Assembly: GCA_001029635.1 (NCBI GenBank)
Contig: CP011209.1
Location: 350,866 to 414,865 of the forward strand
Direction of reading: 5' to 3'
DNA from: Candidatus Wolfebacteria bacterium GW2011_GWB1_47_1
GTDB taxonomy: Bacteria > Patescibacteriota > Minisyncoccia > UBA6257 > UBA9933
Length of the DNA stretch: 64,000 bases
Position 1 is the stretch's first letter, and each line of letters begins with the position of its first letter. The notes below the pieces were generated by a model. It was not told the origin of the DNA. It saw only the letters and a program-made list of their open reading frames with translations, and did not search any database. Below, in pieces: positions 1-64,000 of the stretch. The translations under genes and the position numbers were made by a program.

Positions 1-13
1 ATTGCGCCACATG

Positions 14-41
14 GAGGCGGGTTTATCCCGCCTCTTTTTTT
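14..41 (+). terminator. Rho-independent terminator of an upstream (off-window) gene
   Basis: Hairpin ggaggcggg-ttta-cccgcctcc followed by a T7 run. Confidence 0.5.
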
Positions 42-69
42 ATATCCTCATGACTGATATATTAAAACT

Positions 70-2085
70 ATGAATCGAACAGCCTATACTCCGGACGATT
101 TCGCATGGGCGCAGTGGACCCCGGAAATCATACATCAGAAGATCCAAGAAGCTCTTGTATCAAAAAAAGAACAGTATGCCGTAATCAAAGCGATCGCTCC
201 CGAAGACCGAACATTTGATAATACGATCTTTGCAATCGAATCATCCGATTATGCCCGTACTGATGCCATTTCGCAGATTAACCTATTGATAAACGTCAGT
301 CCATTGCAGGAGGTGCGCAATGCTGCCCAGGAGGCAATTGATCTATTACAGAAGGAACTTGTCGATATTGAGTATGACGAAGATATGTATCGCGCCGTCC
401 AGGAATATGCGGCGAAGAACGAATCACTTGAAGGGTCTGATAAGGTCTTGTTTGATGATACGATGCGTGCGTATAAGCGGATGGGCTTTTCGCTCGATTC
501 TGAGAAGCGACAACAGCTAAAGAATAACCTTAAAGAAATTTCTGAACTTGCGACCGGGTTCGACAAGGCGATCGCGGAACATCAGGATCGTATCATCGTG
601 CGCAGAGAGGAGCTCAAAGGGCTTCCTGAGGCGTATATCAACGGACTGAAGGAGGACAAAGAGGGTAATTGTATTGTCACGTTGGCGTATCCTGATTTTT
701 TCCCGTTTCGCGATCGGTGTGAATCCGCTCCTCGACGCAAGGAATTAGTGGATAAGTTTAATAGGAAAGGTGGTGTGGCGAATATTGAGCGGTTGAAGCG
801 GGTGCTTGAATTGCGCGCGGAGAATGCGACCTTGCTTGGGTACCCGAATCATGCCGCATTCAAACTTGAAGATCGCATGGCCAAGACGGTTGATGCCGTC
901 AATCAGTTTTATAAGGAGATGCAGGCTGCCATTGCGAATCAGGCACGGTTTGATCTACAGTTGCTCGGTGAGATGAAGAAGAAAGATCTCGGTGATCCAT
1001 CCGCCAAACTTGCATATTACGATATTGATTATTATATCCAACGTGACAAGATGCAGGGGTATTCCGTCGACGATGAAGCAATCCGAGAATATTTTCCACT
1101 CGACATGGTTACGCGGGCATTGTTCGACCTGTATTCCACCGTGCTTGGGCTTTCGTTTGTACGTGAACAATTTCCGATCTGGCATGATGCCGCCGAGTGG
1201 TATCGGGTTAGCAATACCGATGGGACCCTTGTTGGATATTTTGCACTCGACCTGTTTCCGCGCGAGGGTAAGTTTAGCCACGCGATGAACCAAGCTGTCG
1301 TGCACGGGAGACTCGCTTCACGCGCTACGGATGCTCCGTATATTGCTCCGGTGTGTGCGGTCGTTGCCAACTTCAATCCGCAGACGACTGACATGCCTTC
1401 ATTATTGAGTCATGGCGAAGTGCAGACCTTGTTCCATGAATTCGGGCATGCCATGCATTCGTTGGTAACGACTGCTTCCTATGCCTCCCAGTCTGGGACA
1501 AGTACTGCGCGTGATTTTGTAGAAGCTCCTTCACAGATGTTTGAGTATTGGGTATGGGAACGGGACTTGCTTAAGAAGATGTCAAAGCATTACGTAACGG
1601 GCGAACCGTTACCTGATGATCTTATCGATCGGATGATCCGCGCGAAAAACCACGCACAAGGATACTTCCTTTTGCGACAGTTGTTTATTGGATCGTTTGA
1701 TATGGCATTGCATACGACGAGCGAACCGGTAGACCCGGTACAAGTCTTTGCCGATCTATATAAGCAGATGTTTGGAATTGATGCATCGAGTGATCAGATG
1801 TGGGCTGCAGGCTTCGGGCATCTAATGGGGTATGATGCCGGCTATTACGGCTACCTCTGGTCTGAGGTCTATGCCTCGGATATGTTTACCCGGTTTAGAC
1901 ATGATGGCGTCCTAAACCCCGCGGTCGGCATGGAATATCGAAAGAAAGTGTTGGAGGTCGGTGGGAGTCGCGACGAGATGGAGTCCGTAGTTGATTTCCT
2001 CGGTCGTACCCCGACGACCGGCGCATTCTTGCGCGACATGGGTCTAGCCACGCGCGATGAGCGAGGGGAGGAGGTTTCTGAATAA
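70..2085 (+). CDS. M3 family zinc metallopeptidase (oligoendopeptidase / peptidyl-dipeptidase Dcp-like)
   Basis: 671-aa ORF with the HEFGHAMH zinc-binding motif in an M3-like context. ATG at 70 lies 6 nt after a TATATT hexamer (58-63) with no SD, so it looks leaderless. Confidence 0.8.
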   Translation: MNRTAYTPDDFAWAQWTPEIIHQKIQEALVSKKEQYAVIKAIAPEDRTFDNTIFAIESSDYARTDAISQINLLINVSPLQEVRNAAQEAIDLLQKELVDIEYDEDMYRAVQEYAAKNESLEGSDKVLFDDTMRAYKRMGFSLDSEKRQQLKNNLKEISELATGFDKAIAEHQDRIIVRREELKGLPEAYINGLKEDKEGNCIVTLAYPDFFPFRDRCESAPRRKELVDKFNRKGGVANIERLKRVLELRAENATLLGYPNHAAFKLEDRMAKTVDAVNQFYKEMQAAIANQARFDLQLLGEMKKKDLGDPSAKLAYYDIDYYIQRDKMQGYSVDDEAIREYFPLDMVTRALFDLYSTVLGLSFVREQFPIWHDAAEWYRVSNTDGTLVGYFALDLFPREGKFSHAMNQAVVHGRLASRATDAPYIAPVCAVVANFNPQTTDMPSLLSHGEVQTLFHEFGHAMHSLVTTASYASQSGTSTARDFVEAPSQMFEYWVWERDLLKKMSKHYVTGEPLPDDLIDRMIRAKNHAQGYFLLRQLFIGSFDMALHTTSEPVDPVQVFADLYKQMFGIDASSDQMWAAGFGHLMGYDAGYYGYLWSEVYASDMFTRFRHDGVLNPAVGMEYRKKVLEVGGSRDEMESVVDFLGRTPTTGAFLRDMGLATRDERGEEVSE

Positions 2086-2134
2086 TTAAAAACAACGAAG
2101 GATACATTCTCTGCATCTTAGGCGTAATATAAAA

Positions 2135-2165
2135 AAGCCCTACATTTAAGATGCAGGGCTTCCCA
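2135..2165 (-). terminator. Terminator hairpin with T-run on the minus strand, bidirectional position
   Basis: agccctacat-ttaag-atgcagggct hairpin with one mismatch. On the minus strand it is followed by tttttt, so it terminates the small gene 2183..2378. Confidence 0.5.
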
Positions 2166-2182
2166 GAAAGGGCCTAGAGGTA

Positions 2183-2378
2183 TTACTTTTTGTAGCTTCC
2201 GGCATAGGGGCCGAACACCCCGTGACAGACTTCGCGCTCCCACGTTTTCCCGGTTTTGTTGTCCGTCTGCTGGATCCTGTCCATGTGACCGTTGGTGCAG
2301 TGCGTTGTGGTCGTCGTCTTGCCATCGCTTGACGACGTGCTACTTTCACTCGGTCCGAACATCGTGAATAATCCCATG
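2183..2378 (-). CDS. Small hypothetical protein (65 aa), Cys/His-containing, Ser/Thr-rich
   Basis: This is the internal ATG of the 87-aa track ORF. It is preceded by AGGAGTG (SD) 6 nt upstream and has its own terminator hairpin. Sequence: MGLFTMFGPSESSTSSSDGKTTTTTHCTNGHMDRIQQTDNKTGKTWEREVCHGVF... Confidence 0.4.
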
Positions 2379-2526
2379 ACACACTCCTTCTGTATGATTG
2401 GTTTTTCTCTCGTGCGAGAGACGTGATTGGATACTATTGCTAACAATAGAGTCTTTTTATCTATTTTGTCAATCGTCTTCTGTCTGGTTGTCCTCTCTTT
2501 TTTTCGAGTGTATAATAAAAATAATT

Positions 2527-4272
2527 ATGGCATCTCTCAAATATATTTTTGTAACAGGCGGAGTAATGTCGGGAGTTGGAAAGGGTGTGGCTGCTGCATC
2601 TATTGCGAAGATCCTTCAGTCGAAGGGTTTTGCCGTCACCGCTTTAAAGATCGACCCGTATGTTAACGTCGACGCGGGGACGATGAACCCCACTGAGCAC
2701 GGTGAGGTTTTTGTTTTGGATGACGGTATGGAATGCGATCAAGACATGGGTAACTATGAGCGCTTCCTGAACACGAGCCTTTCCAGTGCGAACTATATGA
2801 CCACGGGGAGCGTCTATCTCTCATTGATCAACCGGGAGCGCAGCCTTGCATTTGAGGGTAAGTGCGTGGAGGTCGTGCCCCATGTACCCCTTGAGGTCAT
2901 CGAGCGTATCAATAAGGCGGCTAAAAAAGAAAAGGCTGATATCGTCATCGTTGAGATCGGTGGTACGGTGGGCGAATATCAGAACGTCCTATTCCTTGAG
3001 GCTGTGCGCATGCTAAAGGCGCGCAATCATGATGATGTCGCGTTGGTATTGGTCAGCTATCTGCCGCAGCAGGGCGAGGGAGGAGAGCTGAAGACGAAGC
3101 CAACCCAGTATGCAGTTCGGACACTCAACTCTGCTGCTCTGCAGCCGGATGTCATCTTGGCGCGTGCGAAGATCGCGCTTGATAAACCGCGCAAGGAAAA
3201 GATCGCGTTTAACTGCAATCTCGATAGCGATGCGGTCATTTCTGCTCCTGATGTAAAAAGCATCTACGATATTCCGATTAATTTCGAGCATGATAATTTG
3301 AGTGGTATTTTGATGAAGCGACTTAGATTGAAGCCGCGCAAGAACGACCTTAAAGATTGGAAAGCGTTCGTGAACAAGACGCATGCGGTTACTAAGCCGG
3401 TCAAGGTCGGCATTGTGGGAAAATATTTTTCGAGTGGCGAGTTTGTACTTGCGGATTCATATATTTCCGTCATCGAGGCGGTGAAGCATGCCGCCTATGC
3501 GGAGGGGAGAATTCCGGAGATCCACTGGCTTAATGCCGGCGACTTCGACCCGTTGGGTGTTGGCACGAAGATGTCAAAAGATAATCTGAAACTGTTAAAG
3601 CAGTATGATGGTGTTATTGTACCGGGTGGTTTTGGTAACCGTGGGATCGAAGGTAAGATCTCGGTCATCGGCTATCTGCGCGAGCAAAAGATCCCGTTCT
3701 TTGGATTGTGCTATGGTATGCAATTAGCCACCGTTGAATTTGCCCGGAACGTTGCAGGGTTGAAGGGTGCGCACACGACCGAGGTTGATAAAAAGGCTAC
3801 CTATCCGGTGATTGATATTTTGCCGGAACAGCGGGAGAAGATGGCGCAAAAGGAGTATGGCGCGACTATGCGATTGGGAGCATATCCTGCAGTCGTGGAA
3901 AAAGGTACTCACGCTCATATGGCGTATAAAGGAAGCCATTTTCAGATCGAGGGAAACAAGCGACGCAAGGAAGATAAACTGAAGCTTCCCGCGGACGAGT
4001 TGGTTATATTCGAGCGGCACCGCCATCGCTATGAAGTGAATCCGATCTATGTAGAGAAGTTGCAGGAAAAAGGTTTGGTATTTTCGGGCACGTCCCCTGA
4101 CCGGCGATTGATGGAAATTGTTGAATTGCCCAAAACGAAGCATCCTTTCTTCTTGGCGACGCAATTTCATCCGGAATTTACCGCGCGGCCGTTGGCCCCG
4201 CATCCGCTGTTCGTTGCATTTGTAAAGGCGGCGATACAAATGCCGAAAAATGGAAAAGGAAAAATGAAATAA
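2527..4272 (+). CDS. pyrG: CTP synthase
   Basis: N-terminal MASLKYIFVTGGVMSGVGKGV...DPYVNVDAGTMNP synthetase domain. C-terminal glutamine amidotransferase domain (GLCYGMQ...HPEF). The track ORF begins at TTG 2398; the true ATG is at 2527. Candidate promoter TTGTCC-17-TATAAT at 2488-2516 ends 10 nt before the ATG. Confidence 0.9.
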   Translation: MASLKYIFVTGGVMSGVGKGVAAASIAKILQSKGFAVTALKIDPYVNVDAGTMNPTEHGEVFVLDDGMECDQDMGNYERFLNTSLSSANYMTTGSVYLSLINRERSLAFEGKCVEVVPHVPLEVIERINKAAKKEKADIVIVEIGGTVGEYQNVLFLEAVRMLKARNHDDVALVLVSYLPQQGEGGELKTKPTQYAVRTLNSAALQPDVILARAKIALDKPRKEKIAFNCNLDSDAVISAPDVKSIYDIPINFEHDNLSGILMKRLRLKPRKNDLKDWKAFVNKTHAVTKPVKVGIVGKYFSSGEFVLADSYISVIEAVKHAAYAEGRIPEIHWLNAGDFDPLGVGTKMSKDNLKLLKQYDGVIVPGGFGNRGIEGKISVIGYLREQKIPFFGLCYGMQLATVEFARNVAGLKGAHTTEVDKKATYPVIDILPEQREKMAQKEYGATMRLGAYPAVVEKGTHAHMAYKGSHFQIEGNKRRKEDKLKLPADELVIFERHRHRYEVNPIYVEKLQEKGLVFSGTSPDRRLMEIVELPKTKHPFFLATQFHPEFTARPLAPHPLFVAFVKAAIQMPKNGKGKMK

Positions 4273-4282
4273 GAAACATAAA

Positions 4283-4320
4283 AAGCGCCCATCGGATGAA
4301 CCGATGGGCGTTGTTGTTTG
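4283..4320. terminator. Bidirectional rho-independent terminator
   Basis: gcgcccatcgg-atgaa-ccgatgggcg hairpin with T-rich tracts on both strands. Sits between convergent pyrG and the 4357..4965 gene. Confidence 0.6.
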
Positions 4321-4356
4321 TACCGAGATGCGAATGGATTAGAATAAGTCCTTCAT

Positions 4357-4965
4357 CTATTGGTCTACTGACTGGGATGAAAGAATAATATCGAAGGTGG
4401 GCATGCTGTGCATCTTATCTCCTCTACGCTGCACGATCTGTATTCCTTTGAACTTGTCGATCGCGTGTGCCATTACGGGCTTCCAGTCGAATGCGCTTCC
4501 GTGACTTGGTATGGTCATGTGCAGTAGATGCGAATATTGCTCTGTGACTTTCAAATTCATGCCTAGTGGGTCAATGCTTTCGCAGCCAAGGCGCTCTAGT
4601 GCCTTGTCGAGTTCATGGCCAACGCGATCTTTTACGCGAAATCCCTCATTGAGATCGAGGATGAGTTCCGTTTCTTCGGTATTCATTCTCGCTCTGCATC
4701 CTCCGATCCACGCAGAATTGTTTTCGAGTGGGTTGTCATTTCCTCGGATTACGATTCTTTTTCCTGATGTCTGCGTCCTATGTGCGACGTACTGTTCACC
4801 GTCGATCATGACGATGCGCAGGAGTGGATTGCGCATTGCTCGCTGTATAATCAGCTTCTTAAGCAGGGACTGATCTCGGGCGCTTCTCATTGCGAGTGTT
4901 GCCAAGCGTTGCAGGATGAGCATCTTTTGTCTCCATGCGTGTAATGTCCTATTGAGGGGTCTCAT
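4357..4965 (-). CDS. Hypothetical protein, possible 2H phosphoesterase (LigT/ThpR-like)
   Basis: Start chosen at MRPLNRT because of a GGGAGG SD 9 nt upstream. The internal start of the 231-aa track ORF was not used. Two HxTx motifs (AHRTQT and LHMTIP) about 95 aa apart suggest the 2H fold. Family assignment is weak. Confidence 0.35.
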   Translation of the reverse strand: MRPLNRTLHAWRQKMLILQRLATLAMRSARDQSLLKKLIIQRAMRNPLLRIVMIDGEQYVAHRTQTSGKRIVIRGNDNPLENNSAWIGGCRARMNTEETELILDLNEGFRVKDRVGHELDKALERLGCESIDPLGMNLKVTEQYSHLLHMTIPSHGSAFDWKPVMAHAIDKFKGIQIVQRRGDKMHSMPTFDIILSSQSVDQ

Positions 4966-5062
4966 CGTTGCTTCCTCCCTGTTTTTAAAATGATATTGCT
5001 GCGCTGATTTTGCCATTATTTTTACCCCTTGTAAAGAAATCCTTGAATTCAAGTACCGATTA

Positions 5063-5091
5063 TTGACTAAATCAATGAAATGATGTATATT
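5063..5091 (+). promoter_or_regulatory. Sigma70-like promoter TTGACT-N17-TATATT driving the leader peptide and cysteine desulfurase
   Basis: TTGACT at 5063-5068, 17-nt spacer, TATATT at 5086-5091 with TG immediately upstream. Predicted TSS near 5098. Confidence 0.4.
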
Positions 5092-5133
5092 TTTTTTAGT
5101 ATCTTATCGAATCAATATTTATTGGAGGATTCT

Positions 5134-5214
5134 ATGCGACACGACAGTAGCTACTCTTTATGCGATCCCTGCACTGGTTGTGGCGGATGTGGTTCTGGCG
5201 GCAGTCGCCGCTGA
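5134..5214 (+). CDS. 26-aa Cys-rich leader peptide MRHDSSYSLCDPCTGCGGCGSGGSRR (CxxCxxCxxC)
   Basis: GGAGG SD 6 nt upstream of the ATG. Four Cys codons sit at a regular 9-nt spacing. The ORF ends 38 nt before an intrinsic terminator, and the cysteine desulfurase gene follows. Confidence 0.4.
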   Translation: MRHDSSYSLCDPCTGCGGCGSGGSRR

Positions 5215-5251
5215 TCATCCTGGTTCGTTTATCCTACGGACTCTTGTATTT

Positions 5252-5278
5252 AAAGCCCCTTCAGGGGCTTTATTTTTT
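5252..5278 (+). terminator. Intrinsic terminator / candidate attenuator between leader peptide and cysteine desulfurase
   Basis: aaagcccct-tca-ggggcttt hairpin followed by attttttgg. Confidence 0.5.
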
Positions 5279-5315
5279 GGTTGCATTTTTGCTGTATAAT
5301 AGCTATATACCATAT

Positions 5316-6539
5316 ATGCAACGCATCTATTTGGATAACGCGGCGACCACGCCGCTTGATACTGAAGTTAAAAAGGCCATGGAGCCGTATTTTGACGATA
5401 TCTATGGCAACCCCAATTCGTTGCACTGGTTCGGCCAGCAGGCTCGCGCGGCTGTTGATTGGGCGCGGGAAACTATCGCAGATGCAATTGGCGCTCGATT
5501 TCGGGAAGTCATTTTTACCGGCTCAGCTACTGAGGCAAACAACCTTGCCTTGCGAGGCGCGATCAACAAGGCACGGCCGACTTTTACAGCGCTCTATGGC
5601 GATAAGCCAATGAAGGTTATTGTGTCTGCTATTGAGCATGATTCAGTTTTGGATACGGCTCGCGCGCTTGAGGAAGAAGGAGTTGAACTTGTCATACTTC
5701 CTGTTGATGTGAACGGATTTGTCGATGTGCAAGCGCTTGCCGATGCGCTCGATGAACGAACAGTCATTGTTTCGATCATGTATGCGAACAACGAGATTGG
5801 ATCCGTTCAGCCGATTACAGAAATCGCCGCGCAAATCGCGCAGTTCCGATCACGTGAGAATGCTTTGCCGTATTATCCACTATTACATGTTGATGCCGTG
5901 CAGGCGTTTCAGTTTTTGGATTGTACTGTTGATATGCTCGGCGTGGATATGATGACGCTTTCTGGGCACAAGATCTATGGGCCTAAGGGGGTCGGCGTGC
6001 TCTATGCGCGTACTATGGATAGTGTGACGCATATGCAAGACGACCGTATGCATATCATTAGTCCTCGGATGACGGGCGGTGGCCAGGAATTTGGCATGCG
6101 CTCGGGTACCGAGAATGTTCCGGCCATCGTTGGTTTTGCAAAGGCCGTTGAGCTTGCTGTTGCGCGTCGCACTGAATGTGCCGATCAGATCGCACGTCTA
6201 CACTCCCTGTTTTGGGAGCAGTTACATGGGGCATGTCCCGAGGTCGTATTAAACAGTCCTCATGCAGGTGATGCGCCTTATCTTCCCAATATCATAAATA
6301 TACATATTCCTGGTCAAAAAGGAGGGGAGTTGCTCATTGCGCTCGACCTGCAGGGGGTTGCCGTCTCGAGCGGGTCTGCGTGTGCTGCGCGTTCTGCAAC
6401 GCAATCGCATGTATTGCGAGCACTTGGATTTTCTGATGAGCGATCCAGGAGGAGCCTTCGGTTCAGCTTTGGCCGACATACGACGGCGCGAGATATTGAC
6501 GGTTGCATTGCTGCGTTGGTGCGGATCCTTGCCGCTTGA
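5316..6539 (+). CDS. Cysteine desulfurase (class V aminotransferase, IscS/NifS-like)
   Basis: YLDNAATTP start region, SGHKIYGPKGVGVLYAR PLP-lysine motif, SSGSACAARS active-site Cys loop. The 459-aa track ORF has a spurious N-terminal extension. The real start ATG 5316 lies 15 nt after TATAAT (5295-5300). Confidence 0.85.
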   Translation: MQRIYLDNAATTPLDTEVKKAMEPYFDDIYGNPNSLHWFGQQARAAVDWARETIADAIGARFREVIFTGSATEANNLALRGAINKARPTFTALYGDKPMKVIVSAIEHDSVLDTARALEEEGVELVILPVDVNGFVDVQALADALDERTVIVSIMYANNEIGSVQPITEIAAQIAQFRSRENALPYYPLLHVDAVQAFQFLDCTVDMLGVDMMTLSGHKIYGPKGVGVLYARTMDSVTHMQDDRMHIISPRMTGGGQEFGMRSGTENVPAIVGFAKAVELAVARRTECADQIARLHSLFWEQLHGACPEVVLNSPHAGDAPYLPNIINIHIPGQKGGELLIALDLQGVAVSSGSACAARSATQSHVLRALGFSDERSRRSLRFSFGRHTTARDIDGCIAALVRILAA

Positions 6540-6657
6540 CGATTGCGGTTTTTGCGGTTTGTTGGTATGGTTTGCATGCCCGATTTTCGGGGTATCACGG
6601 TTGTGGTATAGTATATAGGTAATATATAAGTAACACTCTATCGATATTTTGTTTTCA

Positions 6658-9318
6658 ATGAATAATTTCAACCGATTTACAATCAAAGCACAGGAAGCGT
6701 TACAGAATGCGCAGGACTTTGCCGCTAAGGAGAATCATGGCGAATTAAAGGCGTTACATTTGCTGGTCGCGCTCGTGACCGATGAGAGCACTCTGGTGCG
6801 CCCGCTGCTTGCCAAGGCGGGGGTGAGCGCTGATGAGGTGCGCTCGGGAGCTATCGTGGAATTGATGAACGAACCCAAAGCAATGGGGAGCGTGAATTTG
6901 TCGCAGTTATATCTTTCCCAGGAGTTAATGAACATTCTCGATAAGGCGGGGAAGATCGCGCAGCATCAGAAGGATGAGTATATTTCGTGTGAGCATTTGT
7001 TGCTGGCTATCCTTGAAGCCGGTTCCTCGAAGGCTTCGAAGATTTTAGTGGAGCTGGGATTCAAGCGTGATGCGGCGATCCGCATCCTTGCTCAGTTGCG
7101 TGGCTCATCGCGGATCACTGATGAAACGCCTGAGACCAAATTTCAGGTGCTTGAAAAGTATGGCGTTAATCTTACTGATATGGCGCGTGACGGTAAGCTT
7201 GATCCAGTTATCGGGCGGGACGAGGAGCTGCGCCGGGTTATTCAGGTATTGAGCCGCCGAACAAAGAACAACCCCGTATTGATCGGGGAACCGGGTGTCG
7301 GTAAAACGGCTGTCGTCGAAGGACTTGCGCAGCGCATCATCACTGGCGACGTCCCTGAACCGTTAAAGGACAAGGAGCTCGTTATGCTCGATCTGGGGGC
7401 TCTTATCGCCGGAACGAAGTTCCGTGGCGAATTCGAGGACCGCCTCAAAGCATTCATGCGTGAGGTCCAGAATTCGAATGGACGCATTATTCTGTTTATT
7501 GACGAGATCCACATGATTGTCGGGGCGGGTGCTGCTGAGGGTGCGATCGATGCATCAAATCTCTTGAAGCCGCCGTTGGCGCGCGGAGAGTTGCATGCGA
7601 TCGGAGCGACGACCATCAGCGAATATCAACGACATATTGAAAAAGACATGGCACTTGAGCGTCGATTTCAGCCGATCGTGGTGGAGGAGCCGACTATCGA
7701 AGACAGCATCGCGATCCTGCGTGGACTGAAGGAAAAATATGAACTGCACCACGGTATCCGCATTAGTGATGAAGCGATCGTGTCCGCAGTGAATTTGTCT
7801 GCCCGGTATTTGACCGATCGATTTTTGCCGGACAAGGCGATTGATTTGATCGATGAAGCATCTGCCGCCCGACGACTTGAATCGGAAAGCCTACCTGCCG
7901 AGATCGATAAGGTCCGTCATGAGATTATTAAGCTTGAGATCGAGAAGTCTGCTTTGTCGACTGAAAAATCCGAAAAAGCTAAAGATCGGCTCAAGGGGAT
8001 CGAAAAGGAATTGCACGTACTCAAGGAGCGCAATGATGAACTATCCGCGAAGTGGCATGCGGAGAAATTAACCTTCGAGGAATTTCACAATCTGAAAAAG
8101 AAAATCGAGGAGCTGAAACGCCAAGCTGAGCTTGCCGAGCGCGAGGGAAGTCTTGATAAGGTGGCAAAAATCCTGTACGGCGAATTGCCTCAGGCAGAAA
8201 AGGACCTCGCGGTGTTCGAGAAGAAGTTTATTGAAACAGGAAAGTCTAAGGGAAAGAAAAACGAAAGTGAAAAGTTCATCAAAGAGGCGATCGACGAGCA
8301 CGATGTTGCTGCGGTTGTTTCTAAGTGGACGCATATTCCTGTTACCAAGATGATTGAGTCGGAAGCCAATAAACTTTCGACCATCGAAGACCAATTACGC
8401 GCACGCGTGGTTGGGCAGGAAGATGCCGTAAGGGCCATTGCAAATGCCCTTCGACGAGCCCGTACGGGACTTTCGGACGAGAAGCGACCCTTTGGTTCCT
8501 TTATGTTCCTTGGACCTACCGGGGTTGGGAAGACCGAGCTTGCCAAGGCACTCGCCGAGATTATGTTCAATGATGAAAAAGCATTGGTTCGCGTCGACAT
8601 GTCCGAGTATATGGAACGACATTCCGTCTCTCGCCTGATTGGTTCACCTCCTGGTTATGTTGGTCATGAAGAGGGAGGTAAGCTGACCGATGCTATCCGT
8701 CATCGTCCCTATAGCCTGATCCTCTTTGATGAAATCGAAAAGGCACACCCTGATGTGTTTAATATTCTGCTACAGGTGCTCGACAATGGGCGCTTGACCG
8801 ACAGTAAAGGGAAGAGTGTTAACTTTAGAAATTCAATTATTATTTTGACCTCGAACGTGGGGAGTGAATATTTCCATGAAATGTCCAGGCTTGGATTTGA
8901 GACGACCAAGGATGAGGAGGTTGGGGCAGAACAGGAAGAGTTGTTTAAGGAGCGGGTTAATCTCGCACTGAAGGACACCTTCCGCCCCGAATTCCTTAAT
9001 CGACTGGATGAGATCATTGTATTCAATCCGCTGACGCCGAAGGAGATCGAATCGATTGTAGAGATACAAATCAATGAGGTACTGCATCGACTGCAGCAAC
9101 GAAATCTAAACGTAACCATCGACGCATCCGTGAAGAAGCATATTGCCGAGCATGGGTTTGATCCGGATTATGGCGCGCGACCCATTAAGCGGTTGATCCA
9201 GAAGACTATCTTGGATCAGTTGGCAGACAGGATCATTAAAGGGGAATTCAACAATGTTAAAAAGATTAAAATCAGCTTTAAAGATAGCCGTCTCAACATC
9301 GTTTCCACTCGCGCTTAG
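6658..9318 (+). CDS. clpB: ATP-dependent chaperone ClpB
   Basis: Clp N-domain, two AAA+ modules ([16 protein letters not shown]) and a long middle coiled coil. The track start 6649 is TTG; ATG 6658 gives MNNFNRFT. Confidence 0.9.
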
Positions 9319-9394
9319 GGTTAGTCGTTATTTTGGACGGAAGGCGCTTGTTTTCTCGACATCGTTGGCTAAGCGTCTGCGCCTCCCGATTTTG

Positions 9395-10129
9395 ATGCCA
9401 TCCATTCTTCGTGCGACATTCTTCGGGGGTACGCTGACACTTGCCGTGATTAATGGAGGATTCTTTTGGGCGTCGTTGTTCTTTGCGGCTGCCTTCTCTG
9501 GATACTTCCGCTCGCTGTTTGAATGGAATACGTTTCTGTACTCGTTCTTTGTTTTGACGTTGTATGCGTATCTGGGTACGTCGTTCCTAATGAGCACATC
9601 CGAGGTCGGGGGGGCTTCCGGTAATATGCCTGTGGTCCTCGCTTCTATGGTGTTCGGTACATTGTTTTTCCTATTGCTTGGTATTAAAGAATTTCTTTTT
9701 CTGTGGAGGCATGCCATCTTTAACTTTCTTTCGGGAGCACTTTATTTTTTCATTGGCGGAACATTTTTTATCGTCGATAAGAGTGCCGCGGGAGATTTTC
9801 TATTGTACTTCTTACTTTCATTCGTCGCGCTGTACCTACTCATCAGGGAATCGATCGAATTCTTCATGGAAGACGCCCCAAAGCGCAAGAAGGAGCTCTT
9901 GGTTATCGGTTCGGCAGTATTGGTCGCTGAGTTCTTGAGCGTAGTGAGTATTTTGCCGATCGGATTTTTGAATTCTGCGGCACTCATCATCCTTTTCGTC
10001 TTTATTCTTGAGGATCTAGTTTACTACCATCTTAAGGGAACGCTTGATCGGCAGATCGTATTGAACAACATGACAATCCTTATCGTCTGTCTGTTATTCA
10101 TATTTGCAACGTCTAAGTTGTCGTTATAA
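9395..10129 (+). CDS. Hypothetical polytopic membrane protein
   Basis: Multiple hydrophobic helices. The track ORF start 9254 overlaps clpB, so the first ATG after the clpB stop was used. The start is uncertain. Confidence 0.4.
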   Translation: MPSILRATFFGGTLTLAVINGGFFWASLFFAAAFSGYFRSLFEWNTFLYSFFVLTLYAYLGTSFLMSTSEVGGASGNMPVVLASMVFGTLFFLLLGIKEFLFLWRHAIFNFLSGALYFFIGGTFFIVDKSAAGDFLLYFLLSFVALYLLIRESIEFFMEDAPKRKKELLVIGSAVLVAEFLSVVSILPIGFLNSAALIILFVFILEDLVYYHLKGTLDRQIVLNNMTILIVCLLFIFATSKLSL

Positions 10130-10199
10130 TCTGTTGACAAAATAGTGCTTTTGCGTCATTTTGGTTTTAGCAACTTATTCCATACATAACGAGGTGGAC

Positions 10200-10472
10200 A
10201 TGAAGGGGAGAGTAAAGAGAAAGTATCCGTTATTTCGAAACATTCTGATCCGGGTCGAGCACTACGCTAAAGCTTGCGTGGTCCGCAAGGCGGACGCGGA
10301 GCAGGTTGAGCGGTGCTGCATACTGTTGCAAACGTCGGTCGTATCTCATAGTCATCGTGCGGTGGTCATCGCCGAGTTGACACGTATTGCGGGTATGCTC
10401 CCTGAGCACTTCACAGATATGCGTAAGCATATCGAATTTACCCGACAGGAACTTTCTGCGGCCGCGGCATAG
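10200..10472 (+). CDS. Hypothetical protein (90 aa)
   Basis: ATG preceded by the GAGGTGG SD. The GC content looks higher than in neighbouring genes. Confidence 0.5.
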   Translation: MKGRVKRKYPLFRNILIRVEHYAKACVVRKADAEQVERCCILLQTSVVSHSHRAVVIAELTRIAGMLPEHFTDMRKHIEFTRQELSAAAA

Positions 10473-10481
10473 GGAGGAAGT

Positions 10482-10961
10482 ATGACAGAAGAACGCAAAC
10501 CCTGGTATCTGCACACGTTGTCGCGTATGGATGCGCGGGCGAGAGAGCTTTGCCCCAATAACGCCTTGCGTGGGCTAGGCGAACGTATTGTCGCCGCTGA
10601 GCTTTCGGGGTCCGAGTGCGACACAATCGATGCGGAGCTCGAGCGCATGCTCCGGGAAAACGGCAGCCAGTACGACCAGATGGGTCTCAGCTTTCTCAAG
10701 CATTTTCAAGAGCAGGTCAGGAGGTGGCCGTGGTACGTTACGCTGCTTGAACAGATGGCCGAGTACGCACGCACATCGGGGTTCATGCGCAATTTGCGTG
10801 AGGCGGGCGAAGATCTTCGCCTTTCCTACATGGATGCGGTGGAGTACGAATCGGTCGTTACGGAGCTCGAGCGCATGGTACGTGAAGATCAGCAGATGTA
10901 TCGTTCTGCGGCTGTGGAGTACCTTATCTGTTTGCGTGCGCAGATCGTTGCTCAAGCGTAG
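10482..10961 (+). CDS. Hypothetical protein (159 aa), predicted all-alpha
   Basis: Strong GGGAGG SD 6 nt upstream, 9 nt after the previous stop. GC-rich. No recognisable motif. Confidence 0.55.
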   Translation: MTEERKPWYLHTLSRMDARARELCPNNALRGLGERIVAAELSGSECDTIDAELERMLRENGSQYDQMGLSFLKHFQEQVRRWPWYVTLLEQMAEYARTSGFMRNLREAGEDLRLSYMDAVEYESVVTELERMVREDQQMYRSAAVEYLICLRAQIVAQA

Positions 10962-10982
10962 CGCTCACACACTCTTTGTAGT

Positions 10983-11010
10983 ATGCCCCGCACATGCGGG
11001 GCATTTTTTA
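10983..11010 (+). terminator. Rho-independent terminator
   Basis: atgccccgcacatgcggggcat hairpin followed by tttttt. Confidence 0.6.
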
Positions 11011-11089
11011 TACTTGCAAAACCATTTTTATGATGGTATTTTTATTTTTAGCAATTATCTTTCAAATATGGATAAAGGGAGGTAACTCG

Positions 11090-11404
11090 ATGCCTGATTG
11101 CGTGCAGTTGGTATGGCATGAAAATGTCCTGAAGTTTATGGGGCATGAGATCCGGGCAGCACACACCGAGCGGCGATTAATTAACAGTGCTGTAATGCAT
11201 CATTGGGTGGAATACATCCGCACTACAAAAAAGACGTCGAAGGAGCGTAGGGCAATTGTCGTGGGCTTGGACCAGCTCCTGAGCTCTATGCCCAATGACG
11301 AAGCAACGTTGTTCTCTAAGTTGGACGTAAAAACGTTGCGGCATTATCTCGAAGACCCTCCTCGGCGTATCTGTAAAAAACCTTTACCTATAGCGGCTGT
11401 ATAA
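11090..11404 (+). CDS. Hypothetical protein (104 aa)
   Basis: GGGAGG SD 7 nt upstream of ATG 11090. The track ORF start 10994 lies inside the upstream terminator hairpin and is rejected. Confidence 0.5.
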   Translation: MPDCVQLVWHENVLKFMGHEIRAAHTERRLINSAVMHHWVEYIRTTKKTSKERRAIVVGLDQLLSSMPNDEATLFSKLDVKTLRHYLEDPPRRICKKPLPIAAV

Positions 11405-11416
11405 GCTGTAGCCACA

Positions 11417-11446
11417 AAGCCCCATTTTGGGGCTTTTTTGTTTTGG
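11417..11446 (+). terminator. Rho-independent terminator
   Basis: aaagcccca-tttt-ggggcttt hairpin followed by a T-run. Confidence 0.6.
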
Positions 11447-11541
11447 TTGGTTCTTTGGATGCTTTTATGGAGGTAAATCATCATATTTGTCCTAATTTTG
11501 AGGCTTTATTCTTTAACCGGTATACTTTATACTTGGTTTAA

Positions 11542-12513
11542 ATGGCAAGAGTTATTGCAGTCTATAATCAGAAAGGGGGTGTGGCTAAAACGACGACCTG
11601 TGTAAACTTGTCGGCTTATTTGGCGCTTGAAGGTAAGAGGGTCTTGTTGATCGACTTCGATCCTCAGGCAAATGCCAGCTCCGGATTGGGCCACCCTGCG
11701 AAGCTGAATGAATTAAGCATCTATCATGGATTGTTCGGATTAGCCGAGCCTGAGACGCTCGTGAAGCCGACCATTTTTTATAACTACCATCTTATCCCTT
11801 CGAGCCAACATCTTGCCGGTGCGCTCATCGAATTGGTGAACATTCCCGAGCGTGAGTATAAGCTCAAACAATTCATCGACAAGGTTCGTGATACGTATGA
11901 CTATATTTTCATCGATATGCCACCTTCATTGAGCCTGTTGACCATTAATGGATTGGTCGCGGCCGATGAGATCGTTATCCCCGTGCAGAGTCACTACTTT
12001 AGTATGGAAGGGTTGAGTCAGCTGCTCGAGATCATTGAACTAGTACATAAGAATATTTCCGAGCAGGGCTTGAAGGTCTCAGGGGCGGTCATGACCATGT
12101 TCGACGAGAACGAACCGCTTTCGCATAAAATCGCGAATGATATTGCAGAGAACTTTCCGCACAATATTTTTAAAACGCGCATCCCTCGATCATCAGCATT
12201 GTCCGAGGCACCGAGCTATGGGCGCCCCGTCATTCTTCACGATCCGAATTCTACGGGCGCACGCGCCTATGAGCAGCTCGCCAAGGAAATAATCGCGCAA
12301 GAGGCTCCGGCTAAGTCGTTTCAAATGCCGGCGCAACAGTATACCCCGCAAGCGCCCGCACCGCAGACGACACCGTTGCCAAACGAAGCCGATGTGCTAA
12401 TTGATATTAATGCGCATCCTCAGCCCGCACCGCAGCATCCTTCGCAGACTGCGTTTGACCAGCGTCCGACAAATCCGGAAGAAGAAATACACGATGAAGC
12501 TTTTTACATCTAA
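11542..12513 (+). CDS. parA: Chromosome partitioning ATPase ParA/Soj with a ~70-aa low-complexity P/Q/A-rich C-terminal tail
   Basis: Deviant Walker A motif NQKGGVAKTTT. ParA core up to about residue 250, then QEAPAKSFQMPAQQYTPQAPAPQTTP... Confidence 0.85.
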   Translation: MARVIAVYNQKGGVAKTTTCVNLSAYLALEGKRVLLIDFDPQANASSGLGHPAKLNELSIYHGLFGLAEPETLVKPTIFYNYHLIPSSQHLAGALIELVNIPEREYKLKQFIDKVRDTYDYIFIDMPPSLSLLTINGLVAADEIVIPVQSHYFSMEGLSQLLEIIELVHKNISEQGLKVSGAVMTMFDENEPLSHKIANDIAENFPHNIFKTRIPRSSALSEAPSYGRPVILHDPNSTGARAYEQLAKEIIAQEAPAKSFQMPAQQYTPQAPAPQTTPLPNEADVLIDINAHPQPAPQHPSQTAFDQRPTNPEEEIHDEAFYI

Positions 12514-12516
12514 CCT

Positions 12517-13770
12517 ATGATAGGACAGGGACTTAATTCATTAATACCGCCGAGGGATCCCAATCAGGGGAATCAATCGACATCGCAACATGCTGCTTCG
12601 GTGAACCAGCCACAGACGCAACCACATGCGCCTATTTTGCATATCCCGCAGCCTCTTCAGCGAGCTCAGGACGTTGCACAGTCTCAGTCGGCGTCGCAGC
12701 AATCGCCGATCGTTGAGGTAATCCATGTCGATCGCGAACAGCTTCGTGCTGATGAGCATGCCGAGATTGTGGTCGAATCGATCCGCTCCATGGATCATCC
12801 GCAGGTGGTAGGTATTTCCATGACTCCAGCAGAACGAGCTGAGATCGCGAGTGATGTCGCATACCAACCGCTTGGACATGAAGATCACGAGTATGCTACT
12901 AAGCGCGCTGCAGGATTTTCGAAACGCACTGCGTTGGGGGATGCGATTTTTCATATCGAAGTAGATAAGATCAAGCCGAACCCCTATCAGCCCCGGAAAC
13001 ATTTTGACGAGACTGCCTTAAAGGATCTCGCCAACTCCATTCGGGAATTTGGTATTTTGCAGCCACTCGTCGTTTCTAAGGTGGAGACTGAGAGCGAGCA
13101 TGGAACCCATGTAGAATATCAGCTCATCGCAGGGGAACGCCGCTTAATGGCGTCGAAGCGCGCAGGTCTGGAGCGTGTACCGGTTATCATCCGTCAAGCG
13201 GCGGAGCGTGCCGAGCAGCTCGAACTTGCGATTATCGAGAACCTGCAGCGTGAAAATTTGGATACCATCGAGACTGCTCGCTCGTATGCGCGCCTACAGG
13301 ATGAATTTGGCATGACGCAACGCGAGGTAGCCGCACGTCTTGGCAAGAGCCGTGAGGTTGTCGGCAACGCATTGCGTTTATTGAGCTTGCCGGTAGAAAT
13401 CCAGGATGCATTGGCGCATAATCAGATTAACGAAAGCCAAGCACGCTTATTGCTTTCTATTCCCAATGTGACGGTGCAGAAGCAATTATTCGCCGATCTG
13501 CTGACGAAAAACTTCAGCGTGCGCGAGCTGAAAGCGAAGATCAAGAGTATTCATAATCCGCCCGTTGCAAACGATCGACCGGTATTCGACGGACAGGCAC
13601 AGTCAGAAGATGCAGAACTGCGTGGCCTCCAAAACCGCTTAAAGGACGCACTCGGAACCGATGTGAAGATCGAAAAGCGCGGAGAAAGCGGCAAGATCGT
13701 CATCAGTTTTTATTCCCCTGAAGAATTGTATGGGGTTGTGAAAAGGATCAACCCACGAGGGGATTTATGA
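12517..13770 (+). CDS. parB: Chromosome partitioning protein ParB/Spo0J with a ~130-aa Q/P/S-rich N-terminal extension
   Basis: ParB box (LIAGERRLMASKRAGLERVPVII) and an HTH. The ATG is 3 nt after the parA stop. Confidence 0.85.
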   Translation: MIGQGLNSLIPPRDPNQGNQSTSQHAASVNQPQTQPHAPILHIPQPLQRAQDVAQSQSASQQSPIVEVIHVDREQLRADEHAEIVVESIRSMDHPQVVGISMTPAERAEIASDVAYQPLGHEDHEYATKRAAGFSKRTALGDAIFHIEVDKIKPNPYQPRKHFDETALKDLANSIREFGILQPLVVSKVETESEHGTHVEYQLIAGERRLMASKRAGLERVPVIIRQAAERAEQLELAIIENLQRENLDTIETARSYARLQDEFGMTQREVAARLGKSREVVGNALRLLSLPVEIQDALAHNQINESQARLLLSIPNVTVQKQLFADLLTKNFSVRELKAKIKSIHNPPVANDRPVFDGQAQSEDAELRGLQNRLKDALGTDVKIEKRGESGKIVISFYSPEELYGVVKRINPRGDL

Positions 13771-13873
13771 TTTAAGAATTGACACCAATACAGAGTGTTA
13801 TTCCCGCTCATTCAACGAGCTCGGTCCGTCAGCCGACGGATCCGACGGGAATCCATAACAATAAATAAATTCT

Positions 13874-14425
13874 GTGGATAAATTTCAGGTTGCAAAAAAT
13901 AAGATCGTCGAGGTTGTCAGTCATTCCGAAAAATATGAAGACCCGGGGCATTCTTTAAATACGTTACATTGGGTATTGAAGTTAAACCCAGATGCCGATG
14001 AAATAGTACAACTCGCTGCATTGGCCCATGATATTGAGCGCGGTATAGAAAACCGGCTGACTGTTGATATGTTTGAAACATATAAGGCATATAAAGGTGC
14101 GCATGCGATCAAGGCGGCCGAACTTGCGTCAGGGATCATTAGTGATGCCGGATATTCCGATCAAGATGCAATGCGGCTGTTTGCTATCATTAAAGATGCG
14201 GAAACCGGGAGTGATGATCCCGACGTCAACCTGATCATGGATGCAGACAGTATTTCATTTTTTGATTATATAATCGAGTATTATTTTAAAGCGAAGGATG
14301 CAGAGCGTACTAAAAAGAAAATGTGGTTTGCGTATGATCGCGCTTCGAATCGATCAAAAAAGATAATTGACGGCATCTTGGAATCAAAGCCGTTCTTTCA
14401 AAAGTTATTTAAAGAACGTAATTGA
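13874..14425 (+). CDS. HD domain protein (metal-dependent phosphohydrolase-like)
   Basis: H...LAALAHDIER motif. GTG start as in the ORF track. Confidence 0.55.
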   Translation: MDKFQVAKNKIVEVVSHSEKYEDPGHSLNTLHWVLKLNPDADEIVQLAALAHDIERGIENRLTVDMFETYKAYKGAHAIKAAELASGIISDAGYSDQDAMRLFAIIKDAETGSDDPDVNLIMDADSISFFDYIIEYYFKAKDAERTKKKMWFAYDRASNRSKKIIDGILESKPFFQKLFKERN

Positions 14426-15015
14426 TGCATCCCACCTATCACACAATCGAAGAAATGATCGAGATGCTGTCGGAACCGAATCGAGGGACCTGTAAGACGA
14501 TCCTTGCTGATAATCGGGAATTGCTCCAGGCTGTACATGGTTCGAGTAATAATCATCAGGTATGGCAGGTCGGATATTTTGATCATGTGCAGGAAACGAT
14601 GAACATCGTGGTGATGTTGTATAATGCGCTGAATCCGTTGCGGCCATTCCCGTTCACATTGGCGGATGCGCTGCTGGTTAACTTTTTCCACGACATCGAA
14701 AAGCCGTGGAAGTATGAGCTTGGTGAGGATGGAAAATTGTATTATCGAGAAGAGCTAAAAGATAAAGAAGCGCAACGTATCTTCCGCATGCAGAAAATGC
14801 ATGAGTACGGCATCCGCCTGACCGAAGAGCAGGACAACGCCATGTGGTATGTGGAAGGGGAATTCGCCGACTATACCAACGAGCGGCGTGTGATGGGGCC
14901 GCTTGCGGCATTTTGCCATATGTGCGACGTGGCGAGCGCGCGGATCTGGTTTGACCACCCCCGACAACAGCATGGCCCGCTTCATGGAGCGGAGCGTATG
15001 CAGGATATTACGTAA
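14425..15015 (+). CDS. HD domain protein (second, translationally coupled)
   Basis: HQ...FHDIEKP motif. ATG 14425 overlaps the upstream TGA by 1 nt (TGATG). The track start 14422 is TTG. Confidence 0.55.
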   Translation: MHPTYHTIEEMIEMLSEPNRGTCKTILADNRELLQAVHGSSNNHQVWQVGYFDHVQETMNIVVMLYNALNPLRPFPFTLADALLVNFFHDIEKPWKYELGEDGKLYYREELKDKEAQRIFRMQKMHEYGIRLTEEQDNAMWYVEGEFADYTNERRVMGPLAAFCHMCDVASARIWFDHPRQQHGPLHGAERMQDIT

Positions 15016-15017
15016 TG

Positions 15018-15060
15018 AATTTGTTGAAGTTTTCGCGATCGCGAAAAACTTCAACAAATT
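15018..15060. repeat. 43-nt perfect palindrome centred on CGCGATCGCG
   Basis: aatttgttgaagttttt-cgcgatcgcg-aaaaacttcaacaaatt, starting 3 nt after the HD gene stop. Confidence 0.8.
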
Positions 15061-15069
15061 GGCATAGTA

Positions 15070-15100
15070 AAAAGCCCCGATTCTTGTGAGCGGGGCTTTT
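15070..15100 (+). terminator. Rho-independent terminator
   Basis: aaagccccg-attcttgtga-gcggggctttt. Confidence 0.6.
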
Positions 15101-15115
15101 GATCGAGTCTTTGTT

Positions 15116-15155
15116 GCATTACTTTTATCTGACGATCGTCAGATAAAAGTAATGC
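15116..15155. repeat. 40-nt perfect palindrome centred on GATC
   Basis: gcattacttttatctgac-gatc-gtcagataaaagtaatgc. Confidence 0.8.
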
Positions 15156-15299
15156 ATATATGAATACTCATTTACATATTTTTTTATCTACTCAACCAAC
15201 GCATATTTCGGACAAAAGATTAGCGTCATAGCAGGCGATACTATTTGCCACCACATTCACCCTTCCCGGTTCTTGGGAAAAGACATGCGAGCGGAAACA

Positions 15300-15640
15300 T
15301 ACACCATAGTAACGGAACATGGTTGTCATCCCGTGCTCCGACACGGGATCCAGAGTTTTTGCACCCGTGATGTTACCCTATAGGACTCTGGATTCAGGCT
15401 CGTGGGTCGGAATGACAATGCGTGTGTCATCCCATGCCACGACACGAGATCCAGGTTCACAACCCTAAAACTATTTTCCCACAACAATACTGGATACCGG
15501 CCTCCGCCGATATGACAATGTAACCGAAGCCCTATTAAGGTATCGTAAATTACTTTGGCCGAAATGTGCGTTGGTTATACATTAATGGAAGTGGATTCCC
15601 GCCTTCGCGGGAATGACAATTCTTATTAACGACACTCAGT
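15300..15640. repeat. Degenerate tandem array of ~100-bp units in a 560-bp non-coding region
   Basis: Units start near 15315, 15410, 15516 and 15615. Each ends in (G)AATGACAAT and contains a hairpin of the tcccg-loop-cggga type. Units 1 and 2 (GTTGTCATCCCGTGCTCCGACACGGGATCCAG vs GTGTGTCATCCCATGCCACGACACGAGATCCAG) are about 75% identical. Confidence 0.5.
15594..15621. repeat. REP-like hairpin repeat, copy 1
   Basis: Same element as 40003-40028. Diverged relatives at 18991-19030 (CCTTCGCTGAAATGACAGA), 15404-15420 and 15511-15527. Confidence 0.6.
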
Positions 15641-15662
15641 GCTGCCAATTATGGGAGTGGTT

Positions 15663-15702
15663 AAAAAAATAAAGCCCCGACTCTTGCGAGTGGGGCTTTT
15701 TA
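15663..15702. terminator. Bidirectional terminator, near-identical to the one at 15070-15100
   Basis: A-run, then aaagccccg-actcttgcga-gtggggcttttt. Terminates the minus-strand pyrEF-like gene. Confidence 0.6.
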
Positions 15703-15723
15703 GGCATGAGGATAAAGGAGGAG

Positions 15724-17064
15724 CTAGCGCTTGATACCGAGCTCGTCGGTCATGACGCGGTTGAACTCGGCGACCGGGTCGGCTGCTTTGGTGAACTGGC
15801 TTCCGGCGACGAGTTTTGTTGCGCCGCTGGCAAGTGCGTCTTCGTGCGGTACGATGTTTTTCTGCGAACCTGCTGCCGCTCCGGGTGAGCGTGTGCCAGG
15901 GACGACAAACTCGTTGCCCGGGTATCGGCTCGCCAGTTCTCTTACCTCGTTGCCGGAGCATACGAATCCGTGACAGCCGGCGTTTTTGCCGATGGTCGCC
16001 AGAGTGGCCACCTCGTCGTTGCGGTTGCAGTGGTAGATCGTGTCGCATTCCTGCTCGTCGATCGAGGTGAGTACCGTGATAGCGAGCACCTTGGTCGGCG
16101 TTCCTTCGAATGCGCGCACTGCTGCGCGTACGGATTCGCCGCTTGCGTTGGCGTGCACGGTGACGGCCCAGGGCGGATCGTTGCGGTATTCCAGGCAGGT
16201 GTTGTAGATGGTGTCGGGTGTATCGCTTCCCTTGAAGTCGATCATGGTGCGCCCGTAGGTGTGGACATCGCGGACAATGTGGCTCCGTTCCTGGTTGTGC
16301 AGTAGGTTGTTCATCTTGAGGATTGCACCGGTGGGGCGCAGGATATCCATGAGCGGCAGGGCGGTGTCCCAGTCCATGCCATCCAAGGCCCAGATAAACG
16401 GGTTCTTCTCTTCCATCTCCGGCTCACAGCGTTGCATGAGCCCGAAGGTGTTGATGAGATGCCTCCTGACGGTGTGCAGATCGGTGCCTGCCCAGGTGGG
16501 CAGGTTGATGCCGAGTTCGGTGAACTTCTGCCGCCAGCCCTGCATGCGATCGACCATGATGACCAGATACGGGGTGCCGCCCTTTGCGGTGATCGCGTAG
16601 TAGGGCTTGATCTTCGATTTGCCGTCGGTCATGACGTCGTCGTACATGCCGATGATCTCTCCGGGTCTCATGTCGCCGATGATCACGCCTTGGGTGGCAC
16701 GACCAGGCTTCGCTTCTTCGCGGATAGTGATCGCGGGGATGCCGAGGCGCTCCTGGATCGATCCCGAAAGGTTGCTCACCGCCAACGGTACGTCTGCGAT
16801 GCGGTTGACGCCGAGGCGCTTGAGCGCCACGGCGTAGCGGTCGGAGAGGAAGGCGACGCCTTCGGCGAACTTACGGCTTTCGCGGATGTTGATGTAGATA
16901 TCCGTTAGTCCGCCGTTTGCCAGGGGGAGCCTTCTGCTGTTATCCATCTTGATCATGTCGTAGTAGACGAGGCCTGCTACGAGCTGCTCCTGCTCCGAGG
17001 GGTCTAAGAAGAACCCCGCCGGAAATTCCGGGTTGAATAACGTGTTCCTGATGTTTTTTTGCAC
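15724..17064 (-). CDS. Bifunctional orotate phosphoribosyltransferase / orotidine-5'-phosphate decarboxylase (UMP synthase-like PyrE-PyrF fusion)
   Basis: N-terminal PRTase motif IIGMYDDVMTDGKS. C-terminal ODCase motifs (IWALDGMD, MIDFKGSDTPDT = DxKxxDxPxT, ITVLTS, VVPGTRSPG). GTG start with GGAGG SD 6 nt upstream. GC looks near 60%, well above neighbouring genes. Confidence 0.75.
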   Translation of the reverse strand: MQKNIRNTLFNPEFPAGFFLDPSEQEQLVAGLVYYDMIKMDNSRRLPLANGGLTDIYINIRESRKFAEGVAFLSDRYAVALKRLGVNRIADVPLAVSNLSGSIQERLGIPAITIREEAKPGRATQGVIIGDMRPGEIIGMYDDVMTDGKSKIKPYYAITAKGGTPYLVIMVDRMQGWRQKFTELGINLPTWAGTDLHTVRRHLINTFGLMQRCEPEMEEKNPFIWALDGMDWDTALPLMDILRPTGAILKMNNLLHNQERSHIVRDVHTYGRTMIDFKGSDTPDTIYNTCLEYRNDPPWAVTVHANASGESVRAAVRAFEGTPTKVLAITVLTSIDEQECDTIYHCNRNDEVATLATIGKNAGCHGFVCSGNEVRELASRYPGNEFVVPGTRSPGAAAGSQKNIVPHEDALASGATKLVAGSQFTKAADPVAEFNRVMTDELGIKR

Positions 17065-17175
17065 GCACTACCTCCTTTGTCGTTGTGTGGTACTGCTTAG
17101 CTTTTACCATTAAATTACGGAAGTGTAAAGGTTCTTTATCAGGTGGTATATGGCCAAAGGTGGTATACTTATGAC

Positions 17176-18921
17176 ATGAGAATCACCAACGCCGAAATAG
17201 CACAGCTACTCAGCGAAATCGCAGAATATCTTGAAATGGACGATGTTCCCTTCAAGCCGCGCGCATACCAAAAGGTTGCGGATGTTATCGAGAGTCTGGA
17301 TGAGGAAATCGTAGAGATCTACAAGAAGGGTGGGCTGAAGGCGATCGGAGCGATTCCGGGCGTTGGTATTTCGATCGCCAAAACGATCGAGGAATATGTC
17401 ACGACAGGGCGGGTTGCCTATCATGAAGAATTGAAAAAGAAGATCCCCGTTGACCTGCGCAGTCTGACTGCAGTGGAGGGGCTTGGACCGAAGAAGATTA
17501 AAAAGTTGTACAAGCAGATCGGGATCAAGAATTTGCAGGATCTTGAAGTGGCTGCTACTTCAGGCAAGCTCGCCGAAGTTGAGGGGTTCGGTGTAAAGTC
17601 GGCCGAGAATATTTTGAAAGGGATCGAATTTCTAAAGACTTCCGGGGGGAGGCTTATTTTAGGGGATACATTCCCCGCGATCGCGCATATTAAAGAGGAG
17701 CTGGAGAAGATTAAGGGGGTAGAGCGCGTTGATATCGTCGGTTCTGCGCGACGGAAGAGGGAAACGGTCGGAGACTTTGACCTTTTAGTTATCGCAAAAG
17801 ATTCGCAGCCAGTTATGGACTTTTTTGTTCAAATGGACGAAGTAGTTCATGTTTACGCACAGGGTGAAACTAAATCGTCGGTTCGGATCCGGTCTGGCGT
17901 GGATGTCGATATTCGTGTTGTATCTAAAGAATCGTACGGAGCTGCGTTACTGTATTTTACTGGCTCAAAGGCTCATAACGTGACATTGAGACAATTAGCA
18001 ATCAAGAAGGGGTTGAAGCTAAATGAATATGGTTTATATCGTATGAAGGGCAATAAGGAAGAGAAGATGGTCGCAGGCGACACGGAAGAGGGAATCTATA
18101 ATATGTTAGGGATGACATATATCGAACCTGAAATGCGTGAAGATATGGGCGAAGTTGACCTTGCTCAGAATCATCGATTGCCTACGCTTATCGAGTACGA
18201 TGCAATTAGGGGCGACCTGCAGATCCAAACCAACTGGAGTGATGGTTCTAATACCATTGAAGAATATGTCGATGCGGCTATGCAGATGGGGCTGGAATAC
18301 ATCGTCATCACTGACCATACCAAGCGACTCACTGTCGCCAATGGATTGGATGAACAACGCCTACTGGAACAGATGAAAGCAATTGATGCCGTGAATGCGA
18401 AACTTAAAAAAGAAGGAAAGAGGTTTGCGGTACTTAAAGGGAGTGAGGTAGACATCCTGAAAGACGGATCCCTTGATATTGCCGATGAAGTGTTGCGACA
18501 GCTGGACGTCGTTGGCGCATCGGTGCATTCTTATTTCAATCTTTCGCGGGAGCTGCAGACAAAGCGCATCATTGCTGCGATGGAAAACCCGAACGTGGAT
18601 ATTATCTTTCATCCGACGGGGCGAGTCATTAATCGGCGTCCTGCGTATGATGTTGATATGGATGCGATCATCGACGCGGCAAAGCGGACAAAGACAATTC
18701 TGGAGATTAATGCGTTTCCCGATCGGCTCGATCTGAAGGAGGAGTATGTCCGTAAGTGCGTACAAAAAGGTGTGCTGCTTTCCATCGATACCGACGCACA
18801 CTCAATCAACCATTTACAGTTCCTTGTTTGGGGTATTGGGCAGGCCCGTAGGGGGTGGGCGGAGCAGAGCAATATTGTTAATGCATGGCCCGTGGAGAAG
18901 ATGAAGAAGATGCTTAAATAA
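17176..18921 (+). CDS. polX: DNA polymerase X family with C-terminal PHP phosphoesterase domain
   Basis: Pol beta-like HhH N-terminus, nucleotidyltransferase GDFDLLV motif, PHP domain (HTKRL...HS...). The track start 17143 is GTG; ATG 17176 has an AAGGTGG SD. Confidence 0.8.
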   Translation: MRITNAEIAQLLSEIAEYLEMDDVPFKPRAYQKVADVIESLDEEIVEIYKKGGLKAIGAIPGVGISIAKTIEEYVTTGRVAYHEELKKKIPVDLRSLTAVEGLGPKKIKKLYKQIGIKNLQDLEVAATSGKLAEVEGFGVKSAENILKGIEFLKTSGGRLILGDTFPAIAHIKEELEKIKGVERVDIVGSARRKRETVGDFDLLVIAKDSQPVMDFFVQMDEVVHVYAQGETKSSVRIRSGVDVDIRVVSKESYGAALLYFTGSKAHNVTLRQLAIKKGLKLNEYGLYRMKGNKEEKMVAGDTEEGIYNMLGMTYIEPEMREDMGEVDLAQNHRLPTLIEYDAIRGDLQIQTNWSDGSNTIEEYVDAAMQMGLEYIVITDHTKRLTVANGLDEQRLLEQMKAIDAVNAKLKKEGKRFAVLKGSEVDILKDGSLDIADEVLRQLDVVGASVHSYFNLSRELQTKRIIAAMENPNVDIIFHPTGRVINRRPAYDVDMDAIIDAAKRTKTILEINAFPDRLDLKEEYVRKCVQKGVLLSIDTDAHSINHLQFLVWGIGQARRGWAEQSNIVNAWPVEKMKKMLK

Positions 18922-19075
18922 CCTACAACTAATAACCTACGACGGAATTTCGTGGTAAAAATCATGTAATCATGAATCCGTCGGCTGACAAATCAGGATG
19001 ACAATCTTGCCTTCGCTGAAATGACAGACTTTGGGGTCTGTGGAAATGAGACAAAAAGTGGTAAAATAACAGAAT

Positions 19076-19714
19076 ATGAAACACCCGCATTGTAACCGTT
19101 CCCATGCCGCACATTTTTTTTGGTGCCGTGGGTTTGCCCCTGTTTTCTTTATCGTTTCTATCGCGCTGATCGTCGTCGCTATTGGCAGCGGTATCTATTT
19201 TGCCGTTGATAAGGAAACCGCCCAGGCTCCCAGCCCGCAAGAAGCAGTATCATTACCTGTTTCGGAGGTTGTGGAATCTGTTGTCGTTGCGACATCAACC
19301 GCCGTTGCGTCGAATGCTGTTACTCCGCCCGCTTCTTTAGTAGCCACAAAGACGGCTCCGATTGCTATCGTCAATTGCGGATCAAGCGCAAAGACGGCTC
19401 CCCAATGTATCGCCGAGCATATCAAGACCTGTTCACCTGCAAAGGGTATCGTTGTTGATCCCGCTTCCGGTTTAACTGTCGAACGCGTGATTGATGGGTA
19501 TAAAGGAGATGTATGTTCATATCGAACAACGATCATTTCTGGGGGAGGAGAACTCGCGTTGCTTTCGGGGATGGATATCGATTGCATGTTGCCAAAAGCG
19601 ACACTTGCCTCAACGGTGAAGGATGGTTCTATGAGTCAAGAGGATCTTTTTGTTTATTGCACCGGCTCGTTCATGGACTTTATGCGTGAACAAATGAACT
19701 ATTCTTCCCAATAA
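19076..19714 (+). CDS. Hypothetical membrane-anchored / secreted protein
   Basis: N-terminal TM helix FAPVFFIVSIALIVVAIGSGIYFAV followed by a Ser/Thr/Ala/Val-rich region. No recognisable motif. Confidence 0.5.
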   Translation: MKHPHCNRSHAAHFFWCRGFAPVFFIVSIALIVVAIGSGIYFAVDKETAQAPSPQEAVSLPVSEVVESVVVATSTAVASNAVTPPASLVATKTAPIAIVNCGSSAKTAPQCIAEHIKTCSPAKGIVVDPASGLTVERVIDGYKGDVCSYRTTIISGGGELALLSGMDIDCMLPKATLASTVKDGSMSQEDLFVYCTGSFMDFMREQMNYSSQ

Positions 19715-19725
19715 TACCAGATATT

Positions 19726-20904
19726 ATGAAAAAACTTTCAGCACTATTTGATCGAAATCTTTCCGAAGAGATTGCCATTGTCCGCATCGATCTTAATATT
19801 AATAACAAGACCCTTAAGGCACGCACAGATAATTTGCGTGTTATTTCCATCATTCCGACCATCCAATTCTTGATCAAGCGGGGAGCGAAGGTTGTACTGG
19901 TTAGTCATCGGGGTCGTCCTGCGGACGGAACCAAGAGCGGAAAACTGATGACTGATAACATAAAAGAATTCGGACTGAAGCCGTTTGCGAAGATTCTCAT
20001 GGGCCTATTGAAAAAGGATGTTTCGTTCATACCACTTGATACCAAGCGGGGGCAGTTGTTTTCAGAAAATGACGCGGAAAAAATCAGACAGGCTCCAAAG
20101 GGTTCGATATTCCTATTGGAAAATATCCGATTTTTGCCCGGAGAAGACAAGAATGATTCGGCTGTGGTTAAATCACTCGCGGCACTCGGTACATTCTACG
20201 TGAATGATGCATTTGCCTTTTGTCATCGCAAGACTGCTTCGATGGTTGCAATCACTAAGCTGTTGCCATCATGCGCCGGTCTATTATTGGAAAAGGAAGT
20301 GTTTCATATGGACGAAGCCATCCATAACCATAAGCATCCGTTTGTTGTTATCCTCGGTGGCGCAAAGATGACAGACAAGATGGGGTTGGTTAAGCGATTT
20401 ATTGATAAGGCAGATTATTTTCTTGCGGGCGGAGGAGTTGCCAATACTTTTATGGCTGCCGATGGATTGCCTATTGGAGATTCCATTTACGAGAAACATA
20501 TGATTCCTGTCGCAAAAAAACTCATGAAGACAAATAAAGTCATTATACCGATGGATGTTGTCATATCTGATCGAAAGATCGTGGACAATGGCGAAGGTAC
20601 TACGGAAGAATGGGTAGAAATCATTAAAAATGCCCAGACTATCATTTGGAACGGACCATTGGGAGTTATCGAAGACAAGCGATTTGCAAAAGGGTCGCTG
20701 GATGTTGCCAAGGCTATTGCAAAGAGTAAAGCATTTGCCGTCGTTGGCGGAGGAGAAACTGCTCTGGCATTTGCGGGAATTTCTTTGAAGAAAAATACAT
20801 TTCTTTCGACCGGTGGCGGGGCTATGCTCGAATATTTGTCAGGAATCAAGTTGCCGGGAATCGAAGCGCTTCGCATGTCGGAGAAGCCGAAACAAAAGAA
20901 ATAA
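19726..20904 (+). CDS. pgk: Phosphoglycerate kinase
   Basis: VVLVSHRGRP substrate-binding motif and PGK C-domain (GGGETALAF...). Confidence 0.9.
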   Translation: MKKLSALFDRNLSEEIAIVRIDLNINNKTLKARTDNLRVISIIPTIQFLIKRGAKVVLVSHRGRPADGTKSGKLMTDNIKEFGLKPFAKILMGLLKKDVSFIPLDTKRGQLFSENDAEKIRQAPKGSIFLLENIRFLPGEDKNDSAVVKSLAALGTFYVNDAFAFCHRKTASMVAITKLLPSCAGLLLEKEVFHMDEAIHNHKHPFVVILGGAKMTDKMGLVKRFIDKADYFLAGGGVANTFMAADGLPIGDSIYEKHMIPVAKKLMKTNKVIIPMDVVISDRKIVDNGEGTTEEWVEIIKNAQTIIWNGPLGVIEDKRFAKGSLDVAKAIAKSKAFAVVGGGETALAFAGISLKKNTFLSTGGGAMLEYLSGIKLPGIEALRMSEKPKQKK

Positions 20905-20922
20905 TCCTATACGAAAAAGAAT

Positions 20923-21765
20923 ATGAAAGATATTGTTGTTCTGTATCATAACGGTTGTCATGATGGATTCGGAGGTGCATGGGTCGCGTGGAATAAATTT
21001 AAAAGTAAGGCTGAGTACATCCCCGTTGATCATGGGAAGGAGCCTCTCGAGGGGCTTGTCGACAAACAGATCTACCTCATTGATTTTTGTTATTCCGCAG
21101 CAATCATGCAAATATTGCTTGAGCAAAATAAAAAGGTGGTCGTTCTCGATCATCATATCAGTCAGGCTGATATCGTCGGCATTTCGACCGAGCATGTATA
21201 TGATAATGACCGTTCCGGATCCGTCATCGCGTGGCAGTACTTCTTTCCGGGGCAGCCGGTACCCAAACTGTTAAAGCATGTCCAGGATATCGATCTGTGG
21301 CGTTTCGCTATGCCGCATACGAAAGAGTTGATGGCGGCTCTGGACGGCTATCCATTCGATTTCAAATTGTGGAACAAACTGCGAGACGAATGGGAGGACA
21401 AGGAGGCTATCAAAAAATATCTTGAAGCAGGGAGAGTCATTTTGCAGTATGAGGGCCGCGTCATCGAGCGACTTATTCGTCATATCGAGCGCGTTGATCT
21501 TGATGGATTTCCCGCCTATGCCGTGAATTCGCCGATCTTGGAGTCCGAGCTTGGTAATTGGATTGTCGAGCATAAAAAAGCGATCGGGATCATCTGGTCG
21601 TATAAGGGAGGTAGTATCAAGGTTTCATTGCGTTCAAATGGGAAGACTGACGTCTCAAAGATCGCCCAGTTGCATGGCGGGGGAGGGCATAAGGGGGCGG
21701 CTGGTTTTGCATTCGATGTGGAATTGGGATTACCGTGGGTGAAGGTTCATGCCGGTAAGAAATAA
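20923..21765 (+). CDS. nrnA: DHH/DHHA1 family phosphoesterase (NrnA-like oligoribonuclease / pAp phosphatase)
   Basis: DHH motif VLDHH. GGGGHKGAAGF matches the DHHA1 GGGH motif. Confidence 0.75.
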   Translation: MKDIVVLYHNGCHDGFGGAWVAWNKFKSKAEYIPVDHGKEPLEGLVDKQIYLIDFCYSAAIMQILLEQNKKVVVLDHHISQADIVGISTEHVYDNDRSGSVIAWQYFFPGQPVPKLLKHVQDIDLWRFAMPHTKELMAALDGYPFDFKLWNKLRDEWEDKEAIKKYLEAGRVILQYEGRVIERLIRHIERVDLDGFPAYAVNSPILESELGNWIVEHKKAIGIIWSYKGGSIKVSLRSNGKTDVSKIAQLHGGGGHKGAAGFAFDVELGLPWVKVHAGKK

Positions 21766-21777
21766 AATATATATGCC

Positions 21778-22182
21778 ATGTCTAAAAAAGTAGTTATTGC
21801 AGGAAGCGCTTCTCTTCCAGAGAAGATTGATTATTGGAAGCGTATATGGGAAGATCAGGGGTATCTGGTAACGGCTTATCCTCGGCAGCTTCCTGTAGAA
21901 ACTTTTTTTGAGGAATATCCTCGTGTGCATACGGAGTTTTTCAAACAGATAACCGAAGCGGATATTTTGTTTGTCATGAATGAAGATAAGAATGGCATCA
22001 AGGGGTATCTTGGTGCTGAATCGTTTGCGGAAATGGGATTTGGTGTTGCACGGGATCTATTGCATAAAAATCATTTGAAAATAGTCCTCTTGCAGGTTCC
22101 CGATAGTAGTGTCCAATCGTATGATGAGATAATGTTATGGTTACAGCTTGGGTGGATATCATTATACGCAGCGAATCGTTGA
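21778..22182 (+). CDS. Hypothetical protein, Rossmann-like (possibly nucleoside 2-deoxyribosyltransferase-like)
   Basis: 134 aa, VVIAGSASL N-terminus. Function is a weak guess. Confidence 0.45.
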   Translation: MSKKVVIAGSASLPEKIDYWKRIWEDQGYLVTAYPRQLPVETFFEEYPRVHTEFFKQITEADILFVMNEDKNGIKGYLGAESFAEMGFGVARDLLHKNHLKIVLLQVPDSSVQSYDEIMLWLQLGWISLYAANR

Positions 22183-22227
22183 CAGAGTCGGGGAACTCCT
22201 GTATTTATGAAAGTAGTTGTGTGCAAT

Positions 22228-22652
22228 GGTAAGTCGGCAGGGAGACGATTACCCCTTCGCTTCGGCGAGAGGGAGGAAGGTCCGGACACTCATTTCTCCC
22301 ACCAATCAGGCCAATATCTTGGAGTGACGGTTGAAGTACACTGCGCTACCGCTTCGTGTTGCTGTGGGATGTTGATCTGATTGGTGGGAGAACTAACAAG
22401 GTAGCGGCTAACAGCCGTCGGGAGTAATCCTCGAGGTGCGAGCAGAGACGCCTGTTTTCGAAAGGAAATGGGGCCCCGCAAGGGGTAGCTCTTATGGAAA
22501 CATAGGAGGTGAAACGGCTAAATCCTTACCGGGTGCAAGGTCGTATTCCAATAGTAATATTGGTTTGTACCGCACGAACTCCTGGAGCAATCCGGAGTCC
22601 AGATAAATTATCGTCGAGACACAGAATCCGGCCTATTACTTGCCGATTTACC
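22228..22652 (+). ncRNA. rnpB: RNase P RNA (bacterial type A)
   Basis: Conserved 5' strand agGGAGGAAGGTCCGGACactc and the GGTGAAACGG region. 3' strand ACAGAATCCGGCCTATTAC. P1 pairing between ggtaagtcggcag and cttgccgatttacc. No credible ORF here; the minus-strand track ORFs over it are spurious. Confidence 0.8.
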
Positions 22653-22674
22653 ATTATTCATAACTAATTTTTCT

Positions 22675-23469
22675 ATGATACATAAAAAAGTTGCGATTGT
22701 TTCTGGGGGTGCCATGGGGTACAAGGACGGAGGTGCCTCTATTGGCGGTGCGGCAGCGATCAGGTTGGCTCGAGATGGATACGCAGTTGTTGTTGTTGAT
22801 GAAGGAGCTATGGGGCAGCGTACGGTAGATGCTATCAAGCAAAATGGTGGCGAAGCGCTATTCTTACAATTGGATGTGACCAATAGTGAGAATGTGCACA
22901 AGATTATTGCTACAACCAAAGAAATATACGGAGCACTTACGTGTCTCGTGAATTGTGTCGCGCGATATAGCCCGGATATGGCGAAGAACATCGCCGATAT
23001 TTCCGAGGAGGAGTGGAGTAAGACGTTGGATGTTAATCTCAATAGTTATTTTAAAATGGCCAAGTACACTATACCGCTTATGACCGAATCTGGTGGTGGA
23101 GCGATAATAAACATCTCGTCTATAGAAAGTTTTGTAGCACTCCCTAATTTTAGTGTATACTCGGTTTCAAAGGGAGCTGTTGATGCACTAACGAGAACGA
23201 TCGCAGTTGATTTTGCTCCGCACATTCGCGCAAATTCCATTCTTCCGGGATTCGTAAAAGTTGCAAATTCTGAGGGTACGAGAACGCCAGAGGAGCTGGA
23301 ATTATGGTATCAAGAAATTTCCAAACAGTATCCTTTGCAACGCGTATGTGAGGCCGAAGAAATTGCAAATGTTGTTGCTTTTCTTGCGAGCGATGAGTCT
23401 TCGTATATAAACGGCCAGTCTATAGTTGTGGATGGCGGTAAGGGTATTGCCGATGCTCATAGTTTTTGA
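22675..23469 (+). CDS. SDR family NAD(P)-dependent oxidoreductase
   Basis: Rossmann fold VAIVSGGAMGYKDG. SDR catalytic region (NISS...YSVSK) ending near 23469. Confidence 0.8.
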   Translation: MIHKKVAIVSGGAMGYKDGGASIGGAAAIRLARDGYAVVVVDEGAMGQRTVDAIKQNGGEALFLQLDVTNSENVHKIIATTKEIYGALTCLVNCVARYSPDMAKNIADISEEEWSKTLDVNLNSYFKMAKYTIPLMTESGGGAIINISSIESFVALPNFSVYSVSKGAVDALTRTIAVDFAPHIRANSILPGFVKVANSEGTRTPEELELWYQEISKQYPLQRVCEAEEIANVVAFLASDESSYINGQSIVVDGGKGIADAHSF

Positions 23470-23513
23470 TCCCTATCTCATTGCGCCATGTACAAATCCT
23501 CAAAAAGAGCTAC

Positions 23514-23542
23514 TTGACATAATAGCACATTTGTGCTACTAT
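23514..23542 (+). promoter_or_regulatory. Sigma70-like promoter TTGACA-N17-TACTAT with a 16-bp palindrome (TAGCACATTTGTGCTA) in the spacer
   Basis: TTGACA at 23514-23519, TACTAT at 23537-23542. The palindrome at 23523-23538 overlaps the -10 and looks like an operator. Confidence 0.4.
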
Positions 23543-23579
23543 TTTCTTAGTAGCTTAATTAAGAAACGAGGAGAATATC

Positions 23580-23921
23580 ATGAGCGGAAAGCTTATATTG
23601 GTAGTTGATGTTTTAGATAATTCGAGCGATTTTGTAGATAGGTCGTTTCTTGCATTCTGTGACACTTTGCAACAGTCATTCGAGGTATTGCTCGTAAATG
23701 ATCCACTCCTCATTACTTCGGTGGTGCAGTGCGGGTTCACCTTCTCGGCAATTGTTTTTAACGCAAAGGCCGAAAAGGATTTTCCTTTGGCAACTATGGT
23801 TGCCGAGTTCATCCCGGGATGTCCCCGCTTCGCTCGAGTAGAGCAGCAGGGGATGGCAACTCCCGATGGATTTACGGGAATCAGTAATATCGATGAACTT
23901 CTTGCGCTTTTGCGGAAATAG
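23580..23921 (+). CDS. Hypothetical protein (113 aa)
   Basis: GAGGAG SD 7 nt upstream. No recognisable motif. Confidence 0.55.
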   Translation: MSGKLILVVDVLDNSSDFVDRSFLAFCDTLQQSFEVLLVNDPLLITSVVQCGFTFSAIVFNAKAEKDFPLATMVAEFIPGCPRFARVEQQGMATPDGFTGISNIDELLALLRK

Positions 23922-23986
23922 CGCAAGGATGGTACACACTAAGGGATTAGGCTTTTTGCCTAATCTCTTTTTTCGTTCAAGCATTT

Positions 23987-25396
23987 TTAGAGAAACGATA
24001 CTAATAGTGCAATTGCAAATAATGCCATCACTATAAACGCAATCCAGAGAACAAGTTTCGATAGCCAGCCGCTTTTGTGTTCTCCCATAACGTCTTCTCG
24101 GCTTGAGATGCGGAGGATAAGAAAGATGAGCGGTACGGCTGCGATACCGTTGAACACCGCCGTGAAAACTAGTGCCTTGATCGGATCGAATCCAACGAAG
24201 TTAAAGAGTAATCCTGCTACTGTACCAAAGATAATAACGAGATAGAAGTTGCGCGACTGTCTGAATTTTCTGTATAGCCCTTCTTTCCAGCTAAATGTTT
24301 CCGCTACGGCATAGGCGGACGATCCAGCCAGTACGGGAATGCTTTGTAGTCCGATCCCGATTACTCCGACTGCGAAGATCAGTTTTGCGAGGAACCCTGC
24401 ATTAGGAAATGTGTTTACTAATGGTTCGAGCGCCTTGGCGGCGTCTGCCGCGGTGTTGATTGTGGTCACACCTGATTGGTTGAGTACTACGGCTCCGACC
24501 ACGATAATGAACCATGCTGTGACATTCGAGAATAGCATGCCGAATGCCGTGTCAATCCGTAGGCGCCTTAGGTATGCCTTCGTCAACTTGGGAATGCCTC
24601 CCTTTTGCGCAAGTCGATGGCTTGCGATCTCCTCCTCGACAACATTGCTTGTTTGCCAGAAGAATAGATAGGGCGAAATCGTCGTGCCGAAGATGGCAAC
24701 CATGATATAGAGAAATGCAGCACTGAATTCAATATGCGGCGAGAATGTTGCCTTTATAACCGTTATCCAAGGTACGTCCACTAAGAATGCCGTGATGAAA
24801 TAAGCGAATAGTGCCATGGAAAGCCACTTGAGGATGCGTATATAGGTACGATAGGAGATGAACACCTCAAGCAATATAATGAGCAGTGCAAATGCGATCG
24901 CCAATAATGGGAAGGGGAGTGACGGCGCGAGTAGTTGAGCGCTCGCGGACATAGCGCCGATGTCGGACCCGATGTTTAGGGTGTTGGCGAGTACAACTAG
25001 GACGACGATTGGATAGAGGATCTTTTTTGGATAGTGTTCCCGTACGGCCGCGGCCAGGCCCTTCCCGGTTACCGCTCCAATGCGCATACAGGCTTCCTGT
25101 ACCGCAGTCATGAGCGGATAGGTGAAAATCATTGTCCACGGCATCTTGAAGCCGAATTGCGCTCCCGCCTGGGAATAGGTTGCAATGCCGGATGGATCAT
25201 CGTCAGCTGCACCGGTAACGATGCCTGGTCCGAGTATGCGCAAAAAACGGCCGATCTTTTTTAGGCGTTTGTGTTTGATTTGCTTTGCACCGTGTGCGGT
25301 ATTTTGCTCCGCTTCCTTTATTATTTCGTCGGGAAATTGGACCATGTAGTGTGTTTTATGAGTGCTTGCGTTTAGTTTGTGCACTATTATGAGCAT
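23987..25396 (-). CDS. mntH: NRAMP family divalent metal (Mn2+/Fe2+) transporter
   Basis: GPGIVTGAADDDPSGIATYSQAGAQFGF signature and about 11 TM helices. The start may be the internal MVQFP. Confidence 0.8.
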   Translation of the reverse strand: MLIIVHKLNASTHKTHYMVQFPDEIIKEAEQNTAHGAKQIKHKRLKKIGRFLRILGPGIVTGAADDDPSGIATYSQAGAQFGFKMPWTMIFTYPLMTAVQEACMRIGAVTGKGLAAAVREHYPKKILYPIVVLVVLANTLNIGSDIGAMSASAQLLAPSLPFPLLAIAFALLIILLEVFISYRTYIRILKWLSMALFAYFITAFLVDVPWITVIKATFSPHIEFSAAFLYIMVAIFGTTISPYLFFWQTSNVVEEEIASHRLAQKGGIPKLTKAYLRRLRIDTAFGMLFSNVTAWFIIVVGAVVLNQSGVTTINTAADAAKALEPLVNTFPNAGFLAKLIFAVGVIGIGLQSIPVLAGSSAYAVAETFSWKEGLYRKFRQSRNFYLVIIFGTVAGLLFNFVGFDPIKALVFTAVFNGIAAVPLIFLILRISSREDVMGEHKSGWLSKLVLWIAFIVMALFAIALLVSFL

Positions 25397-25507
25397 TATA
25401 CTGGAAAACAGTGTGCGAACATAGGGATGTTGATTGCAGAATAGTGATCAAAGGATTGCTACGGAACATCATTGACAACAGTCACCGACCGTGTACCATT
25501 GATATGC

Positions 25508-25525
25508 ACTTACCGAATGGTAAGT
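25508..25525. promoter_or_regulatory. 18-bp perfect palindrome ACTTACCGAATGGTAAGT, candidate TetR operator
   Basis: Lies 8 nt upstream of the tetR-family gene ATG, in the divergent mntH/tetR intergenic region. Confidence 0.4.
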
Positions 25526-25533
25526 ATCAATCT

Positions 25534-26076
25534 ATGGAGCCAGGAACACGAGAAAAAATACTTGCAGCTGCCCGAGAGCTTTTTGCAAACCAAGGCTTCA
25601 AATCAACTTCCATGTCTGATATTGCCGCCCATGTCGGCATTACCAAGGCGGGGTTATACTACTTTTTTAAGAATAAGGAGAGTTTGTATATTGCAATCGT
25701 TGACGATGCCTTGCGTGCAGCATATGAATATTTGGAACAGGCAGTATATAGTTCTAATGATCTTTATCGCATGATCGAAGCGTTGCTTGTCGTGGGGATG
25801 CGTATGGGGGCATCATTCCGTGCGATTGAACCTGGAGCGCTTGATCGTTCTGCGCCCCCCTATGCAGCGATCGTGCAGCGGTTTGAAGATGTGCGTCGAT
25901 TGGTTGTTGCGTGCATCGAGCGAAGCGGCCTTCCCGATCCTGACGTCGCGGCCGAAGTTGTTCTCAATGCTGTGCATGCGTATGTGGTCCATACACAATG
26001 TGGCGTGCCGCGCATTAATCAGCTTGACTACGCTCGCTACTTGGCATCAATCATTAGCAATACCAAGCGTACATAA
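25534..26076 (+). CDS. TetR/AcrR family transcriptional regulator
   Basis: N-terminal HTH ILAAARELFANQGFKSTSMSDIAAHVGITKAGLYYFF. The track ORF 25411 has a spurious extension. Confidence 0.8.
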   Translation: MEPGTREKILAAARELFANQGFKSTSMSDIAAHVGITKAGLYYFFKNKESLYIAIVDDALRAAYEYLEQAVYSSNDLYRMIEALLVVGMRMGASFRAIEPGALDRSAPPYAAIVQRFEDVRRLVVACIERSGLPDPDVAAEVVLNAVHAYVVHTQCGVPRINQLDYARYLASIISNTKRT

Positions 26077-26099
26077 TTTACATTCTATCTATTTCATAT

Positions 26100-27692
26100 A
26101 TGCAATATCCTAAAAAACACACCATAGGGATGATCGTTGCCGGAGTGGCGATTGTTACTATTTCGATCGGCGGCGCCATTATGCGCAATCGTAACTCAGA
26201 AGAAGAAGCTCCAATTCGCCAGTCTACAGTCGCCGTTCTTGCAGCCAGTGACCTTGGACATATGAATGGGGTTATTTCCGCCGAGGGAACACTTGAGTCT
26301 TTGGAACAGGCGGAACTACGTAGTCAACTGTCTGCGCCAGTGACTCGCGTCGCGGTTCGCATCGGCGATCGTGTTTCCGTCGGTTCTCCACTAGTCACCC
26401 TGCAAGGGCGTGATATTTTGGCGCAACTTGATCAGGCTAAGGCAGGGCTGAAGGCTCAGGAGGCTCGATTGAGAGAATTGCAAAAAGGCGCCCGACCCGA
26501 GGATATTTCCATGACGCAGACCGATCTAGCCAAGGCGCAATCCGATCTTGCCAACATCTATGCCAATATGTCGACGGTTCTTAACGACGTCTATGCAAAG
26601 GCTGATGATGCGGTCCAGAATCAGACAGATCCAATGGTTGATCGTGGCACTCCAACATCTCCTCGATTATTATTCTTGTTAAAGGATTCCCAAATGCAGA
26701 TTGATGTAGAATATTTGGCGCTTGTTGCCACGGACCAGTTGTCTGCCATGCGATCCGAGATTGATACATTACAGGGTGATGCCGATCGCGTACGCGTCGA
26801 GGCGGTGCTTGCGAGCACCAAGACGCGACTGGTAAAAGTAAGTGATTTTTTGAATAAAATGGCTGAGGCGATTCAGTCGCAGTACGGCCTGTCTTCAGCG
26901 ACCGCTGAGCTGTATAAGCGAAATATTGCCACGGCTCGCGCTGAAGTTACGGCGGCATTATCTATCGTTAATGCGCAGGAGCAGGCTATTATTGCCCATA
27001 AGACGAATATCAAACGCGTCGAGGATCAACTCTCTCTTAAGCAGTCGGGCGCAACTCATGAACAGCTTGAAACGCAAGAGGCGGCAGTTGCTCAAGCGCG
27101 TGCGAATGTGGAGCAGTTACAGGCCCATTATGCAAAGACGATTATTACCGCTCCTATCAGCGGAACGATTGCCTCTGTTTCCGTGCGTATCGGTGAATTA
27201 TTGACTCCCGGTCAATCGGTTGTTTCGATCGTGAATAAGGAAGGATTGCAGGTAACGTTGTTTGTTAGTGATCTTGACGTGCAGTTTATCGAAGAGGGTT
27301 CAGAAGCGATTATTGGAGAACATATTAACGGTAGGGTGTTGCGTATCGCTCCGAGCGTCGATAAGTCTACGCGCAAGGTCGAGGTTACCGTGCTCGTTGT
27401 CGATAAGGCGCCTACGTTGGTAATCGGACAAAACGTCTCCGTTGCTATCAGGGTCCGACAGCCCGCGGAAGGAGCTGGTGTATTTATGGTACCTGTACAG
27501 GCTTTACGCGTCGCCGAAAACGTGATGTATGTCTATACCGTCAATGTCGATGGTATTGTGGAGGAGCATCGCGTAATTACGGGACGCATCTTGGGAGAGG
27601 TTGTCGAGGTCATTGGCGGATTGGACCCGGAAATGCGCATTGTGTCGATCGCGCAAGCCGTCCGTGCGGGGCAAAAAGTGAACGTACAATAA
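26100..27692 (+). CDS. Efflux RND periplasmic adaptor (membrane fusion protein, HlyD family)
   Basis: N-terminal TM helix, biotinyl/lipoyl-like motifs, a long coiled coil and a C-terminal beta-barrel. It sits immediately upstream of the RND pump. Confidence 0.75.
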   Translation: MQYPKKHTIGMIVAGVAIVTISIGGAIMRNRNSEEEAPIRQSTVAVLAASDLGHMNGVISAEGTLESLEQAELRSQLSAPVTRVAVRIGDRVSVGSPLVTLQGRDILAQLDQAKAGLKAQEARLRELQKGARPEDISMTQTDLAKAQSDLANIYANMSTVLNDVYAKADDAVQNQTDPMVDRGTPTSPRLLFLLKDSQMQIDVEYLALVATDQLSAMRSEIDTLQGDADRVRVEAVLASTKTRLVKVSDFLNKMAEAIQSQYGLSSATAELYKRNIATARAEVTAALSIVNAQEQAIIAHKTNIKRVEDQLSLKQSGATHEQLETQEAAVAQARANVEQLQAHYAKTIITAPISGTIASVSVRIGELLTPGQSVVSIVNKEGLQVTLFVSDLDVQFIEEGSEAIIGEHINGRVLRIAPSVDKSTRKVEVTVLVVDKAPTLVIGQNVSVAIRVRQPAEGAGVFMVPVQALRVAENVMYVYTVNVDGIVEEHRVITGRILGEVVEVIGGLDPEMRIVSIAQAVRAGQKVNVQ

Positions 27693-27693
27693 C

Positions 27694-30600
27694 ATGGAAG
27701 AACTACAGCAATCCAAACAGGAAGAGTCGTCCGATTCTCGCTATCTTGCGCGTCTTTCCTTTCGCCCTGAGTTGAAAAAGACATGGCTTAATTTTTTTGT
27801 ATCCAATGTACGCGTCGTTACATTGTTGATTGTGGTGCTCACGACATGGGGAGGATATGCCTATGCAAAGCTTCCTAAAGAATCAAATCCTGAAGTAAAG
27901 ATTCCGATAGCTGTCGTTTCCACAATCTATCCGGGTGCTGGTCCGTCCGATATTGAAGAGCTTGTGACAAAAAAAATAGAGACCGCGGTCGGCGGACTCA
28001 AAGGCGTGCATAAGATTACATCAAATTCTTCGAACTCGGTTTCTTCAGTCACTGTCGAATTCGATGCGAATGAAGATCTCGATGATGCGATTCGACGCTT
28101 GCGTGATAAGATTACTACCGTCAAAAAAGACCTTCCTCAAGAGGTGAATGATCCCGCAGTCATAGAGATATCTATGGACGACCAGCCTATTTGGTCGATC
28201 GCGCTGACCGGACCCGGGGATGGATTTGCCTTGCGCAAATACGCCGAAACAATCGGCGATGAATTAGAAAAGATCCCCGGTGTGCGCGAGGTTACTATTT
28301 CAGGAGGGGATGAGCGCGAGTTTGAGGTTGCTTATGATCCGCAAAAAATGATGTCCTATGGCATTACGCTCGATGGAGCCAATGCCGCCATCGCAGCCAC
28401 AAATCGTGCGGTTCCGGGGGGTAACTTTGAAGGCTCCAAGTTTGTCTATGCCATTCGTACCGAGTCACGATTTTATGATGAGATTCGGCTTGCCAACATA
28501 CCTGTTGGTCATGCTGACAATGGTAGCGTCATTGTATTAAAAGATATTGCTACGGTGCGGGAGCAGGCTATCAAGAAGAACGTCTATTCGCGTTTTTCGA
28601 TCAAGGGTAGTGTGTCCCAGTCTGCTGTTTCCATTAGCGTTGTGAAGCGGACTGGCGGGTCTGTTATCGATATCGTCGATACTGCGCGCGTTGAAACGGA
28701 CCGGCTCATTAAGACATTTCCTACAGGAGTCGCATATGATGTGACCAGTGATATGGGTAAGCAGATCAAGACTGATTTTGATCAGTTGACTCATGATTTT
28801 TTGCTGACGTTAATTCTCGTCATGGGCATCCTGTTTTTGATTGTCGGACTGAAGGAGGCATTCGTCGCAGGCATCGCCATCCCCTTGGTATTTTTCGCGA
28901 CGTTCGGTGTCATGTTGGTCGCTGGACTCACCTTGAACTTCCTTTCAGTGTTCTCTCTCCTGTTGGCACTCGGCTTACTGGTCGACGATGCAATTGTTGT
29001 TGTTTCCGCGACAAAGCAGTATCTGAAGACGGGAAAGTTCACTCCTGAAGAGGCGGTGTTGCTTGTACTTAACGATTTTAAGGTTGTATTGACCACGACG
29101 ACCTTGACTACAGTTTGGGCGTTTGCGCCACTCCTATTTTCTACGGGGATCATGGGGCAATACCTCAAGTCCATACCGATCACCGTGTCCGTTACCTTGA
29201 TTACTTCGTTATTTATCGCATTAATGATTAATCATCCACTTGCAGCCGTACTTGAGCGCATCCGCATGACGAAGAAATTCTTTTTCCTGATCGAAGCCAC
29301 TCTGTTGCTTGCCGGTGGGCTCCTGATTTATATTGGTGGCATCGAAGGTTATCTTTTTGCCGTATTGGCTTTGTTTGTTGCCGGATGGATGGTGGTCTGG
29401 TATGAAAAAGGCGGTGATGTGAGGCTTATTGCCAATAAGGAACTTGCCGACCGCGAATGGACCGATGATGCGCTCATTAAGAAGAAGTTAGGCGAGCAGG
29501 GGACGCATACTGATGCCGATCTTGCCGAACGGCTCATTCATGGCATCATTAAGTTCGATCGGGTCATCCCGATTTATGAGCGCTATTTGCGCATCGTATT
29601 GGCAACCAAGCAGAGTCGCCGTAAGCTCCTTGCGGGAGTCTTTGGTATCTTTGTCTTTGCGATTGCATTGCCAATGGTTGGCGTCGTGAAAACCGAATTT
29701 TTCCCTGCGTCTGATTATGAAACGATGTTTATTACCATTGAAGCTCCTATTGGGCTTAAGCTTGATGAAACTGACCGGATCGTGCGCACGGTCGAAGAGC
29801 GACTTATGACCTATTCCGAAATCGGAAACTTTTCGACGATTGTTGGACGTCAGGGTGCTTCCATGCAGTCGGGTGGATCTGCGGGTAATGCCTCGACGCA
29901 CCTTGCCGGTATTACCATAACACTTGTTGATGCGAAACAGCGCGATAAGACATCCTATGCGCTTGCTGATGTAATGCGTAGCGATCTTGCCTCCATTGCC
30001 GAGGCAAAGGTCGTTGTCGAAGCAGTTGAAGGGGGGCCTCCTTCCGGTGCCGCGTTTGAAGCGCGCATTAAGGGTGATGACCTTGTTGAACTTGACCGGA
30101 TCGCACACGATCTGGAGAAGTTGCTTGTAACCATTCCCGGAGTCATTGACTCGAGTGTTTCGTTGAAGCAGGCAGCTCCTGAATATACGTTCGTCCTTGA
30201 CCCGATCAAATTGGAGCAAGCAAACCTCAATGCCGCGTATGTTGGATCTGTATTGCGAACTGCGGTTTCGGGAGCTACTGTAACGACCGTAATCCGAGAA
30301 AACAAGGAGATTGATGTCGTTGCCCGATTTGATGAACAATCCATTCCAACAATCGAAGCATTGCAGAATATGCAGGTTATTAACCAGCGTAAGCAGGCGG
30401 TCTTTTTAAAGGATGTTGCTACGATTGAATTAAAGCCGTCGCTTGATACCATTACCCGTATCGACCAAAAGCGAACTGCTGTTCTTTCTGCAGGCGTTTC
30501 TGCTACGACGATCCCCAATACGGTTGTTGCCGAATTCCAAAAACGAATAGCGCAGGAATACGAATTGCCGGCAGGCTATACTATTATGTATGGTGGTGAG

Positions 30601-31119
30601 AACGAACAGAATGAGGAATCTGTAAAATCGATTATTATGGCGATGGGTATTGCTATCATCTTGATTATTTCTACGCTCATTATTCAATTTAACTCGTTCA
30701 GAAAGGCGTTTATCGTATTGATGACGTTGCCGCTTGCGTTGATTGGCGTATTCCTTGGGATGGCCTTAACGGGAATCCCGCTGAGCTTCCCAGGCCTTAT
30801 TGGTGTATTGGCGCTCTTTGGTATTGTGGTAAAAAACGCGATCATCCTGATTGATAAGATGAATCTCAATATCAAGTTTGGGATTCCGTTCGAAGAGGCT
30901 GTTATCGATGCGGGTAAATCACGATTGGAGGCCATCTTCATCACGTCTGTTGCTACGATCGCAGGCATCATCCCAATAACGCTTTCTAATGAAATGTGGA
31001 AGGCGTTGGGAACGGCTATGATTTTTGGGTTGGCGCTATCGTCATTCTTGACCCTGTTTATTATTCCTGTGCTATTTGCCATGTTGGTAAAGCCTACGGC
31101 GAATAAGACGTCGAAGTAG
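27694..31119 (+). CDS. RND superfamily efflux transporter permease (AcrB/HAE1-like) with a large internal insertion
   Basis: 1141 aa with 12-TM AcrB-like architecture. The ATG is 2 nt after the MFP stop. Confidence 0.85.
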   Translation: MEELQQSKQEESSDSRYLARLSFRPELKKTWLNFFVSNVRVVTLLIVVLTTWGGYAYAKLPKESNPEVKIPIAVVSTIYPGAGPSDIEELVTKKIETAVGGLKGVHKITSNSSNSVSSVTVEFDANEDLDDAIRRLRDKITTVKKDLPQEVNDPAVIEISMDDQPIWSIALTGPGDGFALRKYAETIGDELEKIPGVREVTISGGDEREFEVAYDPQKMMSYGITLDGANAAIAATNRAVPGGNFEGSKFVYAIRTESRFYDEIRLANIPVGHADNGSVIVLKDIATVREQAIKKNVYSRFSIKGSVSQSAVSISVVKRTGGSVIDIVDTARVETDRLIKTFPTGVAYDVTSDMGKQIKTDFDQLTHDFLLTLILVMGILFLIVGLKEAFVAGIAIPLVFFATFGVMLVAGLTLNFLSVFSLLLALGLLVDDAIVVVSATKQYLKTGKFTPEEAVLLVLNDFKVVLTTTTLTTVWAFAPLLFSTGIMGQYLKSIPITVSVTLITSLFIALMINHPLAAVLERIRMTKKFFFLIEATLLLAGGLLIYIGGIEGYLFAVLALFVAGWMVVWYEKGGDVRLIANKELADREWTDDALIKKKLGEQGTHTDADLAERLIHGIIKFDRVIPIYERYLRIVLATKQSRRKLLAGVFGIFVFAIALPMVGVVKTEFFPASDYETMFITIEAPIGLKLDETDRIVRTVEERLMTYSEIGNFSTIVGRQGASMQSGGSAGNASTHLAGITITLVDAKQRDKTSYALADVMRSDLASIAEAKVVVEAVEGGPPSGAAFEARIKGDDLVELDRIAHDLEKLLVTIPGVIDSSVSLKQAAPEYTFVLDPIKLEQANLNAAYVGSVLRTAVSGATVTTVIRENKEIDVVARFDEQSIPTIEALQNMQVINQRKQAVFLKDVATIELKPSLDTITRIDQKRTAVLSAGVSATTIPNTVVAEFQKRIAQEYELPAGYTIMYGGENEQNEESVKSIIMAMGIAIILIISTLIIQFNSFRKAFIVLMTLPLALIGVFLGMALTGIPLSFPGLIGVLALFGIVVKNAIILIDKMNLNIKFGIPFEEAVIDAGKSRLEAIFITSVATIAGIIPITLSNEMWKALGTAMIFGLALSSFLTLFIIPVLFAMLVKPTANKTSK

Positions 31120-31126
31120 ATATACA

Positions 31127-31162
31127 TAAAAAACCGATCAGTCAATTGACTGATCGGTTTTT
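31127..31162. terminator. Bidirectional terminator
   Basis: aaaaaaccgatcagtc-aatt-gactgatcggtttttt between convergent genes. Confidence 0.6.
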
Positions 31163-31197
31163 TATTAAGATGACATTGAATGTCGATCTGATGTAGC

Positions 31198-31554
31198 TTA
31201 GTAGCTGCTGCGATATCCACCGCCGAAGCCTCCGCGTCCACCACGATCTCCACCACGTCCTCCGCCGAAGCCTCCGCTTCCGCCTTCACGGCGAGGAGCG
31301 CGCTCTTCCATCGGACGAGCAACGTTCACGGTCAAAGAACGACCTTCGTAGTCCTTTCCGTTAAACATGTCGATCGCTTTCTCTGCTTCTTCATCAGAAG
31401 CCATTTCCACGAAGCCGAATCCCTTCGAGCGGCCAGTCATCTTATCTGTGATGATCATAGCTGACTCTACGGAACCTGCCTGTGCAAACAATTCGCTCAA
31501 TGCGTCCTGGGTGGTTGCGTATGGCAATCCACCTACGTATAACTTTTTGCCCAT
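31198..31554 (-). CDS. RRM-domain RNA-binding protein with Gly/Arg-rich (RGG) tail
   Basis: RNP1 KGFGFVEM and RNP2 LYVGGL motifs. C-terminal GGSGGFGGGRGGDRGGRGGFGGG. Confidence 0.8.
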   Translation of the reverse strand: MGKKLYVGGLPYATTQDALSELFAQAGSVESAMIITDKMTGRSKGFGFVEMASDEEAEKAIDMFNGKDYEGRSLTVNVARPMEERAPRREGGSGGFGGGRGGDRGGRGGFGGGYRSSY

Positions 31555-31799
31555 TTTGAGATAGTATTTTTTTAATTCTGTAAGTCGACCCTTCTCATAG
31601 GCCTCGAGAGCGCATAAAACAAAAACGTTTTACCTTCATATATCCACATCCGCTACAGCAGTTCGGGATTGGAAGCAAACTGAGAAAACTTACTTTTCCT
31701 AGTATACAGCATCACTTTTGAAAGCACAATAGCCATGCCATATCCTCCCGTTTCTTGCAAATTGACAGAAATATCGTATGCTCAAGAGATATGGAAGAA

Positions 31800-32513
31800 A
31801 TGGAATACCCAATTCGCATCAACCGTTACCTTGCGGTAAAACAGTATGCCAGTCGGCGGGAAGCCGACCGGCTTATTGAGGACGGGCAAGTACGCATTAA
31901 TGGCAAGGTTGCTTCTCTTGGTGATAAGGTGCAAAAAGGCGATTCTGTTGAAGTTGGCGCCGGTGCAAAGGCGCTTGCTAAAAAGCGCGTCTATCTCGCA
32001 TTTTGCAAGCCAGAGGGCGTTGTGACGCATAGTCCTGAGCGTGGACAGAAGAGCATTGCCGATATACTTGATTATGAGGGGCGCATGTTCCCGATCGGTC
32101 GATTAGACATGGATTCTCGCGGATTGATTATCTTGACGAACGATGGGCGCATCACTGATAAGTTGCTCAACCCCGAGGGAGCGCACGAGAAGGAATATCT
32201 TGTGCGTGTGGATAAGCCGGTCAATCCGGAATTTATCGCATCGATGGCTAAAGGGGTATTGCTTGATGATGGATACAAGACAAGAAAGTGCGTTGTCGAA
32301 TCGACCGGATCGAAGCAATTTCGCATTACCTTAACCGAGGGAAAGAAGCGACAGATCCGTCGTATGTGTGAGGCACTCGGCTATGCGGTGACCGACCTAT
32401 TGCGCATTCGTATCATGAATATTCGTTTGCGTGAGCTGCGCGCGGGGGAATATCGCCAATTGGTTGGCGCAGAGCTACAGACGTTTCTAAAGAGTATCGG
32501 CATCAATCAATGA
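31800..32513 (+). CDS. rRNA pseudouridine synthase (RsuA/RluB family) with N-terminal S4 domain
   Basis: S4 domain IRINRYLAV...READRLIEDGQVRING. Catalytic region GRLDMDSRGLIILTNDG. Start chosen at the MEYPIRINRY ATG; the track start 31755 is TTG. Confidence 0.75.
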   Translation: MEYPIRINRYLAVKQYASRREADRLIEDGQVRINGKVASLGDKVQKGDSVEVGAGAKALAKKRVYLAFCKPEGVVTHSPERGQKSIADILDYEGRMFPIGRLDMDSRGLIILTNDGRITDKLLNPEGAHEKEYLVRVDKPVNPEFIASMAKGVLLDDGYKTRKCVVESTGSKQFRITLTEGKKRQIRRMCEALGYAVTDLLRIRIMNIRLRELRAGEYRQLVGAELQTFLKSIGINQ

Positions 32514-32550
32514 CAAAAAAATCAATCGCAATCGATTGATTTTTTTGTCA
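32511..32550. repeat. 40-nt perfect palindrome / bidirectional terminator-like hairpin
   Basis: tgacaaaaaaatcaatcg-caat-cgattgatttttttgtca between convergent genes. Confidence 0.7.
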
Positions 32551-32553
32551 TAC

Positions 32554-33297
32554 CTATACTTCTTCGTTTGTCTGTTCGCAGATGATGTATTTATCGTGAT
32601 AGCGAAGCATGACAACGTTCACGATGATAAATGAAAGCAGTACAACAGGGCCGGTTATGACCAGCAGAATGAGCATCCATGGATCAATACTGAGCGCAAG
32701 TAATCCAAGGATACTTACTGTGATGCCGGTTGAAAGGAGAAGGCTGAATATGATCGCCGACTGTAGAGGACTCTTTGCTTTGGTCACGCATTTATAGGCG
32801 AGATAGGTATGCGGCATGATCACACAGAGTAAGCTTACGAGAATAAATAGCGTAATAAAGAATGGGAATGACGTCATTGCTCGGCTGATCAGATCTGTGA
32901 ATGGCATATATTCTATGAACCTATGCCATTCGGGGTGCTGTGAGGCAAAGTAGAATTCAATTTTGGTATAGAAGTATGTTATTGCCGGGAAAATAAAGAG
33001 TAATCCGCCAAGCAGGATGAATTCATACGCAAGAACCAAGCGCTGCCCCTCGATCGTTTTCTCTCCAACTCGCTCCGGGATACATGTGAAGATATTCCGT
33101 ACTTTTTTTATATTAAAGGCGGTGAACAGGGCGATCGAAGAGAGATAGACCCATGAGCCATTAAACGCAATTGCGTCGATCGCGATTGGGAATACGGGCG
33201 TCGGAGACAGTTCCCGGATTAGTATGGCAATGCTATGCACAATCGCGGCAATGAGAATACCGAAGATTATCGGTTTTTTGTAAATTTTTTCTTGCAT
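32554..33297 (-). CDS. Hypothetical integral membrane protein
   Basis: About 7 predicted TM helices. No motif. Confidence 0.55.
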   Translation of the reverse strand: MQEKIYKKPIIFGILIAAIVHSIAILIRELSPTPVFPIAIDAIAFNGSWVYLSSIALFTAFNIKKVRNIFTCIPERVGEKTIEGQRLVLAYEFILLGGLLFIFPAITYFYTKIEFYFASQHPEWHRFIEYMPFTDLISRAMTSFPFFITLFILVSLLCVIMPHTYLAYKCVTKAKSPLQSAIIFSLLLSTGITVSILGLLALSIDPWMLILLVITGPVVLLSFIIVNVVMLRYHDKYIICEQTNEEV

Positions 33298-33306
33298 AAA
33301 TAACGG

Positions 33307-33846
33307 TTATTTCGCTGTGCTTGTAAATAATGCGATCGTTTTGGCAACTTCGTCATCGATACCATCGATACAATTATAGTTCTTGATCTCTTCTGCGTCC
33401 ACCCATACATGGTCAGTGAATGCGCCTTGCTCGAGCAGTACATTGCCGTTCTTGTATTTGGCTGCAAATTTCACTAGCACCACGGGAATTTCGTCGGGCC
33501 TGACAAATGAAACGCTGTTGATATATACGAGGTGTGGTTCTATTTCAATTCCCGCTTCTTCCTGCACTTCTCGGCGCAAGAGATCTTCGACGGAGTTTTC
33601 GAAGTCGATTACATCGCCGTTCATGCGAGTCGGATTCGTTATGTCCAGATCATTCCATTCCAGTTTTCCTCCCGGCACGGCATATTTGCCCGGGTGCACC
33701 TTCTCCCGTTCGTCTCGCTTAAGAATCAGACATCGGCCGTCGGATTCTCGAAAAACGACCACGTTTGCGACGAAGTAAAACAATTTATCCGTTTTTGCAT
33801 TTTCAATACTTATTTTTTTTGCGGGCATATATCGGTAGTATATCAT
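33307..33846 (-). CDS. NUDIX hydrolase
   Basis: Nudix box GKLEWNDLD...EDLLRREVQEEAGIEIE. Confidence 0.75.
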   Translation of the reverse strand: MIYYRYMPAKKISIENAKTDKLFYFVANVVVFRESDGRCLILKRDEREKVHPGKYAVPGGKLEWNDLDITNPTRMNGDVIDFENSVEDLLRREVQEEAGIEIEPHLVYINSVSFVRPDEIPVVLVKFAAKYKNGNVLLEQGAFTDHVWVDAEEIKNYNCIDGIDDEVAKTIALFTSTAK

Positions 33847-33905
33847 GTTTTACCGCGGCATAAAAAAAACGATCTCAGATAGGCTATATACTGGATCTTC
33901 CGGCA

Positions 33906-34718
33906 ATGTATCATGTGTTTTGTGTCTGTGATACGTTTGTATACTATACTATGTATAGTATAGAGACCGTGAAGCGTAAAAAAATAAACGATGCAGCGGT
34001 AATGTATACCGTTCCCGCGATCGGAGGGGTTGGGCCTAACGATGAATTGGTAATGGCGCTGACGGTTGATACGTCTACGACTGGGAGTAGTTGTATTCGA
34101 GGTTTAGTCCGGATCATAACAAAAAGGATCGGAAACGAAAATATGCCTGGATATATCGATACCAGTGAACTTTGTCACGTGGAAAGCAGGGATGGGCTTA
34201 CGTGGAGAAAAACTACTCCGCTGGTGATAAAAGGCATTGATATGATCGTGGAAAATATCGCCAACGATATTGGGGGTATTTTTTGGGGATTGGAAGATCA
34301 TTCTATTTGGATTGATGAGCGGGGGATCAAACATGTTTATTTTACAATCGCTTTTGGCCTTGGTAAAAAACAGGGTTATCGAGTATATCTGGGGCATGCT
34401 GAAGGGGAGACATTAGCTTCTTTGGTTGCAACTAACCCAGTACTGAGCCCCATTACGCGGGTAAATAAGGGATTCAAAGAGGTGGTTATTTCCCCCGTCG
34501 TTGTTGATGGGATTCGGATAAATCTCGCCGAATCAAATGATGGTGGGTATTCCGTAATCTCCGCTATTGGAACTGAGGAATATTATATGGGTGGAATTTT
34601 TTACGCATTGCCGCGCATCCAAAAAAAATCGGATACACCTGGTGTGCTGAGCACCTATCTCCTTCCTCACTATTGCCTCACCAGTTCCTTGAACATCATA
34701 GCCTGCTTGTCGGCATAG
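33906..34718 (+). CDS. Hypothetical protein, possibly a degenerate GH130/DUF377-like beta-propeller
   Basis: GLEDHSIWIDERGIKHVYFT resembles the CEDPR...YxxYTA block of the downstream GH130 paralogs, but the catalytic motif is degenerate. Confidence 0.45.
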   Translation: MYHVFCVCDTFVYYTMYSIETVKRKKINDAAVMYTVPAIGGVGPNDELVMALTVDTSTTGSSCIRGLVRIITKRIGNENMPGYIDTSELCHVESRDGLTWRKTTPLVIKGIDMIVENIANDIGGIFWGLEDHSIWIDERGIKHVYFTIAFGLGKKQGYRVYLGHAEGETLASLVATNPVLSPITRVNKGFKEVVISPVVVDGIRINLAESNDGGYSVISAIGTEEYYMGGIFYALPRIQKKSDTPGVLSTYLLPHYCLTSSLNIIACLSA

Positions 34719-34818
34719 TAAACGGACGAGAGAAGACAAAAATTGTACACGGGGTGCGCATGTACCAAAAATTTAGGCCTGGATTATTTCTATTCAATCC
34801 TATGACCGGAGAAATTCC

Positions 34819-34991
34819 ATGAGTTTCCCCGAGCCATTGTTCGAAGACTCGGCTGTCGAAACAATTACGTTTGCGAGCGATTTTGTGCAGACGAGTGATA
34901 CTAACGGAATACTATATGCGTATGTAAACGATTCATTTGTACGTGCCTATGAATTGAGTAAGAAAGGAATCATTGCGTGGCTTCCTGGTTG
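34819..34991 (+). CDS. Small hypothetical ORF (57 aa)
   Basis: GGAG 10 nt upstream of the ATG, followed by the 35017-35039 terminator hairpin. Not in the ORF track because it is under 60 aa. Confidence 0.25.
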
Positions 34992-35010
34992 AATAGTGCC
35001 CTTCCTTGTA

Positions 35011-35046
35011 AAAAAATATCCCCAAATAATTAGGGGATAGTTTTTA
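35011..35046. terminator. Bidirectional terminator
   Basis: A-run, tatcccc-aaataatta-ggggata, T-run. Confidence 0.55.
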
Positions 35047-35047
35047 T

Positions 35048-37018
35048 TTAGTCAAACGTCAGTGCATCCACGATCTCGTCAATATTTGCCGTTGCTACGC
35101 CGACGACTCTGTCCGCTCCGCCGTAGTAGATGAACAGTTTTTTGCCGATCACGGTACTTCCGCAGGGAAATACGACATTGGGGATGATCCCATTTTTTTC
35201 GTAGTCCGTTTCCGGGGCGAAGATATAGTCGGTCGTTCGTGCCAATACGATCATCGGGTTATGCAGATCGAGTAAGAGTGCCCCCACCCGATAGACGCCT
35301 TCGTCGGAAACGCCATGGTAAAGAAGCAGCCAACCCTTCCCTGTCTTGATCGGGACCGATGCGATGCCGACCTTACGCCCATCCCACATTCCCTTGCGCG
35401 GTCCGATGATCGGGGTGAAGGTGTCTATCCGATCCCCGTCGAATTCAAGCGACTTTATCGGATCAAGGCAGATGTGGTCGTGTGTCCTATGGAACACAAG
35501 ATAATTGTCCCCGATCTTTTCGGGGAAAAGACAGGAATCCTTATCATCGACATCTGCAGGCGTGATGATCGCCGGCCACGACCAATCCCAATTTTTTTTG
35601 AGAAAATTTTTAACCGAAATGCTTGTTGCCGCGACTGCCGGGGGGTGTACTCCGTCGTAGGCGGTGTAGAACATATAAAGCATGTCATCGATCTGCGTGA
35701 TGCGTGGGTCTTCGCATCCCGAGTTTCCCGGGTGCACTTTCTTTTCGAATGACTCACGAGGTACGTAAATTGGATGTTCGACCCGTTCCGTTATTGAGAG
35801 GCCGTCCTTGCTGTACGCGTATCCCAATACCGACGTGTCATCATCGCCCATTGCTCGATATACGATGTGCACCTTCCCGTCGATTGCGACGGCTGCAGGA
35901 TTGAATACTGCCTTGTTTTCCCATGGGTGATTGTCGAGTGGCTCAAGAATAGGGTTCTTTTTGTGCCGAGTTACAACCGGTTCCTTCCTCATGCTTTTAA
36001 GGAGCGCCTGCAGATTTACATCGGCTCGGCAACAGGTCGTATCCGTTGCCCCATAGTAGATGTATAATTCCTCTCCCTTGATGGTCGCGCCAGATGGGAA
36101 GATGACGTTCGGTATCTGTCCGAATTCTTCATATGTTTCTTCGGGGATAAGGAGTGGGCTGTCGGTGCGAGCGATAATCTTCTTGGGATCGTTGAGATCG
36201 AGCAGTAACGCCTCGATGCCGAAGATCTTATTGTCGCTGAAATAGTTTTGAATATGCGAATAGATCACCAGCCAACCCTCTTTCGTTTTAAGTGGTACTG
36301 CGCCTATCTCTACCTGATCATGTTCCGTTCTTCGGACGATCATACGGTGGGATTCTATTTCTGCGTGCCACTTGTCCCAATAGGCTGTTGACCAAATCTG
36401 TTCGATGGAGTCGAATTCTGCCAAGCATATCTTTACTGGAGGCATGTCGGTGTGCGCCGCCAATAGAGCGACATACTTGCCGTCGATTTTTTCAGGGAAG
36501 AGTGCCATTGCCTTCGCGTTGAACGGCGTTACCAAATGTCGTTCGTCAATCGTTTCGAAATCCTTTGTTACGGCGACGGCAATGCGGATGCCCTCCGCCC
36601 GGAAGGGGAACGTGCCGAGTGCCGTATAGAAGATATAATAGGTGTCTTCGATTTTGGTGACGCGCGGGTCTTCGCAACCATAGCGTTCCCATTCGTATTT
36701 TGGGGTAATTAGCGGCTTACGTGGCTCGTACCAGTGGCCATCCTTACTTACGCCATACCCGATAGTCGAAAGACTTAGTTCGTGTCCCTTGATATATTTC
36801 ATTTCTGACATTGCGCGATATACACAATGAAACTTCTCATCATCTTGGATGGGGCACCAGTTGAAGGCCGCAAACGATTCCCATGGATGGTCAATGGTTG
36901 GGCTGATAATTGGGTTGTAGAGTGAGCGTTTTACGACAAACATAATGGGATAATTTAAAATTTGAAATTCGAAATTTTGAAATACGAAATCAGATCGTTT
37001 GACTTCACTTTGCTTCAC
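35048..37018 (-). CDS. Tandem-duplicated GH130 (DUF377) glycoside phosphorylase-like protein
   Basis: Two repeats, each with GCEDPR[VI]T.I.D..Y.FYTA motifs (YGCEDPRVTKIEDTYYIFYTA and SGCEDPRITQIDDMLYMFYTAYDG). Confidence 0.7.
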   Translation of the reverse strand: MKQSEVKRSDFVFQNFEFQILNYPIMFVVKRSLYNPIISPTIDHPWESFAAFNWCPIQDDEKFHCVYRAMSEMKYIKGHELSLSTIGYGVSKDGHWYEPRKPLITPKYEWERYGCEDPRVTKIEDTYYIFYTALGTFPFRAEGIRIAVAVTKDFETIDERHLVTPFNAKAMALFPEKIDGKYVALLAAHTDMPPVKICLAEFDSIEQIWSTAYWDKWHAEIESHRMIVRRTEHDQVEIGAVPLKTKEGWLVIYSHIQNYFSDNKIFGIEALLLDLNDPKKIIARTDSPLLIPEETYEEFGQIPNVIFPSGATIKGEELYIYYGATDTTCCRADVNLQALLKSMRKEPVVTRHKKNPILEPLDNHPWENKAVFNPAAVAIDGKVHIVYRAMGDDDTSVLGYAYSKDGLSITERVEHPIYVPRESFEKKVHPGNSGCEDPRITQIDDMLYMFYTAYDGVHPPAVAATSISVKNFLKKNWDWSWPAIITPADVDDKDSCLFPEKIGDNYLVFHRTHDHICLDPIKSLEFDGDRIDTFTPIIGPRKGMWDGRKVGIASVPIKTGKGWLLLYHGVSDEGVYRVGALLLDLHNPMIVLARTTDYIFAPETDYEKNGIIPNVVFPCGSTVIGKKLFIYYGGADRVVGVATANIDEIVDALTFD

Positions 37019-37054
37019 TCACTGGATAGAACAAAAAATTTGTAGTGGGGGTGT

Positions 37055-38923
37055 TTATGCAAGTTTCGTTCTGGTGATGTGCGCTGTCCGCATGGGGAGT
37101 GTTTCTTCGGATACTCTATCCTGCTTTACCGTTTCGAGAAAGGTATCAAGCGGTGCAGTTGCTACGCAGGCAACACTGTCTGCTCCCCCGTAGTAAACGA
37201 AGAGCGTGCCATCTTTAATGATGCTGCCGCAGGCAAATATAACGCCACGCTTTGCACCTTCGTTCTCGTACCATTCATTCGGCTCCAGAATGGGAACGTC
37301 TGATCGGTGCAGTATTTTCGTCGGATCAGTTTCGTCCAGAAGCATTGCACCCAGCTTATATCGATCGGGGTCGCGCTTGTCCATGGCGTGATAGAGTACA
37401 AGCCAGCCGTCTTTTGTCCGTAATGGGGGAGTCGCGGCTCCGCGCATGAGGTTATCCCATCGAGTCCACTCGCCTTTGTTGGAAAACGGACTTTCAATCG
37501 CCATTTCCGCATCCATCGGGTCGTCAAAATAATCGATCCGTATTCGGGGATTGATTGCGTGCAGGAACGCGTATTTGCCGTTGATCTTTTCGGGGAACAT
37601 AACCCAGTTTTTTTGGATCTGTTCGGGTTTTGAAATGAGGATCGGTTCCGTCCAATCCCAGTTCTTTTGCAGGAAGTTCGCCTCGGTTATTGAGGTTAGC
37701 GCCATCCCTGGCGGATGATACCCATCGAATGCGGTGTAGGTCATGTAGAGCATATCGTCCACCTTTACCATGCGTGGATCTTCGCATCCGCTCCAGCTGC
37801 CACCCGACATATATGCATTGGTGTATGGCTCTTGTTTTGCCTCGATCTTCGTGTAATGTTCCTTCGCGATGTAGACCGGCTTTTCCGAACGGTCTTCAAA
37901 ATTGATGCCATCTTCGCTTGATGTATATCCTATATAGGAAAGCCCGTTGGAGCCGATTGCCCGATAGAGTAGATGCACCTTGTTATTGAGATACACGGCT
38001 GCAGGATTGAAGGTTGCTTCACATTCCCATTCCTTATGCGCGCGCGGTTCGATGATCGGATTGCTTGGGTGCCGTTCGAGCGCCGTTGCCAATTCCACCG
38101 ACTGCGGACTACAGAGGGATAGTGGGAGTATTGCCGAAATTACCCCGTTCTTTTGCGTGCGCCAATAGGTGTGCACCTGCCCATTGTAATAGATTGTGCC
38201 AAGCGACATCGCCGGGGCATCTCCCTTCGCGAGGGTCGTTTCCCAAATAGGGAATGCCGATCGCCACTTCGCCCGATAGGGTTGGTCGTACGCAAACAAT
38301 GCCGCGCCAATAAGAAGATGGGTTGCATCGTGTTCATAGTCTGTCGCGTCATAGACTGCGAGAATCCCTTCGTTGATCGTCGTCGCTCCGATGACCCGCA
38401 ATGCCGCGTGGTCGAATTCTCCGGTACGGCGTTCGATAAGCGGCCCGGTAATATGCCAATCTTGGAAGTCCTTTGTGACAGCGGCTCGAATTGATTCGTT
38501 TCCCGTATAGGCGACGAAGTGATCTTTGTACGCATGATCCGGAACGATGGCGATGGGTTCGTTCACAAACGGTGTCTTATGCACCACGTGAAATGTCGCA
38601 CCATCATCGGAAGAGGCGACTACGCGCTCCGTTTTGTTGCGCACGGCTCTGATGTAAGTAAGATACTGCGTTTTGCCGTCTGCCGTGATATGAAAATCTG
38701 ATGTATGCGTAAGTGGCTCATGTTTCCCTGTTACGCCAAGAATGATAACGTCGTTTGTGAATGAAAAATGCACGCCATCGGGGGCGGTGAAAAGGGATAA
38801 TTTCGATGTCGAGGTAAGCGGGAGAACGTACAGAAGTGCAGGAATATCACCAAGCATGGTGACGGCGACCGGGATCATTGTGTTATTGTCTGGTGCTGCT
38901 GCTTTTTTCATACGCATGTACAT
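37055..38923 (-). CDS. GH130 (DUF377) family glycosidase/phosphorylase-like protein with an extra N-terminal propeller-like domain
   Basis: SGCEDPRMVKVDDMLYMTYTAFDG in the C-terminal half, about 60% similar to the C-half of the 35048 gene. Confidence 0.7.
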   Translation of the reverse strand: MYMRMKKAAAPDNNTMIPVAVTMLGDIPALLYVLPLTSTSKLSLFTAPDGVHFSFTNDVIILGVTGKHEPLTHTSDFHITADGKTQYLTYIRAVRNKTERVVASSDDGATFHVVHKTPFVNEPIAIVPDHAYKDHFVAYTGNESIRAAVTKDFQDWHITGPLIERRTGEFDHAALRVIGATTINEGILAVYDATDYEHDATHLLIGAALFAYDQPYRAKWRSAFPIWETTLAKGDAPAMSLGTIYYNGQVHTYWRTQKNGVISAILPLSLCSPQSVELATALERHPSNPIIEPRAHKEWECEATFNPAAVYLNNKVHLLYRAIGSNGLSYIGYTSSEDGINFEDRSEKPVYIAKEHYTKIEAKQEPYTNAYMSGGSWSGCEDPRMVKVDDMLYMTYTAFDGYHPPGMALTSITEANFLQKNWDWTEPILISKPEQIQKNWVMFPEKINGKYAFLHAINPRIRIDYFDDPMDAEMAIESPFSNKGEWTRWDNLMRGAATPPLRTKDGWLVLYHAMDKRDPDRYKLGAMLLDETDPTKILHRSDVPILEPNEWYENEGAKRGVIFACGSIIKDGTLFVYYGGADSVACVATAPLDTFLETVKQDRVSEETLPMRTAHITRTKLA

Positions 38924-38937
38924 AGTGTCATTGCAGA

Positions 38938-39285
38938 TTATGCAGAAGCTCTTCCATAAGAGTCTTCTAAACGGACAATATCCGCTTCATCGAATGAACC
39001 AAATGCTAATTCGAGAATGCGGACATTCTGGTCGTTTGCCCGTATGCGATGATTGGTTTTTTTAGGAACGAAGAATTCATCACCTACCGATGCGATCACT
39101 TCGCTGTCACCGATGATGATGGTCGGGTTGCCATCCAGTATTCTCCAAAATTCTTCCCGGTCATTATGGTATTGCAGACTAAGCTGTTTACCGGCGTTGA
39201 TACTCACTAGTTTTACGGTACTCGGTTCGTTCAACGTGAAACGCCTAAATGAGCCCCATGGCCGCTGTTCATCTTGAATATTCAT
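38938..39285 (-). CDS. Cupin domain protein (mannose-6-phosphate isomerase type II C-terminal-like)
   Basis: Cupin motifs QRPWGSF...G..LSLQYH.R.E.W.......PT..IG. Start chosen at MNIQDEQRPWG. Confidence 0.55.
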   Translation of the reverse strand: MNIQDEQRPWGSFRRFTLNEPSTVKLVSINAGKQLSLQYHNDREEFWRILDGNPTIIIGDSEVIASVGDEFFVPKKTNHRIRANDQNVRILELAFGSFDEADIVRLEDSYGRASA

Positions 39286-39481
39286 AGATCGATAGAGGAA
39301 ACATTTTGTGCACACCTGTTGCATATAAGTATACCCCGTTAGGAACTTTATTCCAATGTGTATAACGTCATTAAAATTCTTTTAGCATCTTTCTCGGTTT
39401 TTTAGCGGGGCGCACTGCGCATATTGTAAAACTGTATTAGTAATATGGATAACCGCGCGGCAGTCGTGATATACTGTTTGC

Positions 39482-39700
39482 ATGAACATGCGAAAATTTA
39501 TCATCGGATTAATCGTTGGGATCTTTTGCGCGATGGGCATCTGGTATCTACTCACGACATCAGAGTCCGTACAGCCTGCGCTTGTTGAGACCGCAGCGAC
39601 CTCGTCCGCGACTCCGAAGGGGCCAGGTGCAACTTCCGGATATGGGCCAACAACGCCTCCGTCCGTGACGCCACCCACAACGCCTCCGCCTGCATACTGA
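39482..39700 (+). CDS. Small secreted/membrane-anchored Pro/Thr-rich protein (72 aa)
   Basis: N-terminal signal/anchor MNMRKFIIGLIVGIFCAMGIWYLL, then TPPSVTPPTTPPPAY. An extended -10 TGaTATACT (39467-39475) ends 6 nt before the ATG, so it looks leaderless. Confidence 0.5.
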   Translation: MNMRKFIIGLIVGIFCAMGIWYLLTTSESVQPALVETAATSSATPKGPGATSGYGPTTPPSVTPPTTPPPAY

Positions 39701-39724
39701 TAGACAAAAAAATTCCCCCATGGA

Positions 39725-39997
39725 TCATGAGGGAATTTTTTTGTCGAATGATTTGGTTAAGGTGATCTTGTTCTCGCGGCTTAGCTTCTTGATCTCGATC
39801 TCGCGTTTGAGTGCCGATCCTTTGTCGGCACATTGCTCGGAATAGCAAATCCGTTTTGCGCCCCGTGCATGTACGTACTTTGATCCTTTTCCCGCCGCAT
39901 GCTCCTTAAATCTACGTTCTACCTCGGTTGCAATGCCCGTATAGAGGGATCCATCGGCGCATTCGAGGATATAGACGAAGTAGGGGGTGGCGGTCAT
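39725..39997 (-). CDS. GIY-YIG nuclease superfamily protein (UPF0213-like)
   Basis: FVYILECADGSLYTGIATEVERRFKEH... Confidence 0.75.
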   Translation of the reverse strand: MTATPYFVYILECADGSLYTGIATEVERRFKEHAAGKGSKYVHARGAKRICYSEQCADKGSALKREIEIKKLSRENKITLTKSFDKKIPS

Positions 39998-40002
39998 GGA
40001 AC

Positions 40003-40028
40003 TATTGTAATAGATTCCCGCCTGCGCG
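40003..40028. repeat. REP-like hairpin repeat GATTCCCGCCTGCGCGGGAATGACA
   Basis: 24/25 nt identical to 15594-15621 (GATTCCCGCCTTCGCGGGAATGACA). Confidence 0.7.
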
Positions 40029-40085
40029 GGAATGACAGGCGATTTTAGTGCAGTAAATAAGGTCTTTATGCTATACTATTATAGT

Positions 40086-41315
40086 ATGGCCGCAATAGAC
40101 AAGGAATCAATCGAAAAAATATTGAAGCAATCAGAAGACCAGATCTCTATTATCGATCTCGTGAAAGAGATCATTGAATTTGCGTACATCTCACGCGCAT
40201 CGGACATCCACCTTGACCCATTCGAGGATAAGCTGATCGTACGACTCCGTATCGACGGCGTCATGCACGACATGTTTCATATTCCGAAGAGTATTCACCC
40301 TGAGGTCATTAGCCGCATCAAGGTGCTTTCTGGATTGCGAACGGATGAACACCAGATTCCGCAAGATGGACGATTGCAGTTTCTTACGTCTGATAAGATT
40401 AAATTCGATATTCGTGTTTCTATCGTCCCGACGTATCATGAGGAAAATACCGTTATGCGTCTTTTGATTCAGGAAGGGCAAGCTGCTCGTGAACTCGAGA
40501 CTATGGGATTTTCTGACCGCGATCTCGCGGTCATCAAAAATGCGATCGCAAAACCATTCGGCATGTTGTTAATCACTGGGCCAACCGGTTCCGGAAAGAC
40601 GACTACGCTCTATACGCTGTTGAAGCGTCTCAATACGCCGGACGTTTCCATCATTACCATTGAGGATCCGGTAGAATTTTCACTTGAGGGAGTCGATCAG
40701 ATCCAGGTGAATTCACAGACCGGTCTTACCTTTGCTAATGGGTTGCGCGCCATCTTGCGTCAGGATCCGAATATCATCATGGTTGGAGAGATCCGAGATG
40801 AAGAAACGGCGGCTATCGCCGTCAACGCCGCGTTGACGGGTCACTTGCTACTTTCCACACTACACACTAATGACGCCGCAACGACATTACCTCGGTTGCT
40901 CGACATGGGAATCGAGCCGTTTTTGATCGCGTCAACCGTCAATATTGCTGTTGCCCAGCGCTTGGTTCGCAAGATCTGTCCCGTCTGTAAGCAAGAGAAG
41001 AATTATTCCGTTTCCGCACTTGAAACGCTTGGCGCCGCATTTCCTGCGGGTACGATTACAGCCGATATGGTCTTTTATGAAGGCACGGGATGTAAGACAT
41101 GCAACAATACCGGATATCTTGGCCGTCTTCCTATCTATGAGATCATGGACGGGACCGATGCGATCCGCGAAGCCATCATTGCCCGCTCAAGCGCCGCCGA
41201 CCTCAAGGCTATCGCTATGCACGAGGGGATGACCACCATGCTACAGGATGGCATCTATAAGGCATCACAGGGGCTCACTACCCTAGAAGAAATACTTCGC
41301 GTTATTCATGGATAA
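40086..41315 (+). CDS. pilB: Type IV pilus / type II secretion assembly ATPase (PilB/GspE family, short form lacking the N-terminal GSPII_E_N domain)
   Basis: Walker A GPTGSGKTTT, Asp/His boxes, and a C-terminal tetracysteine CPVC...C..C. ATG 40086 lies 8 nt after TATACT, so it looks leaderless. Confidence 0.8.
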   Translation: MAAIDKESIEKILKQSEDQISIIDLVKEIIEFAYISRASDIHLDPFEDKLIVRLRIDGVMHDMFHIPKSIHPEVISRIKVLSGLRTDEHQIPQDGRLQFLTSDKIKFDIRVSIVPTYHEENTVMRLLIQEGQAARELETMGFSDRDLAVIKNAIAKPFGMLLITGPTGSGKTTTLYTLLKRLNTPDVSIITIEDPVEFSLEGVDQIQVNSQTGLTFANGLRAILRQDPNIIMVGEIRDEETAAIAVNAALTGHLLLSTLHTNDAATTLPRLLDMGIEPFLIASTVNIAVAQRLVRKICPVCKQEKNYSVSALETLGAAFPAGTITADMVFYEGTGCKTCNNTGYLGRLPIYEIMDGTDAIREAIIARSSAADLKAIAMHEGMTTMLQDGIYKASQGLTTLEEILRVIHG

Positions 41316-42453
41316 TCAACTCCCTAACACAAGCTCAGCTCCCGAGGCGACCAAGCCGAAGGTTTCGGTTGGCGATTCTTTGAATCGCATGTTTTCGAAT
41401 GTGTTCACAAGCGTTTCGCTTGCCGAGCGCATTATGTTCGTAAAGCATATGTCCATGATGATTCATTCCGGCATGACGGAAGTGGAAAGTTTGCGTCTTA
41501 TTCGTAGCCAGATCCGCAGTAAGGGATTTTTGAAGATCCTCGACGATATCATCGGGAACATCGAAAACGGACAATCTCTTTCTGTTGCGCTGAGCCACTA
41601 CCGGAACGTATTCGGTGATCTGTTTATCAACATTATCAAGATCGGAGAGATCAGTGGAACATTATCGGAAAACCTCGATTATCTTGGTCTTGAAATGAAG
41701 AAGAGCCAGTCACTGCGCTCCAAGGTTCGCGGCGCACTTATTTACCCTGCAGTCATTTTGGCGGCAACTATCGGTGTGGTTGGTGGGTTGATTTTCTTTA
41801 TCCTGCCGAAGATCCTCCCAATTTTTAAAAGTTTAAAGGTCACTCTTCCTATTACGACGCGTGCATTGATGTATCTTTCTGATACGTTGCGATCGCACTA
41901 TATTCTTATCGGCCTGGGATTTATTCTTTTTATTATATGTTTGTTTGTACTCCGCTCGATCCCTACGACGCGTTATATTATGCATCGCATGCTATTGTCT
42001 ACGCCTATCTTCGGAACGATCTCGATCGGATTCAATATGGCAAATATGACCCGTATTCTTGGTATGCTACTTAAGAGTGGTGAGAAGATTGTGCAAGCGG
42101 TTTCGATCACGGCTGACGCATCATCCAATCTTGTGTATAAGAAGGCATTACGCGAGGCGGTTGTCGAGGTGCAGCGCGGCAAGACGCTGTACGCCTATTT
42201 TGAAGAACATGAACACCTGTTCCCTCCGACGGTCAGTCGCATGATCGAGGTAGGGGAGAAGACGGGAAATCTCGATAATAATCTTGCCTATCTTGCGGAA
42301 TTTTATGAGAACGAGGTCGATGAAGTGACTAAAAATCTTTCGGGTATCCTTGAACCTATTCTACTGGTTGTTATGGGGGTTGCGGTTGGGTTTGTGGCGT
42401 TGGCTATTATTACACCGATATATGGGATTACGCAGGGCCTTAAAACAAAATGA
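41308..42453 (+). CDS. pilC: Type IV pilus inner-membrane platform protein (PilC/GspF family)
   Basis: Two GspF repeats. Overlaps pilB by 8 nt. Confidence 0.8.
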   Translation: MDNQLPNTSSAPEATKPKVSVGDSLNRMFSNVFTSVSLAERIMFVKHMSMMIHSGMTEVESLRLIRSQIRSKGFLKILDDIIGNIENGQSLSVALSHYRNVFGDLFINIIKIGEISGTLSENLDYLGLEMKKSQSLRSKVRGALIYPAVILAATIGVVGGLIFFILPKILPIFKSLKVTLPITTRALMYLSDTLRSHYILIGLGFILFIICLFVLRSIPTTRYIMHRMLLSTPIFGTISIGFNMANMTRILGMLLKSGEKIVQAVSITADASSNLVYKKALREAVVEVQRGKTLYAYFEEHEHLFPPTVSRMIEVGEKTGNLDNNLAYLAEFYENEVDEVTKNLSGILEPILLVVMGVAVGFVALAIITPIYGITQGLKTK

Positions 42454-42462
42454 TGTATTATT

Positions 42463-42556
42463 GGTGAGCTGCTGTGTTGCGGGACCCCGGTACTTCAGTC
42501 GCCGTACTGGTAGTACGTCTTCTTCGTACCGCTCCCGCGCCTTGCACCTCACTTAA
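42463..42556 (+). ncRNA. Conserved structured RNA-like element, copy a, directly 3' of pilC
   Basis: Core GGTGAGCTGCTGTGTTGCGGGACCCC...CGTACTGGTAGTACG...CTTCTTCGTACCGCTCCCGCGCC...CACTTAA. Compare the findings entry. Confidence 0.5.
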
Positions 42557-42589
42557 TACTACATCGTTTTGACCGCTATATTTTAAAAT

Positions 42590-44362
42590 ATGAGAATGCG
42601 TCAATCTAAACATAATAGCGGCTTTACGCTCATTGAACTGCTTATCTCTACAACGTTGTTTGCCGTTATCGGTACATCGACGTATTTTGCATTCCAGAAT
42701 GTATTGGAAGCGATCTCACGTAGTCAAGTGCGGAGCGACGCCATTTCATTGATAAAAGGAGAGATCGAAACGGTGCGTAATATGCCGTATGTCGATGTGG
42801 GTATCGAAGGAGGGTATCCTGCCGGAAAGTTATTGGCAGATAAGACACTTGCCTTCAGCGGTAATTCTTTTAGGTTAAATACCTACGTCCGCAATATCGA
42901 TGATCCGTATGATGGGACGCTTGGCGGTATGCCGAACGACACAGCCCCTGCCGATTATAAGATTGTGGAATATCAAATCGAATGTACGACCTGCGGGCCG
43001 TTTGTACCGATCGCCATGACGACGACAGTTTCCGCCAAAGGACTTGAAAGCGCCAGTACGAATGGATCCTTATTTATTACTGTTTCCGATGCAAGTGGTA
43101 ACCCTGTTCCCGGGGCTAGTGTGCATGTGGTCAATTCGAAATTAAGCCCGACCATCACTATTGACGATATTACCAACACCGAGGGGATGTTGCAGCTTGT
43201 TGATATTCCGCCGAGCGTCACGGGATATGAAATCACCGTAACTAAGGCAGGCTATTCGACTGACAAAACGTACGATCTTACATTGCCGGGCAATCCCAAT
43301 CCATTGAAGCCGCATGCAACGGTTGCGACCCAACAGGTTACTTCAGTAAGTTTTTTTATTGATCGCGTTGGAACCATAAACGTCGCGGCTAAGGATAATC
43401 AATGTGCGCCGATACCCGGGCTTGGTTTTTCGCTTTCGGGGACTAAGCTTGTCGGGACCGGACCCGACGTTCTGAAGTATCCTGCCACGACATTCACAAC
43501 CGATACCGCAGGGGAAAAGACCATTTCTAATTTGGAATGGGATAGTTATACCATTGCTAGTATTGGAGCGCTTGAATTTACCGGGACGGTCCCGTTTGTT
43601 CCGTTCACATTGAATCCGGGAGTGACTATGGACGTAGCGCTGCTATTCGAGCCAAAGACAATTAAATCGCTTTTGGTTACTGTTGTCGATGATGTCAACC
43701 AGCCGGTCGACGGTGCGAGTATCCAATTAGTCAAGACGGGGGCCTACGATCAGACGCTGTATACGGCTCGACGCACTATCGGGCAGACCGATTGGGGTGG
43801 CGCGGATTATGCCGTGCAAAGTGGTGGGGTTGGGTATGATAGCCCGACAACCGAACTACAGGCGCATGCATCAGGTAGCGGTACTACGAGTACGGAATGG
43901 GTCGTATCGAATACGTATGATATGGGAACGAACAGCATAACCTACTATCATTTGCGATTTGATGCACAGCTGCAGCCGGCACATCCGAGTCCTGACGCGG
44001 TCCGTATTCAGATTGCGACTAATAATGATAATGCGACTTGGAATTTTGTCGGTCCTGATGGAACGGACAGTTCGTACTTTACGACGAGTAACGCGGTATT
44101 ACCCACGGTGCTTGACGGTAAGCGTTACCTGCGATATAAAATCGATTTTTATCTTGACGGAGAGACGACCGTTACTTCGTTCAAAGATATTGCGATTGAT
44201 TTCAGTTCGAGCTGTACTCCCACCGGACAGGCTTTGTTTAATGCGCTTGGGCCGGGAACCTATAGTATGACAATCAATAAGGCCGGGTTCCAAACATATA
44301 TCGATGCCTCGGTATCCATCAGTGAGGATTGGCAGCAGTATAAGGCGACGCTGACAAGATGA
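42590..44362 (+). CDS. Large (590 aa) protein with prepilin-type N-terminal cleavage/methylation domain (giant minor pilin / pilus-tip candidate)
   Basis: N-terminus MRMRQSKHNSGFTLIELLISTTLFAVIG is a class III signal. Downstream domains are carboxypeptidase-regulatory-like and Ig-like beta domains. The ATG is 7 nt after TATATT. Confidence 0.7.
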   Translation: MRMRQSKHNSGFTLIELLISTTLFAVIGTSTYFAFQNVLEAISRSQVRSDAISLIKGEIETVRNMPYVDVGIEGGYPAGKLLADKTLAFSGNSFRLNTYVRNIDDPYDGTLGGMPNDTAPADYKIVEYQIECTTCGPFVPIAMTTTVSAKGLESASTNGSLFITVSDASGNPVPGASVHVVNSKLSPTITIDDITNTEGMLQLVDIPPSVTGYEITVTKAGYSTDKTYDLTLPGNPNPLKPHATVATQQVTSVSFFIDRVGTINVAAKDNQCAPIPGLGFSLSGTKLVGTGPDVLKYPATTFTTDTAGEKTISNLEWDSYTIASIGALEFTGTVPFVPFTLNPGVTMDVALLFEPKTIKSLLVTVVDDVNQPVDGASIQLVKTGAYDQTLYTARRTIGQTDWGGADYAVQSGGVGYDSPTTELQAHASGSGTTSTEWVVSNTYDMGTNSITYYHLRFDAQLQPAHPSPDAVRIQIATNNDNATWNFVGPDGTDSSYFTTSNAVLPTVLDGKRYLRYKIDFYLDGETTVTSFKDIAIDFSSSCTPTGQALFNALGPGTYSMTINKAGFQTYIDASVSISEDWQQYKATLTR

Positions 44363-44387
44363 TTTACGACCAACAACGTATAACGGA

Positions 44388-46037
44388 ATGCGAACATTTT
44401 TACTCATCATTGCTATAGGAACATTGATTATGACGCCGCTGCGTTCTTTTGCGGCGGAAGAAAAGTTTTTCGAATTCGCTACTGATGTCGGCGTGCCGAT
44501 TGAGATTCCGACCGGATCCATCGCGATCCAGGAATTCAAAGTCCATAATGATTATATCAATGCCATCGATCTTTGGTTCGATAATGCCGGATCTTCGGGG
44601 AGCGCGACAGTTACCTTTCTCGATTCTTCCAATGCCGTGCTGACATCTAAAAGCGTCACCATCGCCCCTAGCGATCCTTTTTACACAGGACAGCAATTGC
44701 ACGTCAGGTTTAGTAAGACGGTCGGCATCACGTCCGGTTCGTGGTATAAAATAAGGATCACGAGTAATGCACCCAAATTGCGGTTGTATGGCGTTAAGCG
44801 AGTTCAATTTGTCGAGCACGATGCACCGTATCCGATCGACAGCTCGGTTGGGGGTTCATCGGTGAACGGAGAATCGCAGATCGCGGTGTTTAAATTTGCG
44901 CTGTATGAAGAGACTGACGCTGAAGCCCCGATCATTACCAATGCAAGTTCCACGATCTCCGGTCCCGATACGATGCAAATCGCATTTAATGCGAACGAGC
45001 TTGTCGATCGCATGGTGTCTTATACACGTATTGGGTCGGGAATAGTGACCACGATCGGATATACCGGCAACTACTCCATTTGTTTTGAGGACATTTTTGC
45101 TTGCCCGCTTACGATTGATACCCAGCGAGATGCTCTATATACCTACCGATTGACCGTTCGTGACAGCTGGGGGAATGAAGCATTTTTTGACGGGGCATTC
45201 GAAAGTTGGAAGCCGGGCACTCCTGTCCCTCCGGCCGATCCCACCGTTCCCTTTGTGGCTCCTCCCGCAGAGGCGCCTTCATCACCGACTGAATCGCCTG
45301 TGGTTTCTGTAACGATCACCGATGCGCGCATTGTAGCGCTTGCCTATAATTCCGTGCAGTTGTCATGGAATACTAACAAGGCCGCCAATAGTTCATTGGT
45401 CGTCAGTACCGATCCTGTCGGTGCGCAGGTCGTTTCCACAGTCACTACAGGCGTATATGAATTGGTCCATACAATCTCGACAGGAAAGGGCATTGCTGCC
45501 GGAATTAATTATTATGCGACGATCATTTCTCGTGATGAGGCCGGCAGTATGGCTGCGCAGGTGCTTCCATTTACTGCTCCGAAGGCCGGTGCTGATGCAC
45601 CACCTGCCGTACCCGAAGGTTCTTCGACGCCAACAGAGACGTTGCAGACATCCGTATTGGGAGAACAGGGGCTTGTCTCCATTGTCTGGGATCCTCTTGT
45701 GGGTGGAGAACCGAGTAATGGGTATCGCATTGATATCATCGATGCGCAAGGAAATCTGATTGAATCGCGTACCGTTGCTCCGGGAACGTATGCGATCAAT
45801 GTGGACGGTCTTGCGGGTGGAGAATATCGCGTCCTTGTGTATGCCGATGAAAAAGGAGTGGTCGAAAAAGTTGCCGCACCCGCGACCGTTGTCATTCCAA
45901 AAAGAGCCGAGCCGATCGATACGTACGAACTAATCAAGCGACCGATCGTGTACATCCCATCCATTCTTTTTGCGCTGCTTATCCTGGGATTGGCTATCTA
46001 TAGCAGAGTACAAAAGAAAATACCCAATAAAAAATGA
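44388..46037 (+). CDS. Secreted cell-surface protein with fibronectin-III-like repeats and a C-terminal membrane anchor
   Basis: Signal peptide MRTFLLIIAIGTLIMTPLRSFA-AEE. C-terminal TM helix PIVYIPSILFALLILGLAIY plus a basic tail. Confidence 0.6.
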   Translation: MRTFLLIIAIGTLIMTPLRSFAAEEKFFEFATDVGVPIEIPTGSIAIQEFKVHNDYINAIDLWFDNAGSSGSATVTFLDSSNAVLTSKSVTIAPSDPFYTGQQLHVRFSKTVGITSGSWYKIRITSNAPKLRLYGVKRVQFVEHDAPYPIDSSVGGSSVNGESQIAVFKFALYEETDAEAPIITNASSTISGPDTMQIAFNANELVDRMVSYTRIGSGIVTTIGYTGNYSICFEDIFACPLTIDTQRDALYTYRLTVRDSWGNEAFFDGAFESWKPGTPVPPADPTVPFVAPPAEAPSSPTESPVVSVTITDARIVALAYNSVQLSWNTNKAANSSLVVSTDPVGAQVVSTVTTGVYELVHTISTGKGIAAGINYYATIISRDEAGSMAAQVLPFTAPKAGADAPPAVPEGSSTPTETLQTSVLGEQGLVSIVWDPLVGGEPSNGYRIDIIDAQGNLIESRTVAPGTYAINVDGLAGGEYRVLVYADEKGVVEKVAAPATVVIPKRAEPIDTYELIKRPIVYIPSILFALLILGLAIYSRVQKKIPNKK

Positions 46038-46645
46038 TGCAACAACGCACACCCAGATCGAATAGCGGGTTTACGCTTGTCGAGGTATTGATTAGCCTCG
46101 CCCTTTTTGCCGGTATTGCGCTTATTATCGGTACGTTCATGAAGTCTATTTTTGATTATCAGTTGCTTTTTACGCAACAGTTGACCGCACAGCAAGAGAT
46201 TGAAAATACATTTGCATCCATGATTCCCGAAATTCGATCGATGACCCCCTCTGCATTGGGCGGGTATGCCATCGGTCAGGTGTCGACGAGTTCATTGACG
46301 TTTTATGACGATATCGATATGGATGGCATCGCCGACCAGATCCGCTACTTTTTGAGCGGTACGACCCTGAAAAAAGGAGTCACCAAACCTACCGGAAATC
46401 CACTGATCTATATTGGTGCGAATGAGGTAGCGACTGACATGGCAATCAATGTTGTCCCCGGTGATCCAATCTTTACGTATTATGACCTGAATTTCACCGG
46501 CACCGAGCCGGCAATGTCCTACCCGATCATCATTTCCGATATCCGCTTAATCCGTATATCATTGACTGTTAAGGATCCGGATAAGACCGCCCCGCTTTCC
46601 GCGAGCATCGAGATCGTTCCGAGAAATTTGAGAACCAATTTATGA
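46034..46645 (+). CDS. Prepilin-type N-terminal domain protein (minor pilin / pseudopilin)
   Basis: SGFTLVEVLISLALFAGIALIIG. ATGA overlap with the upstream gene. Confidence 0.7.
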   Translation: MMQQRTPRSNSGFTLVEVLISLALFAGIALIIGTFMKSIFDYQLLFTQQLTAQQEIENTFASMIPEIRSMTPSALGGYAIGQVSTSSLTFYDDIDMDGIADQIRYFLSGTTLKKGVTKPTGNPLIYIGANEVATDMAINVVPGDPIFTYYDLNFTGTEPAMSYPIIISDIRLIRISLTVKDPDKTAPLSASIEIVPRNLRTNL

Positions 46646-48201
46646 GCGATAACAAACAACCAACAACTTATAACCGACAACGGGGAAGAGAGGATAATCC
46701 GCAATCTGCAATCTGCAATCCGCAATACTCACTCTATTCCCGAGGACAACTTTCTATACAGGTATTGCTTTATGGGGCGATTACGATCCTTGCACTTACC
46801 GGATTTTTGACGTGGACTGATTCGGTGATTAATTCCGTCTATCGTGAGGCCGATCGCGCACAAGCGCTTTCGATCGCTGAAGCTGGTATTGAATACTATC
46901 GGTGGCATCTTGCCCATGCGCCAGAGGATTTTCAGGATGGTACCGGACAGCCTGGTCCGTATACGCATGAGTATATTGATCGGTCGGGCTCCGTTGTGGG
47001 TACGTATACGCTTGCCATCACTCCACCTATTCCCGGATCTACGGTCGTAACGATCGAATCTACGGGTGCGCTTGCTTCTAATTCTGACATCGAGAAGGTT
47101 GTGCGTGTACGTATGGGTATACCTTCTTTTGCAAAATATGCGGCAGTGCTTAACGCAAACGTACGTTTTGGACAGGGGACGGAGATATTTGGCGAAGTCC
47201 ATTCCAATGGAGGAGTGCGATTTGATGGTATCGCGCATAATCTTGTGACGAGTGCTCAAGATCAATATGATGATCCCGATCACACCGGACAGAAGGAATT
47301 CGGCGTGCATACCCACGTGAATGTCCCTCCTGCGACGGGTGTTACTGATACGGTGCGAACACTTGAATCTCCACCTGCCGCATCCATGGATCGTTCGGAC
47401 GTGTTTTTAGTTGGGCGGCAATTCCCTGTACCTGCGGTTGATTTTGCGGGCATTACAACCAATCTTTCCCAGATCAAGACCGATGCTCAAGCGAGTGGTT
47501 TTTATCGTCCTACATCGACCACCGGATTAGGATACGAGATTATTTTGAAGATTGATGACACGTTTGATCTCTATCGTGTTAATTCGCTCATCACTCCTCC
47601 AAGTAATTGTACAAATACTGCAGGACAGGACGGATGGGGGACTTGGAGCATTAATACTAAGACGCTTCTTGGGAACTACCCTATGCCTGCAAATGGTCTC
47701 ATTTTTATGGAAGACAATATCTGGGTCAGCGGACGGATTGATGGTGTTCGTGTTACGATCGCGGCTGCGCGATTTCCAGATAATGCCGTAACCAGACCAA
47801 GTATTACGGTAAACAGCGACCTCCTATATACCAGTTACACAGGGAATGATGTCATTTCGCTCATTGCACAAAAGAACATCAATATCGGTTTGATCAGTTC
47901 TGATATATTACGTATCGATGCGGCGTTAATGGCGCAAAATGGCCGTGTCGGCCGGTATTATTATCAGGGTCCGACGACGAGTCCAAACCGGACTAATTGT
48001 TCGCCAAATCATGCACGAACACAAATCACTTCGTATGGCATGCTGGGGTCTAATCAGCGATATGGATTTGCCTATACTGACTCCACCGGGTATGCAACGC
48101 GCAGTCTGATATACGACACCAACTTACTCTACGGGCCACCGCCTAGTTTCCCAATCACGACGGATGCGTACAAAATCGTTTCATGGGAAGAAATTAAGTA
48201 G
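46642..48201 (+). CDS. Pilus-operon membrane-anchored protein (519 aa), hypothetical
   Basis: ATGA-coupled to the upstream pseudopilin. Single N-terminal TM helix after a 35-aa tail. Contains the heptamer repeat at 46700-46727. Confidence 0.6.
   Translation: MSDNKQPTTYNRQRGREDNPQSAICNPQYSLYSRGQLSIQVLLYGAITILALTGFLTWTDSVINSVYREADRAQALSIAEAGIEYYRWHLAHAPEDFQDGTGQPGPYTHEYIDRSGSVVGTYTLAITPPIPGSTVVTIESTGALASNSDIEKVVRVRMGIPSFAKYAAVLNANVRFGQGTEIFGEVHSNGGVRFDGIAHNLVTSAQDQYDDPDHTGQKEFGVHTHVNVPPATGVTDTVRTLESPPAASMDRSDVFLVGRQFPVPAVDFAGITTNLSQIKTDAQASGFYRPTSTTGLGYEIILKIDDTFDLYRVNSLITPPSNCTNTAGQDGWGTWSINTKTLLGNYPMPANGLIFMEDNIWVSGRIDGVRVTIAAARFPDNAVTRPSITVNSDLLYTSYTGNDVISLIAQKNINIGLISSDILRIDAALMAQNGRVGRYYYQGPTTSPNRTNCSPNHARTQITSYGMLGSNQRYGFAYTDSTGYATRSLIYDTNLLYGPPPSFPITTDAYKIVSWEEIK
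46700..46727 (+). repeat. Tandem heptanucleotide repeat (GCAATCT x2, GCAATCC, GCAATAC) inside the 5' coding region of the 46642 gene
   Basis: gcaatctgcaatctgcaatccgcaatac. The unit length is not a multiple of 3. Confidence 0.8.
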
Positions 48202-48319
48202 CGCGCAAATGCGCGGGTCATTCCGGTGGAGACAGGGGATTGTTGCCGGTAATATCATCTTATAGTATAATAATCAGTAAACGGAAAGGTCGAGGATTAT
48301 ATCATCATTTTCATCACCA

Positions 48320-48754
48320 ATGAACAAAGTTTTATCACGAAAAGGATTTACCTTGATCGAATTGCTCGTCGTTATCGGCATCATCGCGATCTTGGCTGGT
48401 GTGGTTATCGTCGCGCTTAACCCGGGACGACAGTTCGCACAGGCACGCAACACGCAGCGTTGGAGCAATGTAAATACCATCCTGAATGCAGTCAGTCAGA
48501 ATATGTCTGACAACAGGGGGAACTTTACATGCGCAGCCGGCATATTGCCTGCTACTAGTACCGAAATGGGAACCGCGGGATATGACATCGAAGGATGCAT
48601 CTCTCCGACCTACGTATCAGTCATGCCGACCGATCCGACCGCCGGAACTGCGGCGAATACCCATTATTATATTTCGTATAGCTCATCAACGCGTCGCGTC
48701 ACAATCAGTGCACCGGAGGCGGAGTTGAGTGAGTCTATTACGGTTACCCGCTAA
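48320..48754 (+). CDS. Type IV pilin (major pilin candidate 1)
   Basis: MNKVLSRKGFTLIELLVVIGIIAILAGVVIVAL: short leader, G|F cleavage site, Glu5. 144 aa. Confidence 0.8.
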   Translation: MNKVLSRKGFTLIELLVVIGIIAILAGVVIVALNPGRQFAQARNTQRWSNVNTILNAVSQNMSDNRGNFTCAAGILPATSTEMGTAGYDIEGCISPTYVSVMPTDPTAGTAANTHYYISYSSSTRRVTISAPEAELSESITVTR

Positions 48755-48769
48755 AAATAGAACACTTTA

Positions 48770-48868
48770 CTTGGCGAACTGCTATGTTACGGGTCCCAAT
48801 CGATTTGGTCGCAGTACTTCTGTATAGCTTCCGTATCGATCTTCCCGTGTCTTGTATTTCACTTAAGC
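48770..48868 (+). ncRNA. Conserved structured RNA-like element, copy b, 3' of pilin 1
   Basis: TTGGCGAACTGCTATGTTACGGGTCCC...GGTCGCAGTAC...CTTCCGTATCGATCTTCCCGTGTC...TTTCACTTAAGC. Confidence 0.5.
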
Positions 48869-48998
48869 AAATTCGATCTATGTAATAAAAAAAATCGTCC
48901 TGTGAGGGGGCGATTTTTTATGCGTTGGTGAAGTATGCGTAATGGAAAAAATAAACCACATATTCTATAATGTGAGTAATCAATTTTTATCGTCATTT

Positions 48999-49430
48999 AT
49001 GAAAAAAAATCTCACAAAAGGATTTACTTTGATCGAATTGCTCGTTGTTATCGGCATCATCGCGATCTTGGCTGGTGTGGTCATCGTCGCGCTCAACCCG
49101 GGACGACAGTTCGCACAGGCACGCAATACGCAGCGTTGGAGCAACGTGAATTCCATTCTTAATGCCATAAGTCAGAATATGGCGGACAATAAGGGTCTGT
49201 TTACTTGCGCTTCCGGCGCATTGCCGACTACCACGACAGAGATCGGGAGTGGCGTGTATAACCTTGAGCCGTGTATTTCGCCCGATTATATTTCTATTAT
49301 GCCGATGGATCCGACGGATGGCACCGCCATCAATACAGGATACTTCCTTTCCTATAGCACTACGACCAGGCGCGTGACCGTTGAGTCTCCCGGCGCAGAG
49401 CTGAGCGAGGTTATTAGTGTAATTCGATAA
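48999..49430 (+). CDS. Type IV pilin (paralog 2)
   Basis: MKKNLTKGFTLIELLVVIGIIAILAG... The first ~135 nt after the leader are ~95% identical to pilin 1 and the C-terminal halves diverge. The track start 48942 gives an overlong leader. Confidence 0.75.
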   Translation: MKKNLTKGFTLIELLVVIGIIAILAGVVIVALNPGRQFAQARNTQRWSNVNSILNAISQNMADNKGLFTCASGALPTTTTEIGSGVYNLEPCISPDYISIMPMDPTDGTAINTGYFLSYSTTTRRVTVESPGAELSEVISVIR

Positions 49431-49445
49431 GGCAGAATATAGTTG

Positions 49446-49544
49446 CTTGGCGAATTGCTTCGTTACGGGGCCCAATCGATTTGGTCACGGTACTTTTGTA
49501 CAGCTTCCGTATCGATCTTCCCGTGTCCTGTATTTCATTTAAAT
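49446..49544 (+). ncRNA. Conserved structured RNA-like element, copy c, 3' of pilin 2
   Basis: About 92% identical to copy b. Confidence 0.5.
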
Positions 49545-49679
49545 AAATACGTTCTGCAACTGTAAAAATAGCTGTCAGCGCGCTCTTCTTGTTGATTGCG
49601 GTTTTTGTTGACTCCGTGGAGTTTTTGCGGTATGACTGAATCAGTAGTTTTATCTTCAGTTTTGAGGGAGGTGGTCTGC

Positions 49680-49961
49680 ATGGGGAGTCATTGTGGGAAA
49701 AAACGCAAACCCCTTACAAAGACCCAAGCACTTAAAATCCATGCAAAGGGACGGGCTAGTACGCGATATCATTTTGTGCTTACTCGCGAGGATATCCGAA
49801 CCCTTGTGAGAATGATCCAAGACGGGAAGGGAAGATTCATTGAAAAACAATCAAACCGGGTTACCCGGTGGAGTGTCGAGTATTGTGATATCACATGGAA
49901 CCTTGTTTATGACAAGATACGCCATACGCTTATCACCTGCCTGCCTCTCAAAAAGGAATGA
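49680..49961 (+). CDS. Hypothetical protein (93 aa)
   Basis: GAGGGAGG SD upstream of ATG 49680. The track ORF 49596 is extended. Confidence 0.4.
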   Translation: MGSHCGKKRKPLTKTQALKIHAKGRASTRYHFVLTREDIRTLVRMIQDGKGRFIEKQSNRVTRWSVEYCDITWNLVYDKIRHTLITCLPLKKE

Positions 49962-50034
49962 CGGATATGATCCGGGCTTTTTTGTTGATTTTATGCGGGA
50001 ATTGTGGGAAAATAGAGACCGTGGCGTCTTAATA

Positions 50035-50307
50035 ATGGCTAATGAGAAAAAAAGTACAATGGAGCCCCAAACTCCTTCGTGGCAACCGGGCATGCAGCTG
50101 TTTCTTAGGTTGAGCGGTTGGATCGGCTTCCCCGTGCTTATTGCGGTGGTTGTCGGCAACTATTTGGATACACTGTACCACACGGACCCGTGGCTTTTTT
50201 TATTGAGTGTGGGGATCGCATTTGTCGTCTCGACGTTTGCATTGATTCACTATGGGCTTAAAGAGATGAAGCGCATCGAGTCGGAATATCCCGATAAGCG
50301 CAATTGA
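50035..50307 (+). CDS. Putative ATP synthase protein I / AtpZ-like small membrane protein
   Basis: 90 aa, two TM helices (WIGFPVLIAVVVGNYLD, WLFLLSVGIAFVVSTFALI). TGA/TTG-overlap coupled into atpB. Confidence 0.45.
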   Translation: MANEKKSTMEPQTPSWQPGMQLFLRLSGWIGFPVLIAVVVGNYLDTLYHTDPWLFLLSVGIAFVVSTFALIHYGLKEMKRIESEYPDKRN

Positions 50308-50318
50308 TATATATCGAC

Positions 50319-51155
50319 ATGTCAGCACACGCAGAACCGACAACCCAACAGGAAGTATCGCACGAGGCGACGTTGTTTGCGGAACCTATCGCGCATGCGG
50401 GACCTTTTGTCATCACGAATTCATTGGTCATGAGCTGGGCTACCGTACTTGCGCTGGTTGTTGCGTTTATGTTTATCGGTAAGAAGATGCAGCGGGTTCC
50501 CAGGGGGTTGCAAAATATATTCGAGATCCTTTTGGAGCAGGCATTCGGACTCGCGGATACCGTTACCGGTAGTCGGGCGAAGAGTGAAAAGTTTCTGCCG
50601 ATTGTACTCGCCTTGTTCTTGTTTATTCTAATCAACAATTGGCTTGGACTATTGCCCGGAGTCGGTACCGTGGGGTTTGTGGAGACCGAGGGAGGGCATT
50701 CGGCATTTGTGCCGATCTTACGGGGAGGAACGGCGGACATCAATACGACCCTTGCCATATCGCTCTTTGCGGTCATTACATCTCATTTGTTTGGAGTCAT
50801 TTCCTTGGGTATCTGGAAGCACCTGAATAAATTCGTGAATATCCATGCATTTATGGAGATCCCGAAAAAAATTAAAGAGGACCCGGTTATCGTTCTGGTT
50901 AATCCAATCAAGGCCTTTGTCGGGATCATTGAGATGGTAGGGGAGCTCGCCAAGGTTGCATCGCTTTCTCTTCGATTGTTTGGGAACATCTTTGCGGGTG
51001 AAGTACTGCTTGCATCGATGATGGCCATCTTTGCCTTTATCCTCCCGCTCCCCTTCATGTTCATGGAGATCATCGTGGGTATGGTACAGGCGTTGGTGTT
51101 TTCTATTTTGACGCTGGCGTTTTTCGGGATAGCTACGAGTGCCGAAGAACACTAA
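50319..51155 (+). CDS. atpB: F0F1 ATP synthase subunit a
   Basis: Conserved Arg in LSLRLFGNIFAGE and 5 TM helices. Confidence 0.85.
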   Translation: MSAHAEPTTQQEVSHEATLFAEPIAHAGPFVITNSLVMSWATVLALVVAFMFIGKKMQRVPRGLQNIFEILLEQAFGLADTVTGSRAKSEKFLPIVLALFLFILINNWLGLLPGVGTVGFVETEGGHSAFVPILRGGTADINTTLAISLFAVITSHLFGVISLGIWKHLNKFVNIHAFMEIPKKIKEDPVIVLVNPIKAFVGIIEMVGELAKVASLSLRLFGNIFAGEVLLASMMAIFAFILPLPFMFMEIIVGMVQALVFSILTLAFFGIATSAEEH

Positions 51156-51167
51156 GTGTAAAACTTG

Positions 51168-51274
51168 TGCCTTTAGCGAATTGCTTTGTTGCGGGGCCCC
51201 GGCACTGCGGTCGTCGTACCGGTAAGTACGCCTTCCTTATGCCGCTCCCGCGCCGCGCACTTCATCTAAAGGCA
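51168..51274 (+). ncRNA. Conserved structured RNA-like element, copy d, between atpB and atpE
   Basis: Enclosed by a 9-bp stem TGCCTTTAG...CTAAAGGCA. Core GCGAATTGCTTTGTTGCGGGGCCCC...CGTACCGGTAAGTACG...CCGCTCCCGCGCC...CACTTCATCTAAA. Confidence 0.5.
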
Positions 51275-51344
51275 GAAGTTTTAAGGATATAAAAATAAAT
51301 TTATTTAATGAAGGACAAAAAGTATCGCCCATTCCGTTTTGTAA

Positions 51345-51599
<255 letters not shown>

Positions 51600-51712
51600 T
51601 GCGCTTGTTTGCGCATTACTGTGCTATGGGTCCCTACCAACTTGGTCGTTGTATCGGTAAACACAGCTTCCTCGTCGGTTTTCCCATGCCTTGTACTGCA
51701 TCGAACAATCCT
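51600..51712 (+). ncRNA. Conserved structured RNA-like element, copy e, between atpE and atpF
   Basis: GCGCTTGTTTGCGC...TGTGCTATGGGTCCC...GGTCGTTGTATCGGTAAACACAGCTTCC...TTTTCCCATGCC...TGCATCGAACAATCC. Confidence 0.45.
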
Positions 51713-51744
51713 ATTATTTTTCATAATTGCTTGTTTTATTTGCC

Positions 51745-52236
51745 ATGGAAGAATTAATCAAAACATTTCATATTGATTGGAAGTTGATCATCGCGCAGTT
51801 GGTCAATTTTGCGATCGTATTGTTTGTGCTTAAGCGGTATGCGTATGGTCCGGTACTCAAAATGATGACTGAACGAAGCGACAAGATAGAAAAAGGCATC
51901 AAGGACGCGGAGCATGCACATAAGAAGCTTGCTGAAATTGCCGACAAAGAAAAAGAGGTGTTGGTCGAGGCACGCAAGCAGGCGAGCGAGATCATTATCG
52001 CTGCAGAGGCTATTGCGCTCAAGAATAAGGAAGTGATCATCGCAGAGTCTAAACAACAGGCAGAGAAGATGCTTTCCGATGCCGCACGGAAAATGGAGGC
52101 TGAAAAAAACCAGATGATGCAGGAGATCCGCACACAGATTGCTGATCTAATTGTTATCGCAACAGAAAAAATCATCGATGAAAAGATGACTACCGACAAG
52201 GATAAGGTCATTATCAATAATGCAATCAACGGATGA
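51745..52236 (+). CDS. atpF: F0F1 ATP synthase subunit b
   Basis: N-terminal TM helix then a long charged coiled coil. Confidence 0.8.
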   Translation: MEELIKTFHIDWKLIIAQLVNFAIVLFVLKRYAYGPVLKMMTERSDKIEKGIKDAEHAHKKLAEIADKEKEVLVEARKQASEIIIAAEAIALKNKEVIIAESKQQAEKMLSDAARKMEAEKNQMMQEIRTQIADLIVIATEKIIDEKMTTDKDKVIINNAING

Positions 52237-52652
52237 AAACAACTTCCATACAATACGCACGGGCGCTGTTCGAGTCTACTACAGGAAAAGAGCCGCATGA
52301 AACTGACGCCATTATCGGCCGGTTTGCCGACCAGTTGCGACGCGACGGGCAGGTGAGTCGACTTGCATCCATTATTGCCTCATTTGAAATGCTGTGGAAC
52401 AAGGAATATGGCATTGTCGAAGCGATTGTTACAAGCCGTGATCGTTTGGATGATGCTACTCGAGCCAACATTATGCAATTTGTCATGCATCGCTATCGGG
52501 CGAAGCAGGTGGAGATTGTAGAACGCGTCGATGCGTCAATTCGAGGAGGTGTCGTTATTCGGGTGGGTGATGAGATACTGGACGGCAGTATCTCATCACA
52601 ACTTAAAAAATTGAAAAAGAATCTCGCCGGTACGGGCGTAACGCAATCATGA
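52233..52652 (+). CDS. atpH: F0F1 ATP synthase subunit delta (short form)
   Basis: Position between atpF and atpA with ATGA overlap. OSCP-like C-terminus. Confidence 0.7.
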
Positions 52653-54151
52653 ACAAAGACCATATCATCGAACAACTGAAAAAGCAGATCGAACAGTTTA
52701 CTCCCGGTACGGATGTCGAGCGGGTCGGCAATGTGATCGAAGTAGGTGACGGTATCGCGCGCGTAAGCGGACTTTCTTCTATTATGGCATCGGAAATGGT
52801 CGAATTTTCCAATGGCGAATTTGGCGTAGCGCTCAATCTTGAAGAGACTGTGGTCGGCATCATGGTGCTTGGTGATTATTTGCGCATCAAGGAGGGCGAT
52901 ACGGTGAAGTCCACCGGGAAGATTCTTTCCATCCCCGTGTCCGAAAAGATGGTCGGGCGTGTTATTGATCCGCTTGGCAATGCTGTAGATGGAAAGGGTG
53001 ATATCGTTTCCGATGTGTATTATCCGGTTGAAAAGATCGCTCCGGGTGTCATTACACGCAAGTCGGTGCATCAGCCGGTGCAGACGGGCATCAAGGCGAT
53101 CGACGCCATGATACCGATCGGACGCGGGCAACGCGAACTGATCATCGGTGACCGCCAAACCGGAAAGACTGCTATCGCGATCGATACGATCATTAATCAG
53201 AAAGGGCAAAACATGAAGTGTATTTATGTCGCCATCGGACAGAAGGAGTCAAAGATCGCGCGCATCGTGGGTGAGCTTGAGAAAAAAGGAGCCATGGAAT
53301 ACACCACGGTCATCGTGGCTGGCGCATCTGATAGTTCTGCGCTTTCGTTTATTTCCCCCTATTCGGGCTGCGCATTGGGAGAATATTTTATGGACAAGGG
53401 TGAGGATGTTCTTGTCGTTTTTGACGACCTTTCCCGACATGCGTGGGCGTATCGTCAGATCTCGCTCATTTTGAAGCGACCGCCGGGACGCGAAGCATAT
53501 CCGGGAGACGTCTTTTATTTGCACTCCCGTTTATTGGAGCGAAGCGCCAAGCTGAACGAAGATTACGGCGGTGGCTCCATGACGGCGTTGCCAATTATTG
53601 AAACGCAGGCAGGGGACGTATCGGCCTATATTCCAACCAACGTCATTTCTATTACCGATGGACAGATCTTCCTTGAATCTGATCTGTTTTATAAAGGCAT
53701 CCGACCGGCTTTGAACGTGGGTATTTCAGTATCGCGTGTCGGTTCCAGTGCCCAGATCAAGGCAATGAAGAAGGTTGCCGGCAAGTTGCGCCTCGATCTT
53801 GCCCAGTTTCGAGAACTTGAAGCGTTTGCACAGTTTGGATCTGATCTTGATGAGAAGACCCGGGCGCAGATCGAACGTGGACGTCGCACGGTTGAGATAT
53901 TGAAACAGGGACAGTACGAGCCGATGGCCGTTGAGCATCAGGTTGCGATCTTGTATGCGCTGACCAATGGATTTTTGGATGACGTGGCCGTCGACCAGGT
54001 CATTGCGTGGGAAAAGGCATTCCACTCCTATCTTAAATCGCAGGCACAGGAGGTTATTGATCTGATCACCAAGAAGAAGGAGCTTTCTGATGATGTCGTT
54101 GCGGCTCTCGAGAAGGCGATTATCGAGTTCAAAGAAACACAGCAGGGATAA
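52649..54151 (+). CDS. atpA: F0F1 ATP synthase subunit alpha
   Basis: GDRQTGKT Walker A and the alpha-specific C-terminal region. Confidence 0.95.
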
Positions 54152-54232
54152 CGAAAAAGGAAAAAGGGAAAATGGGCAATTGTATTTGAGCCCCCCCTAT
54201 TTCCTATTCCGTTCTTAATTTTACACGCAATT

Positions 54233-56594
<2,362 letters not shown>

Positions 56595-56624
56595 TCCTAT
56601 CAATTTTAAATTTCAAATTAACGC

Positions 56625-57086
56625 ATGAGTTCGCAAATACAATTTAAAATCGTAACTCCCGAGGGTACCGTACATGAGAGTAGTGTCGACCAGGCGACTC
56701 TGCCTGTGGTTAGCGGACAGGTTACTATTCTCCCGGGGCATCGATCATACATCGCCGCACTTAAAGCGGGCGAGGTTGTGTTAAAAAAAGGGAGCGAGGA
56801 AACACATATTGCAACTTCGGGAGGATTCGTCGAGTTTAATAATAATACACTGGTGGTTCTTGCCGATACGGCAGAACGTGCGGATGCGATCGACATTGCC
56901 CGTGCCGAAGCTGCCCGTAAGCGTGCTGAAGCATTGAAGAAAGAGAAGGTTTCCATGAGTGAATTGGAATATGCCAAGGTTGCGGCCAGTATCGAGAAAG
57001 AAGCTGCGCGTATCCGCGTTGCGCGAAAGCATCGCACAAGGCATGGGGCGCATATCGAGCACGCCGATCAGTCCGATTCCATGTAA
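56625..57086 (+). CDS. atpC: F0F1 ATP synthase subunit epsilon (with extended C-terminal helical region)
   Basis: Beta-sandwich N-terminus IVTPEG, helical C-terminus. 153 aa. Confidence 0.8.
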   Translation: MSSQIQFKIVTPEGTVHESSVDQATLPVVSGQVTILPGHRSYIAALKAGEVVLKKGSEETHIATSGGFVEFNNNTLVVLADTAERADAIDIARAEAARKRAEALKKEKVSMSELEYAKVAASIEKEAARIRVARKHRTRHGAHIEHADQSDSM

Positions 57087-57111
57087 CGGGTAAGCCACTA
57101 CTTGGTATTAT

Positions 57112-57147
57112 AAAAACCACCGTTGAAAAAGCAGCGGTGTTTTTTAT
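57112..57147 (+). terminator. Rho-independent terminator of the atp operon
   Basis: aaaaaccaccg-ttgaaaaagcag-cggtgtttttt. Confidence 0.55.
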
Positions 57148-57295
57148 TGTCCATCGCCAGGAGTCAAACCCCACGTAATTGATTGCCGATTTCAGTCAGC
57201 TGTTCTCGAAACATATCGACTTGCAGCCGATATGTTTTTCATTTTGTGCTGAGCGGAGTATACTGAATACGGTATACATCTAATACATATACGAT

Positions 57296-57553
57296 ATGTT
57301 ATTTGAATTTTACGGGGAAGAATGTTCTTTCTGTATTAAAATGAAGCCGCTCGTTGAGCGGCTCAAGAACGAGGAAAAGGTCGAGATCCAGTCATATGAG
57401 ACTTGGCATAATCCTGAGAATGTTAAAAAAATGCAGGAATACGACAAGGGTTTGTGCGGAGGGGTTCCTTTTTTCTTCAATACAGATACCGGCAAGCATA
57501 TCTGCGGAGGAACCGATTACGAGGCGCTCAAAAAATGGGCGACGGGGGAATAA
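57296..57553 (+). CDS. Glutaredoxin-like / thioredoxin-fold protein
   Basis: 85 aa. CSFC active-site CxxC near the N-terminus and a glutaredoxin-like GGVPFFF...G motif. Confidence 0.6.
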   Translation: MLFEFYGEECSFCIKMKPLVERLKNEEKVEIQSYETWHNPENVKKMQEYDKGLCGGVPFFFNTDTGKHICGGTDYEALKKWATGE

Positions 57554-57594
57554 TGTGGTATTATGAACATAATTAGTAATCACACACCACTTTT

Positions 57595-57987
57595 ATGGAT
57601 ACGAAAAAAGTAGTTCTTGTTGTTGATGATGTCCCCGAGATTATCGAGGTTATCACCACTGTGCTTTCACGGGATAATATCGAGTCGATCGTTGCAACGA
57701 GCGGGCATGAGGGTATCGATATGGCAAAGAAGCATAAGCCCAATCTGATCCTTCTTGATTTCAAAATGCCGGATATGGATGGTGCTGAAACGCTCCAAAA
57801 ACTTCGCCAAGATCCGGAAACAAAAGACATCAAGGTTATCTTTCTCACTGCGTTTGGCGATATCAAAAAGCTTGAAATGGAAATGGAGCCCGAGCATGCC
57901 GCAGTCATCGGCAATACCCCGGTCCTTCAAAAAGGAGGTGATATTGGCGTGTTGCGTGACACGATCCGCAAATATCTCGAAATGTAA
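57595..57987 (+). CDS. Stand-alone response-regulator receiver domain (CheY-like)
   Basis: VVLVVDDVPEIIE...ILLDFKMPDMDGAE...KVIFLTAFGD. No output domain. Confidence 0.75.
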   Translation: MDTKKVVLVVDDVPEIIEVITTVLSRDNIESIVATSGHEGIDMAKKHKPNLILLDFKMPDMDGAETLQKLRQDPETKDIKVIFLTAFGDIKKLEMEMEPEHAAVIGNTPVLQKGGDIGVLRDTIRKYLEM

Positions 57988-57989
57988 AA

Positions 57990-58018
57990 CAAAACAGCCC
58001 TTAGGGCTGTTTTTGCTT
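57990..58018 (+). terminator. Rho-independent terminator
   Basis: acagccct-ta-gggctgt followed by ttttgctttt. Confidence 0.55.
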
Positions 58019-58114
58019 TTACTGCAATATCTCAGGCGTTAACCAGCAGGAAGTCTATTTATTGTAAAAGGATTATTCCACCGTTATAATTAAGTCGTAG
58101 ATCTTAATACGATA

Positions 58115-59791
58115 ATGATACCGGATGAGCAATTAAAACAGGTCATAAAAGGTTTCGTTTCGGAGGAAGCGTTGGCCAATGCCGGCGAACTTGCCGCGCG
58201 GGAAAAGATCCCGTTATACGAATCCATCGTGAAGATGGACCTCATGTCCGACCGACATCTCGGTGGTCTTGTTGCCGAGTTTCTCACTATTCCATTTGTG
58301 CAACTTTCTGAAGTCGCCATTCCAAAGGATGTCTTGGATATTGTGCCCGAAGCGGTTGCCAGAAAGCAGGCTGTTATCGTTTTTAATAAAAATGCCGATG
58401 GATTGCATGTGGCAATGGCGGACCCTGACGCTATTGAAATTATAGAATTTATCAAAAAGAAGGCCGGGCTACCAGTTGTTATCTATTTTGCGACGCAGCG
58501 TGATATTGAAAATGCGATCGCACTCTATGCGAAGGATATAAGAGCGATCTTTGACGAGATTATCAAGGAGAACGTCGGAAAAATGCAAGGGAGCGGGTCC
58601 GCACCTGGTACAGATCTGCCGATCATCAAGATCGTTGATACGATCGTTTCTTACGCGTATCAAAATAAGGCTTCGGATATTCACCTTGAGCCTCAAATAA
58701 AAGGTTCGGTTGTTCGATTTCGCATCGACGGTGTTTTACATGACGTGATCACTATACCCTTGGAAATGCATCCCCAGATCGCTTCACGCATCAAGATACT
58801 TTCCAAGCTCCGTATCGATGAGCAGCAGGCAGCCCAAGATGGCAAATTTCAGTTCAGTACGTCTCGGGAAAAATTGGATGTCAGGGTTTCTGTCGTTCCG
58901 GTGACTGGTGGTGAAAAAATAGTCATGCGACTGTTGTCGGAACGGTCCAGGCAGTTTTCGCTTGAAAGTCTTGGATTTTCTGCGGAAAATTTAGAGAAAA
59001 CGAAGGTTGCGTATGCCAAGCCATATGGCATGATCCTTTCAACTGGACCTACTGGTTCCGGGAAGACCACTACTATGTACGCAATCTTGAAAATCCTCAA
59101 TCAGCGGGGTGTAAATATTTCGACCATTGAAGACCCTGTAGAATATGAAATGGAGGGCGTGAATCAGATCCAGGTCAATCCGAAGGCTAATTTGACCTTT
59201 GCGTCCGGTCTGCGCAGCATCTTGCGACAGGACCCAAATATTATTCTTGTGGGGGAGATACGCGATGAAGAAACTGCAGATATTGCGGTCGGCGCCGCCA
59301 TGACGGGTCATCTGGTTCTTTCGACGGTGCATGCAAACGATGCCGCTTCTGCTATTCCGCGTCTTTTGGATATGGGCGTCGAGCCTTACCTGCTTGCGTC
59401 AACAATCAATGTTATTATTGCTCAGCGGTTGGTTCGTAAGATCCACGCTCCTTGCCAGGTGAGCGAAGAAATACCCGCGGACGCAATCATACGACTTGTC
59501 GGAGCCGATGCGTATACCAAGGCATTCGGCGATAAGAAGACGGCATTCACCTATAGAGGGAAGGGGTGTAATCTTGATTATGGTATCGGTTATGAAGGTC
59601 GCGTCGGTATTTATGAAATATTGGTCATAAATGACGAACTTCGGGAGGCAATCATCTCCAAGAAGGACGCGGAGACGCTTAAAAAAATAGCAATCAAATC
59701 GGGCATGATAACCATGATGGAAGATGCGTTGGTAAAGGTTGCTGCCGGCGTTACCACGCTTGATGAATTGATGCGGGCCACGGAAGAATAA
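58115..59791 (+). CDS. pilB: Type IV pilus assembly ATPase PilB (full length with N-terminal GSPII_E_N domain)
   Basis: 558 aa. Walker A GPTGSGKTTT and a C-terminal Cys cluster. Confidence 0.9.
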   Translation: MIPDEQLKQVIKGFVSEEALANAGELAAREKIPLYESIVKMDLMSDRHLGGLVAEFLTIPFVQLSEVAIPKDVLDIVPEAVARKQAVIVFNKNADGLHVAMADPDAIEIIEFIKKKAGLPVVIYFATQRDIENAIALYAKDIRAIFDEIIKENVGKMQGSGSAPGTDLPIIKIVDTIVSYAYQNKASDIHLEPQIKGSVVRFRIDGVLHDVITIPLEMHPQIASRIKILSKLRIDEQQAAQDGKFQFSTSREKLDVRVSVVPVTGGEKIVMRLLSERSRQFSLESLGFSAENLEKTKVAYAKPYGMILSTGPTGSGKTTTMYAILKILNQRGVNISTIEDPVEYEMEGVNQIQVNPKANLTFASGLRSILRQDPNIILVGEIRDEETADIAVGAAMTGHLVLSTVHANDAASAIPRLLDMGVEPYLLASTINVIIAQRLVRKIHAPCQVSEEIPADAIIRLVGADAYTKAFGDKKTAFTYRGKGCNLDYGIGYEGRVGIYEILVINDELREAIISKKDAETLKKIAIKSGMITMMEDALVKVAAGVTTLDELMRATEE

Positions 59792-59799
59792 TTACCTGT

Positions 59800-60861
59800 A
59801 TGTCTATCGACTTTTTTTCAACCATAAGCGAACTTGACACGATCTTGTTTGCAAAACATTTGTCAGTCATGTCGCGCAGCGGTATTTCGCTTTCTGAATC
59901 CGTCGAGACGTTGATCGCGCAGACGGCATCACCGAAGTTCAAGAAGATACTCGAAGGCATCCTCGCCGATCTCGAGAATGGACAACCGCTTTCAAAGGCA
60001 CTTGTCCGACATCCAAAATTTTTTGGTGCATTTTATACGAATTTAATTGAGATTGGAGAGCGGTCAGGTAATCTTTCGCAAAATCTCGATTATCTTGCAA
60101 AGCAATTGGCGAAGAATCATGAGTTTCGAACGAAGATAAAGGGTGCGGCGATGTATCCCGCCATTGTGCTTTCACTAGCTATTGTCGTCGGAATCGGAGT
60201 GAGCGTATTCGCGTTGCCGAAGCTGGTCGATTTGTTTAGCGGGCTCGATGTTGTGCTACCGCTTAATACCAGAATATTGATCGCTATTTCGGTGGCGATG
60301 CGCGATTATGGATTACTGATCTTCGGTGTGTTGCTTGCGGCCATAGGAGGGGTTCGGATCTTACTGCGGCTTCATCCGGTGCGAATGGTTTGGCATATGC
60401 TTCTTCTGCGGCTTCCGATTGCGGGTCCGATCATAAAAAATACGCAGCTCGCGTTGATGTGTCGAGGTCTCGGCGCGATGATTGGAGGTGGCATCCCCAT
60501 TATTACCGCATTGCGAGTGCAGCGAGACAATACGAGTAATCTTGTGTATCAGACCCATCTGGATGGCATTATTAATGCAGTAAATGGTGGCGGTACGTTG
60601 TCGAGACAATTTTCCACGAAAGAACATAAGGATATTCCTCCGATCGTAGGTAAGGTTTTGGCGGCCGGGGAAAAGAGCGGTACCGTTGATGAATTACTGG
60701 TCTATCTAGGGGATCACTTTGAAGGAGAGGTTGATGAGGCGACCAAGCTAATTTCGATCATACTTGAGCCGCTCCTATTATTTATCATTACCACTATTGT
60801 TGGATTTATCGCCTTGTCTATTATTGCACCGATTTATCAATTGACGGGAAGTATTCAATAA
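59800..60861 (+). CDS. pilC: Type IV pilus platform protein PilC/GspF family (second copy)
   Basis: Two GspF repeats, 353 aa. Confidence 0.85.
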   Translation: MSIDFFSTISELDTILFAKHLSVMSRSGISLSESVETLIAQTASPKFKKILEGILADLENGQPLSKALVRHPKFFGAFYTNLIEIGERSGNLSQNLDYLAKQLAKNHEFRTKIKGAAMYPAIVLSLAIVVGIGVSVFALPKLVDLFSGLDVVLPLNTRILIAISVAMRDYGLLIFGVLLAAIGGVRILLRLHPVRMVWHMLLLRLPIAGPIIKNTQLALMCRGLGAMIGGGIPIITALRVQRDNTSNLVYQTHLDGIINAVNGGGTLSRQFSTKEHKDIPPIVGKVLAAGEKSGTVDELLVYLGDHFEGEVDEATKLISIILEPLLLFIITTIVGFIALSIIAPIYQLTGSIQ

Positions 60862-60910
60862 TGATCGTACACAGTGAGTAAATTACAATATCGATCATCG
60901 GCATAGCACT

Positions 60911-61429
60911 ATGAATCATAAAAAAAGACCCACGTTCTCACTGCGTAGCAAGAGGAGAGTATTCGTAACGGGTGTACGATTATGTCGCACGGGCAATGTC
61001 GTTACGGGGTTTACCCTGATTGAAATGGTTCTTGCAATCGCGCTCGTATTTTATATCGGGCTTCTTTCGACCGCATTCTATTCCGGATTTTATCTTCGCA
61101 ATGCCGCCAATATAGTTACGAAAGATCTTGCATTTAGCTTGCGTCAGGCTCAGGTATATAGTATGTCCGGCAGACAGGGGAGTGATTGGGGTGTCGCGCT
61201 TACGGACGATGCCATTATTATATTCAAGGGGTCTTCCTATGCGTCTCGCGCCACCACGTTCGATGAATCACATGCTATCCCTGTGACGCTTGTGGTGACC
61301 GGATTTAATGAGACTGTTTTTTCGCGCATAACCGGATACCCGAGTGCTACATCGACGGTCGTCATAACCGGTGCGGGGCGAACGCGGACCGTAGTGGTTA
61401 ACGAGCAGGGTATCGTAGATCAATACTAA
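60911..61429 (+). CDS. Prepilin-type N-terminal domain protein (pseudopilin), start uncertain
   Basis: GFTLIEMVLAIALVFYIGLLS motif. An apparent 35-aa leader is unusually long. Confidence 0.55.
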   Translation: MNHKKRPTFSLRSKRRVFVTGVRLCRTGNVVTGFTLIEMVLAIALVFYIGLLSTAFYSGFYLRNAANIVTKDLAFSLRQAQVYSMSGRQGSDWGVALTDDAIIIFKGSSYASRATTFDESHAIPVTLVVTGFNETVFSRITGYPSATSTVVITGAGRTRTVVVNEQGIVDQY

Positions 61430-61431
61430 CT

Positions 61432-63234
61432 ATGAACCGCACGCATTATTTTCAAAGAGGTTTATCCGTTCTAGAGGCGATTCTCGCATCGGCACTTTTT
61501 GTACTCATCGCAACAGCTGTTGTTACATTATTACTACAAGGCTTGGGGAGTAATCGGCTAAGTAATGAACAGACGATTGCCAATCAATATGCCGCCGAAG
61601 GTATCGAAGCGGTGCGTAATATTCGGAATCGTTCATCGTATGCGGCACTTGCGACCACTACCGGTATTGGGGTCGACGCCAGTAGTGGTGTCTGGACACT
61701 CGGCGGTACCGATACCTTATTTGATAAATATACCCGCGTGATAACGATTGCCGATGTCTATCGCGATACTGATGGCAACATCGTCTTGAGTGGGGGCGTG
61801 TTTGATCCTAATACAAAGAAGGTGATTTCCACTGTGCGATGGAATGTGTCGTTATCCCGTTCTAATTCGATCGTGTTAATCGCGTATCTTACTAATTGGC
61901 GGGCTCCGATTGTATCATCTGGTGGTATGCTGATCTATGGCGATGGTGGAACGGTTGCCGATACGATTGCATATCGGATATTTGATGGAACCGCCTGGGG
62001 TGCGGCCGGCACCGTCGCTGATGTATCGACGGCAACGACTAATCGGGCTGCGCGAGCTGTTAAGGTTTATTCGTCCGCTGAGACAGGAGGAAAGGTTTTG
62101 CTGTCGCGGCATTATAACGGCACTACCCAATATATATATGGGCAGGTATATAATGCCACTACGACGACATGGGGTAATGTGCAGCTGTTGGCAAGTTGGA
62201 GTGGGTCGACTTATTTGGATGTGCAGAATTTCGACGGGACCTATTTGGAAAATGGTGCATTTATGGCCGTGTATTCGGATAATTCCAGGATTCCAAAGGT
62301 CAGAACATGGAATGGATCGGCATGGATGGCGCAATCGTCGATGACGAGCTTAGGAGCGCCGGTCCAGATTCCGAATTATATTGTTGCCAAAGCGCGACCG
62401 GGGACGAACGAGGTCATGGCAGTATTTTTTACGCAAGGGTTGGACACAATAACACAGTATTATAACGGGACTGCATGGTCCGCTGTTACAACCCATGCAG
62501 CTGTTGCTCCGGTGAGTACAAAGCGGTTTGTTGATTTTGCATGGAGTCTTAATGTGGATACAACCGGGATGCTTGTTTACGCGTTCGGGGTAAATGCAAA
62601 AGCGCTCTCCACTCGGGTCTGGGTTGCTAATGGAACGGGGAGTGGGGCGTGGGGGGCAACTATTGCTACGGCATCCCAGTCGGATACCGTTGGTGCAGTT
62701 TCTGTAGTTGCGCGTGCTGGCGCGAATGAATTTCATCTGTGTAATAAGAATTCGGCGTCGACACCTGCCCTAATATGTTATGCTGCGACGTTTGTCGGCA
62801 ATACTCCAATGATCGTCACGCCGGCAAATAATACTATTGCGGCAGCTACCGACGCGGGTATTGAGCGTAGCTATCATCTTGGGTTTGAGCGGTCAGGTTC
62901 CATCGGAATAGGCGTTTATTCGGACAATACTACCGTTGCGAAGTTGAAGAAATATGCTCCATCCATTAATACCTGGGATGTCGGTGCTACGCCTATTGCT
63001 GCCGCGCCGTATACGTTGGGATCGATCAAATCTGTGCGTGTCGCCGCTGCTTCGCAGAATGATGATATAATGCTATTGATCACCGATGGGAATCTTGATC
63101 TGTATAGCATCGTATGGGATGGGTCAGATGACGCACTTTCGACAAGCCCCCCGGGGAAGGCATTTGTACAGCACGGGCTGAATGGGTCTGCGCCAATTGA
63201 TCTTTGGTATGATTTTACTTGGGACTCACCGTAA
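61432..63234 (+). CDS. Large (600 aa) pilin-like protein with non-canonical prepilin N-terminus
   Basis: MNRTHYFQRGLSVLEAILASALFVLIATAVV (G|LSVLE), then a long Thr/Ser/Gly/Ala-rich beta-rich domain. Confidence 0.55.
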   Translation: MNRTHYFQRGLSVLEAILASALFVLIATAVVTLLLQGLGSNRLSNEQTIANQYAAEGIEAVRNIRNRSSYAALATTTGIGVDASSGVWTLGGTDTLFDKYTRVITIADVYRDTDGNIVLSGGVFDPNTKKVISTVRWNVSLSRSNSIVLIAYLTNWRAPIVSSGGMLIYGDGGTVADTIAYRIFDGTAWGAAGTVADVSTATTNRAARAVKVYSSAETGGKVLLSRHYNGTTQYIYGQVYNATTTTWGNVQLLASWSGSTYLDVQNFDGTYLENGAFMAVYSDNSRIPKVRTWNGSAWMAQSSMTSLGAPVQIPNYIVAKARPGTNEVMAVFFTQGLDTITQYYNGTAWSAVTTHAAVAPVSTKRFVDFAWSLNVDTTGMLVYAFGVNAKALSTRVWVANGTGSGAWGATIATASQSDTVGAVSVVARAGANEFHLCNKNSASTPALICYAATFVGNTPMIVTPANNTIAAATDAGIERSYHLGFERSGSIGIGVYSDNTTVAKLKKYAPSINTWDVGATPIAAAPYTLGSIKSVRVAAASQNDDIMLLITDGNLDLYSIVWDGSDDALSTSPPGKAFVQHGLNGSAPIDLWYDFTWDSP

Positions 63235-63236
63235 TT

Positions 63237-63755
63237 ATGCGCAAAGGATTTACTCTTATTGAAATATTGCTATACGTTACGTTATTAGCAATCATAATGG
63301 GTTCGATTTTGCCGATAGCACTCCAGATTATCAACACCGGAACCAAGAGTGGTGTCGCGCAGGAAGTGTATCACTCCGCACGATATGCGAGTGAGCGGAT
63401 TATGTACGAGATCAGGAACGCAAGCGGTCTCTATACCGCGAGCTCTACTTTTAACGCCAACCTTGCGACAACGGCTGGCGCGGCCTTGTATTTGGTCGGC
63501 TCTTCGTCTTCGACCGACCCTACGGTGATTACGGTTGCGACCGGAACCATTCGGATACAACAGGGTCTTCGTGCGCCGGTTGCATTAAATTCCATCGATT
63601 CATACGCGGAACAGCTAATCTTTTTGAATCATTCTACGAGTACCGCCACCAATATTGGCCTTACACTTACAATGAAAGCTGCCGCAACCTCTACCCGACA
63701 GGAATATAACGCGAGTACGACCATCGCTACGTCCGTTGAATTAAGAAGTAAATAA
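63237..63755 (+). CDS. Prepilin-type N-terminal domain protein (pseudopilin)
   Basis: MRKGFTLIEILLYVTLLAIIMG. The track start 63219 is TTG. Confidence 0.65.
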   Translation: MRKGFTLIEILLYVTLLAIIMGSILPIALQIINTGTKSGVAQEVYHSARYASERIMYEIRNASGLYTASSTFNANLATTAGAALYLVGSSSSTDPTVITVATGTIRIQQGLRAPVALNSIDSYAEQLIFLNHSTSTATNIGLTLTMKAAATSTRQEYNASTTIATSVELRSK

Positions 63756-63798
63756 TATCCGTATGAATGGTTATAAAAAAAATGGAGGATATGTAGCG

Positions 63799-64000
63799 AT
63801 GTTGGCAGTACTTATGATCGCGGGTGCGGGTCTTTTTATCGCAACTTCGGCGTCATTGATCGGCATTGGTGAAATTAAGTCGGCACTATCGATGACCAAT
63901 GGCGAACGTGCATTGACCTTTGTCGAGGGGTGTGTCGAGGATGCTTTGTTGAAGACGTGGGTGAGCCCGATCTATGCCGGCGGGACCATTACGCGGCCCG
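63799..64000 (+). CDS. Pilin-like protein, 5' partial (runs off window end)
   Basis: GGAGG SD 10 nt upstream. MLAVLMIAGAGLFIATSASLIGIGEIKSALSM... resembles a PilX-like minor pilin N-terminus. Confidence 0.4.
   Translation, partial: MLAVLMIAGAGLFIATSASLIGIGEIKSALSMTNGERALTFVEGCVEDALLKTWVSPIYAGGTITRP

Follow-up and report, generated by a model that had tools for sequence, protein, structure and literature searches.

A conserved, uncalled cysteine-rich mini-gene beside a NifS/IscS-type cysteine desulfurase in Wolfebacteria: an apparently autonomous unit with a possible metal, Fe-S or sulfur role

The 64-kb window, which is the whole stretch of DNA analysed here, carries a cysteine desulfurase gene on its plus strand and, immediately 5' of it on the same strand, a compact set of expression signals enclosing a very short reading frame that is not called as a gene in public records. 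The top-scoring promoter-like site between 4300 and 6800 in a consensus scan is of the sigma-70 type and matches the consensus at 10 of 12 positions (TTGACT at 5063-5068 and TATATT at 5086-5091, separated by a 17-nt spacer), with transcription predicted to start at about 5098. A Shine-Dalgarno (SD) sequence, GGAGG, is read directly at 5124-5128, 5 nt upstream of the ATG at 5134, which opens a mini-ORF of 26 codons closed by TGA at 5212-5214 (5134-5214; product MRHDSSYSLCDPCTGCGGCGSGGSRR). The four cysteines of this peptide occupy residues 10, 13, 16 and 19, and ten of its codons (5161-5190) specify CDPCTGCGGC, a core that is near-invariant in a comparison of seven sequences. Past the stop codon, folding and scanning revealed a small hairpin of unexplained role (5222-5242), which does not overlap the arms of the terminator and has an unrelated hairpin as its counterpart at the equivalent position in every relative. 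The intrinsic terminator (5251-5278) begins 36 nt past the stop and consists of a stem-loop (5251-5272) with 9 bp, five of them G-C pairs, and a 4-nt loop, followed by TTTTTT to 5278; its hairpin is present in the minimum-free-energy fold. Promoter, GGAGG, 26-codon ORF with cysteine at every third codon, terminator and desulfurase start had all been described in a first-pass annotation, and re-reading of the sequence together with the scans located each of them where it had been placed. Positions 5063-5278 would constitute a self-contained transcription unit of ~180 nt, made up of the promoter, a 36-nt leader containing GGAGG, the ORF and the terminator.

The neighbouring gene (5316-6539) encodes a NifS/IscS-type (group I) cysteine desulfurase of 407 aa, recognized as a class-V aminotransferase (Pfam Aminotran_5, E = 3e-68) with NifS (2e-104) and IscS (6e-98) as its best NCBIfam matches, both of which fall under the equivalog cut-offs; an SSGSAC loop and a GHK lysine are seen in its translation. 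Its ATG at 5316 lacks an SD sequence in the window, as is the case at 11 of the 12 desulfurase loci of the Wolfebacteria clade. Between the mini-gene terminator and this ATG lies a block of promoter-like elements (5281-5309, plus strand) comprising TTGCAT (5281-5286), TATAAT (5295-5300) and TATATA (5304-5309), identified through its conservation. The arrangement TTGACC-N8-TATAAT-N3-TATATA-N6..10-ATG is clearly kept at nine of the 12 clade loci and loosely in L126, while L095 and L123 have a TACAAT box alone, 6 nt before the desulfurase ATG. The block is also found in L001, L128 and L093, where no mini-ORF precedes it. The absence of an SD sequence and the closeness of the promoter block to the ATG suggest a leaderless or near-leaderless mRNA with a leader of at most about 9 nt, as judged from the presumed transcription start, and the desulfurase would be transcribed from its own predicted promoter, 3' of the mini-gene terminator.

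The first-pass annotation had raised the question of whether a cysteine-rich mini-ORF is conserved upstream of orthologous desulfurases. Homologous mini-ORFs of 18-24 codons were indeed found in six related Wolfebacteria-like contigs (L091, L092, L125, L093, L124 and L127), which together with the window make up a family of seven drawn from desulfurase lineages 68-100% identical to the window enzyme. Ten further contigs with identical proteins represent the same population and were of no use for conservation tests, since their intergenic region is 100% identical. Every member has GGAG or GGAGG at the equivalent place and a terminator 3' of the mini-ORF, and the complete set of a promoter with 17-nt spacing, GGAGG and a terminator is present in the window, L091, L092, L125, L093 and L127. 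The TTGAC and GTATAnT promoter blocks are invariant in an alignment of the window with L091, L092 and L093, and equivalent promoters were scored in L091, L127 and L093. A search pattern for the family in Wolfebacteria and Parcubacteria assemblies would be TGYGAYCCNTGYACNNNNTGYGGNGGNTGY.

The pattern of substitution in these sequences bears directly on what is being conserved. CDPCTGCGGC is exact in six of the seven members, L124 differing by one Gly-to-Asn change, and the CxxCxxCxxC spacing is invariant in all seven. Third positions vary in nine of the ten core codons, whereas first and second positions are constant except for the change in L124; the probability that nine variable core sites would all be third positions by chance is 7e-7. 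Asp, Pro, Thr and three Gly residues of the core are as conserved as the cysteines through synonymous changes, which implies that the peptide sequence is selected, and not merely its Cys codons. Residues outside the core, 7-11 on the N-terminal side and 1-7 in the tail, differ freely in both sequence and number, and all three stop codons (TGA, TAG and TAA) are in use. The constrained part of the 18-26-residue peptide is the ten-residue core alone. Recurrence in six related contigs with codon-periodic substitutions makes the mini-ORF more than a chance occurrence; judged by these substitutions, the unit is protein-coding and under purifying selection.

The mini-gene is linked to the desulfurase gene, lying directly 5' of it at six of the seven carrier loci, as surrounding genes change: the upstream neighbour is a 202-aa gene on the minus strand, pyrG, or murD with a 110-aa gene, and the downstream neighbour is clpB or an HtrA-like gene. 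At the seventh locus, L093, the mini-gene is 1.7 kb away from the desulfurase, with two genes between them. There it has a promoter and a terminator of its own and is followed by an unrelated gene, likewise equipped with a separate promoter and an SD sequence. No mini-ORF was present in the flanks examined of five close relatives with the same desulfurase (L001, L095, L123, L126 and L128), which indicates that the peptide is dispensable or encoded elsewhere in these organisms. No other ORF of 12-45 aa with at least four Cys and an SD sequence was detected outside this clade when all desulfurase loci were considered. The divergent 202-aa gene was considered as a dedicated partner and rejected, as the gene occurs in L123 in the absence of the mini-ORF, and L093 and L127 carry the mini-ORF but not the gene. 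Adjacency among relatives as close as these may be mere inherited synteny.

An IscU-like scaffold gene adjoins the desulfurase in 50 of 80 other lineages, and none was found at any Wolfebacteria-clade locus within the DNA examined, which includes the whole 64-kb window. The finding counts in favour of a metal or Fe-S role of the peptide, but the absence is clade-wide and not restricted to carriers of the mini-ORF, and the scaffold may be encoded elsewhere in the genome.

The order of elements in the window had been taken in the first-pass annotation as that of a cysteine-sensing ribosome-mediated attenuator, in which stalling at the four Cys codons would allow the terminator at 5251-5278 to be bypassed and the desulfurase to be read from the upstream promoter. 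The order of promoter, short ORF, terminator and gene is real, six of the seven carriers have it immediately ahead of the desulfurase gene, and Cys-keyed leader ORFs do exist in mycobacteria; the accompanying statement that leader attenuation keyed to cysteine is not a described mechanism was wrong, given the polycysteine leaderless sORFs of those bacteria (bioRxiv 10.1101/834739). It is the mechanism that is not supported, no alternative hairpin competing with the terminator. The antiterminator/terminator pairings that such a switch would use were sought by folding at the seven loci and none coupling to the terminator was found, pairing of the 5' arm being no better than in shuffled sequences at six of the seven. 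The terminator forms in every minimum-free-energy fold of the family loci, and without the 3' arm its 5' arm is left unpaired or pairs only inconsistently. In six loci the most stable pairing of the 5' arm with RNA further upstream reaches -6 to -8.4 kcal/mol, compared with averages of -6.5 to -10 for shuffled controls, and the terminators themselves (-8 to -15 kcal/mol) are stronger than these upstream duplexes. Complementarity to the 5' arm is confined to GGNGGN, formed by the Gly codons within the ORF, and a stalled ribosome would cover this stretch.

The sequences also argue against attenuation in other ways. A sensing function would not account for the conservation of the non-Cys residues Asp, Pro, Thr and Gly through synonymous changes, and the Cys codons are never adjacent: in the window the four among 26 codons recur at every third position inside a conserved peptide motif, and a CC dipeptide occurs in none of the seven peptides. 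A conserved promoter block stands between the terminator and the desulfurase ATG, also in relatives without the mini-ORF, and any read-through transcript would present the desulfurase AUG as an internal start without a ribosome-binding site, because the gene lacks an SD sequence. In L093 the mini-unit is uncoupled from the desulfurase, and the logic of the proposed circuit is inverted, as relief of termination upon cysteine starvation would raise the level of an enzyme that consumes cysteine. The headline proposal of the first-pass annotation is not supported on these grounds, and control of the desulfurase by attenuation through the mini-unit is most likely not in operation; the specific Cys-stalling mechanism is very unlikely. 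More generally, a layout of promoter, short ORF, terminator and gene is, on its own, insufficient evidence of attenuation.

That so short an ORF, placed 5' of another gene, conserves its amino-acid sequence also speaks for a nascent regulatory peptide like TnaC, SecM or ErmCL, the core of which would stall the ribosome from within the tunnel in response to a small molecule. The distance from core to stop codon, however, varies from 1 to 7 codons across the family, the downstream gene has no SD sequence to be unmasked and is a different gene in L093, and a strong intrinsic terminator and a promoter separate the ORF from what follows, which makes this explanation extremely improbable.

As in cofactor-type precursors, the flanks vary around a conserved core, and the Cys-Xaa-Xaa periodicity and Cys/Gly/Ser composition resemble those of TOMM cores (PMC2674419). 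These features raise the possibility of a RiPP precursor, for example one yielding a thiazole peptide like the Cys-Xaa-Xaa heterocycloanthracins, or a Cys-derived cofactor or chalkophore; the desulfurase would then donate sulfur or be a bystander. Maturation genes may be distant from a precursor gene (Haft 2009, PMC2674419). With only 7-11 residues and no conservation, the segment preceding the core lacks the length of a recognition leader. The 58 ORFs of the window include no YcaO, radical SAM, lanthipeptide or MNIO-type enzyme, none of these maturase types occurs in the Pfam-annotated flanks (up to 10 kb) of L123, L124, L127 and L128, and no TOMM cyclodehydratase or dehydrogenase was found in the window or in these flanks of the four relatives. 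There are no export or immunity genes nearby, and the sole uncharacterized neighbour, the 202-aa protein, co-occurs inconsistently with the mini-ORF. A RiPP origin is improbable.

With regulation of the following gene disfavoured, it is highly probable that the unit is an autonomous, selected micro-protein gene and not an attenuator. As for what the peptide does, the first-pass annotation had mentioned, as a second suggestion, a small metal- or Fe-S-binding peptide, and this candidate function agrees best with what was observed. The four evenly spaced thiolates, set in a Gly/Pro-rich loop, would ligate a metal centre; the preferred candidates for the ligand are an Fe-S cluster or persulfide sulfur from the neighbouring NifS-like enzyme, and the peptide would act as a minimal cluster or sulfur acceptor, a carrier, or a modulator of the desulfurase. 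From the motif, a metal, Fe-S or sulfur-relay role is tentatively proposed, at somewhat less than an even chance, together with a functional partnership with the desulfurase. The whole explanation, which joins an autonomous non-attenuator micro-protein gene to a metal, Fe-S or sulfur role with the desulfurase, is given a probability of roughly 45%. Its boldest form, in which a peptide of 18-26 residues would on its own ligate a [4Fe-4S] or [2Fe-2S] cluster, or carry a persulfide, and would work with a NifS-type desulfurase whose gene has no IscU scaffold gene beside it, is regarded as unlikely.

A thiol peptide that binds no metal would agree equally with the signs of a selected and autonomous coding unit. 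It could be a redox-active disulfide peptide, a molecule that docks on the desulfurase as inhibitor or activator, or a peptide serving unrelated machinery, its gene standing beside the desulfurase only by inherited synteny. The patchy distribution of the mini-gene among close relatives is in keeping with such a peptide, and its motif presumably also fits the DnaJ-type CxxCxGxG pattern. Four cysteines with strict three-residue spacing in a Gly-rich loop are, however, a classic metal or cluster ligand signature, and the mini-gene has stayed beside the desulfurase in at least four different neighbourhoods, which speaks for a connection between the two. A non-metal thiol protein is an unlikely alternative.

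Searches with the peptides and the locus placed the mini-gene in no known family. The family peptides had no match in NCBIfam or Pfam at E <= 10. Three of five PDB sequence matches were clostridial-type ferredoxins aligned on the cluster loop, at insignificant E-values (0.76-7); a profile of six family peptides found no match in the PDB, and the ferredoxin similarity disappeared. A tblastn search of the peptides against plasmids returned nothing. Among 5.8 billion predicted proteins, none shared three 5-mers with the query, a 44-aa upstream-extended ORF used because the minimum query length was 40 residues. Scanning of metagenomes with C[DENK]PCxGCGGC gave 25 matches, nearly all of them out-of-frame chance occurrences in G+C-rich DNA, from a collection that did not return the source population; the only possible distant relative, L102, is cut by the end of its contig. 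Two matches in viral contigs were both due to chance. At the RNA level, Rfam gave no match to the whole window at gathering thresholds and only sub-threshold, terminator-like noise for 4900-5400 at E <= 10, including Phe_leader at 18 bits, against a gathering score of 55, on the wrong strand; a known RNA family was rejected for the mini-unit, nothing having exceeded the threshold. A search of the literature on Fe-S assembly or Cys-rich small proteins in Patescibacteria/CPR found nothing relevant.

Irrespective of its function, the mini-gene is a clean case of strong selection on a gene, here of 18-26 codons, that all gene callers missed. Binding of an Fe-S cluster or relay of sulfur by the peptide would lower the size limit of natural Fe-S or sulfur-carrier proteins and make it the smallest ferredoxin-like or scaffold peptide known in nature, a counterpart of the 'protoferredoxin' peptides of origin-of-life research. 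Such a peptide would also be a natural test case for ideas on how Cys-Gly-rich peptides bound clusters in primordial times, and an example of how Fe-S biogenesis might be simplified in genome-reduced CPR bacteria such as the ultra-small Wolfebacteria. Testing this costs little, since the 18-mer (MSDESCFCDPCTGCGGCK), and also the 26-mer, can be synthesized chemically.

Among known systems, the polycysteine leaderless sORFs of mycobacteria, which provide Cys-keyed leader attenuation (Canestrari et al., bioRxiv 10.1101/834739), resemble the mini-ORF in being very short, unannotated, Cys-containing and located 5' of a gene of cysteine or sulfur metabolism. They differ in having at least two consecutive Cys codons, none being adjacent in the seven mini-ORFs, and in their leaderless start, whereas the window mini-ORF has a predicted leader of ~36 nt with GGAGG. 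The mycobacterial sORFs act by unmasking, from an RNA duplex, the SD sequence of the next gene on the same transcript, and they control Cys-producing genes; the desulfurase has no SD sequence, has its own promoter past the terminator and consumes cysteine. The trp, his, phe and leu attenuators share the order of promoter, short ORF, intrinsic terminator and structural gene. The alternation of antiterminator and anti-antiterminator that characterizes them was not found here, and the mini-gene departs from them in a peptide conserved beyond the putative sensing codons and in a promoter between terminator and gene.

The heterocycloanthracin/sonorensin TOMM precursors have Cys-Xaa-Xaa periodicity, Gly-rich spacers, short genes that escape calling and possibly distant maturases in common with the mini-gene. 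These precursors are 50-70 residues long, of which about 35 form a conserved leader (Haft 2009, PMC2674419), and contain many variable repeats, in contrast to the single fixed ten-residue core and the absence of a leader in the mini-gene peptide.

In spacing, the peptide resembles ambidoxin, a dodecapeptide designed to hold a 4Fe-4S cluster by means of CxxCxxCxxC (PMC9933472, PMC12329447), the same spacing that all seven natural peptides retain. Ambidoxin is synthetic and heterochiral, with alternating L and D residues, and an all-L natural peptide may therefore not fold alike around a cluster. Among natural proteins, the segment DPCTGCGGC resembles the DxCxxCGxC loop of clostridial 2[4Fe-4S] ferredoxins (Pfam Fer4), with Gly following Cys residues. 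The fourth Cys of the peptide, however, lies three residues before the triad and not in the distal xxxCP motif, and the beta-alpha-beta fold is absent from a peptide of 18-26 residues; Fer4 has CxxCxxCxxxCP, the peptide has CxxCxxCxxC without CP, and no HMM match was obtained at E <= 10. A further comparison is with the accessory proteins and scaffolds of Fe-S assembly whose genes adjoin cysteine desulfurases, the mini-gene being placed much like the IscU-like gene of other lineages. IscU, a protein of defined fold and about 128 residues, bears no relationship in sequence or size to the mini-gene peptide. The mini-gene lies upstream on its own transcript, whereas IscU-type genes lie downstream in the operon; like IscU/NifU and IscX, it is encoded beside a NifS/IscS-type desulfurase and has Cys ligands available.

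Upstream of the gene for a NifS/IscS-type cysteine desulfurase of 407 aa (ATG at 5316), the window carries a 26-codon mini-ORF at 5134-5214 encoding the Cys-rich peptide MRHDSSYSLCDPCTGCGGCGSGGSRR, preceded by a promoter (TTGACT-N17-TATATT, 5063-5091) and a Shine-Dalgarno sequence (GGAGG, 5124-5128) and followed by an intrinsic terminator composed of a 9-bp G+C-rich hairpin (5251-5272) and a T-run to 5278. These elements, which the first-pass annotation had combined into a cysteine-sensing, ribosome-mediated attenuator of the desulfurase, are all seen in the window sequence. The groundwater genome is Wolfebacteria-like (Patescibacteria/CPR); its desulfurase is also present on contig LCPB01000005.1 of GCA_001003425.1, and among species representatives the nearest, at 66% identity, is Candidatus Wolfebacteria. 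Rfam gave no family match for the mini-gene region and, over the whole 64 kb (1-64000), nothing at gathering score, whether tRNA, riboswitch or any further known RNA. Elsewhere, the window holds an F-type ATP synthase operon (49.8-57.1 kb), an efflux set (TetR, HlyD, AcrB; 25.4-31.1 kb) adjoining an Nramp transporter, two GH130 phosphorylase-like genes in tandem, whose products have long N-terminal extensions, and two type IV pilus/T2SS-like clusters (T2SSE, T2SSF and several N_methyl pilins); for this other gene content the coordinates are given jointly as 35048-38923 (-), 40032-49430 (+) and 58115-60861 (+).

Contigs from the same population are identical to the window in the mini-ORF region and are therefore uninformative on its conservation. 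Among fetched contigs with desulfurases 65-82% identical to the window enzyme, homologous mini-ORFs were found in six (L091, L092, L125, L093, L124 and L127), encoding MELIFSADQTLCDPCTGCGGCGSK, MSDESCFCDPCTGCGGCK, MSDGSCFCDPCTGCGGCK, MQRATDSSVCDPCTGCGGCG, MERAIWSCDPCTNCGGCK and MEKISWYMLCDPCTGCGGCK, respectively; five close relatives lack it in the DNA fetched. Across the seven family members, third positions vary at nine of the ten codons of the core (CDPCTGCGGC), while first and second positions are invariant except for one Gly-to-Asn replacement in L124; the probability of nine variable core sites all being third positions by chance is 7e-7. The core Asp, Pro, Thr and Gly residues are held as strictly as the Cys residues. 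The flanks (7-11 residues before the core and 1-7 after) are free to vary in both sequence and length, and the stop codon is TGA, TAG or TAA. Such a pattern marks purifying selection on the peptide, and the mini-ORF is a conserved coding gene. In L092 (532-553), L125 (164-185) and L124 (9883-9904), and not in the window, a small, perfectly paired hairpin, UGCACCnnCUGCGGnGGGUGCA, arises within the core codons, probably as a side effect of the codons for Cys and Gly. L001, a relative at 66%, lacks the mini-ORF; its spacer preceding the desulfurase contains a 55-aa Lys-, Thr- and Gly-rich ORF on the opposite strand (2679-2846, -), with a GGAGG Shine-Dalgarno sequence in front and a terminator behind.

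The mini-gene is an autonomous unit. A promoter with 17-nt spacing, GGAG(G) and an intrinsic terminator surround the mini-ORF in the window, L091, L092, L125, L093 and L127, the exception being L124, where it directly follows the preceding gene. It lies immediately 5' of the desulfurase gene in six of the seven carriers; in L093 the unit is 1.7 kb upstream, and the next gene, hydrolase-like and unrelated, has a promoter and Shine-Dalgarno sequence of its own. The desulfurase gene is the sole consistent neighbour: upstream genes vary (a divergent 202-aa gene, pyrG, or murD plus a 110-aa gene), as do downstream ones (clpB or an HtrA-like gene). The divergent gene of the window (4357-4965, -; Shine-Dalgarno GGGAGGAA) encodes a 202-aa protein with no match in Pfam or NCBIfam; its homologues in L091, L092, L123 and L124 (34-56% identity) mostly follow pyrG, and their presence is not correlated with the mini-ORF.

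Between terminator and ATG (window 5281-5316 region), strong conservation of non-coding sequence reveals a putative desulfurase promoter block, TTGACC-N8-TATAAT-N3-TATATA, present in 9/12 clade loci, with a loose version in L126; counting L126, the loci with it are the window, L001, L091-L093 and L124-L128. In L095 and L123 its place is taken by a TACAAT box, 6 nt ahead of the ATG. The block stops 6-10 nt short of the ATG, is not followed by a Shine-Dalgarno sequence and is also carried by L001 and L128, which are without the mini-ORF, and by L093, where the mini-ORF is elsewhere. With a 17-nt spacer, TTGACC would pair with TATATA as the -10 box, so that transcription would begin approximately at the first base of the ATG, while TATAAT as the -10 box would give a leader of about 9-12 nt; on either choice the desulfurase would therefore have its own, essentially leaderless transcript, which suggests leaderless or near-leaderless desulfurase mRNA in these CPR bacteria.

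A promoter block downstream of the terminator argues against the attenuator, as does the position of the L093 mini-gene, away from the desulfurase and before an unrelated gene. Folding, which had been proposed as a search for alternative terminator/antiterminator pairing, formed the terminator hairpin in every locus. After removal of its 3' arm, the 5' arm was unpaired in L092 and L125 and elsewhere paired weakly at unrelated places. The best duplexes of the 5' arm with upstream RNA (-6.0 to -8.4 kcal/mol in six loci; -10.4 in L127, the only somewhat better one) compare with averages of -6.5 to -10.0 kcal/mol for shuffled controls, which those of the six loci do not surpass, and with -8.2 to -14.7 kcal/mol for the terminators themselves. 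The existing complementarity is to GGNGGN of Gly codons within the mini-ORF, a stretch that would be hidden beneath a ribosome stalling on the Cys codons. The regulatory logic is also inverted: if Cys starvation relieved termination, the level of an enzyme that consumes Cys would go up. Cysteine-sensing attenuation of the desulfurase is thus not supported. Nor is such a mechanism undescribed, as had been supposed: Cys-keyed leader attenuation is already known (bioRxiv 10.1101/834739) and has three defining features: the sORF is leaderless, its Cys codons are consecutive, and a duplex masks a downstream Shine-Dalgarno sequence. The mini-gene shares none of them. An arrest peptide does not fit either, given the variable core-to-stop distance and the lack of a downstream Shine-Dalgarno sequence to unmask. 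A further small hairpin lies between stop codon and terminator in the window (5222-5242), with equivalents in every locus examined (L091, L092, L093, L124 and L125) that share no sequence relation.

Pfam and NCBIfam contain no model that matches the peptide, none of 5.8 billion predicted protein clusters has three 5-mers in common with it, and the mini-ORF is nowhere called as a gene in the public records examined; it represents a new, narrowly distributed family of small proteins. A partial peptide at a contig end, MSRHTNSNQKSGCEPCEGCGGCDR... (L102, 1574-1645), resembles it and is possibly a distant relative, although the match may be due to chance; the site is an A+T-rich spacer that follows an ORF with a CxxxCP motif, SCO1/SenC-like by eye, and the contig has 60% G+C.

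The four Cys residues, strictly spaced every three residues in a Gly/Pro-rich loop, make up the kind of ligand set typical of metal centres. Their Cys-Xaa-Xaa periodicity is also reminiscent of heterocycloanthracins (PMC2674419), and a RiPP precursor was considered; this reading is weakened because the peptide has no leader and because neither the window nor the flanking DNA (up to 10 kb) of four relatives contains a maturase. An IscU-like gene, sought by tblastn with an E. coli IscU query sequence, adjoins the desulfurase in 50/80 other lineages (L003-L080, positions about 4200-4700), many of them Patescibacteria, and is directly 3' of it in most. None was detected in the Wolfebacteria-clade loci fetched or the 64-kb window, where Pfam also found no scaffold among 58 ORFs; this absence is clade-wide, not restricted to mini-ORF carriers. 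From these features we infer that the peptide may bind an Fe-S cluster or metal, or accept sulfur from the desulfurase, although it may have a non-metal role, or the adjacency may be mere synteny. That the peptide binds an Fe-S cluster or metal is a plausible idea that can be tested cheaply and, if correct, would be notable. A PDB profile search with the six peptides known at that stage gave no match, and three of the five matches in a PDB sequence search were clostridial ferredoxins, at non-significant E-values (0.76-7). In sequence, DPCTGCGGC is a counterpart of DxCxxCGxC, the clostridial ferredoxin loop, and PMC9933472 and PMC12329447 quote, for a designed 12-residue 4Fe-4S peptide, a Cys spacing identical to that of the mini-ORF product.
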